Origin: Asterias rubens
Taxonomy: Eukaryota
Length of the DNA stretch: 64,000 nt
Direction: 5' to 3'
NCBI RefSeq assembly: GCF_902459465.1
Contig: NC_047071.1
Location: 7,626,001 to 7,690,000 of the forward strand
The notes under the pieces are model-generated. The model was not told the DNA's origin. It ran no database searches and saw only the letters and a program-made list of their open reading frames with translations. The translations under genes and the position numbers were made by a program. Below, one piece after another: positions 1 through 64,000 of the stretch. The number at the start of each line of letters is the position of its first letter. The first letter of the stretch is position 1.

Positions 1-1017
1 CTTGACAATCCGCAACACGTCGGATTTGGCCTACATGTATAGTTTGGTCTTTTTACAAAACTTAGCGAATGAAAGTATACGCATTTTGAAAGCTTGTTTA
101 ATGTGACCACGGAAAATCTGTTATAGAAAATCCTTGAACTTCAAATAACTTATATAACCAAATATGACACCTTTATTAATGAAGTCGCTCACACGAGTTC
201 AGTTTGCAAAGCCATTCCCAACAGACCAGGAAAACGTGTTTTAGGCAGCCACACAATGAATAACCAGACATAATCTACACTTTGGAATTTACTGATCAAA
301 ATGTCAAGTTGAAACCAACGCTTCTTTTCAGAACCATCCCAACTCATTTAGAGATAGTCATTACATGATGTTTCCGCAAACCTTTCCATATCGTATTTCC
401 ACCATGCAAAGTTTCAAATCCTAAATTCTAATTTGATATTGTTCGTTTAATACAGAAGTCCGTGTGTCACGGAAATGTCACTGTTCATAATGAATATGGG
501 GAACTGATGCTGTGCGTAAGACTAACCGTCCAAGTGAATGACGTCTAAATCACCAACAAGTCTCAGGCGAGAAGAACTACAGAACTTTCATATCATACAG
601 ATTGTCATCAAGACAGCTTTAGCTAGAAGGCTAGAATGAGAGCAAAATGAGAGATAAATTCACTTCATCATTGCACCCTTGCCCACCCCCCCCCCCAAAG
701 CTGGTGTGTTACAAATTGTTAAAGACACTTGACACTATTGGTAATTGTCAAAGACCAGTCTTACCACTTGGTGTATCTTAACAATACGCATACAATAACA
801 AACCTGTAAATATTTGCGCTCAATTGGTCGTCAAAAATGCGAGATATGAATGAAATAAACAACACCCTTCTCACACGAAGTTGTGTGCTTTCAGTTGCTT
901 GATTTCGAGGCCTCAAAATCTAATTCTGAGGTCTCGAAGCCAAATTCGTGAAAAATTACTTCAGAGGGAGCCGTTTCCCACAATGCTGTATATCAAAAGC
1001 TCTCCATTACTCGTTAC
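1..1017 (+). repeat. Copy 1 of a local tandem duplication (matches 7015-8097): last intron, last exon, 3' flank and MITE of an ML-domain gene
   Basis: Base 1 CTTGACAATCCGCAACACGTCGG recurs at 7015. Colinear high identity to about 1017/8097, with 36-nt and 51-nt segments missing in this copy. Confidence 0.95.
456..548 (+). CDS. Terminal exon of upstream ML-domain paralogue A (KSVCHGNVTVHNEYGELMLCVRLTVQVNDV*)
   Basis: Acceptor ttgttcgtttaatacAG at 454-455, open phase-0 frame to TAA 546-548. Four substitutions versus exon 7553-7645. Earlier exons lie outside the window. Confidence 0.7.
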   Translation, partial: KSVCHGNVTVHNEYGELMLCVRLTVQVNDV

Positions 1018-1127
1018 GACCGATTGAGCTCAAATTTTCACAGGTTTGTTATTTTATGCATATGTTGAGATACACTAAGTGAGAAGACTGGTCTTTGGCA
1101 ATTACTAATAGTGTCCAGTGTCTTTAA
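719..1127. mobile_element. Chimeric Kolobok/T2-like MITE (family A) with two left ends facing inward
   Basis: TTAA-AGACACTTGACACTATTGGTAATTG at 719 runs + to about 1017, then switches to the reverse complement of a left end finishing GTGTCCAGTGTCT-TTAA at 1127. Confidence 0.8.
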
Positions 1128-1194
1128 GGTACCCTTTTCGACTTCCCAACTAGCTGGAAAAATTGTTGGGATGGCGTCATGTTTTAGAAAAAAA

Positions 1195-1418
1195 CATTTG
1201 AAGTAAACGTAGTTTTTGAGTAGGAGGTATATATTATCACTCAACTATTATATAAGAAATGACTTCAGGCCTGAAGCATTTTATAAGGCATTTGATAGCT
1301 CACAATTTCTTTAATTGTTCTTTTACAACTTCGATGACCAATTGAACCCAAATTTTCACAGGCTTGTCTTTTTATGTATGTTGGGAAAAATCAATTTACC
1401 AAACGTATCCATGCTTTA
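1195..1418 (-). mobile_element. Diverged partial family A/C MITE
   Basis: GAAGTAAACGTAGTTTTTGAG and GATGACCAATTGAACCCAAATTTTCACAGG match the family core. Confidence 0.65.
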
Positions 1419-1782
1419 ACAAGTGTGTTTTATAAATGGGAAAACACTTTTCATGTTTTCATGATGAATAAATAAATATAATTTAATTAAAATTAATTTA
1501 ATCTAGTTTAATCTAATCTAATCGCTTGCGTAAGTATAAGAAAATATTCGTGTATGTAAGACAAACTATTCACATATAGAACAACACGTATTGCTATCGT
1601 TAAAGTACTCGTAAATTAATTGGTAATGTAACTTCCTAAAGTTGACAAGAGAGCAAATGATTATGGGCTTTATGTTTATCAAGCGTACGATAGTGAAACC
1701 ACGTATCGTTCGGCAGACAATGCATGATGCACACAGGGAATAATGAAAACAAATTCCCTAAATGTGGTTGCTTATTATTATG

Positions 1783-1809
1783 TTGTGCAATATTAGTGTG
1801 GAAAGTCCC
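1783..1809. promoter_or_regulatory. C/EBP-type site plus canonical NF-kB site in the proximal promoter of the ML-domain gene
   Basis: TTGTGCAAT at 1783-1791. GGAAAGTCCC at 1800-1809 is GGGACTTTCC on the minus strand, about 135 bp before ATG 1944. Confidence 0.6.
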
Positions 1810-1943
1810 ATTGAGAGAGTTTGACATTGAATGAAGCAACAAAAGGTGTTTACTCAAGCTCAGCAACATAAACTATGTTGGCAATACTAATAATACCACA
1901 CACACACGTCGATGAGAAGTTTAATACTTCGCGATAGTTCAAG

Positions 1944-2049
1944 ATGGGGAAAGGATCGACATTTTTGTTTTTCTGCTTTGCCGCTCTGTACGTGGTACCA
2001 AATGGTTCTCATGCTACAAAACAGTTGATACCCAAAATTACAAACTGTG
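1944..2049 (+). CDS. ML-domain gene B exon 1: signal peptide to first Cys (MGKGSTFLFFCFAALYVVPNGSHA-TKQLIPKITNC)
   Basis: aagATGG start context, hydrophobic core followed by small residues (GSHA), phase-1 donor G|GTGAGT at 2050. Confidence 0.8.
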
Positions 2050-2218
2050 GTGAGTTCATAAGTACATTGAATAGGATGTTGGTTTATTTTGTTTATAACA
2101 TAATTTGATTGTACCTTTTGTGCAAATCATGTTGAGGTCCTTCATTGATTTTCGCAATGCTGGTCGTAGTTTTATTGCCGAATACGGTTGTATCTGCTAA
2201 CTAGATAATCTAAGTTAG

Positions 2219-2605
2219 TTTAAAAGCACTGTTAGTAATTACTCAAAATAATTGTTAGCATTAAAACAAACTTACTTGGTTATAACGAGTAATGGAGAGC
2301 TGTTGATAGTATAAAACGTTGTGAGAAATGGCTCCCCCTGAAGTAACGTAGTAATGGAGAGCTGTTGATAGTATAAAACGTTGTGAGAAATGGCTCCCCC
2401 TGAAGTAACGTAGTTTTTCGAGAAAGCAATAATTTTCCAAGAATTGATTTAGAGACCTCAATATCAGATTTTGAGGTCTCGAAATCAAGCATAATGTATG
2501 ATAAGGGTGTTTTTTCCATTTTTCTCTCGCAACTTCAACGACCAAAATTGAGCTCATATTTTCACAGGTTTGTTATTTCATGCATATGTTGAGGTACACC
2601 AAGTG
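2219..2605 (-). mobile_element. Family A MITE, truncated, with an internal tandem duplication of about 55 bp
   Basis: GTAATGGAGAGCTGTTGATAGTATAAAACGTTGTGAGAAATGGCTCCCC-TGAAGTAACGTA occurs twice at about 2290-2412. Lies in ML intron 1. Confidence 0.85.
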
Positions 2606-3141
2606 GAGCCAACAATTATAGCCCGTTTTAGGTATGGCGGACTTAAACAATTATTCAGATTGGGTTTGGGTAAAATGTATCTTTGTATCCTCCCAAACCA
2701 ATAAGGGTACTCGTAAAGTGGCTGCCATACCTCAACAAGGCTCATGGGCGACCCTCTCAACCCATCTCCTAGTGTTTTCTGGGTACTGTGCTGTTGTTGT
2801 TGCTTTTGGGGTGGGGGGGAGCTAAAGAAATCTTCTGAAATGGCTTCATTTTCAGAATTTTTTGTGTATGATCACATTGCTTTTTCGGGGCTAGCATAAC
2901 AATGCAAAGGGAAACATATAAGCAGTCTTGTACCCTTTCACATTATTTGGATTGTAGCCTTTTGTCACAAATCGCAATTACTATCATAACAACACAACCG
3001 CCAGCTTTGCCCACACATAATGCTCTTTACTTTTGTATTCTCATTATTCGGTGGGTCATTTGGCATGCAGGGCACTTTTTTTTAAAAGAAATAACACAAT
3101 TATGGCAAACTCTATATTCACGTGGCTTTTCTCCCTTTTAG

Positions 3142-3228
3142 GCCCAGATTTCGAAGTGTGGTTTGAACCAGACCCAGTGTTGCTTATTAGTGGTTTGATG
3201 GCCAATGGTTCTCTTACCATGAAAGCAG
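3142..3228 (+). CDS. ML-domain gene B exon 2 (GPDFEVWFEPDPVLLISGLMANGSLTMKA)
   Basis: Strong acceptor cttttctcccttttAG. Phase 1-1, 87 nt. Donor is AG|GCAAGT (GC-AG intron). EPDP motif resembles GM2A LEPDPI. Confidence 0.75.
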
Positions 3229-3712
3229 GCAAGTACCTAGTTATTTCCTAATCAATAAATGCATAGCCAAACTTACTTAGTTATTAGGCCTACTATAATA
3301 GTCGGTAATAGAGATCACATCTGCTTGAAGATTGAATCTGCTTCAATTTGATTACACCTCCAAGCTGAAAAGCATGATGTAGGCTTAACAACCAGCTAGC
3401 TGTAAATCAACACCCAAAAACAACAAAAACAACAAAACAAAAACGAAGCCACACACTGTTGAAGCAGTTTAATGATTCAATCCGGATTCTATTCAAACTC
3501 AGTGTTGAACTCAATCTATGAAATCAATATCAAATTCGCATAAATTCAATCACGACTTGAAACGAATAATCGAAGCAGTGTACCAAAACACCATCAGCTT
3601 GTTCTTAATAATATATAATTTTGTATTATTTAAACAAAAACTCAATTCAATTCAATTTTATTTCAATTCACTGTTTTACAAAAGGGCCTCTTACGTGTAG
3701 AGGCATACAAAC

Positions 3713-3838
3713 CAAAGACTATAGAGCGCCGCAAGGCGCAAGATGCGGAACTGAAGCTTTATCTATTGTTGGAACGTGAAATACGCATGGGCGCCATTTC
3801 AGCAAGTGACTGTTTTGTTTCCCATTGATAGGAATGGT

Positions 3839-3874
<36 letters not shown>

Positions 3875-4142
3875 GACTTGTAATGCGCACATATCCACAC
3901 TGCTGGGTGTTCAAGGCGCAGTAAACCAAAAACAAAACAAAAACAAAACACAACACAAAGAAAAACAGACACAACAAAATTAGTCATTGAAAACCTGTGA
4001 CATAAGATAAGTTTTGTCTGCACTGATCTGCACAGGTCTATTGTTGTATCAAAATAGTTACTTGCCGAAATGGCGTCCAGTGGGATTTCACATTCCAGCC
4101 CGAGTTCCGCATATTGCGCCTTGCGGCGCTATATTATCTTTG
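3713..4142. mobile_element. Foldback MITE with about 100-bp imperfect TIRs enclosing a (TAA)n microsatellite
   Basis: CAAAGACTATAGAGCGCCGCAAGGCGCAAGATGCGGAACT is inverted to AGTTCCGCATATTGCGCCTTGCGGCGCTATATTATCTTTG. About 11 TAA units at 3841-3873. Confidence 0.8.
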
Positions 4143-5600
4143 ATACAAACTAACAACCAAGAAATAACTGTAAATAACTTAGGACATAATTCTAGGCAAA
4201 CCCAGATAAGCATGCTTCGTCTGGGTGTTCGTTAAGAAAGGAGATAAACACACTTATTAGTTGTTTCATCAGTCATGTTCAAAGCTTTCAGTTTAAAAGC
4301 AAACTTCAATTACGGCTGCTGACTTGGCAACAGCCTAGTGACCAACACAAGAGGGCGGTATAACAAGGAAGCCTTAAGTTAAGAACAGGATAGTGACACA
4401 AACAGAAACGGGAAGGACAGGAAACAAAAACACGGATACAGACGAGCAGAAAATAAACAAGTCAATAACGAAAACGTAATAATGAAATATGGGTTGAACG
4501 CCTTATATCATGATTCCATAATGGCACCTGGGTAAAGATTACTCTCAGACAATGTCCCATGGAGTGGGCGATGGATTTTGTTGAGGATCTAGTGTAGGGC
4601 TACTGTGATTACATGAACATGTAACAATAGAATTATATAGGATTTGAGTCATTGCATGGTGAGGTATCAATATACATTTTGTTTGCGGTAACACCATGTG
4701 TGTATCTACTTGCCAGGTAGAGTTGTTCTTAGAGAACTGTCTTGCTTTAATCTACTGCCGCGGAGTAGATAATCGGAGGCTCGGGAGACTTCTCAGTTCT
4801 GAAAAGAACTGTCCTGCTTTTAAACTATTACCGGGGCGGATGGTATAGAAAATAGACTGCACTACTACTTTAGCTTAGACGATCGTAACTAACTGTACTG
4901 CCGCGGAGTCAGTTCTGAATTTGTCTCAACGTTTCGACTAGCTTGCTCTAGTCATCGTCAGGACTATAACAACATAATTGAAAGATAGTTTTAGAGTGAT
5001 CCATGTAAGCAAAGAGAGATTTTGAGATCGAACAGATGGATTTCTGTTGAATGCCGATGTATATTTGAAAGTATGTACATACAAATACATGGTTTAATGT
5101 AGAAACGTTCGAATTACAGCAGCCCTGAGGCCTTTGTGTTACAAAATGTAAACAACCATATAAACGATTCAAATTACCAAGTATAGAAAGAACAATCAAG
5201 ATACGTAAAGAAGCCTCAAATTATTTAGCATTAATCTAGTCAAGTCAATTTTTGCTTGTGGTCGTTAACTTAATACAATTTTTAAGTTTATGTTAGAGTT
5301 TACTTCCGTGGACTATAATAACCTAAATCCTACCGAAATCGGCTAAAAGAACAAGGAAATGATTTAAAAAAACACCTCTACACTTCAGAAGGTTAACATT
5401 AACCTCAATAAAACTAACAAGAATAACCTGAAACTTAACCTCAGATCAGGAATGCTGTGCCACATGGCCCAATAATAATTTAGTAGCGAATAACATTGTG
5501 TTTTTGTTATGACTATATCCTCATTGTTCTTTTGTTTACATTATAGAGTAATGATCTTTATTGTGTTGATTCTCGTTTTCCTATGGTGATTTTGATACAG

Positions 5601-5726
5601 CTCATAGCATGTTGATGGGAACCATAGAAGCCCATCTTGACATATGGCCATACCATCTCAAATCTATCTACTGCGAAGATGGAACGACTACTATAGACCC
5701 TAAAGGATGTTATATGAAAAAGGGAG
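5601..5726 (+). CDS. ML-domain gene B exon 3 (AHSMLMGTIEAHLDIWPYHLKSIYCEDGTTTIDPKGCYMKKG)
   Basis: Acceptor ttttgatacAG, donor GAG|GTGAGT, phase 1-1, 126 nt, the only open frame. C-x11-C-x3-KG resembles the MD-1/MD-2 loop (C-x9-C-x3-KG). Confidence 0.8.
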
Positions 5727-5860
5727 GTGAGTAAATTACATGTGCACAGTTTTTAATAGACGCCAAGGCAGCAGACAAACTGGGCGGTGAATCTTCCGTT
5801 CTTCAACTTAGCTCGTTTTCCTGTGATGATATGAAATAGTTAGCCAATTCGCATATCGCT

Positions 5861-6252
5861 TTAAAGGCAGTGGACACTATTAGTAATTGCCAAAGACTAG
5901 CCTTCACAGTTGGTGTATGAACATGAACATTGGTGTATGAACATATGCATAACATAAATAATCTGTGAAAATTTGAGCTCAATCGGTCATCAAACTTGCG
6001 AGGTAATAATGAAAGAAGAAAACACCCTTGTCACACAAAGTTGTGTGCGTTTAGATGGTTGATTTCGAGACCTCAAGTTCTAAATCTGAGGTCTCGATAT
6101 TAAATTGGTGGAAAATTACTTCTTTCTCGAAAACTACGTCACTTCAGAGGGAGCCGTTTCTCACAATGTTTTATACCATCAACCTCTCCCCATTACTCGT
6201 CACCAAGAAAGGTTTTATGCTAATAATTATTTTGAGTAATTACCAATAGTGT
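5861..6252 (+). mobile_element. Family A MITE with right TIR clipped and fused to a second element
   Basis: TTAA-AGGCAGTGGACACTATT start, ends TACCAATAGTGTC. Confidence 0.9.
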
Positions 6253-6622
6253 CATTATACACTTTCGGAACAAAAAAAAGAAACAAATCACAGATTTACA
6301 AATAACTTACAGGGTTTACAGAAGGTAATGGTGAAAGACTTCTCTTGAAATATTATCCCATGAAATGCTCTTACTTTTTGAGAAAACATTAAAACAATTA
6401 TCAATTCTCGTTGTCGAGAATTACGGATTTATTTTAAACAGTACAGTCATTACACGGCGAAACGTGCGGAAACAAGGATGGGTTTTCCCGTTATTTTCTC
6501 CTGACTTCAATGACCGATTGAGCCTAAATTTTCACAGGTTTGTTATGTTATATACAAGTTGTGATACACGAAGTGTGGGCCTTTGGACAATACTGTTTAC
6601 CGAAAGTGTCCAATGGCTTTAA
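6253..6622. mobile_element. TTAA-flanked MITE of another family (F; TIR AGCCATTGGACACTTTCGG)
   Basis: Left (C)ATTATACACTTTCGG, right CCGAAAGTGTCCAATGGCT-TTAA. Shares the subterminal GACCGATTGAGC-AAATTTTCACAGGTTTG motif. Confidence 0.75.
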
Positions 6623-6828
6623 CAACGCTAAAAGCTGCTTTGATATTAACAATTGACAATTTGACTATTTCAATTGCTGGACAGGAAATCTTTTGTTAAT
6701 TTTTGTCTACTCATACAGAGATCAGAACACTTCGAAGTCGGCTTGCCCTAGATGAAAGTTTTGCTTCTCTTTTCACGGTAAACATTGTAACTTGTGTTTG
6801 TCAAAATGTGTCAATCTGCATATTTTAG

Positions 6829-6887
6829 CTTTCTTATTTAAGTATAGATGCAACAACAGGGTATTGAACAAGTATGTCGGTTTGGCT
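6829..6887 (+). CDS. ML-domain gene B exon 4 (AFLFKYRCNNRVLNKYVGLA)
   Basis: Acceptor gcatattttAG at 6827-6828, phase 1 in. Phase-0 donor GCT|GTGGGT restores the frame to the last exon. A competing donor G|GTAAAT lies 4 nt downstream. Confidence 0.6.
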
Positions 6888-7014
6888 GTGGGTAAATTTT
6901 TGAACCATACCACCCCATTCTACATTAAAACTGAATGTTAGGCCTGCAAAGTTAACTAATGAGCAGAACACAGCCACAAGGGAGTATAACAACGTGTTGG
7001 TCCTTTCAGATTCC

Positions 7015-8097
7015 CTTGACAATCCGCAACACGTCGGATTTGGCTACATGTATAGTTTGGTCTTTTTACAAAACTTAGCGAATGAAAGTATACGCATTTT
7101 GAAAGCTCCATGCGATTACGTGATGTAGCATTTTCAACAACCTTGTTTAATGTGACCACGGAAAATCTGTTATAGAAAATCCTTGAACTTCAAATAACTT
7201 ATATAACCAAATATGACACCTTAATAAAGTCGCTCACACGAGTTCAGTTTAGTCGAAACGGTTGGGATTTGTTTTTCAACAGTTTAAATGTGACGAAGAC
7301 TGCAAAGCCATTCCCCAATAGACCAGGAAAACGTGTTTTAGGCAGCCACACAATGAATAACCAGACATAATCTACACTTTGGAATTTACTAATCAAAACG
7401 TCGAGTTGAAACCAACGCTTCTTTTCAGAACCACCCCAACTCATTTAGAGATAGTCATTACATGGTGTTACCGCAAACCTTTCCATATCGTATTTCCACC
7501 ATGCAAAGTTTCAAATCCTAAATTCTAATTTGATATTGTTCGTTTAATACAGAAGTCCGTGTTTCACGGAAATGCCACTCTTCATAATGAATATGGGGAA
7601 CTGATGCTGTGCGGAAGACTAACCGTCCAAGTGAATGACGTCTAAATCACCAACAAGTCTCAGGCGAGAAGAACTACAGAACTTTCATATCATACAGATT
7701 GTCATCAAGACAGCTTTAGCTAGAAGGCTAGAATGAGAGCAAAATGAGAGATAAATTCACTTCATCATTGCACCCTTGCCCACCCCCCCCCCAAAACAAT
7801 GGTGTGTTACAAATTGTTAAAGACACTTGACACTATTGGTAATTGTCAAAGACCAGTCTTAACATACGCATACAATAACAAACCTGTAAATATTTGCGCT
7901 CAATTGGTCGTCAAAAATGCGAGATATGGATGAAATAAAAAACACCCTTCTCACACGAAGTTGTGTGCTTTCAGATGCTTGATTTCGAGGCCTCAAAATC
8001 TAATTCTGAGGTCTCGAAGCCAAATTCGTGAAAAATTACTTCAGAGGGAGCCGTTTCCCACAATGCTGTATATCAACAGCTCTCCATTACTTGTTAC
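7015..8097 (+). repeat. Copy 2 of the tandem duplication (matches 1-1017)
   Basis: Direct colinear match including the same MITE at the same site. Confidence 0.95.
7553..7645 (+). CDS. ML-domain gene B terminal exon (KSVFHGNATLHNEYGELMLCGRLTVQVNDV*)
   Basis: Acceptor ttgttcgtttaatacAG. The L-x-NE-x-GE-x-x-x-C-x-x-hydrophobic ending matches ML last strands (MD-1 LELYNENRATVAC). Total CDS 471 nt = 156 aa. Confidence 0.75.
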   Translation, partial: KSVFHGNATLHNEYGELMLCGRLTVQVNDV

Positions 8098-8159
8098 CAA
8101 GTAAGTTTTTATGCTAAAAACTATTGTGAGTAATTACCAATAGTGTCCACTGCCTTTAA
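7817..8159 (+). mobile_element. Family A MITE, both ends present
   Basis: TTAA...GACACTATTGGTAATT and AATTACCAATAGTGTCCACTGCCT-TTAA. Confidence 0.9.
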
Positions 8160-9335
8160 GTGGAAATGCTTAAACAGCTACCTGAGCGGAATGTTTTCAA
8201 CAGAAATTGTATTTTTACTTGTTTATAATGCACTTGTTTACCATTTTAATGTAATTTTGATATGTGTACACTTCTGAACTTTTCGTAATTATCGACTAAA
8301 AAATCAGGCCCCTGTCTAAAGGTTTTTTGGAAAACTAAAAACACTTCTGCCGTTGAGAGCGGGCGTCAAAGGACAATGCCGCTGACGTCATTTGTGGGAG
8401 TTTGCTTTGTTATACATCCACGCTGCAACAAAGCGGCTTTATCTACTTATGACGTTTTGAGAGTGATTACGTAACGGGGCTTTTCGCAAATCTCGCAGAA
8501 AAGCTCTGGACAAGGGCATACAAAAATATTGTTTTTTTACACAATTGAAACCTATTCGTAATCATATGACTAGATTTCCTTATTCATCGAAAACATTTTA
8601 AGTGGAATTCAGCAAAGTGCACGACTTGACATTTTCGTTCAAGCAGGTCTTTTAAAGAGAAGTATTTTCCCCTGAAAATGGGATCTATCCACTAACCCAA
8701 GGGTGACCCAGTAATTGGTTCTAAAAAACTAGACGCGTTTTGATTTTAGATTTTTTACGAATTGGACAAAAATGCAGACATTATAAATCTATTTCTGCAG
8801 GGTCAGAATTGAACCTGATTTCTAGTTCCAGATCCGTTTCAGGCAGGGTCAAGCTGGCCTGGAAAATGGAAAAAGGGATACCAACTCGGATTCCTTGTTA
8901 TTTTGGACAACTTTCTTGGTCATTTTGAGAAAGATTCTGATTGATACGGACACAGGTATAGGTCAAGCCCTACGGGACGTGGATCTGGGTAAATTTGGAC
9001 CATTGTTTTTAGAGTGTATGGAAACAATACGATATTGAATTTGGAACGAAAATTGGAGGGGGGGGGGGGGACACTTGTGTAAATTTTTTCCGATGACAAT
9101 AGTTTTGTAATTGTGTTCAAAGCATTTTCATTTCTATAATCTGTACACGAATGGTAAGCTTTTCCCGTACCGCAACAGGATTTCAGGCAACATGAACTAG
9201 TCTGGAAAAATCGTATCACTTGGTCCCCCCTCCTTAGATGGAACATCTGGTAAATAAACAGCGCAGATAATTTTCAAAAAAAGCTAATCGACGTGCGAGA
9301 AGAAAGGTCAGAGACAAATTCACATTGTAAAAGTT

Positions 9336-11460
9336 TTTAGGTGTTCGTGCATGTCAGCACGAACACCTATTGTTTTTGTTCCGTTTTTTTTTCTTCTCCA
9401 TCTTCTTCTTCTTCTTCACCATCAACTCTTCTCTACAGCATAACTCAAGATTCAAGCCAAACTGAACCTTGAAACTCATCAGACAATTGAACCTCAGTAC
9501 GAAGAGACGGCACAGTTTTCATTACGTCATGATGACGTCATTAGGTGTCAAATTACAAGGTTTTTAAAGTTGAAAAGGGACCATTTTCGTTTTGCTGTAT
9601 CTCAACGAATATGAAAGCTATGATGTTCAAAGTTTTCGCATCTGATAGACCAAGACTGGGGCAACATTTAAAAAGTTAATGCCAAAATCGTACGACCTTA
9701 GCATCCGGGTCGTTACCCTGGGTCGAAGTTCACCTTCGGGTTTTTTTCGTCAAAAAACAACTTTCGAGCTTTTCTACGGAATAACTCAAGATTGAGATTG
9801 AATGGAATGTTGAAACTCAACAGGTAGTTGAACCTCAGTATCAAGACAACACATATTTAATTACGTCATTATGACGTCATCGGGAATTGAATTACGTTAG
9901 ATCAAAGTTTAATATTTGTAAAAATCATAACTCAAAAACTATGATTCGGATTTTGACAATCTACACATCATCGGATAGATCATTAAAAGTTGGACAAATG
10001 TTTCACAGAACACGTAAAATATTTTTAATACTTCTAGTGCAAAACGAAAGTTGAAAATTTCATAAAATCTTATCGTATTCATGTTTTTAAAACTACTGAT
10101 CATTTCAACGTAATTTTTGTTTCAGATTGTAAAACAGCAATCCCGCTCAATCTTTTGCACAGAAATAACAAAATTTGGACCTTTACATCAGTCGAAAAGG
10201 GACGTCAAAGCACCTGTTGACCCACGCGTTTACCCCATTTTGATCAACAACGCACGCTATGTACGCTATGCAGTGCAAGCGCCGAGTTTTTTGGGGGGAA
10301 TTCCCAAAAGTGCTCTCTTTAGTCCAGCGAAAGAGGGCGCTGTAACGTTTTTAGTAACATCGAGCGCTGAGTGAATCGCGGTGAATCGCAATAGTTGAGT
10401 AATAATGAACAACGTCTCGCACCAAAACTACAAGTAGGAATACATTTGCATTGATGTTATAAGATACATTATACACCTTCAGATAGTCCATCACATAATT
10501 ATAAAATGTTTACAAGTCATACATCAGCTGAAAGGTTTTAATGAACTAGTCAGGATCTACACAAATGAAATCAGTTTAAACTTGGCTTCTTGTTCAAACG
10601 TACCAGAGGTTGAAAATAATTGGTCAAAGAAAAATAATTTCACAACCACACATTTGATTTTTTATATATTTATACGTCATTGGGTAGGTATGTAACAACT
10701 TAAGAAACGATACACAACATTGACTATTAAACCTTGACCTCCAGTTAAACAGGAAGATGCAGTTAATTATTTGAAAAAATATTACTCCAGAACCAGAAAT
10801 TAGTTGTTTATTATCTGAACGTCGTAAGATAAGGCTTTGAAAAATATTTACTAACGCTATAATTTGTGACCTGAAAAAATTGTCTTCCGGTTCAAACCGG
10901 ATGTTTAAATTTTATATTTGAAAAAAATCATAACATCTGAACCATACATTGGATTTTTTCAATCTATGCATCATCTGAAAGGTCTTAATAGACTTATCAC
11001 GTGCTATACAATATGCGACCCTGTTTGACCTTGACTTCCAGTTAAAGTTGGAAATTGATATATAATGTTTGAAAAATAAAAAAAAACCTAAACCACATGA
11101 TTTGATTTTTATCATCTATACGTCAAAAGAAAGAACTCAAAAGACATCACCAACGCTACCAAGTGCGACCTCATTTGACAGTACTTTCCGGTTCAAAACG
11201 GAAGTTGAAACTTTATATTTAAAAAATCATAACTTCTAAACCAAATATTGGATTTTTACAACCCATCCATCATTTAAAAAGTCTTAATAAACTTATCACG
11301 CGCTACATAAAAAGTAACCCCTATTTGACCTTTTATCCGATGCAAACCGGAAGTTGGTGTTTAATTTGTAAAAAAATCATAACTCCTTAACCAGTCATTG
11401 GATTGATGAGGTAAAATGTTGTCACCAATTCATTCACTCACTCACCACGAACACCTTGTT
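9336..11460 (+). mobile_element. Helentron-like non-autonomous element (HINE/DINE-1 architecture)
   Basis: T-run, then palindrome AGGTGTTCGTGC-6nt-GCACGAACACCT (9339-9368), (CTT)n tract, internal ~150-bp tandem units, (TCAC)n, and a 3' subTIR CACGAACACCT at 11446-11456 followed by T-run. Confidence 0.65.
10625..11400 (+). repeat. Degenerate ~148-150-bp tandem array (about 6 units) inside the HINE-like element
   Basis: AAAAATCATAAC-like anchors near 10630, 10773, 10923, 11071, 11222 and 11372. Confidence 0.7.
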
Positions 11461-11734
11461 TTTGTAGTAAACAAAAACTGTACATGTACCTCTATAGTTT
11501 TTTTTTTTTTTGTTTTTTTTTTACAAATACCGCGCAACATGAAGGCCTTTTACATTTTCCCGGAATTTACATTCCTCTCCCATAAAAGCGTCGACCAGAC
11601 CTAGCTGATGGGCTTGATTGCCTCACTGCCTGATGAACATCATCACGATTGATGACGAGGGGTTCAACATAAATCACAATGGTTGACTTTAGAAATCCAG
11701 GAACCAGCGGATTATTGTCATGCATACAGCGCCC

Positions 11735-11858
11735 TTTTCGAAACCACGGCTTGGCCCCGCGGTTGTTTTGAAAATTGCACGTGATTTGCGTATACGCGCT
11801 CTGAAGCTGATGTGGAGCCTGAAGCCGAAATCCAAAGCCGAAGCCGTGGTTTCGAAAA
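11735..11858. mobile_element. Small MITE with 18-bp TIRs, probably Harbinger-type
   Basis: TTTTCGAAACCACGGCTT and AAGCCGTGGTTTCGAAAA. Confidence 0.75.
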
Positions 11859-13159
11859 AGACCTTTTAGTTTCTGTATTTCTGAGCATGCGCACATAACT
11901 AAAAGCGATGGGCTTACCTCGTGAGTCTGCTGCCATCTGTAGTGTTACCCAAAGGTCTCACATTATGAAAAAAAAATATGTTCATTGCATTTTCCTAGTT
12001 TTTGTTAAAATATATGTGATCAATAATATTGAGTCAAGGATTGTAGACGTCCCCATACATGTAGAAATAACAAAACATTTTGTATCGTCTCAGAGACAAT
12101 GTTTGTTCTAACTTGACAGTTTAAAACTGATCCACGTAAAGTAAATAATACACATAGGATAAAGTCACAAAGTGCACGGAGAGACAACGTTTGAGTATTA
12201 CTGATACTGACGTGGTGACGTCACATACAGACGGCAGAAGCTCGGCTGTTTATACATGCAAATAATAACATTCAAATATTAGTGTCAGAAAAATTGGTAG
12301 TTCTTGTCAGCAGTGAGATGATTGCTTAATCGCGTCAGACTGACGACCTGATTACGGGAACGTCAAAACATGGCTGGTTATATTAGCGCGGCCGTATGGA
12401 CAGTATTTGATTCCTGTTTACACAGGCATGCGTTAGCGTTTGACCCATGCGGTCCTAGCTAAGGCGGCCCCCTTCAGATGTGCAGAGACCAGGGGTTTAT
12501 TAGTTTGGATTTCGCGGCTTTTCGCGCCAATTGTGCACTGCTTTGTAAACAGCCCAGGGGTTGCGTGGCGAGGGGACCGTACTCCGCTTAGACCATGCTG
12601 CCTCGGGGTGATGTCGAACGCGCTATTAATCATGGCACTTTCATTGCTTTTTTGTTTGAATGATTGCCGTCCCGTCTTCTACTCTAAACTGTTCAGTGAC
12701 TGTGTGGATCCCGTCATGTTGTCAGCCTATCCCCGCTTATGTATACATAAGACCAAGTTTCACTTTTAAGAGACAATACAGAATTATAAGAACAATATTT
12801 GACGAGTCTTTGGTGTTCTTGTCGTACATCTAGCTTCATGAAGCATAATAATAATATTGTAATTGTTGCTTTTCGCGTTTGTTAGTGAGTGTGGCATTTG
12901 TTGCAGTGCGCGTAGTTTATGTGTTTAGCGTGACTAACAAAACACTCGGTGTTGGTGTATTAGTAGTACTTATTAATCATTGATAAAGAAGACCAATAGG
13001 GCCTACCAATAATTACAAACAATCACAATAATGCACACTTCAATTCTAATGATTCGTAATAGACAAAGTGGTTTTCACTCGTTTTTCTTGCACTTTTCTG
13101 AGTCTCTCCTTTACTGGCATCATATCTAAAGAGTGGGCAAGAACTAAAACGAAAACGAT

Positions 13160-13234
13160 AAAAATGCACGCCCTCGATTGGTTGAATACGGAATACAGCC
13201 AAGCTTATTCAACCAATTGAGGGCGTGCATTTTT
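13160..13234. repeat. 29-bp inverted repeat with 17-nt loop (hairpin)
   Basis: AAAAATGCACGCCCTCGATTGGTTGAATA and TATTCAACCAATTGAGGGCGTGCATTTTT, one G:T pair. Confidence 0.9.
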
Positions 13235-14816
13235 AGCATTGTAGTTTTCGTTCTCGTTATCGGGGCCTGTCTGTGTACGAGTCAATTCCTTGGATACAGC
13301 GGACCAATCTATGTTTTAAACAATTCAGTGGGTGAACGACCTTGCCCTGACTACTCAAACTTTAGATTGAGTTTATCAAGCGTCCTCTCACAGAAAAAGT
13401 GGGGTTTTAAACTAAATTCATAGCCAGAGTATTAAAAGTGTACTCGGAGTCAAAACTATTGTATTTGTATTTCTAAAGAATGTTATTGTGTTCTTTTCAC
13501 AAAAGTTGAACAAACTATAGCGATTTTCTTTAACATTCATAACTTTTTTGAACGCTGAGATTTACCGATATATTTTCTTGAATGTTGTTAAGCATTGTTT
13601 GATTATTTACCCTTCATCCTTTATTATTTCGATAATGTTTGGGTGATCATTTGTGTTACCATCTTTTGATGCTTTCTGTATGTAATAAATGGTTAAAGGT
13701 CATTCTCTTTTGTATTTGTATGGATTTTTAAATCATGTTACCGGTGTATGCATCCTTGATTTGGGCTAGTCGGCCGCCATGTTTGCTTTTTAATACATAT
13801 AATATATATAATATCGTTTCTAATAGCCATTTTTAAGTGACAACAGCGCCCTCTATAAAGCAAATCGTTTGCTACAACCACTTCTCAATTGGTGGTTTCG
13901 GCTGTTGCTACGGCTAGATCACACAAAGACCTTTTTCTTCAAATCACATCTGGAGCCTACGGCAAATTACCATTTCTAAAGTTGCTGTATTTGGACACAA
14001 CTTCAAACTGTTGTAAATAGGCAAACTGTTCGTACTTAAACATACTCAATCTTGTCTGCAACTGTCAACGACCGACACAAATTGAAAGGAGTAAGCACGT
14101 CCTAACCAACAGAAAAGGTTTCAGAACTTACCACTGTCAAGCTAGAAGTGTTTTCCTGCCAAAAGTAGGACTATCTAACGTCTGTAAAATTGACGTCTCT
14201 TGATCACAGTAATGCGTTTGATAAATTAATAATAAATCTTATTTCAAAGGTTTTTTTCCATACGACATCAAGAGAGTGAAAGGAAGTCGCCAGTAGGCCT
14301 GTTTCGTTATATTGACACTCTCAAGCCGCTGGCTGAAAACTATAAAATAATGGATGGTTTTTTCTTCATGTTTTCTTGCCTAACAATACGTTGCCAAGGA
14401 AATACAACATTGTGTGGCAGGTATTTTCTACAGTGAGCCGGGGCTGTGCGGCTGATGTTGCTATACTTCACGGGTGAATGCTCACCCAGGGCAAGTGGTT
14501 AGACGGATCTGTGATAGGTGGTGGTAGCAGGGCGCCAATCCTGTCTATATTAATACAAAAGAGCCACTGACAGCACTGTTGAAGTTTTCAAGCTGACAAA
14601 AGCCTTTGGCAAATCTTCAAGATTTCTCTCTCAAATCGTTTTGATCATCTTTTTGTTTTCGTTTAGTTCAGAGAGTCTTTTATGGCAATCTCATGCGTCA
14701 ATGAATCCCAACATTAATCAGGAGACAGTTGAAGATCGTAAAAGGAAACAAGAAAAACGCACCAGGATGCGCTTCTGGGAAATAACAATCTCTTCTTTTT
14801 AAAGTGCAGTTATTAT

Positions 14817-15198
14817 TGAAGACAGTATGGACACTATTGGTAATAACTCAAATTAATTATTGACATAAAACCTTTTTTGGTGACGAGTAATGGGGAGAGG
14901 TTGAAAAACATTGTGAGAAACGGCTCCCTCTGAAGTGCCATAGTTTTCGAGAAAGAAGTAATTTTCCACGAATTTGATTTCGAGACCTCAGATTTAGAAC
15001 TTGAGGTCTCGAAATCAAGCATCTGATCAACGCACACAAATTTGTGTGACATGGGTGTTTTTTTCTTTCATTATTATCTCGCAAGTTCGATGATCGATTG
15101 AGGTCAAATTTTCACAGGTTTGTTATTTTATGTATTTGAGATACACCAACGGTGAAGGCTTGTCTTTTACAAATACCAATAGTGTCCATTGCCTTTAA
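14817..15198 (-). mobile_element. Family A MITE
   Basis: Both TIRs, central GATTTCGAGACCTCA hairpin, ends GTGTCCATTGCCT-TTAA. Confidence 0.9.
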
Positions 15199-15687
15199 GA
15201 AATGTGGAATTTTTTCAAGTATAGACATTATACAAGGGCTGACTTGGTTGCATTCTTCTCGGTCATGTCAATGTGATTCAAACCGAGGCGGGAATGACAA
15301 AGAGGACGTACCCACAATAAATTATTCCGGTAGGATTCGAACCCATGACCAACCATTCTTGTTCCAAATCCATGGCTCCTCTGAATTCTACTATTGATAA
15401 ATGTGAAAAAGACCAGTGATGGGGAATCACTTACTTCATTAAAACTCTAATAAGTAAACTTGTTGGGTCAAAGTAAAAGAAAAACACTTATCACTGCTTA
15501 TTGATGCAATCAAAATACACCAAAATATGAACATGGCAAAGTGGCTATTAAAGGCTTACTATACAGCATTCCAGTTTGTTCGTCTGGTACGTTTAACAAA
15601 CGTAGTGTTTATTGGTGTACTTTCCCCCTTAGCCGCAATTTGAATGCTCGAGCTTTTGAATAAAGACATTATAATGTTATCAACACT

Positions 15688-16005
15688 GAATGGACACTAT
15701 TGGTAATTACTCAAAATAATTGTTAGCTTAAAAACTTGCTTGGTAACGAGAAATTGAGAACTGCTGATAATAAACAATATTATGAGAAACGGCTCCCTCT
15801 GAAGAACGTAGTTTTTGAGAAAGATGTAATTTCACACTCAATTAATATACTTCAGGCCTGAAGCCTTTTATTATGCATCTTATAACACACAAATTAGTGC
15901 AACAAGGGAGTTTTTTTTAAATGCATTATTCTCTTGCAACTTCGATGACCAATTGAGTAAAAATGTTCACAGCTTTGACATACCAAAGGTGTCCAGAGCC
16001 TTTAA
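15688..16005 (-). mobile_element. Diverged family A/C MITE
   Basis: TGGACACTATTGGTAATTACTC ... GGTGTCCAGAGCCT-TTAA. Confidence 0.75.
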
Positions 16006-16014
16006 CAACTTTAC

Positions 16015-16142
16015 GAGAGCGGGGCTTGAACCTGCGACGAAGATATTGACAAAATAGAGAGACCGCTAACCAAGCTCTGATGGTTCAGTTGGTAGAGCGC
16101 TGGCATGTAAATTTGCAGGTCGCAGGTTAAAATCTCGCTCTC
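16015..16142. mobile_element. tRNA-derived SINE-like remnant with inverted B-box ends
   Basis: A-box TGGTTCAGTTGGTAGAGC at 16081. GTCGCAGGTTAAAATCTCGCTCTC (16119-16142) is inverted to GAGAGCGGGGCTTGAACCTGCGAC (16015-16038). Confidence 0.6.
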
Positions 16143-19100
16143 ATTAATGTTCGTAGTTCAGTCAGAAGTATGCTCATTTATTCACAATTATTTTCAAAGT
16201 CTATTTTGTTTATTAATTGCATATATGTGTCTATGAACTATCATCATCTACCGTGCATTCAAGGAGCTACGTTGTATACGCGTGACATTCGTGCTTTTCC
16301 CTTTTTGTGCACTGAAACTTTGATTTAAAAAGTGGCAATCTTTTTGCAAATACAATTTGATAACCCCCAGTAATTGCACGTAAATGGTTTCCCCTATTGT
16401 CTCCGAAGTAACGTGCAGCCTTATTAGTGTGTTACAATAATTGTTCTGATTGAGTGTTAATGCTCGTTCCTATAGCTGCTCGTTGAACGAACCATTCCCG
16501 CCGTGTAAGCCGCTGAAGCTCACGCTCCCCTAACCCGAGGGTAGCTGCACTTTATCCACAGCTCCACGTAGACCATACATAACGGGATTTACATCATGTA
16601 AAATAGCCAAACATCATGTAAGTCTGATTCAATTATTGTTCATTTCGTTACGCTCAGTAAGCACATTTTCCCGAGTCAACCCTGGACAGGTACTGAGTAA
16701 TAGTTATGCACACTGCTTGTAATGCGCTCATAAAATTACTTTTACAAAATCTTCTGGAATCCTTTTAACCTGCCAATAGGCATTCCTTTCATCTTAAAGG
16801 TTTTTAAACCAGCGTTGGGTATGATTAGTGATGTTCGTAAACCAGCTATGCACCACTTTATAACAGTTGGTAATAACAGTGAGTTATGATGGCAAATAAT
16901 AGGGTCAACGATGACGTAGTTTCCAAAGAAACTGCATACAAAAAAACCCATAAGGAACATGTTATTTCCAGTTACACATCTTTTGACAACTATTTTGATA
17001 TGAAACAATATTCATGTAGTCATATTGGTTTTTACTGTGCTAGGCTTCGCATCTAGGCCTAAATGCCCAAATCATTCAATATGAAAGTTATCCTCAAATG
17101 GGCCATACAAAGAAGTTCATCCACTCCTATCGATACAAATATTGCGGGGTGACATAACGAGTTGAGCTAAGGTTAATATAGATTTAGGTCACGAAAAGAT
17201 CATTTTAAAATGTCTAGGTTTAGCTGCATGCTTTGATCTCTTATATTATCACTTGACATACTTGAAGTTTGGCAATTTTTTTCACTTTGGCACTGGCCCG
17301 TATGGAAGGAAACTCAAAATGCTACAGCATTTATATATATTTCTTAATATATATCTTTTTTTTTCACTTTTCCTGAAGGATTTTTTGTAACCGCTTTGTT
17401 AACGCTTTTATCAGACCAAATATAAATTCTGAAAACCCCAAAAATGTCAGCAATCATTGGCAGTATACGGGGAATAAAAGAGAATATGAAGGATCCTAAC
17501 ACTGTCAATAACTCTGTACACAACTCGCTCAATTCTTAAGATCTTGTTTCAGAACCAGCCTCTCTCTCTATACAAGAAGCAACATCAGGTAGAAGTCATC
17601 AACAGTGTCTTCCAAACGCGATGTAACACAAGTATTACAATCCTCAAACCATTTGTGCCTTTTCTTATCTCGAGGGCTGCATATTAGTTGTTGTGTTTCT
17701 GTACCAATGCACTTCCTCCACTGACTTTTATGTCCTCTAGCAATGTAACAGAATTGGTTGCACCCGTCAGCTCGGCTCACATCAATGTGTGCTTTCCGTA
17801 GTTCCATTTAATTTCCCGATTCCTATTAACTTGCCGTGCAATAAACCATGTTTCTCAGCGGGGTCTGGCCAAACAAATACAGCGAATCTCCTGCACTGAT
17901 CTGTCGGTGTTTTCTCGGCTGAGAAAGAAGCGCCAGTTATTGCTGCACACGGAAAAAGAAAAAAAAGTCTCCAGAATTTGTTTTACAATAAGAGAAATTC
18001 ACCGCTAAATTTGATTTGGGGCTTGCAGTATAAATAGAAGAAACGTCTGCACCTCGACTGTTGGACAGAGTGGCGGCTGTGAGGATGTATTGAGTATAAG
18101 AGAAGAAAATTGTTCTCGTCATCTTAAAAATGAAGATGATGTTGATTGGTTGTGTCAGAAATGAACAAATTAGAAGTCAGCAACTTACGGTATTAATAAG
18201 GCGCCACTTCAACAAATAACTTCACTCTGAAATAAATTAACACACTGGAAAATTCATCTGTATAGTCCGAATGCAATTTCCTTAAACATTGCACGAAATT
18301 CATTCCCAAATGAATGTAATAAGTGCACTGTGTTTCCTTGAGAACGTGAGAGTCTTTGAATTTTCTCGTTGGTAAAATCACACTGCTTTGAACATCAACT
18401 GCTCGTAACATACATAACCTGTTTCTTATAAAGAAAAGTGTTATTATGAAGTGTTCATTAAAGCAAATGGCTTTGATTTCCTTAACCGAATAAAGTAGAT
18501 TACCACTGTGGTGATGATACTAAGATTAATCACAGTTCGGGCTTGCGGCTGACCCCCAGGAACGAAATAGCGCAACAAAACCGCCGGAAATATTGTCATT
18601 TTTACCAGCTCCAGTGAGTTTCCTGCATGATTTGTAACCGTTCCCGGTCTTCGGGTTATATTAATATCGTTCTGAACGGGGGTTTGGGGGCCGAAAAGAA
18701 GCCGCTTGAACTTTAATATCTTCATTGCCTCTACGGTAGCACTACGGCGAAGTTGCAGCAGCAGCGCGAATATCCAAAGATGCCCCGGGGGCTAAGGAGC
18801 GATCACTCCCGGTAAGGATCACTCTCCAGCCTGCTCGATTTCCTGACGACGAGGAGTTTGCGGGATAAGATAAGTATCTCTGTATTGTTACTTATCCCTA
18901 TTTTTAATCTAGCGGACTATAGTGGGAAATGACGCACCCTGATATACAGCTAACGTATATTTGGGTGGACTCGAGGAATTGAGAAGAATAATTAAATGGA
19001 GACTATTGATAATGAAATAAGCTCATACCGGCATCTGGTTCTCTCCAATGAGTATAAAAATCTGGGGTATTATTTACATAAAGAACAATTTATTGAATTT

Positions 19101-19882
19101 GATGTGCAATGTAGCCTTTTTCAACGCAATCCAATCGATTTGGCCACTCTATAAAAGGACGCACAATGTTAATATTAGATTAAACAAATAAACAAGTAAA
19201 GAGTTGAAGTTCCGATCACACGGAGTCGATTCTATCCACATAGTGGGCGGTTGTTACGAATAAATACGTCATTTATAAGGAAATTGTCAAAAAGTGGTTA
19301 TCGAAATTCGTTCTCCGTCAGCTATTTAATTATTCAAAACACAACGTTGTGTATAGTGTTAATAATACACTTTGAAAAGGACTAACATTTCGTGATCGAT
19401 TGGTTTTGTTCCTAAGGTTGGGGATCTTAAAACTGTTTAAAAAAAAACTAAAAAGAAAACTGTTATCAAGATGGAAACTTACATTACCATTGCAATACAC
19501 TTGGACTTGATTCTCATGAAGTCATTAAAGACCCCTTACATCAAACTTTTTGCTTGAGTATCTATCAATTAAACGGCGTATCTGATATTCTCCTTGATTT
19601 GGAATAACAATGAATTTGAAATAAATGATTATATCTCAAGCAATATTTGAGCTATAAATGTGTCAGGTGCTGTCTTTCATATTATTTACCAGCGACCCAT
19701 CATCTTCCAAATTAGAAGAAAACGATGCTTTGTAATAAATGCATGGGAAGAAAACAATACGACACAAACCTATCTTTCTTTGAAAATGTTTGTGCTATAA
19801 GATGAATGATATTTGGCCACGTGCAATCGAACAAAGTTTACCATCAGTTTCAAGTGATCCACAACAACTTCAAACAAACAAA

Positions 19883-20268
19883 TTAAAGGCAGTGGACACT
19901 TTTGGTAATTGTCAAAGACTAGCCTCCACAGTTGGTGTATCTCAACATATGCATGAAATAACTAACCTATGAAAATTTGAGCTCAATCGGTCATCAAAGT
20001 TGCGAGATAATAATGAAAGAAAAAACATCCTTGTCACACGAAGTTGTGTGCGTTTAGATGGTCGATTTCGAGACCTCTAGTTCTAAATCTGAGGTCTCGA
20101 AATCAAATTCGCGGAAAATTACTTCTTTCTCGAAAACTATGGCACTTCAGAGAGAGCCGTTTCTCACAATGTTTTATACCATCAATCTCTCCCTATTACT
20201 CGTTACCAAGTCAAGTTTTATGCTGATAATTATTTTGAGTAGTTACCAATAGTGTCCACTGCCTTTAA
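19883..20268 (+). mobile_element. Family A MITE, intact, TTAA on both sides
   Basis: TTAA-AGGCAGTGGACAC ... GTGTCCACTGCCT-TTAA. Confidence 0.95.
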
Positions 20269-23121
20269 ACACTCGACAGTATTGTTTATCAACGGGCATG
20301 TTTATTGTCATTTGGTGGAACTAGATATGATCCATAAACATTGATTCTCAAAACTCCTTTTGAAGACTACGAACTATATATACTATATATATTAACCAGT
20401 CAGCACCACATGGCTCATGAAACCTGAGCTGCGAACCGCCTATGCTTTTTGAATGATTACAGAGCGGTAAACTAACAGAATTTAACCAAAACTTCTTTAA
20501 TATCCTTGCCGACGAAACATGCCGTCAGTCGGGCTCTGGTCAACGCCCGATTCCCGCTCCTAAGAAATGAAAGTCCAGACCGAGCTTCTCTAGATTATAT
20601 ACTGTTACATTTTCGCTTTTTATTTCTGCCAGAAAGAGGCGTATAACCTGATCTAACCCGAGATTTAAGCAAATTGGATAAGGACAAAGTGTTTTCTATC
20701 CGCGGCTAAAAGCCTTCCCGCGACCGTGACGTTTGCCCCCGGGTACTATCCTGCGAATCGGTGTATTAGAGTCAACACCATTTTGCTAAGATTGCACTAA
20801 TCGGATCAACTTGGTTCTGGGTTTTGCGGATAAACTTTACCTTATCGATATGAGAGATAATTGAGCAGACACCTCCAACACTGATCGTGTTTCTTCCCAC
20901 TCTCTGTGTGTAACATTCCTCAGATGAACACTACCGCCTTTGTTGATTAGTCACTTGGCGGTTTCAATCCGTCTAAACGATGGAAATCAAATGAATGCTG
21001 TGTCTCTTTTAATATAATTGGTAAATAAATCACATGGTTGAAGTAGAAGAATACTTAATATTACGAACAAGAAACAATTTTCTGAGAGTACAATAACGTT
21101 TCATTATGATAATTGAAAGCATTAATTGACGTTAATAACAGTGTTTGTGAATTATGGCCAATTTAATACCGTTCTTATCGTTCAAAATTTGAATTTAGTA
21201 TTAAATATTTGAACCCAATCCGGGTACCAATGAGTTTTATTTTAAAGCAGATAGAAACATGGTATTTTAAAGGACAGACAATTAACATAAAACTGTGTGA
21301 CTGAAACATTTATTTTCTTTGAATGAAGCATAAAACGCAACTTATAATGTGAAACTATGTGAAAATGGTAATCAAATTATCTCTGACATACAATCGGCGA
21401 TTTTTGAGGACAGTTGATTTCTGTCATTGTTGGGACTTGTTCAGAGCAGACACTGATCACTGACTGTATATTCGGAAGATTCCATCTCTCTTCTCTAAAT
21501 AGTATTTTTTTCATAACTCTTTCACTGATTAGGCCTAACTACTAATTGAAGCTTTTAGTTATCTCATAGACATGACAATATAAAAAACCTGGATTCAATG
21601 CACACCTTTGTGAGAATCATTTTACTCTAAATAATTCCCAAATAATTTAAATGTATCACGCGTTAATTGTGTGTATTTCCCGAAGGGCTGCAGTCTGTCG
21701 AACCAAAGCCTACCGACGGATCGGCAGAATCCACGGCGCTCCTGGCGTGAGACTGATCCACCCCGGAGGTTTTTTTCTAGCGAGACAACTCGACTTGCTT
21801 GCCGAAGCATCAGATTCATTGTAATGCAGGATATGATTAATGAACATGGTTAACAGATTTTGGTTCTTGAAAGTTTCTTATGCTAGATTGCTCGATCCCC
21901 AATATATTGATTCGCTTTTTATGAATAAAAATGAAAAAGCATGTCCTTTTAAGATGTTTGCTTTTTATTCGTTTAACCTTTAAATGTAGTGTCATAGATT
22001 TGTTTAACGTAATGATGATTTATATAGTACATCAAGAAAGATACAATACAAGTCACATATGGAAAGTGCAGCTTAAACAGAGTTGACGTGTTAATGATAA
22101 AACAAAAAGACAACTTTATTTTCACCAAGAATCTTGATTCATCCATGTTTCGAGGTAACAGCGGGTGGGATACCAACCGCATCCCCGTCCCCACTACGGA
22201 ATTCGGAACTCGCACTGAGATCCAAATTGTTGGCATGTTTTAATTGATTTCTAATCAATAAGCCTTTTTGAGGTATAGTGTCCACTGGATGGAGTGCACT
22301 TTTTGATTTGGGTGTATACAGATAAATTTACCCAAACCAAACAGTTTTATAGTAATGTGTCTACTGTATTTCAAAATGGCTTATAGGGGCATTTCAGACA
22401 AAAGGATGCTTAGTACCATTACAACATTTTATATCAAGGAAGCTTGCGGGTAACAAATATACACGCATTTTCTTCTGGTCTAAATCGAAGTATGACCGTA
22501 TTTATACATTATAGGTGTGAAGTGACAGTTGCTTGTAGTTCTGCTTGCGTTAAATGCGGGGACAAAATTAACCATTTGAACCCCCCCCCCCACATTGATC
22601 ACGTGCTAGTGTTAAATTGTTTGTAAGAATTCAAAATGGATGTCATATCCGGCAGCCATCTTGGATTTTGTGTTTTAAGGGGTTCGATTTGAGCGGGTTT
22701 CCAATGGAATTTATTTTCTAACTTTTCGAGCCAATAAAAAACTATTTTATTGTTCTCATTGTGGGTCCCGCCAATTGAAAGAAAGACAAAGTCGAATGGG
22801 GACAAATTATCAATAAATAGATCCCAAATGTTTCAGTGTTTTAGTTGTTATTAATCCGAAAAATTACGTTTTCAATGCTAGCGGTTGGGGGATGGGATTT
22901 GTTTAACTCCGTAAGACCTATATAGCATGCAATTACAATGTACTGACATACTAAAGATAACAATAAGAGTTATTAAATACATGACTGAGAAGAGCAGCGA
23001 TCGAAAGAGACCAGGTATACAGTGGCGGCAACTCCAGGAGTGCGCCCCCATTACAACCTGAGGACGAGGCGGCAACGGACGCAAGTCTATGCCGAATGAT
23101 GATGATGAAATACATATATTC

Positions 23122-23506
23122 TTAAAGACAGTGGACACTATTGGTAATTATCAAAGACCAGTCTTCTCACTTAGTGTATCTCAACATATACATAAAATAA
23201 CAAACCTGTGGAAATTTGAGCTCAATCGGTCGACGAAGTTGCGAGATAATAATGAAAGAAAAGCACCCTTGTCACACGAAGTTGTGTGCTTTTAGATGGT
23301 TGATTTCGAGACCTCAAATTCTAAACTTGAGGTCTCGAAATCAAATTCGTCGAAAAATACTTCTTTCTCGACAACTATGTCACTTCAGAGGGTCCCCTTT
23401 CTCACAATGTTTTATACAATCAACCTCTCCCAATTACTCATTACCAAGTAAAGTTTTATGCTAATAATTATTTTGAGTAATTACCAATAGTGTCCACTGC
23501 CTTTAA
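23122..23506 (+). mobile_element. Family A MITE, intact
   Basis: TTAA-AGACAGTGGACAC ... GTGTCCACTGCCT-TTAA. Confidence 0.95.
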
Positions 23507-24525
23507 TTGTTGATCAAGTTTAATACATGTTTTACCTAAATTTAATAACCTGACATTTTCTCATATTGTTGAAGGTGCACGTGGCATATTGTGTATTGAC
23601 TGAAAATTAAATAGATATTAGTAAAATGGAATGCATTTTAAATACTGATAGAAAAACAAGTTGTGCTCTATTGTCACCTTTCGCTCTGCCCTATAGCGTT
23701 TATAACATGGTAAGATGAGGTCTTACACTAACAATAGACAGGGTTATTGGAGTTTGAATAACGTGCAATTCAATTGGTTTTAGCCTTTGAGACAATGGTC
23801 TGGTAGAAAACACTTTCCATTCACATTGCGGGATTCAACCTTGAGATCAGCGTGTACATCTACCTCGTACAGAGTTCTCATCGCTCGCCTCCAGGTCACT
23901 GCAAAATTCCAAGTAATTAAAACGTCAAGTAATTAAACCACAATCATTTGATACTAATATTGATTGGAAGGAAATGCAAACTTGATTGATGGGATTATTG
24001 TGGCATTTAGAAACACAAGACCTGGTGTCTTTTGATGTGAATCCTTCAGGCTCATTCCGTACGATGGAAGTAGAGTTGTTGTTTTAACATGGAGAGGAAT
24101 GGCAGCACAGAGAATGATGCGGGCAGCTCACTTTATTAAAAAACAAAGTACAAAACTGGTGCTTTATAAAACAAAAAAATGGTCCGTTGACCCCATTTAT
24201 ACGTAATATTACCTGATATAATGGATGGGTTGAAATCGAGAGAGACAATAATTGATGGCGGATTCGAACCCTCGATATATCGCATTCCGCCATAGTTATG
24301 GGTCGTTGAGCTTTCAGTCATAGTCTGATCCTAGCCTATTTTAACCTGTACCTGCCGATTAGACTATTGGCCAAACTGACCAAACATGGGTAATCGCTGT
24401 ATATATATATCAGTCAGTGGGAAAAACACAAGAGACACAAACTTTTCGTCGAATTGTATAACACAGAAACAAACTTATCGGTGTAAAAACTGAACAGCTG
24501 AAAATTAATTGTGACCTAGACAATT

Positions 24526-24599
24526 TGGCTGATGCCGGAGTCGAACCCGCGGCGACCTCAATTGAAAAGCGACGAGTGCTCCAACTGAGCTAACCAGCC
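24526..24599 (-). pseudogene. tRNA-like sequence (tRNA-Ile-like pseudogene or SINE head), not a functional tRNA
   Basis: Minus strand GGCTGGTTAGCTCAGTTGGAGC...GGGTTCGACTCCGGCATCAGCCA. 7-bp acceptor stem and intact A and B boxes, but the anticodon arm is irregular (12-nt loop). Confidence 0.6.
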
Positions 24600-25370
24600 A
24601 TTCAATTGGATGACCACCCGCGTTTAGCCTGTCCTTTGCCGTCTAAGTGTAGCACCAGCCTCTCATCAGATATCCACTTGAAATAATTTCAATTCGAGAA
24701 AATTGTATTTTGTGGCCCTAAAACTTAATTCATTTCAATATATTTATTTCCATTCCATTGTGACCCTAACACTTAATTTATTTCATTTCATTTCAATATA
24801 TTTATTCTCATTCCAACAGGTCAAAATAACAACAATAAAGAACATTATTGAAGAGAGTTGGAAATGGGATCATAACCAGAAAATCCAAAGCTTGTGGGCA
24901 TGCCCAGTCAAACAAAACCGCAACGGACTAGCAATAGCAAGCATTAAACAAATATTAACCACTTCAGATGCCGCAATATATATATATATACAATGTATAT
25001 ACGTGTTCTATAGGGTTCAAACCCCTGATGGATTTATTCGTTTTTATGTTTGACATGTTCAGATGTTAGTTATAATGATGTGTAGGGTGGGACTGAGTTT
25101 ACTCCTCTGACAGAAATAGTTACTCATCTTCGACTTCCAAAACGACAGCTCTTGGGTTGATGTATGTGTATGTTAAATATTTTGAAGAGGTTCGAACAGT
25201 CTTGAAGATCAGTATTATATGTTTTAATCCTTGTTTAGGAGAGGCTTTTTTTAAATCTTTTCTGTATAAAAACTGAAACAACAATATCTGTGGTAATAAT
25301 ATGTTAATGTTAGTTTGACAATACCTTATGCCATTTCTGAGGTTTGCGCGTATTCAATAAAACAACATTA

Positions 25371-25597
25371 TAGAGATGTTTAGTTGCACGTTCCGCGTGA
25401 ACGTGAACATCAACGTTAGAAAACTTTCGTTAAAATCTCACGTTTTTATAAGTTACCATTTTCACGCCAGGTACGTAAGTGCGCACCGACGTCATACGTG
25501 AGCATGCAACAAGCCCAAAGTGGCGACGTCACCCCAAAACAACACATTTTTTGACGTTCACGTTTTTGCTCGCGTAACGTGCAGCTAAACCTCACTA
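25371..25597. mobile_element. MITE with about 35-40-bp imperfect TIRs
   Basis: TAGAGATGTTTAGTTGCACGTTCCGCG and CGCGTAACGTGCAGCTAAACCTCACTA. Confidence 0.75.
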
Positions 25598-28026
25598 TTG
25601 TGTGAACAAAAACCGCACAAACTTTCCATCACGTACAAACTTGCATAATCTATAAATAGTAGCCACACTCACTCATCAAAAGACACTCCAACCAAACTTT
25701 GACTCAATTTGTATCTCTAAGCAGTTATAGCAAGCACACCCCAAAACTACTACCCCCCCCCCCGACTATTAAGAGTCGAGACGGTATCACGTATAGACAG
25801 AGGCAATTCGATCACGAAAGGGAAAATCTATGAGCGACTCCGGTGGCTAACATGCCTGGAGCTGAGTTGCAGTGTGGATCGACTACGTCTCATTTACAGA
25901 CCATTTTGGTGGGGTTTTGTTACCGAAACTTAAGACTAGGGGCTTGGCACAAGGCGTGATCGTACACACTGGCAGATTATTTAGGCAGTGTTTGCGGCAC
26001 CCGATACGCTGTAATACGTCTGAATGTCAAATTTAAGCTTCATCACTGTGTGCCAGTTTACTTCTGATGATAGAAAGCATGTGTTTCTACTTCCTAGGGG
26101 AAAAGAAGTTTGGTTGGATTGACTTGGGTAGTAAGTGAGTCCACTATAACATGTCAAATACATCCATATTTACACTTGAGGTTTTAATATCTATTGCAAT
26201 GCATTGATCATTGGTGATTGAATACTTCAGACTACCACTCAATTTTGTCCTCTGAATTGTTGGTTGAATTTGCTGGATTTCCTTGGTGAATTTATTTAAG
26301 AGATACACTTTGAAGTCATTGCAGTAATCCAAACTACTAAACTACCTTAATTGGGATATCATTGTATACCCCGATTGAAACATACCTCTTCTACTTGGCA
26401 AACAGGTGCCTCACACTCCAACCTAAGGCCTTCTATAGTAACAGTTCTGCATTTCAATTCTGAAACGAAAACAGAAACACAGGTTAAACGCCAGACAAGA
26501 TACTTTTTTTTTTAAATATTAAATCTTCAGATGTTTTTAAGTTTCTTTTTCGAATTCAATACAGATGTTTGCACACAAAATGCAATCATATTAATTCATA
26601 GATTTAGCTTCTTATTCAGCAAGATGCATCTCCTATAAAAGGGTTCGTCTTTGGCTTAACTTCCACTCCCTTGAATGACATACATGGTGAATGTAGATCA
26701 GACTCTATGATATTGTTACTGTTGCTATTCCGATGTAGTAGATAGATCAACGTTGGCTAAGGGGCTATTTACCATGGTCTGAGATATACGATGCCAAACT
26801 ATGCTATGAGGGCTATCCACTGTGAGAAACGTCTCTTGCTTTAGGAAAATATTGCATCTTGACATAGTCTCAAGTTTCCTAATCATGTGTGAATGGTTAT
26901 TACAAAGAGGAAATGTGGTTTGGGGGAATTTGTCAAGATGTGGAAGCTTTGACTTTAGCACCATAGACACTGAATGTTTAGAATGTTGTTCTTAATGTGT
27001 GGTATGTATGGGGTTGATATGAAGTAACGGGGCAGCGTAAGAACAGTGTGAATTCACCGGACTAAAAGGGTGTCTGTTTCGGCCGAGGGCTGGGCCCGTC
27101 ATCGGCTAATCCCAGGGCTTTCAATGGATAACGTTACGACTCAATAAATCGGAATTACTTGAAACTCTATAGTTTTCTCTCCACATTTACTGTAAAAACA
27201 GTGATAAACGAAAGCTGGTCTGTCATTTCCCCGAGAATGGAAACACAATTTTGTTTTAATATGCTGCTGAATTTCTCACTTCATTTCACTAATCGGTTAG
27301 CACGTCCCATTTAGGTCATTAGAAGATACAACGGCAATTTGCACTATACTACCCCCCCCCCCCCCACACTTTCAGCGTTTTGGCTGGCGTCCGCCAATAC
27401 ACGACTCCGTGATTGATCCACAGTTCCAATTGTATTAGCCAATCCAATCCATGGGAGTGGAAGAGCAAAGTGATGTTTTTAAATTAGATTTAGTGCTGCA
27501 ATTTTTGGATCGGTTCTCTCTGGCGAAGCGGCTCGGGTGACGGGCCGGTTTACCTATCAAGGGACGGCAATCAGCTCCGATGTAGATGGGGACGGACTTT
27601 AAGTTGGTATTAACGTATCTTGTTATTACACACTGCTATATCATTACAGTAAATCAGGTAAACATTGTGACAACAGAAAAAGGAGTCAAGCCGAAAACGG
27701 AGATCTCTTAAGCCATGATGACATGAAAGGAAAATTCACATATGAGGAAGACTCGTATCAGATTATCAATTGTTGACGTGAAGGGAAAACAACCTGTCAG
27801 TATCGTCAAACAGTTTAACTGCAAAACAATACATTTATCTTTTACAACCTTTTTAGCATTGAAGTTCAATATGCGTTGTTGTTTGGAGTTGAACCTTGTA
27901 CGATTTGAAATCACCTTAAATTTACCGAATAGAGGTATTGTCTCAGATAGAATTTTCGTCTCGGTTTTAGCATGTAAAAAAGTATTAACCAGTTATGCTA
28001 TGGTTTTGGTATAATATCATAACTGG

Positions 28027-28226
28027 TTAAGGGGATTTTACACGCTAAAATAATTTTGGTCTCATGAGACCAAAATTATTTTGTGACTTGTTTTACTCAT
28101 TTCTCAAAAACTACACAACCTTAGTTAGTAATATTTAGAGGGAAGCTTTCCACTATCATTATCTTCAAACCCCGTAAGTTTAATCTAAATCTGTGGTCAT
28201 TTTGAAAAAGTACACGAATCCTTTAA
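28027..28226. mobile_element. TTAA-flanked MITE remnant containing a perfect 36-bp palindrome
   Basis: TTAA-GGGGATTTTACACG ... GTACACGAATCCT-TTAA. Palindrome at 28047-28082. Confidence 0.65.
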
Positions 28227-28583
28227 GAGAAGTGGACACTATTGGTAATTACATAAAATAATTATTAGCATAAAACCTTACTTGGCAACGAGTAATGTCG
28301 AGAGGTTGGTAATATAAAACATTGTGAGAAACGGCTCCCTCTGAAGTAATGTAGTTTTCGAGCAAGAAGTAATTTTCCACGGATTTGATTTCGATACCTC
28401 AGATTTAGAATTTGAGGTATCAAAATCGTGTGACTTCGTGTGACAAGTGTGTTTTTTCTTTCATTATTATCTCGCAACTTCGACGACCGATTGTGCTCAA
28501 ATTTTCACAGGTTTGTTATTTTATGCATATGTTGAGATACACCAACTGTGAAGACTTATCTTTGACAATTTCCAATAGTGTTT
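28223..28583 (-). mobile_element. Family A MITE sharing a TTAA with the preceding element
   Basis: TTAA-GAGAAGTGGACACTATTGGTAATT, family core, clipped far end. Confidence 0.9.
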
Positions 28584-29719
28584 AGGTATGCAAGGTATGG
28601 GATCGACTACAACGTCTTCCGACCGCCGGCCGATGTTTGTATTGAAGTGTAGTATAGGCAGGCCTAACCGTATACATTAAGTTGACATAAAAACAGATTA
28701 ACAGAGACAACAACTGAATCTCGACATTTCACGTATTCCAAAGACACTGTCAGGTAATACGATTAACATGTTGCCAAAATACTACTTAATAATGATTAGT
28801 TTCATTCTGAAATCTACAGCCACTATAATGATTGAGAGTTATTTCTCCATCTAATACAAGGTCATGGTTGATGTAACAGTATTTGAAGACCTTTCAATAA
28901 ATTGTTGCTATAAATATATTGCCGCAATTGAAATAAAAATTGAAAGAAGAATAAGCATGGATAAAAATGCAAACATAAATTTTTGAAAAAACTGTATTTG
29001 TTTCCAAAAGAAATAAGCACCAGTTTTAAGGAATTGTTCATAGGTTGCTATAGGAAATATAATATACATATTTACAGTACTGGTACAGCATGCCCGACAT
29101 GACATTCTACCAAGCAAGGAGTTGCTTTTTATTTGTGCACACCAGGCATATCTGCAGCATTTTAAATGACCCAAAACTCCCCATCCCCCGTCTTAAATCT
29201 ATACATCATAGTGCTGATGACTGTCATAACGAGGTTTTAAAGAATAATCTGGTTATGGGTTCGAATCCAACCTAGATATTTCTTATAATGCGTCGTCAGA
29301 GTAAAACGTATTAAACTAATATAATTACTTCATTACGGAGCAAACAAACAAACTTGTCCGATTTACCGACGCAAGAATGTTATTAATTGGGTTTTTGTAT
29401 TGTTCTTTTATTGTCAATAACTCCATCAGGAGCTCTCTTCTGAACCAAAGGCTACTTTTTGTTCCATCAATAACTAAAAAAACAACCACATGGAGCCAAA
29501 CTGGCTACAGACAGTTAATTATTAAAATACAACATTAGGTAAAAAAGGAGACAGTGAACAGTGTCTTAAAACATCACTGTTCGCTTCGGAGGAATATAGC
29601 CAGAGATATTACCATAGTGAGCAGCCACTGCCATTTATTGGCACACGAAACAGTCAAGGTACTAGGAAATTACAGGCAGCTAAGCGAACCCAACGTCCAG
29701 CCGTGGTATTTCATCAAAC

Positions 29720-30145
29720 ATCGACCAATCAAAAGTTTGGCCGAGGAGACATTTACAAACGGTAAGGCCAGCCCTGTATTAATGTGCAAAGGGAAAAGTA
29801 AACGTCAATCGCGCCGGCGGGAAAAAGGGAGGAGGGGTTTAAAGCACTCGCAACCGTTCTCTGACGGTCTACACCCTAGGAGCAAATCACTCGGAAAGTA
29901 AACAGTTATTATGTGATGGATTTTTCATAAATCTAGTCAGCTTCTTGATTTTAGCGGGTGCAGTGTGTAGTGGTGCGCAGACGGCTCGGTGCGGTGACTG
30001 TGTAGAACAAGTTGACGGTAGATAGGGAGGTGTGAAGCAAGACACAGGGAAAGATAGCGGAACCCAACTGGACATCATCTCACATCCTCACGCCAACTTC
30101 ACGGTGTTCGTCCAAAGTGGAGATTCATCTCAAAAATTCTTCAAA
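29720..30145 (+). promoter_or_regulatory. Likely NR2E3 promoter and 5' UTR
   Basis: GC/CpG-enriched stretch with GACCAATCA (CCAAT box, 29725) directly upstream of the proposed first coding exon. TSS not determined. Confidence 0.45.
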
Positions 30146-30203
30146 ATGGACATGGAATCCGTCAGAATGGGGCAGGATTTGTGCTCGGATATGTCCGAAC
30201 AAG
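30146..30203 (+). CDS. NR2E3: NR2E3/PNR exon 1 (MDMESVRMGQDLCSDMSEQ)
   Basis: aaaATGG start, consensus donor AAG|GTAAGT at 30204, phase 1 matching the acceptor at 40028. Confidence 0.7.
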
Positions 30204-31450
30204 GTAAGTGACAAATATTTAAGGACAAGGTCAAATTGTTCTCTTAAACATCTATAATTTAAGGCGCTATACTCGTGCTCGTTTCTAACAAAACTCCGGG
30301 CACACAATAATGATTTGAGCATTTTGTTTGAGACTGCAGCTCAAATGATTTGGTTTGTATTAATTATTACAAGCATCCGAAGTTACTTCTGTCCCCTAAT
30401 CCAATGACGAGCAATCAAAAATGGCTTTATTTATTTGTTTCGCTCATTATTTACAAACAATACCAAATTTGTTACGTTGTTAAAATTATTTTTGGGGAAA
30501 AACACATAGCCCTATCGAGGTATTTGCAGTTGTTGTTTTATATTTTAAAAAAATGGTAAAACACTGATATAGGGCAGTTACTACAGGTAAACATAGACAA
30601 AATCACCAAGGGCCAACATGTTTATAATACATTGGTTTAGTTAATATTGCTTTTGTTTTGAACCAAGTGAAATATCCTTATTTATTTTATTTGTTATTAA
30701 TTGTTGGACCTATAAAGTACAGTTTACAAAACCTTACAATTAATAAAACATTTGCGGGTCAAGACAAAAGCAAAAAAGAAAAAAAGAAGAGAAGAAAAAA
30801 AAAAAGAGAAAACAGATTGGCGCGTCAATGATTTTTTAGATGTTCCAAAAGACAAAATACAGCAGTTAACTATGAAAGATGAAAGGACAAACCAGTGTGT
30901 GGTTTCCAATAGAATCTTGTTTTCAAATTTAGCGTCCAAAATCATAAGCTGTCACTCTGTGTTACAATTTTGTTTCGCATTGATTAGAGTTTGAGTCGAA
31001 GGGCAATCTCATCAACTCTTAGTTCCACAGATCAGGAATTCACGAGTCTATTTTGACTCTGTTTGAACCCAGAACCATAGCCTTACAATACTGGTGTCTA
31101 ATACATCCTTGCAACTCCTTAGCACACTATGATTAGGGCACAAGACAAATGCTGTCATCGTCACTCTATCCTTACATTTTCTCTTTAAATCTCCCCTTAT
31201 ATCAAACCGTCGAAGAGCAACTTTCTGTAAAACAATTTTTTAAGTAATCCATGTTGTAAAACATGGTTCGAGCTAATATAAAACAGCTACACATCAACTT
31301 AAAAGTAAATGGTAATTTTCGGCAGAAACAACACCAAGAACTGACAGCATTGAAACTAATGTCTTCAATCATTTTAAACACGTTCTTTTCAACCCAAGTA
31401 TAAAAGCGTCTCGTGTTTTCCCCGGTTCCAAAATTGTCTATAATATCATT

Positions 31451-31803
31451 TTAAAGGGAAGGTACACCTTTGGTAATTGTCAGAGACCAGTCTTCTCACT
31501 TGGTGTATCTCAACATAAGCATAAAATAACAAGCCTGTGAAAGTTTGAGCTCAATTGGTCATCGGAGTTGCGAGAAAATGGTGACAGAAAAAACACCCTT
31601 GTTGGACGAATTTCTTTGCTTTCAGATAAGAATAAAATACTTCTAGTTAGAATTCTTTTGTTATTTTAGTGAGAAATTACCTCTCTCTCTCAAAATCTAT
31701 GCTACTTCAGAGCGTTTTATACCATCAACAGCTCTCCAATGCTTGTCAGTTTTTAAGTGAATATTTGTTTTGAGTAATGACCAAACGTGTAACTTCCCTT
31801 TAA
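31451..31803 (+). mobile_element. TTAA-flanked MITE family C (TIR AGGGAAGGTACAC)
   Basis: TTAA-AGGGAAGGTACACCTTTGGTAATT ... CAAACGTGTAACTTCCCT-TTAA. Interior homologous to family A. Confidence 0.85.
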
Positions 31804-32081
31804 AAGGAATTTATATTAAGCGCATATTTTCACTAATCATACATTGTTTGTTACGCTTCGTAAAGATAGGTTTGATTGCCATCGATAGAGTTTGAGAGTG
31901 ATCCAGTCTAGCTATAAAGTTGAATGTTTTTATTAATCATTAGCATTTCTTTCGTCAATTACGTACATTTTAGGTAAACAAATGTGTGTGAATCCGTGAT
32001 TCGGGTTCATAACGATTTACATTTGAAGATTGTTGTCCACAGATTGTGGAATAATGTTGAATATTAAAATTGTACAACTTG

Positions 32082-32467
32082 TTAAAGGCAGTGGACACTA
32101 TTGGTAATTACTCAAAATAATTATTAGCATAAAACCTTTCTTGGTGACGAGTAATGGGGAGAGGTTAATGGTATAAAACATTGTGAGAAACGGCTCCCTC
32201 TGAAGTGCCATAGTTTTCGAGAAAGAAGTAATTTTCCACGAATTTGATTTCGAGCCCTCAGATTTAGAACTTGAGGTCTCGAAATCAACCATCTAAACGC
32301 ACACAACTTCGTGTGACAAGGGTTATTTTTCTTTCATTATTATCTCGCAACTTCGATGACCGATTGAGCTCAAATTTTCACAGGTTTATTATTTTATGCA
32401 CATGTTGAGATACACCAACTTTGAAGGCTAGTCTTTGACAGTTACCAATAGTGTCAACTGCCTTTAA
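32082..32467 (-). mobile_element. Family A MITE, intact
   Basis: Both TIRs and TTAA on both sides. Confidence 0.95.
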
Positions 32468-33197
32468 GCTTGAAAGAAAAGTGAACAAATTAAATTGATC
32501 AAAATCAGTATAAGCTTATTCATAAAAAAATCGTATAAACTTGAGTACTGAAACTATCAATCTTTTAAAATCGTCACAGTAAAAGCATTCATCTTTTACT
32601 TTTTTAAACTCACAAAAAAAAATTGAGATTTGATTGGATCCAAATAATATAGAAATGAAATGACGACTCGTCCATAACTCAATTCAGTCCTTGACAATAT
32701 TCCTAGGTTGCTTTAGAACGATACATTATTATGATTCCATTCACTGTGTATTGACTTCATGGGAGCAAGTCGCCTAAAGCAGTCTGCTTTTTATTGCAGG
32801 ACGCTGAGCGACTTGTCAAACCACACACACACGGCTGAATAAATGAAGGAGACAGTAATAGTACAACAACACGTCATAGATAGTTGATGTTTGCAATAAA
32901 TCAGGCACTGAACATTCTGCATAATCCCACTTTGATAAATTATACGGAAAATTAAGTTGATCAAATAAAATACCGATTTCAATGTGTGGGGTTTACCATC
33001 GCCACAAAAAGGAACCAAACATGGCTAGTGTACCAGGTATGTTGTTCTTTGTTCCCATCATATTATTTTAAAACATCTATGGGGTAGTAATAGTCTCAGC
33101 TGAAGTTGTTAACAGTTTTCAAATTAAGAATAGCATTGGATAGGACCACGAATCTTTCTGGTAATTGTGTGTAAAAGTATCGTACAGACTAAACAGT

Positions 33198-33535
33198 TTA
33201 AAGGAACACGTTGCCTTGGATCGGTCGAGTTGGTCTTCGAAAAGCGTTTGTAACCGTTTTTTATAAAAATGCATATGGTTGGAAAGATGTTTACAAAGTA
33301 GAATACAATGATCCACACAAACATGCCTCTAAATGGCACGGTTTGACTCCCATAAATGGCCGACCGTGTTAGTCGACAAGGTTAAGGGAAAACCGTGCCA
33401 TTTAGAGGCATGTTTGTGTGGACCATTGTATTCTACTTTTACAACATCTTTCCAACCATATGCATTTTATAACAAACGGTTACAAACGCTTTTCAAAGAC
33501 CAACTCAACCGATCCAAGGCAATGTGTTCTTTTAA
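33198..33535. mobile_element. TTAA-flanked foldback MITE family B (TIR about 145 bp, AGGAACACGTTGCCTTGGATCGG)
   Basis: 33198-33345 is a near-perfect inverse of 33390-33535. Confidence 0.9.
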
Positions 33536-36308
33536 GGATTAGTTTCAAGGTTAAATAGAACACTGCAAGAAGACAAATTTGTGTTGATGAGAATGAATGA
33601 TATACATTGCATGACACTGATGGTTCATCATTGACCCATTTTCAGATTCGGTTTATTTATAATAAGTAATTCTTTCTATCTTCGCAATCTATTAGAGCTA
33701 TAGATATATTTAACCATGATCTACGTCAACAATGAATAACTGATTGTGCACAAATGCGACCATGACAGTTACAAATGGCACTTCTTAGCTGAAAGCGCCA
33801 ACAAAAATCAAGGATTATTTAGAGCGGGTGTTGGGGGCTTTTGAAAATAGGTGTGACAAAGAAGCACGGCTGCCGTATGGTATACGCACCATTCCATCAG
33901 TCTAAAAACACCGCCAGGCCAGAGCGTGGCTGAGGCCCGCTCCCCGAGCAATGCAGCCAAACTTAGGGCAGGTGCTAGCCAAGGAAACTCGGATCCGCGT
34001 ACATGTCGGAACTCTCTTCCGTGTTGCATCCAAGCGAAAGCCGGCGGGCTAGCCCAGGAGAGCGGTGCGTAGCCCGAGGCTAGCAGGTCGTATAGGAACA
34101 ACCACGACGGTCCAGTCCATACTCCGGAATAGATTACCAGCTGCAAGTGGGAAAAGATCAAGCAACCCTTTTCACGCTGACTGATTTGTTTGCACTATAC
34201 ACGGACATGTCATCTGTCAATATTTTCTAAACACAAAATTTGTAAGAAAAAATTTGTCGGTTTATTACAATGGGACTTGGGGAGTATTTAACTTTATGAT
34301 AGAAATTGTTTCTTTGAAGGTGACACGCACACACGGTGATATTAGGGTAGTGCTCGGAAAAAAAATAGCAGATTTATTTGCGATTTATTACCACTTCTTT
34401 TAATATAGTCATATAGGCTCTTATCTCGAACAACATTACCCTGCTTATAACAATCACTCATACGCAATTTTCAGTATAAGTCTAAAACATGGATGCGAGT
34501 CAAGTCAAATATGACGGGTAGTTCATTTTCATTTGAGTAGTTCTTAAACCACACCCTGGTAACGTAGAAATACCGTAATGAAAAAGTGAGGTAACAAGTT
34601 TTGTGCGTCTTGGAAATGATGTTGGACACATTTTCATTATTCATCAAGGTTTGTCGCGACAAACGTATACGACTTGGCATGCGAATAACATGATGTATGA
34701 TGTTTTGAAGTCTATAAACAAATTTAAGGTTTTCATATTTTGAAGAACAATTTATTAACTAGAGCCGGTTATAAAAACCAAGAATGACTGAAACGTGAAC
34801 CCTAAAAACATTTAGCCGCAGAAGCATGGCGAAACATGCCTAAATGAGCAGGATGCATGCGTCAACCCCAAACATCGGCATAAATACAAAAACAGAGGTT
34901 CTCTGCTCTTGCACAAGCCTTACCAAATCCAAGACACGGAAACAAAATCCCGTCTAAATAAAACAGCATATTAAGAAAATGGCGGCTAGATCAACCTAGC
35001 TTGGATTCCAACCCCTGATCTTTGAATACATGAGAGAGCGCATGGGACAGCTCAAAAACTCCTCTCGACTCGTTCCATCACTTTCATCTAGTTACTATTT
35101 GGATGGGCTATACTCAGCACAATGCACTCAACCATAGTGTACCTAAACTCCCGCCTTGAACATACCGATTCATAATTCGTTTTGACTAATTGCCCCTCGT
35201 CATAATTCATCACCACTAACAACCCAAAGTTTCGCACAGCTAATCCTTGATCCTTCCACAAACCCAATTCAACCAACTACAGCCTATTGTGTTTTTAAAT
35301 TTCTGTCAATTGGTATGGACCAGAATCCTTGAATGGAAGTTTATACCAGATAGTCAATTGCTCTTTAAGTTTGTCTCGTTTAACAGTAGTTTGTATTCCT
35401 TTCTTGTTTTTCTTCTTTTTTTTTCATATCGAAGATTCCAATATATTCTTACAGATTATAGAGACGTGGTAATTGGCTTAAAATACACTTGGCTCCTTTT
35501 GCTCATCATTAGTTAGAAGATAAATGTACCATTAAACCTTAATTAGGTCAATGTTAAACAATTGGGAAGTTAATATAAAACGAAGATCACATAAATGATA
35601 TACCACCGCATACAGTGACTCTTATTAAAGTGTAAGGAGTTTTGATGAAAGAGGCTGCACCGGCCGTCTTGTCGGTAAGTCAAAGTACACTTGATTCCAC
35701 TTGTCTTCAGACAATTGTCAAGACTCTAATGCAGCATCTGACCAACTGCCCATCTGACTAAACGACTGTTGAGTTTGGAGAGCCTTGGGAGTGAACGAGA
35801 TGGGCAAGCAGCGTATATGTGGTTCCCTACATCGCCGATGATTCGAGCGAGTTACCGGCTCAGTTTAGCCCGCGGAAGGCAGGTGTCTTAGTTAAATGTG
35901 ACAGTTCACATCGCGTCAACTCCTATGGCATCGCAGCTTCAAGTCAAACCGCGCCGCCCGCCGACGCGAAGACCAAGGATGATTAAAACCAGATAAATGC
36001 ATCTGCCGCTGCTCCGTTATTTGCTTTGCTTTCTATCTGAATAAATCTCGATTTCCATAACTAAATGTTTCGGTTTTGATTTGGGAGGCCTCGGCTTGAC
36101 GGTGCGATGTACGGCGAGTTAACTTTTCGCCTCCGGGACAAAGATGACGAACTGTGTGTATGCGGAGGCCGCTATTGCCGGTGGTGCCGCGGTGCACGAA
36201 GAGTCGCAAGCGTCCTATTCCAATGCTGTGCTAGGATATTGCGAGTTCCGTTGTGATAATTGACCAAGAGCCACTCGCCATGGGCTCTACAACAGCTGTT
36301 TCACTTAT

Positions 36309-36319
36309 TAATCCGATTA
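36309..36319. promoter_or_regulatory. Palindromic P3 homeodomain-dimer site with a K50 half-site (TAATCCGATTA) in NR2E3 intron 1
   Basis: Exact TAAT-N3-ATTA containing TAATCC, beside a CpG-rich non-repeat block (35700-36560). Function inferred. Confidence 0.45.
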
Positions 36320-38099
36320 CGCTACCATGTACGGGTAATCTTGCGGAAAGGCAGAAAACATCAAAATTTATTGGTCAGATATAATTTATCATATGTGATA
36401 AAACGACAAGTCTTTAAAACACGTGACGTGACAACCCTCACAGGCTGGTTTTAATACGTTGTGGAATGGCCCTAGGACGGCGGTTGGGACAATTTATTAA
36501 ACCGATATTGTCCACATGGCCTGCGTGAAACAACTTGCCGTGTACAGGTAGTCTGCGCTGCTAAACTTCTTAATTTGCTAATATCGTTTAATTGACAATG
36601 TGCAACGCGTAGACAAGACAATGAACAAGGTACACTGCAGGCAATGTTTAACTCTTATTGGCAATCGTTCTAATAAATGTAATATACGGGATTTATATTG
36701 TTATCAAGGGAATTTATTAGTTTTAGTCTTGACTGATTATAAAACCTTCCCATCATCCAGGGACGAATTATCGCTGAAATAAATTCAAAGTTGAGAAAAC
36801 ATCAGGAAATCTAAAAATCTTTTCTTTTTAATTTTGATTGCCGCAATCCAAATAAACACGTGCAAAAACACCTGAGAAAATATAATACCTTTTTGGTTGT
36901 TTACCATGGTAACGTGGTCATTACAATATATAAGTTATTGGCAGGTTTGTTTCATTGATTGTTCGTTGTTGAAACTAGAGGATGTCATTGAAATTCCCTT
37001 CAAAAAACCAACAATGTATGAATAATATGATGTCAAGGTGTTCGTAATCTAAACATTGACAGTTGGCCTACCAAATGAGTCACGGCCGCACATTGCAAGC
37101 ACTCAACCACTGCTGCTTTTTGATAAAATTATTAAAAACGACTAGCAGGAATAAATAATAATAACCTTTTCAATGTGAATTTGTTCAATTAATGTAACGT
37201 TAATCAACCAGAAAGGATCGGTCGTATACGCGCACTGAAGTTGTATCGAAAGTTGTGATTTAATTTATGAGAGCAACTTCAGTTTGGATGAGGAAACATC
37301 AATTGTTGATAGTCTCTAACGGGACCGGTAAACATAGATTACGGTCTATGGTTTGTGTTAACTGTAGCATGTCGTCTGCCAGTGAAACAACCCGCTTGGT
37401 TGCAGGGTGGGCGGGCTAAACAGTCTTCATTTTGGGAACCTGAGCAAACATTGCAAGTTTCTTGGCGAGTCAGGCAAGCAGCGAGTCAAACTTGATGTGT
37501 TTGACAGCTCGAAGTAAGAAACACAACACAATTTTTGATGATTTAAAAAAATAGTCGAATCTACACTGTTAAAATGTATGCTAAATAGTTTTGTTTTGTC
37601 TCATTTTGATTCTTCTTTCACTAAATGATCAAAACATAATTGGTAAGAAAAAAAAACGTCCAAGGTCACAGAATTTAATAACAATTACAGGGTCTGATGA
37701 TGATGATAATAGAAAACATCCTTGAAATGTGTTTTATTTTTTCAAATGTTATTTTAGTCTGAAATGTAATTTCGATGTAAATAAATACAATTAATTTCCC
37801 GTTGGGAGTTTATCGCTCAGTGAGCGTTTTATTCATTTGTTTAATCGATGTCAAGCAAAATGTGTAATCGGTTTTCACTATTATTTTTCTCGTGACCCAG
37901 ATGGCCGATCGATCTCAAACTTCGGGTTTGTCAGTTTATGTATGGTGGATTACAATAAAGTGTTTTGTTATCAAAAAACAATTATGTAATGTTCTTTAAA
38001 TATGGTTGTTTAAAATTACAAGAGAGTAGAGTGATTGAAACAAACTCGCATTAAATGTGTTCGTTCTCATGGCCCAGTTATCAGAATCAGACATTTTGC

Positions 38100-38475
38100 T
38101 TAAAGGCAGTGGACACTATTGGTAATTGTCAAAGAACAATTGGTGTATCTCAACATATGCATACAATAACAAACCGGTGTAAATTTGAGCTCAATCGGTC
38201 ATCGAACTTGCATGATAATAATTAAACAAAAACACCCTTGTCACACGAAGTTGTGTGCGTTTAGATGGTTGATTTCGAGACCTCAAGTTCTAAATCTGAG
38301 GTCTCGAAATCAAATTCGTGGAATATTACTTCTTTCTCGAAAACTATGGCACTTCAGAGGGAGCCGTTTCTCACAAAGTTTTATATTATCAACCTCTCCC
38401 AATTACTCGCCACCAAGAAAGATTTTATGCTGATAATTATTTTGAGTAATTACCAATAGTGTCCACTGCCTTTAA
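38100..38475 (+). mobile_element. Family A MITE, intact
   Basis: TTAA-AGGCAGTGGACAC ... GTGTCCACTGCCT-TTAA. Confidence 0.95.
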
Positions 38476-38689
38476 ATGGACAAACTTACCTTGTTGAAAC
38501 TAGCGTACACATTTCCTTTGTAGTGCCCTTTAGTATTCCTCATAGTTTGCCTTTATAACTTTGGAATAAACAATGTAATTTGTAAATTTTGAATTCTCTG
38601 AAATAAGCTGTGAATGAGCTTCTATTAAGCATTAAAAAGAAGTTTGCATTTTCTTGCCAATTAAATCAATTATTGATTAAACGGCAAGA

Positions 38690-38830
38690 AGCTCACTGCA
38701 AAAACATCTTGACAGGAACTACCACAGGAAAGAAATCTTATAATGTTGTCGTCCACCCCTTCCCCAAAGTGCATTACACTCTAGCATTCCATGTTAAAAT
38801 GTTCCAATTAGTTCGTTTCAATTCATTACT
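38690..38830 (-). mobile_element. Possible decayed LINE APE-endonuclease N-terminus
   Basis: Minus strand NILTWNAR and, after a frameshift, QDVFAVS, resembling APE motifs I and II (ILTWNxxG ... DIIAVSET). Confidence 0.3.
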
Positions 38831-40027
38831 CTTGTCCCGTTTAAACAGATAGTCAATAAATTGGCCAAACCCCGACCCTAACTTTTCCTCGTGTAAAAAC
38901 AGATGTTTGCATACGTTAGTCACCTCAGCTGGCATCGACCGGGTAGCTACCATATTTATACGTGGTTCCTCTACATGCAAACCATTTGATGGGAAACAAT
39001 GATGTCTCATTTAGGCGAACAAGATGGGTAAACAACATGATGAATGGGGGAATAACACTGTTTGTGAGTGGTGTCATTGTTCAAATGTTTACACTCGAAT
39101 TTGTTTTAATTTTGGTGGAATGATAGGCAAGTTAAGAGATCGATTCTGCGGAACGTATGGTTTCAGTCACACGCTACTAATCAAAGATTACACAATTCTC
39201 CCAATCTTAGAAATTTAATGAAAGAATAAGGAACGGTTTGTGGATGAGTAATTATTGGGTGTGTATATTTTGAGGTAGTCGTGCCGGTTTGTTCGAGAAT
39301 TTGATTAAATTACATTGATTTTTATGACCAATATCCTTGTGTGATAAAGCAAACTCAAAGCTGTCGAAGCTCTGAAGACAATCAATTTGAAGATGCGGAT
39401 GATATTGAAGTTAAGTTGTGATCATAATTACCCTAAAGTGTTGATAATCATTACTTTGCGTCATTTCAAGCGAGATTCGTCTAATCACAGAACGGATTTG
39501 AAAACATTATATTATAAAGGCCTCAGTCAAACGGTTTGAAATCAAAATGTTAATTTAAATCAAAAGAAAATTGCTGGGTGAGGGACGCAGATTTTTATAT
39601 TTGCAATTACCATGTCTGTCTGGCTCGGATGAAGAAGACACAAGTCTTACTTTTTAAACGTTTATTAGATTTCTTCGTTTATTTTGTAACTATTATAATT
39701 TGTTTAGATTCCTAAAATGTTTGATGGCGCTTTCAATTCAATTCAAGAAATTAGATGCATTTGGAAACTGACAGTGATTGTCACTCATCTACATAAACAA
39801 AATAACAACGATTCAAAAATTCAGGCTATTGTCCGGTGCGACTGATTTTTAAATTGTGAATCCAATCATCAATTGGACTGTTTCTTGTCTTAAAGGACAC
39901 AAGTCGGGCTGTTGATCCCTCATAACAGATTTCTTATAATGCTATCAGTTTTTCCTCTTTCACATGATCCGACAATATGTTGTTTTATTATTTGTGTACT
40001 GACTCCTGGTTTCTTCACACTCCCCAG

Positions 40028-40163
40028 TTCATAAGCGTGTTGCTCCGGGTTTGGCATGCCGTGTCTGTGGCGATATTTCCTCGGGCAAACATTACGGAAT
40101 CTACGCTTGCAACGGTTGCAGTGGATTCTTCAAGAGAAGTGTTCGTCGAAAACTCATATACAG
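40028..40163 (+). CDS. NR2E3: NR2E3/PNR exon 2, zinc finger 1 ([46 protein letters not shown])
   Basis: P-box CNGCSG is diagnostic of PNR/NR2E3 (TLX has CDGCSG). Acceptor ctccccAG, donor AG|GTGGGT. Confidence 0.97.
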
Positions 40164-42659
40164 GTGGGTGCATTATGATTCGACACCTAAAGGAGTATGG
40201 ATGGAAGTATCCATAAAAGACATCCTTAATGAACAGAACAATATTTTATAAAAACAATTGAAAAACAAAAGTGTGCTCAGCATTTCAGAGATTCATCTCT
40301 CTCTATCCCTAAAAGGTTGGCCTAAAAAGGTAGGGATAAAAAGCTGTGGAGAATATATCGATCCAATAATATTAAACGACTATGGAATAGCGCTATTTAA
40401 CTTTGAATACGTTTCCGTAATTTTGTTTGGGTGGTGCCGAGTTCCCTCCCGTGCCGTGGCTGACGAGACGGGCCAATTTTCCAATCAAGACGCGAAGAGA
40501 GAACAAACAATTCATTAGGAGTATTATCCAAACATCAAAGACACACAGATCGTGCGACACTGTGCCATTATAAGCGAGCAATTATTTAACCAGCGTGATA
40601 TGACACATGAAGCGAACCTTTGTAACAGGGGAGAATAAAAGAGTTTAATTAATAGCATGGGGGATAGAGCAATGTCGACGTACAAGGTCATACTGTGCAA
40701 TGTCGTGCTGTGTTGCTCTATTCAAAGAGAGATTGCTAACGTTATGAAGAGGGGCTAAGCCCAACACAGTTCAATAGTCTACTGTAATAAGATCTATTAT
40801 TATTATTATGGTTTGTCGCTTAACCAATCAGTCAGGAATGTGGGGGATCCATGATTGAACCTATAACCTACTCTTTTCTTGCATTCATAACCTCCGCCTC
40901 CACACATTAGAAGATATTATTTTCCCAGCGGGCGGCACACTCTGAATCAGGACAAAACGCAATCGTTAGACAAACAGATCGGAAATACCATTTAGTAGAA
41001 CTCAAACAAAGTTCACTTTTAATTGTAATGGTGTAATGGGTATTAGGAAAGGTATACATGAAAATATGAACATTATATCAGGCACCCTTTATTGCTGTAT
41101 GGGACATCAGAAGATGAGATACCATTGTTCGTTTATAGTTGAAGGACTAGACAAGCACTGCGTAAAAAAAAAAAAAATCGGAGGTGGTCAGAAAACAATG
41201 AAGCCATATCCAAGTACACCGTTTGTTTTGTAGTGTGCTCATTTCCCTCATTGTGTTACCTTTTACCCAAGATTGTGTCCACAAATTTTGCCAAACAGGA
41301 AAAAACATTCAAACTATAGGAACAAATAAATTGGGATTAATAGAACATGTTCCAAACAAAAAAACCAAGCAAATCAAAACATTTCTGGAAGAATAACTGG
41401 GAAAAAAAACAGGTTAAGAATTATTAAAAAAATCATAAAGAAACTGAAAAACAGCACTGCTTGTAATTTTAAAACTTAACATGCACGTAATTTGGTTTGG
41501 TTAACACATACTGTATATCACGACTAACAAAAATAACAGTTGTCGCAGAAATGAGAAGAATTCATCAAATGGCAAAGATTGGATTAAGTCTTTGTTTTCT
41601 TTTTCCCGGAAAATTGCATAAATGTATTATTATTATTATAATTTTTTTACTCGAATATAATGCGCAAAGCTAAAAAAAAAAAAAAAAAAAAAAATAGTAA
41701 AGCTGAGCTCGCATGATGGTTCCATGATTATTTTGTGTGTAAACATTTTCGCTCTCAGCATCGATCATAAGGATCAAAACAATTACACAAACAAACAACA
41801 AAACAAATAATTAAATAAATCATTAATAGAAACATGAATTAGACAGCTTTATACTATAACGTTTGGAATGTCTTAAGTAGGGAAGAAGTGAAACAAATAC
41901 AACCTTTAAATTGAACACACAAGAGCAAATTTTTAAGAGATGAACAAAACTTAGCATTTTGGGAATTTAAAGTTTTATGTACAATTTGTTTAGTAATTTT
42001 TATTATCAGCAATTTGTGTGTGCGTTTTTCCAAGTCTTTTCATCTTTCGGTAGTTTATCCGCTGAACTAACCAGAACTAAAATTTACTATAGAACACATG
42101 TTGGCTAAACACAAGGTATTTATGCATATCAATCAACACCAATCAATAAAAAGCACTTATGACTTGCAATGTGAATTCCGGTTTAGCATTCACTTCACAT
42201 CACAATTCCATAAAGTAAACTTGAAGGTTGGTGGACAGACACCTCCGCATTTCCCAAAGAGGCGTTCACATTTTAACGCCTGAAGTCTTAAAGCCGCATC
42301 TTAGATACTCAGCCTTGTAAGATTGAGGTGTGAGAGGTTAGTCATGCTGATACTGCTGCGCCTACGAAGAGGAAAGTCACTCAATCATAAAGTTATCTGA
42401 GAGGAAGACGTGTGTACTTTGAATACAACACAATCCATAAACAAAGTATGATTTGAGATGACCTATATACTAACTTAATTCAATAACGACAAGATTTAGT
42501 TTGCGAAGATTTTACTTTATGGTTTATGAAACAACTTTTCAGGCAGTGTGAATCAAGGTTATGCTATGGAATATGAGAGTTATAGGTTTCTGCAGCAAAC
42601 ATAATATCCTCGTATAGGGCTTGCAAGGCTATATTTTGTAAAGGATTATGAATATGTTG

Positions 42660-44045
42660 CTCAGCAAAAGTGAGATTCCGATCCCACTAAGTGATTGTGA
42701 GATCCTAATCCTATTCAGTGATATAGTGAGATCCCAATCCACTCGGTTAAAGTGAGATTCCAATCTAACTCGGAGATCCCAATCCCACACGAGATCACCC
42801 TTTACTCAGTGACAATGAAATCACAACTTACTCAGTATCAGTGGAGATTACAACTTACTCAGTGACAGTGAGATCAGAACTTACTCAGTGACAGTGAGAT
42901 CACAACTTACTCAGTAACAGTGAGATCACAACTTACTCAGTGACATTGAGTTTACAACTTACTCAGTGACAGTGAGATCACAACTTACTCAGTGAAAGTG
43001 AAGAAACAACTTACTCAGTGACAGTAAGATCAGAACTTACTCAGTGAAATGTAGGTAACATCTTACTCAGTGGCAGTGAGATCACAACTTACTCAGTAAC
43101 ACTGAGATCACAACTTACTCAGTGACAGTGGGATCACAACTTACTCAGTGACAATGAAATCACAACTTACAGTGACAGTGAGATCACAACTTACTCAGTG
43201 ACAGTGAGATCATAACTTACTCAGTGACAGTGAGATCACAACTTACTCAGTAACAGTGAGATCACAACTTACTCAGTGACAGTGAGATCCCAACTTACTC
43301 AGTGACAGTGACTTCACAACTTACTCAGTAACAGTGGGATCACAACTTACTCAGTGACAGTGAGATCACAACTTACTCAGTAACAGTGAGATCTCAACTT
43401 ATTCAGTGACAGTGAGATCAGAACTTACTCAGTGACAGTGAGACCACAACTTACTCAGTGACATTGAGATCACAACTTACTCAGTGACACTGAGATCACA
43501 ACTTACTCAGTGACAGTGATATCACAACTTACTCAGCGACAGTGAGTTCACAACTTACTTAGTGACAGTGAGATCACAAATTACTCGGTGACAGTGAGAT
43601 CACAACTTACTCAGTGACAGTGAGATCACAACTTACTCGGTGACAGTGAGATCCCAACTTACTCAGTGACAGTGAGATCACAACTTACTCAGTAACAGTG
43701 AGATCACAACTTACTCAGTGACAGTGAGATCCCAACTTACTCAGTGACAGTGACTTCACAACTTACTCAGTAACAGTGGGATCACAACTTACTCAGTGAC
43801 AGTGAGATCACAACTTACTCAGTAACAGTGAGATCTCAACGTATTCAGTGACAGTGAGATCAGAACTTACTCAGTGACAGTGAGACCACAACTTACTCAG
43901 TGACATTGAGATCACAACTTACTCAGTGACACTGAGATCACAACTTACTCAGTGACAGTGAGATCACAACTTACTCAGTGACAGTGAGATCACAACTTAC
44001 TCAGTGCCAGTGAGATCACAACTTACTCAGTGACAGTGATGAGAC
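42660..44045 (+). repeat. 26-bp minisatellite (CACAACTTACTCAGTGACAGTGAGAT), about 47 units plus a degenerate 5' lead-in, in NR2E3 intron 2
   Basis: Contiguous units from about 42800 to 44040. Diagnostic variants recur at an offset of 442 bp (17 units). Confidence 0.97.
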
Positions 44046-44440
44046 CACAGTGTATTTAAGTGACAGTGGAGCAGTCCAAATTAGTGATCGTAATTTTGAT
44101 GTCATTTTCATAAAGAGTTGGATTGTGTATAACAAGAAGAAAATAATGAATTTTTTTCGTACATACATTTTTTAAACCATGCACAGCTCTGGGAATTTGG
44201 TTAAAGAATTTAAAATGATGGTGCTAAATTGAAGGTTTTGACAAAAGAAACCTTAAAAGTTCACCTTAAACTTGAATGAATGTTTGAACAGCATCAATTT
44301 GCACATCATTATAAAATTTCGGGTCCCAGAGTCACTGACCAAGTAATAAGAACTTAAAGTCAATTACCGAAACACAATTTTGGAAGAGTCGAAGTCTGTG
44401 TCATCGAATTAAAGTTGTGATAATCTGTTTTGTTGTACAG

Positions 44441-44544
44441 GTGTCAGGCCGGTACGGGGATGTGTGTGGTCGACAAGGCGCATCGTAATCAATGCCAAGC
44501 CTGCCGCTTGAAAAAATGCTTGGAGACGGGCATGAATAAAGATG
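44441..44544 (+). CDS. NR2E3: NR2E3/PNR exon 3, zinc finger 2 ([34 protein letters not shown])
   Basis: Acceptor tgttgtacAG phase 2, donor G|GTGAGT. Close to human [26 protein letters not shown]. Confidence 0.97.
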
Positions 44545-47500
44545 GTGAGTCGGGGAATAACATCGCCAGTTATAGGTCAGATCAGTCAACGTAAAATATA
44601 TAAAGTTGTAAAAAGCTTTTATTATGGAATTAGTGATGTGCGGTTTATTCGTAACTTTATGTTGGACTGTCGAACATGGTTTACGTCTAACGCGTACTTG
44701 CATGACGGAAATATTCAAAGATATTATGTTTGCAATATGTTACCGATATGCACGTAATATATAGGGGTGTAAGTTGGCTCTCGTGGGTAAAACAATGACA
44801 CTACTATACAATGGAAGTGTAAATTACTGTCCGGTTTGTAAATTTACTATTGAACTGTCTGACGTAATAGTGGTAAACACGGCTCACTAGCAATTGTTTT
44901 TCATAATTACAAAATTAAATGTAATATGTAGTTGAAACGTTGCTCGATATTAAGATAAAAAATTACGTTGGTTACAACTTTGAGAAAAACGCAGTCGTTG
45001 TATAAAATGCCATAGATAAATCCATGCAAAAATGTCGAATACAAACTTTCTCAAAAACAAAATCAATTAATCTGATAAGGCAATCACTTAGAAAAGGAAT
45101 GTTTTGTTTTCATCAAAATGCAGTTTCGCACATTCAACAGTTTGAACTTGCGTAAGGATTGTCAAATTACAGGTTTTTTTCATCCAATGTTCTTTTTCAC
45201 ATTCAGCAATTGTTGTTGTATGCCCTCGTTACTTCATCGGTTTTTCATGTTTGTTTTGGCAATAAATGGTTTTAGTGAGATGTTTAAATCCACTCTAAAA
45301 AAATCAAAGAGGGGGAGAGGAAAAGGGGTACGTTTGGAAATCTCTGGAAACGGCGGGTCTGATTTGTATTAGCGTCGACAAGACTGCACAGAAAGACATG
45401 AACAATTACTTGGCACAAAGTTGTACGTATAATTTGAATAAATAAAGGTGTAGACAGATTATATTAAAAACCTGATCAAATCCTTCTCACTACAAGTACA
45501 TGCCGTTAGAATGTTAATCTTATCAAAGACCATCTTCAAATCAAACCCCAAGAACATCCGACGCAATGAAACGTGTCCTGATAAGGGGCCAGCTAGTTGT
45601 CGTATTTTAAATGACCCAATATTTAGAGAGTCGCAAGAGCGCTGTTGTCACATTACGTACGAATCACGTATTCGATGGCGGGAAATTGTTGGTGTTAGAG
45701 CGGCCGGTAGTGGGTCTCGTGTTTGCCGACCGCCGTGTACGGCAACAACACGGGGCCGCGTAGAACGAAGACCGAACAAAACTGTCAGCCTGTGCCGTCA
45801 TCTCGGCCCTCTCAAATTGAATTATTGGCGGTGAGAAAGCACGAGCCTGTCAGTGGGATCTTGAGAATAATAATGGCAATGATGACGATAATAAAAAAGA
45901 GCAGATATATGGAGAGTTTTTTGTTATGGAATGCCGCGACACCGTTGGGGCGACAAGAGTAACTTGAGCCGCAAGTTGATATCGAGCGGAGATCCTTCGC
46001 TCGCGCCCTGACGGCTGGACCCAACTCAAATTTGATAGTCCCCACCCCTTGCACTAATTCAATAAGGTGCATTTTATGTTATTTTCCCATTGCCCGTGAC
46101 TTGGGTGTTTGAACAGCAGGCTTGCTACTTCGTGCTTGCCAGATTGCTTTCTAGCGAAGAGGCACATTGATGATTTAATAGAGTGTGAAGGAATAACTGA
46201 GCGTGAATGATGTATGGCCGACATGTTTAAGGCAAAAGACTGAGTTTATAAATCACTGTGATAGGTGCAAACACAATATGGACAAACATCATCGTCTTCT
46301 TTAAATCTGCATACTTACGCCCAAATTTACTTCCCAAACTTTTTCAAAATTAAACATGATTTGGTATGTCCTGTAGAAGTCCCTTGAAGTTGATACGTAT
46401 TGGAGCGCAACTCTTGGTTTCGGTAACAGCACGACGATAAGCAAATCAGACTTTAAAAACAAACACCGATAGGCCTACGTTAAATTGATTGTCGTTACGG
46501 CGGCACATTTGAACAGTTAAAGATACCGCAAGGTTTCAAACCGGCTGGTCCTGCACTGAGAGTTTTTCGAGAAGTGTTCAATTCATGCATTTTACACCCC
46601 CTTCATTTTTCCATCTTGCAATCGTTTGATTTTCCCCTTTGGTGGTTTAATTTTTAGTTGGTGCATGGCATGAATAAAATGAAATGACACCATCCGTTGC
46701 CTGATTCGACTCCATTTGAATCTCAACATCGATCCAATTTTCAAGTTTGAAGTTTTATGTGATACTTAAAGATGGCCGGTTAGTGACGGAAAATCAACAA
46801 AACTAATTGTAACATAGGCTGAATAATTCGATATTTTACAGTTTCAAAAATTCGATAACTTGCCGTTCTGAAAGTTCTGATGCTGAACCAACAGTCTGGT
46901 ACTTAAACCTCGGGCATACAGTGGTTATACACACCAAGACTGGACTCGTTGAAGAACTAACTAAATTGAGAGGTGATGGAAAATGTGGACCATCATTGAT
47001 CCAAGAGCCGGGAAAATATCGCCTTTCCTCTAACCAGTTTGCACGTTGATTATCTGAACGCTAATGTCTTGATTCCCCGGACAAGGCGGAGACACGGCTT
47101 GGAATTAGCCAGAGTGGCGAGAGGCAGGACCCAACCATCAATTCGATTACTCCACAATTTACGAGATGGCATTTTGCTGTTTCTACTCGCGCTAGCGTGA
47201 AATTGATACCAATTTGTTAACTGGTTCGCAGCAGAATCGTGTAGCCGCCGGACTGTGTGCCGTTTTAAACTACGTCAAAAGTCATTTCTGGCAGTTTGTT
47301 TAAACAGTATCGACTGACACCGGAGCCCGTCAAGCCTCCCAGAGATTCTCAATTTGGTCAGACATTGCTTCATTTTATCACGAGTGGATGAGAGTCGGTT
47401 AAGATTGTGCGGCTAGAAAAAAAATAGTAACGATGGCAAGTTACCTCCAAGGCATTGAGCAAGGCCGGGCACGGTGATGTGAAAAATCTGCAAGACAATT

Positions 47501-47797
47501 TCGGGGAAGATGCAGCAGTAATCAGTAAAAATAAAAACCCATACTCTATAACGTTGTATTATCGTATCCAACAGCATGAATATCAATTCAGGGAAAGTTA
47601 GGTGATGTTAAACTGAGTCGTTGCCCTGTCGGTTGCTCCATTAAATGATTGGTTTTAAACCGCTTCACAGCTGAGATTATGCTCAGATGTATTGTAATCG
47701 CAAAGGGATATGAATATTAACTAACCATTTAAAACCAAGACAGCATTTAAAACCACAGAAATGATTCGGAAACCTGTTTTTGTTATTTCTCAAGCAG

Positions 47798-48034
47798 CTG
47801 TTCAGAATGAGAGACAACCACGTAACACTGCCCAGATAAGAATGGACTGCGTTCCTTCAGTGACTGCCGTGGATCATCATGATTTCGACGGCAGTCCAGT
47901 GAGCATGATGCGCGGTGAACAAGCCTCGTCCACGGTACCGACCATGCATCGTTCGGTCACACCTACTATCAATCATCGCTTCATGGCTAGTCTAATGACG
48001 GCTGAGACGTGTGCTAAACTTGAACCTGAAGATG
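47798..48034 (+). CDS. NR2E3: NR2E3/PNR exon 4, T/A box and hinge (AVQNERQPRNTAQ...FMASLMTAETCAKLEPED)
   Basis: Acceptor caagcAG, donor G|GTACAT. AVQNERQPR and FMASLMTAETCAKLEPED are PNR motifs. Confidence 0.95.
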
Positions 48035-48630
48035 GTACATACAAACTGTCCATTCTCTATTATTTATTTATTTGTGACCCATTGGCTAATGAGTGCTTCC
48101 ATGTGGCCTAGTGTATATCAGCAATATAAAGCCCAAGATATGCTATGTCATTAAAAGTACATGATTACAGACAGAAAAAAAAACAAATCAACCAGCAATC
48201 CAAAATGTTTTGTTTTGGTGAAGAATTTTGTTTTATGATAAAAGTACAGATAAGGAGTATTCTTACTGGCTGTTACATTATGCTCATCATCCTTAAGGCG
48301 GATTCATTGACAAAAGACCGGCAATTCAACATATAATGAGCAATAAAGACCCCCCGGCTCTGTCAAGTTTCATGTTAACGAGTAAAGACCCGACTTCTGT
48401 TTTGGCGCGAGAATACATTACCCTTCATTACCAGACAACAAAACATTAATTTCCAAGCCCGTTCAATTACTTCAGCATGAATAGGAACCTGGGAGGAAAA
48501 TCATAAATAAGTAAAGGTTTGGATGCATGCGATATTAAAATATGGACACACCATGCCTAGCTTCGACAGCTCACGCCCCAAGCATTTATGACAAAAGTTT
48601 GACTCCTTAGTCATTCTTCTTCTTATTCAG

Positions 48631-48857
48631 CGTTACATGACAATGTTGACATAGATGTGACTGGAGGAATGGACAGTGAGACAGAGGAGCATCTTCGCCA
48701 TCGCACTGGACAACAACCGGCAAGCACACCCCGGGAACTCTCACTCTACCCGGGGGCTCAAGAGAACATTTACGAGTCATCAGCCAGGCTTCTCTTTATG
48801 GCCGTCAAGTGGGCTAAAAATCTACCGTCGTTCTCTAATCTTCCCTTTCGAGATCAG
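48631..48857 (+). CDS. NR2E3: NR2E3/PNR exon 5, LBD start (...[32 protein letters not shown])
   Basis: Acceptor tcttattcAG, donor CAG|GTAAAT, LBD signature. Confidence 0.96.
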
Positions 48858-49537
48858 GTAAATTGCCATTTTAAGGATTAAAGCAGTTTCTGGGGAACAC
48901 ACTTTGTAATTCTGTGAAGCATCGTGAGTTTGTTGTGAGTGCGAAGTGGTTGATCCGCACTAACCTAAGAATCAACACCTTCTCATTATGGCCATTTATA
49001 TTTTATTCAAGCTTATTTTAGCTCAAATGATGTTAACTACAATGTCTCTAGTAATTGGCGTAAGTTATGTGTCAAAAGTATAACAACTAAAAAGTTTATA
49101 CATTTTCTTTGTAATAAAGTCCGAGAATGTTCCCTTTTCATTTGTTGGCCCTTTTTACTTTGACTTAGACAGTTAGTGTCAGTAGGGGGAGGGGAGGGGG
49201 GGGGGCACGTGTCTGACCCTAATTGATGTGAGTGACCCCGGGTGCCCCAACTTGAAAACATGGATTTTGGGATTGGATATTTCTAGAGTAATGCATGCCA
49301 TTTAGTTATCGCATTGATTGATATTGAAAATAGCTATAGTGTTGACTGAACTCTTCTTATTTGGAATGTCAAGACTTAATAAGGGCTACCTGTGTTGAGT
49401 GTGTATTGTTCTTTCAAAGTATGCATCTTGTGACACAAAATTTACGTATTTCAATGATTTTACCTCAAATCTGAACTCTGTAGTCTGCAGTATAGCATAC
49501 TGTTACAGAAACTAATTGACATTTTATATTTCACCAG

Positions 49538-49793
49538 GTTATCCTTCTTGAGGAGGCATGGAGTGAGTTGTTTGTACTCTGTGCCATTCAATGGTCGATG
49601 CCTCTTGAATCATGCCCAATTCTTTCCCTCTCGGAACACGCCCACGAAGTGGGTGCTACGTCACCAGACACCAAAGCCGTCGCCATGTTGTCCGACATCA
49701 GAGTCCTTCGTGAGGTGATGGCACGCTTTAAATCATTCTCAGTAGATGCAGCTGAGTTTGCTTGTATGAAAGCCATTGTCTTATTTAAACCAG
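49538..49793 (+). CDS. NR2E3: NR2E3/PNR exon 6 ([24 protein letters not shown]...[13 protein letters not shown])
   Basis: Acceptor ttcaccAG, donor AG|GTAAGC. Confidence 0.96.
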
Positions 49794-50080
49794 GTAAGCT
49801 CACAAATGAAGTTTCCAAATAAAACAGGCATTATTGTTTTCTCAACCACTTGGTCAGTTGAACCAAAATCCAAAGAAAGACCCAATTATAAACCCGTATT
49901 CTCAAGTTTGACCCCGTTATTTAATAGCTTAACCCATTTAGCACTCTTCCCAAATTGAATACAAATGCATTACAATGAAACTCTTCATGGACTTTCCAAG
50001 AGGGATTTGAGTGTCGTGTCAACTTTTGTTCGTCAAGATCTCGTTTTTTTCAACTTTTATCTGCATTTCTCTTCCTTAAC

Positions 50081-50459
50081 TTAAAGGCAGTGGACACTAT
50101 TGGTAATTGTCAAAGACTAGCCTTCACAGTTGGTGTGTCTCAACATATGCATAAAATAATAAACCCGTGGAAATCTGAGCTCAATCGGTCATCGAAGTTG
50201 CGAGATAATAATGAAAGAAAAAATAACCCTTGCCACACGAAGTTGTGTGCGTTTACATGGTTGATTTCGAGACCTCAAGTTCTAAATCTGAGGTCTCGAA
50301 ATCAAATTCGTGGAAAATTACTTCTTTCTCGAAAACTACAGAGGGAGCCGTTTCTCACAATGTTTTATACCATCAACCTCTCCCCATTACTCGCCACCAA
50401 GAAAGGTTTTATGCCAATAATTATTTTGAGTAATTACCAAAAGTGTCCACTGCCTTTAA
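50081..50459 (+). mobile_element. Family A MITE, intact, in NR2E3 intron 6
   Basis: Both TIRs and TTAA. Ends 60 nt before the acceptor at 50519. Confidence 0.95.
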
Positions 50460-50519
50460 CACCTATTGTCTTTAACGAATGAACAGTAATTGCATTTATA
50501 TTGACCCTTTACTATCTAG

Positions 50520-50625
50520 ACACAAGGGGCCTGAAGGATCCAATTCAAGTAGAGAGTTTGCAGGATCAAGCCCAGGTCATGTTGGGTCAGCACGTTAGAA
50601 GTCAACAGCCAACCCATCCAAGCAG
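50520..50625 (+). CDS. NR2E3: NR2E3/PNR exon 7 (DTRGLKDPIQVESLQDQAQVMLGQHVRSQQPTHPSR)
   Basis: Acceptor actatctAG phase 1, donor AG|GTATCA phase 2. Absent from the ORF track. Confidence 0.95.
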
Positions 50626-51016
50626 GTATCATTAGGTCAAATCGCTCACTTCTAATCAGCTGAGAAGATTTCAAGCAAAACTTCTTCTAACTGAACGAGT
50701 GTGATCGAGCAACTGTTGGTAACACTCAATCCTGGGCGAATAGCCACAATTAGTCAGACAATCATGTAGAAACCAATACATCTAAAGATTTTCATAACCA
50801 TTGTGGTTTACAAAATGTGTAAATAAATTTAACCGTACCATTTTCTTTGTGCTGCACGCATATTGTTCACTCGATTGCGCACTCTCTAAACTATAAAACA
50901 AGATTAATATTGTCCTTTCAGCCTCGGTTTGGTTTAATATTGATTTGATGAATGGGACAAGAGACGGCTGCTCCATGATAGTAGCCTATGAAGTTCACAG
51001 TGACTACAGCTCACAT

Positions 51017-51215
51017 CAGGGCCCATTTTCATTGAGCTTTAAAAAAGGTAGCTAAGCATAACAAATCTAGTGCTTACCAGACAAAGGCCTAAAGGTAACC
51101 AGCTAAACTACCATGTCAAGAGTACACTTTGAGACTGGTATCCTGCTCATTTCTGCTAGAGAAAAATTGTTAAGCAATAATGTCTGCTTAAGCTGCTCCA
51201 TGAAATTGGGCCCAG
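51017..51215. mobile_element. Harbinger-like MITE with CAG target-site duplication in NR2E3 intron 7
   Basis: CAG|GGCCCATTTTCAT ... ATGAAATTGGGCC|CAG. Confidence 0.75.
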
Positions 51216-51266
51216 AGCTAAAACTTAAATGCCAATGTTCATTATTCCCACCCATTTTCCCGCCAG

Positions 51267-51399
51267 ATTTGGTCGTCTGCTACTGCTCCTGCCCTCATTG
51301 CGGTCAATCTCATCTGAAAAGATTGAGCGCATTTTCTTCCGTTGTACCATCGGTAACACACCCATGGAGAGACTGTTGTGTGACATGTTCAAGAATTAA
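51267..51399 (+). CDS. NR2E3: NR2E3/PNR exon 8 ([43 protein letters not shown])
   Basis: Acceptor ttcccgccAG. Ends [17 protein letters not shown] like human NR2E3. TAA 51397-51399. Whole CDS 1257 nt = 418 aa. Confidence 0.97.
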
Positions 51400-52495
51400 A
51401 GAAGCGAGCAGCTGAATAAGGCAGTGATTTAACAATGACACTATGAGGCAAATAGGGTGCAGGAAACTGCCATCAAACTGCAAAGGAAACAATGAATAAC
51501 GATGATTATGTCAAAATGGCACATCCATCTTTTTAAACGAGTCAACTGTTTGAGGTTAATTCTAATTTGTTTAGCATTGATGATTTGTGACTTCAGTTTC
51601 ATAATGTAAGACTTGCAATCCATTCACATGACATCACAATTCTCGTATATGTCTTTATTTATTGCCAAGAGATCACTTTGTAACAGACCGCAAACTTCGC
51701 ATTTCCAACACTGTTTTTCCATTGGTGAGAGTAACTTCTTGTAAGACTTATGATACACAACTTATATGCGTGTTTGGGAGAAAATCACAGATGATCATCC
51801 AATATCTAAGTTGTTATAATCATGTTTTAAGTAATGGGAACGCCAAACGACAAATTGACAGTAAAAATTTCCTTCTTTTTAAATGATTAAACTTGAAGGT
51901 AACCACACCATTTTCGAGGTTGGCTCAAATTTATGTAAACTACTCACCAAATAGATGAGCTATAACTAATGCTTAGCACAAACATTGCCATGTAACGGAA
52001 TGACCATGCAATATCTTAAAATCAACTCTTTAAAATTTAGAAGGAAAAAATCCAACTAAGTAGATTAATATTATCTGTTCACTTAGTTTCTGTGATCACA
52101 GTAAACACAATAAGCATTATATCTTATTGTATTATAAATCTTGAAACCAGTAGCCTATTATGATTGATAACAACAGTTATTTCCTTGAAATAACTAGTAA
52201 TGTGATTTTTTGGCGAAAAGGAATATTTAAGTATTCAACTAAGATTTTGCCAGTGTTTTGTACATAATTAGATTATAGTTCATATTATTGGGAAAAGGGT
52301 CGAGTTATCTTGTAGATAGAAAGATCTTATTACTTTTTGAAAAAAATACGTAATACTTATGTGCAATATTTATCTTGATTTTGTCTTTAAAGCAAGTGGT
52401 TCCAAAACACGTTTTTATTTTACGAGCCATTGCAATCTGCATGATAAATGCACACAGTATAACTGAGTAGGCGTATGGAGTTAAAGTATTTTGTC

Positions 52496-52598
52496 AATAA
52501 ATTAATTATTTATTTTAAGTGTTTTAGTATCGCACATGCCTGCTATTATAATGTAAATATTAATTACTGTAAAATAAAATAAAATGAAGTAAAATAAA
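52496..52598 (+). terminator. Candidate NR2E3 polyadenylation signals
   Basis: AATAAA at 52496, 52573, 52578 and 52593, implying a 3' UTR of about 1.1-1.2 kb. Confidence 0.5.
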
Positions 52599-54984
52599 GA
52601 ATGAAGAGTTACACACTTATTGAAAACAATTAAAGACTGTCAGTGATTTTTTTAATTAGATTGATTTGCTTCATCAGCATTAGGTCATGCCACTTCTCGG
52701 GTCAGGTGTTATCTTTGAAGGAATGTTTTCAATTAAGGTATACGTTTGGTAATTTAACCCACTCTTAAAACTAATGGCAAATAAAACTCACTTGGATTAA
52801 AGTACAGCAGCTTTCGATAGTATTAAGAGTTTTTTAGAAACATTTCACTTTACAGTAGCCGAATGTGGATATGGGCAAATATATTAGTATTTATCTACCA
52901 CAATGTTAGCATGAGAAGCGTTACTGGCAGTAACGTCTCTCAGATTGTGTATTCCAATTATATACTATTCTGGACATAATGGGTCTGCATTTTCGGCGAT
53001 ATCTTAACAACGCTACAACCTTTGAAATGAAATGTTCGCAGGTTTTATTGTCTTTATATCTATATTCATTAAGGATTTGAACAATCCAACTTTTCCAAAG
53101 CCATACTTTCCCTAAAACAAAGCTGTCCAAATATGTTCCCTTTCTCTCAGTCCGGTCATGTTAAATTAGATTAGATAGTGCCTAGGAGTATAATAAATAA
53201 TGTCATCTTAGTATAACGACTGGTACTAAGACGTCACTAGTGCAAAACACTAACGTTTAAACAAAGAATGACTGTGTGAGATGTTTTTTTTTTTTTTTTT
53301 TTTTTGCTAACACCTCATCTGTCTAAGATTCAAGAACACAGGTTGTCTCTTCGAACAAAAATGACTATGTTTTCTCTTTATGCCTCGTTGGGTTTGGTTA
53401 TGGTTTGTGTTAAATGTGACTTGTTTTGTTCCAATAAGTGATATGGCAGTATTCACCCCAGCATTGCCGACCAGAATATATAAAGAAGGAAAACAGAACT
53501 TCAGATTTTTCTTCCACTCTTCCATTTTCTAGGGTCAGTAACTGCAGCATTTTTCATCATCTTTTACATCATTGCTCGAAGGCAAAGACCAATGATTTCT
53601 ATCCTAATCTTTGCCGTGGTTTAATCTTCAAGATACTTTAATCTTCAAGACGTGTGCTTATAATAAGCCTAGTCCTTCATGCGTATGCAAAATGAAATGA
53701 AATCCACTTATAGGGTGTTAAAGCTCAGACCTTTCGCCGTGATGAAGTCACTGCAGGCCCTGTCGGCACGGCTAAATCACGGTGCACGGACAGGACCTCG
53801 GAGCTAGCTTCGTACAGAACGTCTTGCTTGGGGTAATAGCGGTGGTAGAGTCAGTCCGATGGTTTACGGGTTAAACCTGTGACGAAATTGCTCACAGCTT
53901 GAGGTCTCTGGCACCATATAGCAATTTTGGAAATCACGGCGTTTGAGAAAGTATCGACTATGGCTTGAGGTCCAGGATTATTGCTGGTTTGATTATGCGT
54001 TAAAATGAAGCAATGATTCTGTCCTTATCTTGGGTCAACTGTCGCAACTGTTTGGATTTTTAAATAAGATACTTTGTTTATTCAGCGGAGGTAAGGGTAA
54101 GGGTGGGACCGGGCAACAATGGAACCGTAAACCAACAAAACAAACGTCCAAGGGGGATCTTCTTCCATTATGTTTGTTTCATAGCTTTAAATATGCTGTT
54201 TATGTAGAGAGTGGAAAGTGAAAGTGGTGGAATGGGAATCAAATCAGGGTCCAACTTAAATTTAAAAAAATACTACCGTCTAAATTAATAAATAGAGATG
54301 CACACACAAAGTAGTTTTTTCTGTTTCTAAAAAATATTAATATAAATGGCCATATATTTATTACCAATATTTTCACATTGTTTGTCTGAAATCTTATTTT
54401 CCTCTTTTTCTTATCTGAAATCCAAGAAAATGTCTTAATGTTATTATATTTATTTTGACACAATCAATGACGTGACATTGAATCTCATTAATTGGGTCAC
54501 CGTTGTAAATAATAATTGGATGATCACATTGGTATATATATAAAAACAAATCGTTCAGCTTAATAAACGTTATTTCCACCAACCTAAGGGGCCCAGGATG
54601 CAATGATGAGGCTCGATTAAGGGTTCTAAACAAATATATTATATTCTACTTTTTTCCCCTTGCAATTTGAAATAATCTGACACGACACAATGTGTTGTAA
54701 GTGAAATTTAAGTATTGCCCAATTCCAAAAGGGCAACATTCTACATCCCAGAGTTCGAAGGCTTTCAAAGCCTCAAGTTGTTCTGATTCAACTATGCCTC
54801 CAAATGGACTTCGATTGCACAACAGAGCATCTAGAATGCAAAATTTGTCGGGCCCTTAAGCTGGCCCGGACCCCACGCCGTAAGGGTTTCGCGCTACGCA
54901 CTCGCATGCTCCATCTTTAATCTTTGTTCCATTGTGCCCATCCCCCCCCCCCCTAGAAAAACGTGTGCCCCCCCCCCCCCCACC

Positions 54985-55018
<34 letters not shown>

Positions 55019-55719
55019 AACTACGCCGCTGGCAAGGTGAAGGTTCGCAAAAAAACACAAAAAAGGTTCGATTTATCTAATTCAGAATTCAATCAAAGGT
55101 AACGGTTTTCTTTGTTTTGTTATGTCTACATTCCATTTCACTCTGGGTTTCTTGTTTTCATTGTCAGCGTTCTTCCTTCTTCCATGCCGTGTATTTTCAC
55201 AAAATCTAATCAAATCAGGAACAGTTAAAGTAGAAAAGGGGCTTCTTAGATGGGTAGGCTATTTTTTTCGTTCACTTGCAAACAACGACTTTTTCGCGTC
55301 ACAACTTTAACTAAGGAGTTTAGGTCTATGAGCTGTTCAATCAATCAATCAGTCAGTCAATCAACCAATCAATTTTTTTTTTTTAGAAGGCGCCAAAATC
55401 AAAAGTTTGCTCTAAGGCGCTGATGTATGGGCACAAACAAGAGAAACGTTATTGATGATACACCTCCTGACACAGGTGAGCTTTCACTATAAAGATGGCT
55501 TAAACTCAGTTCACATTGTATTGTCGTTCATTCTTTGAATTGTTATCCTTGTACAATAACTATATTTGATTCAGTCAAATTATTGATCAAGGTCTGGATG
55601 AAATTGACTGACCGAAACAACTATTTGAATCATACCAAATAAATGTTGCTTTGAGGGAAAGTTTATTTTCAAACTAAATGGAATGGGCCGGAGGTGAAAT
55701 AAAATTGGCCAGGAATATT

Positions 55720-55921
55720 GAGATAAAATTGACTCCCATAAATGGCCGACCGTGATAGTTCGCGACGTAAAAAGGAAAACCGTGCAATTTTGAGTGATAC
55801 TTGTGTGGATCATTAAATTCTACTTTACAACATCTTTCTAAGCATACGAATTTCATAACAAACTGTTTCAAACGCTTTTTATAGACCAACTCGTCCGATC
55901 CAAGGAAACGTGTTCCTTTAA
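55720..55921. mobile_element. Half copy of family B foldback MITE
   Basis: Spacer GACTCCCATAAATGGCCGACCGT plus right arm ending GGAAACGTGTTCCT-TTAA. Confidence 0.85.
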
Positions 55922-56667
55922 AAGAAAAAATTATACACTTTGGGTTTTAATTATACACGTTTGATTGGTTTATTTTATTATATAAAAGTCAAAAATTATA
56001 TACAATAAATCTAAGCTGTGAAAATTTCATTTCAAATGGAAGAAGCGTTTTTGAGATATCGCCGAAAATCTTGGACAAAGAATATTCCGTAATTGTAATA
56101 CACAACATCCAGAAGCGTTTCTACAGAAGCGTTTCTACAGAAGCGTTTCTACAGAAGCGTTTCTACAGAAGCGTTTCTACAGAAGCGTTTCTACAGAAGC
56201 GCTTCTACAGAAGCGTTTCTACAGAAGCGTTTCTACAGAAGCGTTTCTACAGAAGCGTTTCTACAGAAGCGTTTCTACAGAAGCGTTTCTACAGAAGCGT
56301 TTCTACAGAAGCGTTTCTACAGAAACGTTTCTACAGAAGCGTTTCTACAGAAGCGTTTCTACAGAAGCGTTTCTACAGAAGCGTTTCTACAGAAGCGTTT
56401 CTACAGAAGCGTTTCTACAGAAGCGTTTCTACAGAAGCGTTTCTACAGAAGCGTTTCTACAGAAACGTTTCTACAGAAGCGTTTCCACAGAAGCGTTTCT
56501 ACAGAATCTCAGATTGAAATGCTTTTGAATCCTTCTCTCTAAAACCACAATCCTTTGAAGGGAATTTTTTCTCAAAGTGTTACCAACAGCTGCATTGCTT
56601 TTTACCAAGTATTAATTTGTATTGTTAGTTTCTGGTGTAATTACAAAAGGTACACCCTCCCTTTTAA
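55922..56667 (+). mobile_element. Diverged TTAA-type MITE (family C-like ends) hosting a minisatellite
   Basis: CTGTGAAAATTTCATTTCAAATGG (56016) and CAACAGCTGCATTGCTTTTTACCAAGT ... GTACACCCTCCCTT-TTAA parallel the A/C layout. Confidence 0.6.
56110..56506. repeat. 14-bp minisatellite (CAGAAGCGTTTCTA) x about 28
   Basis: Nearly perfect contiguous units with about 4 variant units. Confidence 0.98.
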
Positions 56668-56860
56668 CAACTTTACTGGCTTACATTCTGTCAAAGAACT
56701 ATGTTCAAAGTTATATGGAAGCTATGAATGACAAGGCACCAACTTATCTCTAGGATTTTCTCTCATCCTTTGGCGTTTGGGCTTTTTAGTATCCGCTCTC
56801 AAACTCTGGAACTCTTTACTATTAACATCTCAGCAACAGAACATTTTCAAAAGCATGCAT

Positions 56861-57119
56861 AAAGGGAAGGTACACGTTTGGTAATTTACTCAAAACGAGT
56901 ATTAACTTAAAAACTGATTGGTAACGAACATTGTTGGAAGCGACTCCCTCTGAAGTAACGTAGTTTTTGAGAATAAAAGACTAGGTAGAAGTCTTTTGTT
57001 CTCAATTCGATGACCAATTGAGCCCAAATTTTCACATGTTTGTTATTTTATGCTTAGGATGGGATACACCAAGTGAGAACACTGGTCTTTGACAATTACC
57101 AAACGTGTACCTTCCCTTT
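56861..57119 (-). mobile_element. Family C MITE, internally deleted
   Basis: AAAGGGAAGGTACACGTTTGGTAAT ... ATTACCAAACGTGTACCTTCCCTTT. Confidence 0.85.
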
Positions 57120-57158
57120 CACACATGCTTGTTGGGCATTGCTTTTAAAATTTGACTC

Positions 57159-57542
57159 TTAAAGGCAGTGGACACTATTGGTAATTACTCAAAATAATTA
57201 TTAACATAACACCTTTCTTGATTACGAGCAATTAAATGGGGAGAGGTTGATAGAATAACACATTGTCAGAAACAGCTACATACATAGTGACGTAGTTTTT
57301 GAGAAAGAAGTAATTTTCCACAAATTTTATTTTGAGACCTCAGATTTAGAAATTGAGGTCTCAAAATCATGCATCTGAAAGTACAGAACTTCGTGTGACC
57401 ATGGGGTGACAAGTTTTTTTTTCTTCTTTCATTAATATCTCGCATTTTCGACGACCGATCGAGCTCAAATTTTCACAGGTTTGTCACTTAATGCATTTGT
57501 TGAGATACACCAAGTGAGAAGAATAGTGTCCAGGGTCTTTAA
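57159..57542 (-). mobile_element. Family A MITE, diverged
   Basis: TTAA-AGGCAGTGGACAC ... GTGTCCAGGGTCT-TTAA. Confidence 0.9.
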
Positions 57543-57570
57543 TGATGTGTCTATTCGTCCACATCTCTCT

Positions 57571-57860
57571 TTAAAGGTGCTAAAAACCTTTGGTAATTGT
57601 TAAAGACCAACATATGCATAAAATACCAAATCTGTGCAAAGCTTGGCTCAATTGGTCATGAAGTTGCAAGAAAATGTTGAAAGTATAAACAACATTGTCG
57701 TACAATTTTGTGTTCTACCAGATGGCTAATAAAAGGGTTCAGCCCTGAAGTCTTTCTCAAAAACTATGTTACTTCAGAGGGAGCAGTTTCTCAAAATATT
57801 TTATACTATCAACAGCTCTCCATAAGTTTTTATGCTAACAATTATTTTGAGTAATTATCA
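57571..57860 (+). mobile_element. Partial diverged family A/C MITE
   Basis: CCTTTGGTAATTGTTAAAGACC ... GCTAACAATTATTTTGAGTAATT. Confidence 0.7.
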
Positions 57861-58058
57861 TAATACAATATGGATAGATGGCGATTTACAAATTTGAAAC
57901 TTTCATAATTCTATTTTGATAAGGGAAGTGGTAGTAATCTACTACTACCATTTTAACATTATATTAAATGAAACATTACTTGGCATTGAACTTCTCAAAC
58001 ATTACCAGATTTTACTTTTTACACATTCACAAAGAGGGACAAATTTAAGTCCACCTCA

Positions 58059-58210
58059 TCAGGGAACAAGTGCATATCGTGTCAGACCTGTGCTGCGGAT
58101 TTCTCTGAGCCTTCCACAGTGTCTTAGGATTGTGAAGATTGAGCGAGATGTTGTCAAGAATCGACCGTTGCTACTTCCCTTAAAATCATCATCAGTGAAG
58201 AAAAACAGGC
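58059..58210 (-). CDS. SKA1: SKA1 terminal exon (GLFFFTDDDFKG...TILRHCGRLREIRSTGLTRYALVP*)
   Basis: Minus-strand acceptor ctttttacAG. ILRHCxRLxExRxxGLTRY matches the SKA1 microtubule-binding domain. TGA at 58059-58061. Confidence 0.93.
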
Positions 58211-58374
58211 CTGTAAAAAGGTAACAACAGAAAATGTCAATATTTAGACATGAAACAGTTCACAATAACCGTCTCAATGCGCTTTACATTAGTGCCCTGG
58301 TCACTGTGCAAATAGTATTCCGTTAATCTTTCTCAGCACCCTGAAAATATTGTACAATCTGGGCAACTGTAGCG

Positions 58375-58545
58375 CTCCAAAGGCTTTTCCATACACAATA
58401 TCAACCTCTACCCTCCAGGTACCCATTTATACCCCTGGGTGAAGAGAAGCAATTATAGTAAAGTATCTTGCTCAAGGATACAAGCGTCACAACCGGAATT
58501 CAAACCCACACTCTGATGAATAACCATCAGAACTTGATTTTGATG
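58375..58545 (-). mobile_element. tRNA-derived SINE with CORE-like body
   Basis: Minus strand GGGTTTGAATTCC B-box, then TCCTTGAGCAAGATACTTTAC ... CACCCAGGGGTATAAATGGGTACC. Confidence 0.6.
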
Positions 58546-58985
58546 CCACCCAAAATCATTCCTCTGTGGAAAATTCCATCATATCTTCCTAATATAAATA
58601 GTCATGACAAACAAGTAACTGTGATAATTTCAGAAAACAAGTTGTCATACTTTAACAAACACCAAAACAAGATATTTTGTGTCCTTTGTTAAAAGCGGAC
58701 TATGATATTATGTCAAATAAAAACATAAACTATCATGATATGTGCAAATTTTTGACACAAATATTTATCAGGAGTGGCTTCTAGTTTATAAAGTAAGTCT
58801 TGATGCATGACCTTATTTCAACTTCAGAGAGTAGTTCATGTATGATAGCCCCCTCTTGTGGGGAAAATTCTGACAAATAAAAAAGAGGTCTATTCACCAT
58901 GACTTAAAGTAGCTTGAACATAAAAGTAAGCACATCTCAATGATTAAAAACTATCTCACTCATCAGACATACATAGACTTCATAC

Positions 58986-59155
58986 CTTTAGTATCTTTGT
59001 TTTCTTGCTCTTTAAGTTGCCTCACTTTCTTCATGGCTGTTTTGCCGAGAGTCTTTTGTGGTTTTTGTAGGAGTGAGTAGCGTGTACTGACCGTTGTATT
59101 GATGAGGTCTACAGCAGCATTGATGGACTCATAGGTCAATCTACCCTTCATGTAC
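58986..59155 (-). CDS. SKA1: SKA1 exon (YMKGRLTYESINAAVDLINTTVSTRYSLLQKPQK...EQENKDTK)
   Basis: Phase 2 in, phase 1 out. Matches human YMKSRLTYNQINDVIKEIN...EETKDTKG. Confidence 0.95.
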
Positions 59156-59219
59156 CTGAAGATATAAACATGTAAGGGTTTGGTTGTACTTCAAGTCTTG
59201 AACAAATGTTACAAACACT

Positions 59220-59598
59220 TTAAAGGGACACGTTGCTTTGGATCAAGCAAGTTGGTCTATGAAAAAGCATCTGTAAAAGTTTGTTATCAAATGCCTAGAA
59301 TATAATGATCCACACAAATATGCCTCGAAATTGCATTGTTTTCCTTATACAGTTATACCTCGTGAACTAACACGGCATGCCATTTTGTTGAGTCAAGTTT
59401 TTGACTTCATAAAATGGCTGACCGTGTTAGTTTGCAAGGTTAAAGGAAAACCACACAATTTCGAGGCATATTTGTGTGGATCTTTATATTCTACTTTTAA
59501 AACATCTTTCTAACCATTATAGATGCATTTCATAACAAATGGTTTCAAACACTGTTCATAGACCAATTCGCCTGATCCAAGGCAATGTGTCCCTTTAA
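59220..59598. mobile_element. Family B foldback MITE in a SKA1 intron
   Basis: TTAA-AGGGACACGTTGCTTTGGATC ... GATCCAAGGCAATGTGTCCCT-TTAA. Confidence 0.9.
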
Positions 59599-59992
59599 TG
59601 ATAACAAATTAGCTACACATATTTTTACTTGTAGTTAATTTGTTGATTTGTTCTTACAAATTACTAATTCATTATCATAAAATTTCAGGTTTGTAAACAC
59701 AAATTCAAAATCTTTTGTTATGATTATTGCACTCATTCATCATAACAGATTACTAAATCATTTTTCAGTTTTCCAAATTTTGTATTAAAACTCAATTTAG
59801 CTTTGCCTTTTTGATGGTTACCGACCCACCCCATTAACAAATATATAACATCATTGCTGGTTGCGATGATTTAAGCCATGGAATATGCGGATTAATTATG
59901 TTTTTGAATTAAAAGTGTGGTAAATCAATACACAAACTTGGGCTTGATTGAAAGTTTTGGGGTGCTATTCCAAGCATAATGCTGCCATTGCT

Positions 59993-60189
59993 GCACTCAA
60001 TTTCATAGAGCTGCTTGGAAAGCACTAAAAGTAGCTAAGCACAACAAAATTATGCTACCCAGAACTAGGTTACCAGCCAAACTACTATGTCACATGTACA
60101 TTTTTCGACTGGTATCCTGCTCATTTCTGCTTAGCAGACAATTGTTGACCATTATTTGCTGCTGATGCAGCTCTATGAAGTTTAGTTCC
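59993..60189. mobile_element. Second, more decayed copy of the Harbinger-like MITE at 51020
   Basis: Shared interior GACTGGTATCCTGCTCATTTCTGCT, ends CAATTTCATAGAGCTGC and GCAGCTCTATGAAGTT. Confidence 0.75.
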
Positions 60190-60206
60190 ATTTTATTGTG
60201 GCTTAC

Positions 60207-60377
60207 TTGGGAACAGCATCAAATTCATCCACTGTCATAAACTCCATCGAGGGCAGACATATCTTCTTATTCTTGCCGCCCTGATGTCCCTTGTCATCTT
60301 TCTTGGTGCCCATCTGATGCCCTGAGCTACCTGAACCTGGTCTCTGGTTATCTTCTACTGATTTCAAAGGTGGGCGG
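60207..60377 (-). CDS. SKA1: SKA1 exon: linker and start of C-terminal domain (RPPLKSVEDNQRPGSG...MEFMTVDEFDAVPK)
   Basis: Acceptor ttattctcacAG, donor AA|GTAAGC, phase 2-2. FMTVDEFDAVP corresponds to the SKA1 F-I-T-x-x-E-F-x-x-VP motif. Confidence 0.92.
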
Positions 60378-60819
60378 CTGTGAGAATAACAAACACACAA
60401 TGAATGTGCATGGCTTTTTAACCATGGGGAAAAAATGGAACTGTGTAACTTGTAAGAAGGCTTTCAATGTACATGTATATGAAACTCTAAAGAATGTATT
60501 GTTTTAATTTATCTGGAAGGGATTTTTTTTCCGGTTCTACCTTCAAATGGTTTAATATCACTTCCACACTATTACAACAACAAACTAAATCAGAAATAAT
60601 ATTCTCTTCTGACTATTTTCAGGACTTTGTATTTTAAGATTAGCTACTGTTATTACTAAAATGAAACATGGAAAGTTACAAAATCCAACAGAAAATATGG
60701 TTTCTGCCTTTTGAGTAACCCTGGAATTTGATTTAATTTCATTTATTCTGGTTCTGAAGCCAAGGACTTTCTGAAACGCATAATTTTTCACTGTACTAGC
60801 CAGAACTAAACGGAGAGAA

Positions 60820-61005
60820 GACAAGAAAAGGGAGTTTCGGTTTTAGATGTGGAAGGAAAACCCTAGAGAAATATTCCAGGGAAAACCCACGCAGTCAAGT
60901 CAGAACTGAAAATCCAATCCACAAAATGACCCGGCGGGATTCGAACCGGGGTCCTAGAGGTGGAAGGCCAGGAAAGATACCCTTACGCCAAACTGACCAC
61001 CATTG
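60820..61005 (-). mobile_element. tRNA-derived SINE with V-domain-like body
   Basis: Minus strand GGTTCGAATCCCGCCG, then CTGCGTGGGTTTTCCCTGG...GGGTTTTCCTTCCACATCTAAAA, resembling V-SINE CTGCGTGGGTTTCCTCCGG...GGTTTCCTCCCAC. Confidence 0.55.
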
Positions 61006-61043
61006 ACCAAGACACAGAGTCTATGTATCAGTGAGAGGGAAGT

Positions 61044-61947
61044 CAGCCCTGATACTTCACGACGGCAACGACGGCAATTGCCGTCGTTGCCCCTACCGAT
61101 TGCCGCAATGCCCTTCAAAAACCGTGATTGCCGTGCCCTTTTCTCATCATTGCCGCCGTGCCCTTCCTCCCGAAAACAAATTATATTCAACGTTGTCAAA
61201 GTTCGAAAATAAGCCAAAAAGTCCCGATGTCTGTGTAAATTTCACGCAACGAAATAGACCCCAATTTCACGCACGTAAGGCACAACAGCAGATTTCAGGC
61301 CTGTTAGTCGTTGTTCTTTGCGTGCGACAAAAAAATACTTGAAACATCGAACGCTAGAGGGCGTTTCGGAACAAAGCGATAGCGTGAGATTAAACGCCCT
61401 CTAGTGGTAAAATTACGCGAACCAACGCTAAACGCCTTGAGACAAAGACTCGACGTGTCTGTGCATGCTGGGATAGTGGTTTTCCCCATGCTTGGTACAT
61501 GTGATGTACCATCATGTACAGCATAGTCGTCGCGCACCGCATGGATTTATTCTGTCAACATCGTGTCAAAATGGAGCAGTTACGTGGGAATTTTAGCGTC
61601 TCTACGAAAAACTACACAACGTGCATGACCAATAGTAGGATTACGTATGAACAAAAATTATTTATTGTGTATTGTAAGTAGTTGTTCTTTATTTTGTTGA
61701 ATTAGATGAATGCTTTCTTTTTTCATTGGGTAACAGTTAGAAAATGGAAAAATTGGAAGAACTATTTTTGATTTTTTACAGGCAACTCGGAGGTTTTTTT
61801 TCAAACTGCCGTCGTGCCCTTCGCAACTTTTTATGATTGCCGTGATGCCCTTCCAAATTTTTGAAAATTGCCTTGGTGCCCTAAATTTTTACAAAAAGTC
61901 AAGGCAAAACTGCCGTGCCCCTAATAAAAGCCGAAGTATCAGGGCTG
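61044..61947. mobile_element. Non-autonomous DNA transposon (hAT-like ends), 904 bp
   Basis: 15-bp TIR CAGCCCTGATACTTC / GAAGTATCAGGGCTG, GGAAGT direct repeat on both flanks, subterminal TTGCCGT(G)NCCC repeats at both ends. Confidence 0.8.
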
Positions 61948-61975
61948 GGAAGTATTCATTGGTTCATTACAATAC

Positions 61976-62094
61976 CTGTTGCTTGTAGTGTTGCTGTTGG
62001 ATGTTCTATTCTCTCTTCCAGGTAACCTGTCTGGTATATGAGTCTCAATATGCTGAACATGACGACACATCTCTTCAATATGCGCTTTAAGAGT
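61976..62094 (-). CDS. SKA1: SKA1 exon (TLKAHIEEMCRHVQHIETHIPDRLPGRENRTSNSNTTSN)
   Basis: Acceptor ttttgtttcAG phase 0, donor AG|GTATTG phase 2. HIETHIPDRLP parallels HLKENVPSHLP. Confidence 0.88.
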
Positions 62095-62287
62095 CTGAAA
62101 CAAAAGACAACACATCAATATTGATCAATCTAGATTCCTTAGATTTCTTTGGTTGGATATCATTTTGGAACAGGGGTGTTTCTTGTATACATGTACATTT
62201 ATAATACATGTAACATGTACTTGAAAGTGTACAATTTTCTTGGAATGCAACAGTCTAAAACCAGTGATTTCCAGGTATAGATTATAA

Positions 62288-62545
62288 GATGGCGTGTCAT
62301 GGCCTAGCATTTAAAGCACTAGATTCAAACTCTGATCAGCAGAGGGTTCAAGACCAAGTCGTAACACCTGTGTCCTTGAGCAAGACACTTAACCATTGCT
62401 TCGTCCTTCGGATGGCACGTAAAGCCATTGGTCCTGTATGTTGTGTACCGCACAAAAAAGAACCCAGTGCACTTTTTAAAGAAAAGGGGTTCGCCCAGGT
62501 GTTCCTGGTTTGATTGCGGCATATTGCTCCACAGCACCTTGTTAT
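62288..62545 (+). mobile_element. tRNA-derived SINE with Deu-domain-like body
   Basis: A/B boxes, GTGTCCTTGAGCAAGACACTTAACC, then CCTTCGGATGGCACGTAAAGCC...AAAAGAACCCAGTGCACTT...GGGGTTCGCCCAGGTGTTCCTGG. Confidence 0.65.
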
Positions 62546-62576
62546 ACAATAAAGGAGGAGTAGGTCTCATAATATA

Positions 62577-62627
62577 AACAAAAATTAAGTTGTCTTATTA
62601 AATTAGTAAGACAACTTAATTTTTGTT
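62577..62627. repeat. Perfect 21-bp inverted repeat with 9-nt loop
   Basis: AACAAAAATTAAGTTGTCTTA and TAAGACAACTTAATTTTTGTT. Confidence 0.95.
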
Positions 62628-62797
62628 CATGCAGAACTGTTCCATTTGTTTTCTATCTTATTCTTGCAACTATTCTGGTAAGTTATCAATTCCTAAATAC
62701 ATTTGTCACTCTCTAAACTAAAAATTGTGATGTGCAGGCAAAGTGCTGTGTACAAACCAGTGCATATTGAATGAGATTCATCGCTTTATGAAAACAC

Positions 62798-63181
62798 TTA
62801 AAGGCAGTGGACACTATTGGTAATTGTCAAAGCCCAGCCTTCACAGTTGGTGTATCTCAACATATGCATGAAATAACAAACCTGTGAAAATTTGAGCTCA
62901 ATCAGTCAGTGAAGTTGCGAGATAATAATGAAAGAAAAAACACCCTTGTCACACGAAGTTGTGTGCGTTGACATGGTTGATTTCGAGACCTCAAGTTCTA
63001 AATCTGAGGTCTCGAAATCAAATTCGTTGAAAATTACTTCTTTCTCTAAAACTATGGCACAAGTTTCTCACAATGTTTTATACTACCATCATTATCAACC
63101 TCTCCCCATTACTTGTTACCAAGTAAGGTTTTATGCCAATAATTATTTTTAGTAATTCCCAATAGTGTCCACTGCCTTTAA
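62798..63181 (+). mobile_element. Family A MITE, intact ends
   Basis: Both TIRs and TTAA on both sides. Confidence 0.95.
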
Positions 63182-63539
63182 CTTAAATAGGTCATCAGGT
63201 ACAGTTATTTCATTTCAATGGATAAGATGGCAAATCTTGATTTGTCACTTTGCGAAAACGCAAAAATGGCAAATTAAGCACATGTTGATCATGCTAATTG
63301 GTAGAATTACCAAACCATTATCCATGTGTTACTTGTAGGTCTTGAAATTAGTTTAGGGTTGATGAAAGAAAAATTGACAAGAGTAGGACTCAAACCGAGC
63401 TATCTAGCCAGGGCCGTCTCCCTACTTTGTCAACATATTGTATTGAAATTGGCTGAAAATATTAACATCAATTGAATTGCAAAGTTAATGGCACATTGTG
63501 AAACAGTTCCTTCCCTGTGAAACCTGATTCCCTTTCCTT

Positions 63540-63907
63540 TTAAAGGAACACGTTGCCTTGGAACGGTCGAGTTGGCCTTTAAAAAGCGTTCGTAAACATT
63601 TGTTATAAAATGCATATGGGTAGAAAGATGCTGTAAAAGTGAAATACAATGATCCCCACTAACATGCCTCGAAATTGCAGTTTTCCTTTTACCTCGTCGG
63701 CTAACACGGTTGGCCATATTTATGGTCGACCGTGTTAGTTCGCAAAGTAAAAGGAAAATCATGCAAATTCAAGGAAAACTTTTGGGGATCATTGTATTTT
63801 ACTTGTAATACATGTACATCTTTCCAACCATATATGCATTTTATAACAAATGGTTACAAACACTTTTTATAGACCAACTCGTCCGATCCAAGGCAACGTG
63901 TTCCTTG
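63540..63907. mobile_element. Family B foldback MITE
   Basis: TTAA-AGGAACACGTTGCCTTGG ... CCAAGGCAACGTGTTCCT-TGAA. Confidence 0.9.
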
Positions 63908-63935
63908 AACATCACCTATTGGTATTTATTGTTAC

Positions 63936-64000
63936 CTTTGTTCTCTGAAACTGATCTTTCTCATACTGAATCAGTTCTCTCATTTGCCCAACGACTGACT
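63936..64000 (-). CDS. SKA1: SKA1 exon, partial (SVVGQMRELIQYEKDQFQRTK), continues beyond the window
   Basis: Phase-0 donor AAG|GTAACA joins in frame to the exon ending at 62094. Coiled-coil-like, LIQYE parallels EIQYQ. Confidence 0.8.

What the first reader, a model, noticed from the sequence alone, without database searches (positions are those of the whole stretch)
1944..7645. Hidden 5-exon secreted MD-2/MD-1-like (ML-domain) gene missed by the ORF track
Seen: exons 1944-2049, 3142-3228, 5601-5726, 6829-6887 and 7553-7645 join in phase (1,1,1,0) into 156 aa with a signal peptide, ITNCG-DFEV-x-EPDP, YC-x11-C-x3-KG, a terminal LHNEYGELMLC and two N-glycosylation sequons (N57, N133). Established: ML proteins (MD-2/LY96, MD-1/LY86, GM2A, NPC2) are about 150-190-aa beta-cups that bind lipids, and MD-2 presents LPS to TLR4. 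Inference: the length, the Cys loop followed by KG, and the LxNE end look closer to MD-1/MD-2 than to NPC2. A TLR co-receptor-like lipid sensor in an invertebrate deuterostome would be notable. Orthology is not established.
Basis: partly seen in the sequence, partly recalled or inferred. Interest (0 to 1): 0.85.

Follow-up and report, generated by a model that had tools for sequence, protein, structure and literature searches.

The report
Starfish secreted ML-domain gene, tandem duplicate

Summary
The window is Asterias rubens chromosome LR699101.1 (0 mismatches over 10.5 kb). The gene is RefSeq LOC117296139, listed as an uncharacterized protein, so it is not new to public annotation.

Exon 4 is wrong: it lies at 6719-6777, not 6829-6887 (both 59 nt). 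The corrected product is still 156 aa, with a signal peptide, four mature cysteines and sequons at N57 and N133. Intron 2 is GC-AG.

The gene is the downstream copy of a very young tandem pair. A. amurensis has four copies.

Relatives were found only in starfish. The Asterias proteins give no Pfam hit. Homologues at 35-40% identity from Patiria, Acanthaster and one unnamed transcript contig pass the ML-domain threshold (PF02221, up to 33 bits). Language-model features and fold searches also point to ML.

MD-1 ranks first or near first in every fold search. However, the models are poor (pLDDT 49 and 67), TM is at most 0.57 and Z is 7.3. There is no sequence match to any solved ML protein, and no tree could be built.

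All 17 coding differences between the two A. rubens copies change an amino acid.

The spliced RNA contigs came from the paralogue or from A. amurensis genes. Spliced expression of this copy is unproven.

An earlier first-reader note on this same stretch of DNA (s1-172762, read in another window or again) had already flagged the tandem array.

The parts
456..548 (+). Last coding exon (with stop) of the upstream tandem paralogue LOC117295284
   Evidence: tblastn match at 81% identity. Exon threading of P0007 on L001 gives 14948-15040, which is window 456-548.
1509..1943 (+). 5' flank and presumed promoter, duplicated with the gene (98.6% identical to the paralogue's flank)
   Evidence: blastn of copy 2 against copy 1. 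Promoter function is inferred, not tested.
1944..2049 (+). Exon 1: start codon, signal peptide (residues 1-24, predicted cleavage after SHA) and Cys35
   Evidence: Translation and GTGAGT donor. An in-frame stop lies upstream. The 2049|3142 junction is seen in RNA contigs of the paralogue and of A. amurensis genes. Missing from the RefSeq model P0008.
3102..3141 (+). Alternative coding start used by the RefSeq model XP_033634907.1, inside intron 1; it yields a 134-aa product without exon 1
   Evidence: The P0008 N-terminus equals the translation from ATG 3102. A copy-specific unspliced contig covers 2572-3183 in run X1.
3142..3228 (+). Exon 2, followed by a GC-AG intron (donor GCAAGT at 3229)
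   Evidence: Joint 3225->5598 with 'both = 3' in runs X1, X3 and X5. The GC donor is conserved in all six Asterias genes.
5601..5726 (+). Exon 3: WPY motif and the Cys89-x11-Cys101-x3-KG loop
   Evidence: Invariant columns of alignments A1 and A2.
6719..6777 (+). True exon 4 (59 nt, AG at 6717-6718, GT at 6778-6779); includes the hypervariable residues 112-115
   Evidence: Joints 5726->6744 and 6776->7552. Identical in P0008 and conserved in all family members. Paralogue comparison.
6829..6887 (+).
   Evidence: No joint uses it among those listed. It is absent from all homologous proteins. Its frame is broken by indels in the paralogue.
7553..7645 (+). Exon 5 with the N133 sequon, Cys146 and the TAA stop
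7646..7939 (+). Probable 3' UTR up to the AATAAA at 7934
   Evidence: AATAAA found at 7934. The paralogue's mRNA contig aligns as far as 7831. The end point is inferred.

Best explanation
Window 1944-7645 is Asterias rubens gene LOC117296139. It is the downstream copy of a very recent tandem duplication with a unit of about 6.6 kb.

When spliced through exons 1944-2049, 3142-3228, 5601-5726, 6719-6777 and 7553-7645, it encodes a 156-aa precursor. The precursor has a cleavable signal peptide and an approximately 132-aa mature domain. That domain has two cysteine pairs (35/146 and 89/101) and two conserved N-glycosylation sequons.

The protein belongs to a divergent branch of the ML (MD-2-related lipid-recognition, PF02221) family that was found here only in starfish.

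The most likely mode of action is inferred from the family: a secreted beta-sandwich cup that takes a lipid or other hydrophobic ligand into its core.

The gene family is expanding (two copies in A. rubens, four in A. amurensis), and its recent changes are almost all amino-acid replacements. This suits a recognition or ligand-diversifying role such as microbial lipid sensing, but that step is inference.
For: Identity of the locus:
- Window 1-10548 equals L001 with 0 mismatches.
- Exons 2-5 are identical to XP_033634907.1.

Gene structure:
- Splice signals are proper.
- RNA joints are seen at 2049|3142, 3228|5601 and 6777|7553, and exon 4 letters follow exon 3.
- The same five-exon GT/GC/GT/GT structure threads exactly in five other Asterias genes.

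Family:
- Homologues were found only in Asterias, Patiria, Acanthaster and two unnamed starfish-like records.
- PF02221 is reached above threshold by P0004 (30.2 bits), P0005 (24.5), P0013 (24.1), P0014 (33.2), P0015 (32.0) and P0016 (28.1), covering nearly the whole HMM.
- Language-model neighbours are ML clusters at 0.95-0.96.
- The Foldseek hits at E<=0.001 for both models are almost all MD-1, MD-2, NPC2 or GM2A, with the mite allergens just below that cut.

Conservation:
- C89, C101, WP (80-81), KGE (105-107) and R109 are invariant across the family. C35 and N57 are nearly invariant, and C146 is invariant among the nine sequences of A1.

Diversification:
- The two A. rubens copies differ at 17 coding sites, all nonsynonymous.
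- Pairwise dN/dS among the six Asterias genes is 0.97-4.5, against 0.36-0.42 to the outgroup P0017.
Against: - The Asterias proteins themselves do not hit Pfam ML at all, so membership rests on transitive homology and on low-confidence models.
- No solved ML protein is matched by sequence or by family profile.
- The AF2 model of the Asterias protein has pLDDT 48.9. The best VIA Z is 7.3, close to unrelated beta-sandwiches at 6-6.7.
- No spliced contig specific to this copy was seen. The spliced X1 contig carries the paralogue's letters, and X3 and X5 carry A. amurensis letters. The only copy-specific contigs are unspliced. No organism A RNA(?) run from the first run search, such as X1 or X2, was listed as holding this copy's last-exon words.
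- dN/dS above 1 is only marginally significant across the six genes (P 0.02-0.12), and it also fits relaxed constraint.
- Ligand binding was not tested.
Confidence: 0.75

Rival explanations
1. The starfish family is the echinoderm counterpart (orthologue or sister group) of vertebrate MD-1/MD-2. It would act as a lipid-presenting co-receptor bound to the ectodomain of a Toll-like receptor.
For: - MD-1 is the top PDB hit for both models, followed by MD-2 and then NPC2.
- Human LY86 is rank 1 in AFDB Swiss-Prot for the better model, and mouse LY86 is rank 3 for the other model.
- Human MD-1 is the top VIA hit at Z 7.3.
- A chordate LY86 cluster is row 1 of the Atlas shape search.
- Structural-alignment identity is 14-21% to MD-1/MD-2 against 11-17% to NPC2.
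- The 11-residue Cys loop followed by KG is long, as I recall it being in MD-1/MD-2 (from memory, not tested).
Against: - The models are low confidence (pLDDT 49 and 67).
- TM 0.37-0.57 does not separate MD from NPC2 or from Dictyostelium ML proteins, which interleave in the ranking.
- Z 7.3 is at the tool's noise level.
- No MD-1 or MD-2 chain is found by sequence or by profile at E<=10.
- Feature search lists arthropod ML, plant/Dictyostelium PG/PI-transfer and chordate NPC2 clusters as its top three and shows no LY86/LY96 cluster.
- The mature protein has only four cysteines, so the additional disulfide that I recall in MD-1/MD-2 has no counterpart.
- No tree, no synteny and no receptor evidence.
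Confidence: 0.13
2. This particular copy is a young duplicate that is losing function or changing it. It would be poorly spliced or transcribed from inside intron 1, giving a product without the signal peptide and Cys35. The working gene would then be the upstream paralogue.
For: - The RefSeq model starts at ATG 3102 and lacks exon 1.
- The only contigs that carry this copy's own letters are unspliced: 2014-2162, 2572-3183 and 3154-3525.
- In run X1, every contig over exons 3 and 5 carries the paralogue's variants.
- No organism A RNA(?) run from the first run search was listed for this copy's last exon.
- All 17 differences from the paralogue are replacements, with no synonymous change.
Against: - The ORF, all four splice-site pairs, the signal peptide, the four cysteines and both sequons are intact.
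- The proximal 435 nt upstream are 98.6% identical to the expressed paralogue's.
- Logan contigs drop minor variants, so absence proves nothing (tool note).
- 0 synonymous out of 17 differences is unlikely under pure neutrality. The probability is about 0.01 as 0.77^17, using the neutral nonsynonymous fraction (my arithmetic).
Confidence: 0.2
3. It is a generic NPC2-like sterol or lipid carrier, or a carrier of hydrophobic signals or starfish steroid glycosides. It would have no pattern-recognition role.
For: - It belongs to the ML family, whose commonest metazoan members are NPC2-like.
- A chordate NPC2 cluster is rank 3 by features for the Patiria member.
- NPC2 is among the significant fold hits.
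Against: - NPC2 consistently ranks below MD-1/MD-2 in the fold searches.
- The six-cysteine pattern that I recall for NPC2 and Der p 2 is not present, since there are four cysteines.
- Housekeeping NPC2 genes are normally single-copy and conserved, whereas this family is lineage-specific, tandemly expanding and fast-evolving.
Confidence: 0.2

Closest known systems
ML domain family (Pfam PF02221, E1_DerP2_DerF2; MD-2-related lipid-recognition)
   Same: It is a single-domain secreted protein of about 130 mature residues and is beta-rich. It has an N-terminal and a C-terminal cysteine plus a central Cys loop. Starfish homologues pass the Pfam threshold over nearly the full HMM. Fold and feature searches return ML proteins.
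   Different: The Asterias members are too divergent for a direct Pfam hit. The mature domain has only four cysteines. The branch was found only in starfish and is tandemly expanding.
Vertebrate MD-1 (LY86) and MD-2 (LY96)
   Same: These are the best-ranked structural neighbours in all fold searches. They are of similar length (about 160-aa precursors). They have a long Cys loop followed by KG (recalled, not tested).
   Different: There is no sequence-level match. TM is at most 0.57 on poor models. The extra disulfide I recall in MD-1/MD-2 has no counterpart. Orthology, a TLR4/RP105-type partner and LPS binding are all untested.
NPC2 and fungal/Dictyostelium PG/PI transfer proteins
   Same: They share the same fold family. 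The Dictyostelium and fungal members interleave with LY86 and LY96 in the AFDB ranking. A chordate NPC2 cluster is rank 3 by features.
   Different: Metazoan NPC2 scores one to two orders of magnitude worse than MD-1 in Foldseek E-value. The cysteine pattern differs. NPC2 is a conserved housekeeping gene, not a fast-evolving array.
Arthropod ML / MD-2-like proteins that bind LPS or work with Toll receptors (for example shrimp PvML1, PMC9832027; Spodoptera MD-like protein with Toll5, PMC11536157)
   Same: They are invertebrate secreted ML proteins from lineage-specific multi-gene families, with a proposed role in microbial lipid recognition. An arthropod ML cluster is the top feature hit for the Patiria member.
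   Different: No functional data exist for any starfish member. No paper in the library mentions these loci. Only the titles and abstracts of these two papers were seen.

Membership tests
ML domain (PF02221) | The protein itself scores above the Pfam gathering threshold | tested here: not met
   P0008 (this gene, exons 2-5), P0007, P0002, P0012 and P0017 give no family at E<=10. The single exon peptides also give no hit.
ML domain (PF02221) | Clear homologues score above the threshold (transitive membership) | tested here: met
   P0014 scores 33.2 bits, P0015 32.0, P0004 30.2, P0016 28.1, P0005 24.5 and P0013 24.1, against a cut-off of 22.7, covering HMM positions 3-132 of 133. These proteins are 35-43% identical to the Asterias proteins and are recovered by the family profile at E 1e-44 to 1e-70.
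ML domain (PF02221) | Secreted single domain of about 130 residues with a signal peptide | tested here: met
   The 156-aa precursor has a hydrophobic core at residues 7-18 and small residues at -3 and -1 (S-H-A) before T25 (read from the sequence). No SignalP run was available.
ML domain (PF02221) | Conserved cysteines able to tie the N- and C-terminal strands and to close a central loop | tested here: met
   C89 and C101 are invariant, C35 is nearly invariant, and C146 is invariant in A1. The pairing itself is inferred from the family, not observed.
ML domain (PF02221) | Ig-like beta-sandwich fold matching solved ML proteins | tested here: inconclusive
   The significant Foldseek hits are almost all ML proteins (E down to 4e-6, TM 0.37-0.57). 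The models have pLDDT 48.9 and 66.9, and the top VIA Z is 7.3.
ML domain (PF02221) | Binds a lipid or sterol in the hydrophobic core | not testable with these tools
   This needs recombinant protein and binding assays.
MD-1/MD-2 (LY86/LY96) subfamily | Groups with LY86/LY96 in an ML-family phylogeny or in subfamily profile scoring | not tested
MD-1/MD-2 (LY86/LY96) subfamily | Detectable sequence similarity to MD-1 or MD-2 | tested here: not met
   phmmer and profile searches of all PDB chains, which include many MD-1 and MD-2 entries, give no ML hit at E<=10.
MD-1/MD-2 (LY86/LY96) subfamily | MD-1/MD-2 are the nearest structures by a clear margin | tested here: inconclusive
   They rank first in five searches. 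The margins are small, Dictyostelium ML proteins interleave, and the models are poor.
MD-1/MD-2 (LY86/LY96) subfamily | Three disulfides, including the extra pair near the cup bottom (recalled from the MD-2 and MD-1 crystal structures) | tested here: not met
   The mature protein has only four cysteines (35, 89, 101, 146). The defining pattern is from memory and was not checked here.
MD-1/MD-2 (LY86/LY96) subfamily | Forms a complex with a TLR4/RP105-type leucine-rich-repeat ectodomain | not testable with these tools
   This needs pull-down or co-expression experiments.
NPC2 | Six-cysteine pattern and sequence similarity to NPC2 | tested here: not met
   There are four cysteines. No NPC2 chain is hit by sequence. 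NPC2 appears only as a lower-ranked fold hit. The six-cysteine pattern is from memory.

The most novel reading that the evidence does not exclude
Starfish carry a lineage-specific, tandemly expanding and positively selected clade of ML proteins that is the sister of vertebrate MD-1/MD-2. These proteins would act as soluble lipid-presenting co-receptors for members of the large echinoderm TLR repertoire. That would put the origin of the TLR/MD partnership before the split of echinoderms and chordates.
Probability: 0.1. Interest if true: 0.75.

Novelty: new member of a known kind. Interest (0 to 1): 0.33.

Why it matters
MD-2 and MD-1 are known as vertebrate partners of TLR4 and RP105. One review in the library reports that MD-2 could not be found even in the fish genomes sequenced at the time (PMC6043800).

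Echinoderms have very large TLR repertoires with unknown ligands and unknown co-receptors (my own knowledge). A secreted, fast-diversifying ML family in starfish is a reasonable candidate for a lipid-recognition accessory and is easy to test.

As it stands, the finding has three practical uses:
- It corrects a gene model.
- It assigns two 'uncharacterized' Asterias loci to the ML family.
- It documents a very young duplicate pair whose coding differences are all amino-acid replacements.

None of this is a surprise for a specialist. UniProt already labels the Patiria homologues as MD-2-related lipid-recognition domain proteins.

Tried and rejected
- **Pfam on single exon peptides:** no hits.
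- **Pfam on full Asterias proteins:** no hits.
- **Sequence and profile searches of PDB chains:** only chance hits, namely O-mannose kinase, inositol monophosphatase and a Pru ar allergen, at E of 0.2 and above.
- **Representative-library search with exon 3:** besides true relatives, it returned three low-complexity repeat proteins (P0001, P0003, P0006), which I set aside as spurious.
rejected. Its peptide is unlike the true exon 4, no listed joint uses it, and indels break its frame in the paralogue.
- **Using the X1 spliced contig as proof that this copy is expressed:** rejected, because the contig carries the paralogue's diagnostic letters.
- **Synteny with LY86/LY96:** the upstream neighbour is a protein kinase on the other strand. 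Downstream ORFs gave only sub-threshold Pfam hits. No conclusion.
- **Literature:** no paper names these loci, and none links ML proteins with echinoderms beyond a passing mention.
- a tree with LY86, LY96, NPC2 and GM2A could not be built for lack of tool-given sequences. The full 156-aa spliced protein has no reference, so I did not submit it to tools. I used P0008 (identical over exons 2-5) and P0002 and P0007 (90% identical) as proxies.

Full report
**What is in the sequence**

Four of them are right.

- Exon 1 (1944-2049) begins at an ATG that is preceded by an in-frame stop, and it ends at a GTGAGT donor.
- Exon 3 (5601-5726) and exon 5 (7553-7645) have canonical splice sites.

Laying Logan contigs of four runs on window 1860-7850 gave three relevant joints:

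- 2048->3141 (cut +1, GT..AG);
- 3225->5598 with three ambiguous letters, which is 3228|5601 (GC..AG);
- 6776->7552 (cut +1, GT..AG).

In run X1 there was also a joint from 5726 to 6744 with 25 intervening letters. Those letters are a diverged version of 6719-6743.

The transcribed exon 4 is therefore 6719-6777 (AG at 6717-6718, GT at 6778-6779), not 6829-6887. The peptide of residues 107-126 changes, and the odd fifth mature cysteine disappears.

**Independent support for the corrected exon 4**

A search of the representative library with the exon 3 peptide returned a 156-aa Asterias amurensis protein (P0002). It carries the peptide of 6719-6777.

The corrected model is 141/156 identical to P0002 and to A. 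rubens P0007.

P0008 (XP_033634907.1, LOC117296139, 134 aa) is identical to the corrected model over exons 2-5. Its first 13 residues come from an ATG at window 3102, inside intron 1.

The family alignment shows that the true exon 4 is conserved as KGE-x-R ... D-[DEG]-[SN]-F.

**Where the window comes from, and the neighbourhood**

The locus fetched for P0007 (L001: GCA_902459465.3, LR699101.1, Asterias rubens) overlaps window 1-10548 with no mismatch.

L001 holds two family genes in tandem. These are LOC117295284 (P0007), which ends at window 548, and this gene. Upstream of the pair lies a protein kinase gene on the other strand.

The duplicated unit runs from window 1509 to 8097. It is 95-98.6% identical to the first copy over most of its length, falling to 89% in the 3' segment, and the introns are as alike as the exons. 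The duplication is therefore very recent.

A. amurensis has four tandem copies on CP134960.1.

All six Asterias genes thread exactly through the same five exons, with a GC-AG second intron.

This agrees with the scan's earlier first-reader note on this same stretch, read in another window or again (s1-172762: tandem ML array with a unit of about 7 kb ending here). In A. rubens, however, the 'array' is only a pair.

**Is this copy expressed?**

This is not settled.

- The spliced X1 contig (537 nt, depth about 1034) carries G at 5693, T at 7614 and the paralogue's version of exon 4. It is therefore LOC117295284 mRNA.
- The X3 and X5 contigs carry G at 1965 and C at 1971, as in the A. amurensis genes.
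- The contigs that match this copy and not the paralogue are unspliced. They are 2572-3183 (0 differences against at least 10 for the paralogue), 3154-3525 (1 against 9) and 2014-2162 (0 against 1).
- This pattern fits the RefSeq model, which starts inside intron 1.
- A second run search with this copy's last exon listed mainly DNA runs. It listed no organism A RNA(?) run from the first search, such as X1 or X2.

Logan contigs drop minor variants, so this is absence of evidence only. The junction evidence therefore validates the exon structure through the paralogue and the orthologues, not spliced expression of this copy.

**What the protein is**

Sequence searches found relatives only in starfish: Asterias, Patiria miniata, Acanthaster planci, one Logan contig (P0004) and P0017.

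The Asterias proteins, and also P0017, have no Pfam hit even at E<=10.

The Patiria, Acanthaster and Logan members are 35-43% identical to the Asterias proteins. They score 24-33 bits on PF02221 (ML domain), above the 22.7-bit cut-off, and cover nearly the whole model. Seven of 14 family members match at E<=1, five of them above the cut-off. UniProt already names the Patiria proteins 'MD-2-related lipid-recognition domain-containing'.

The ESM Atlas feature search places 67-68 of the 100 nearest clusters in PF02221, at scores of 0.95-0.96.

No solved ML protein is hit by sequence or by the family profile.

Invariant or nearly invariant positions include C35, G36-P37, N57, W80-P81, Y88-C89, K99-G100-C101, K105-G106-E107 and R109. 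C146 is invariant among the nine sequences of A1.

I conclude that this is a divergent, starfish-restricted branch of the ML family. The Asterias members lie beyond direct HMM reach.

**MD-1/MD-2-like or not?**

Two AlphaFold2 models were made with the shallow 14-sequence family alignment. The A. amurensis protein P0002 gave pLDDT 48.9. Mature Patiria P0014 gave pLDDT 66.9.

| Search | Model | Result |
|---|---|---|
| Foldseek, PDB | P0002 | MD-1 first (E 4e-6, TM 0.52-0.57, 14-20% identity), then MD-2, NPC2 (E 1.5e-4), GM2A, Der f 2 / Der p 2 |
| Foldseek, PDB | P0014 | Same order, but TM only 0.37-0.45 |
| Foldseek, AFDB Swiss-Prot | P0014 | Human LY86 rank 1 |
| Foldseek, AFDB Swiss-Prot | P0002 | Mouse LY86 rank 3 |
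| VIA-align, PDB | P0014 | Human MD-1 at Z 7.3, unrelated beta-sandwiches at 6.0-6.7, no NPC2 in the top 50 |
| Atlas shape search | P0014 | A chordate LY86 cluster in row 1, at TM 0.42 |

In both AFDB searches, Dictyostelium and fungal PG/PI-transfer proteins interleave with LY86 and LY96. Metazoan NPC2 lies one to two orders of magnitude lower in E-value.

The lean towards MD-1 is consistent but weak. It rests on poor models, on TM-scores that do not discriminate, and on a Z-score at the tool's stated noise level.

The feature search of P0014 lists arthropod ML, PG/PI-transfer and chordate NPC2 clusters as its top three, and no LY86/LY96 cluster among the rows shown.

The four-cysteine mature domain has no counterpart of the additional disulfide that I recall in MD-1/MD-2, nor of the hairpin disulfide of NPC2 and Der p 2. 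Both of those patterns are from memory.

A phylogeny could not be built, because no tool returned LY86, LY96 or NPC2 sequences. I put the MD-1/MD-2 sister or orthologue reading at about 0.1-0.15.

**Evolutionary pattern**

The two A. rubens coding sequences differ at 17 nucleotides in 15 codons. All 17 changes are nonsynonymous. Seven of them cluster in codons 112-115. The introns, by comparison, differ by about 5%.

Taking a neutral nonsynonymous fraction of about 0.77, 0 synonymous changes out of 17 has a probability of about 0.01. This is my own arithmetic, and the clustered changes may not be independent.

Across the six Asterias genes, pairwise dN/dS is 0.97-4.5. Against the more distant P0017 (dS about 0.7) it is 0.36-0.42.

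Counting segregating changes gives 48 nonsynonymous to 9 synonymous, with P between 0.02 and 0.12 depending on the transition bias assumed.

All copies keep intact ORFs, splice sites, signal peptides and cysteines. This fits recent diversifying selection on a constrained scaffold, but relaxed constraint cannot be excluded.

**How it most likely works**

- Shown: an intact gene for a signal-peptide-bearing, cysteine-stabilised, N-glycosylatable domain of about 132 aa that is homologous to ML domains.
- Inferred from the family: it folds into a beta-cup and takes a lipid or other hydrophobic ligand into its core after secretion.
- Further inference: copy-number change and replacement-biased divergence point to a recognition role. 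This could be microbial lipids, as for arthropod ML proteins (PMC9832027 and PMC11536157, titles and abstracts only), or it could be diversification of endogenous ligands.
- Entirely untested: partnership with a TLR.

**Verdict**

This is a real gene of a known kind. The ML assignment is well supported. The MD-1/MD-2 kinship is a weak lead, and spliced expression of this copy is unproven.

Noticed in passing
window 1944-7645 versus L001 10001-15040: All 17 nucleotide differences between the coding sequences of the two A. rubens tandem copies are nonsynonymous. Seven of them are packed into codons 112-115 (GFWT versus RSRL). This could be a multi-nucleotide event or a small gene conversion.
   Followed up: partly
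window 3102-3228: The RefSeq protein XP_033634907.1 starts at an ATG inside intron 1, so it lacks the signal peptide and Cys35. Copy-specific unspliced contigs in run X1 cover 2572-3525. This suggests either an internal transcription start or retained introns for this copy.
   Followed up: partly
L006 1855-2325: The 59%-identical family member P0017 is encoded as one uninterrupted 471-nt ORF on a 5.4-kb contig of GCA_014845345.1. It could be a retrocopy or a cDNA-derived contig. L006 3448-4497 also matches window 11867-12908 at 86% over 1 kb.
   Followed up: partly
window 2219-2605, 4460-5060, 5861-6622 and 7260-7850: These intronic and 3'-flank stretches have contig depths of 10^4 to 10^6 in the RNA-labelled runs, with many joints and loose ends. 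They are dispersed repeats, probably transcribed SINE- or MITE-like elements. A 58-nt unit is directly duplicated at about 2290-2405.
   Followed up: no
window 7070-7246: A marine metatranscriptome run (X7) holds a 177-nt contig identical to this copy's intron 4. Starfish nucleic acid is therefore present in an environmental sample.
   Followed up: no
L002-L005 (A. amurensis CP134960.1, about 14.20-14.25 Mb): A. amurensis has four tandem copies, against two in A. rubens. In two of the copies the second intron has grown to about 6.6-7 kb.
   Followed up: partly
window 24703-25053: An ORF with a sub-threshold match to the EIPR1 beta-propeller (18 bits against a cut-off of 54). It may be an exon of a neighbouring gene.
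   Followed up: no
window 1860-2059: Summed contig depth over exon 1 and the 5' flank in run X1 (5,000-18,000) is far higher than over exons 3-5 (about 1,000). The 5' end may be shared with other transcripts or with a repeat.
   Followed up: no
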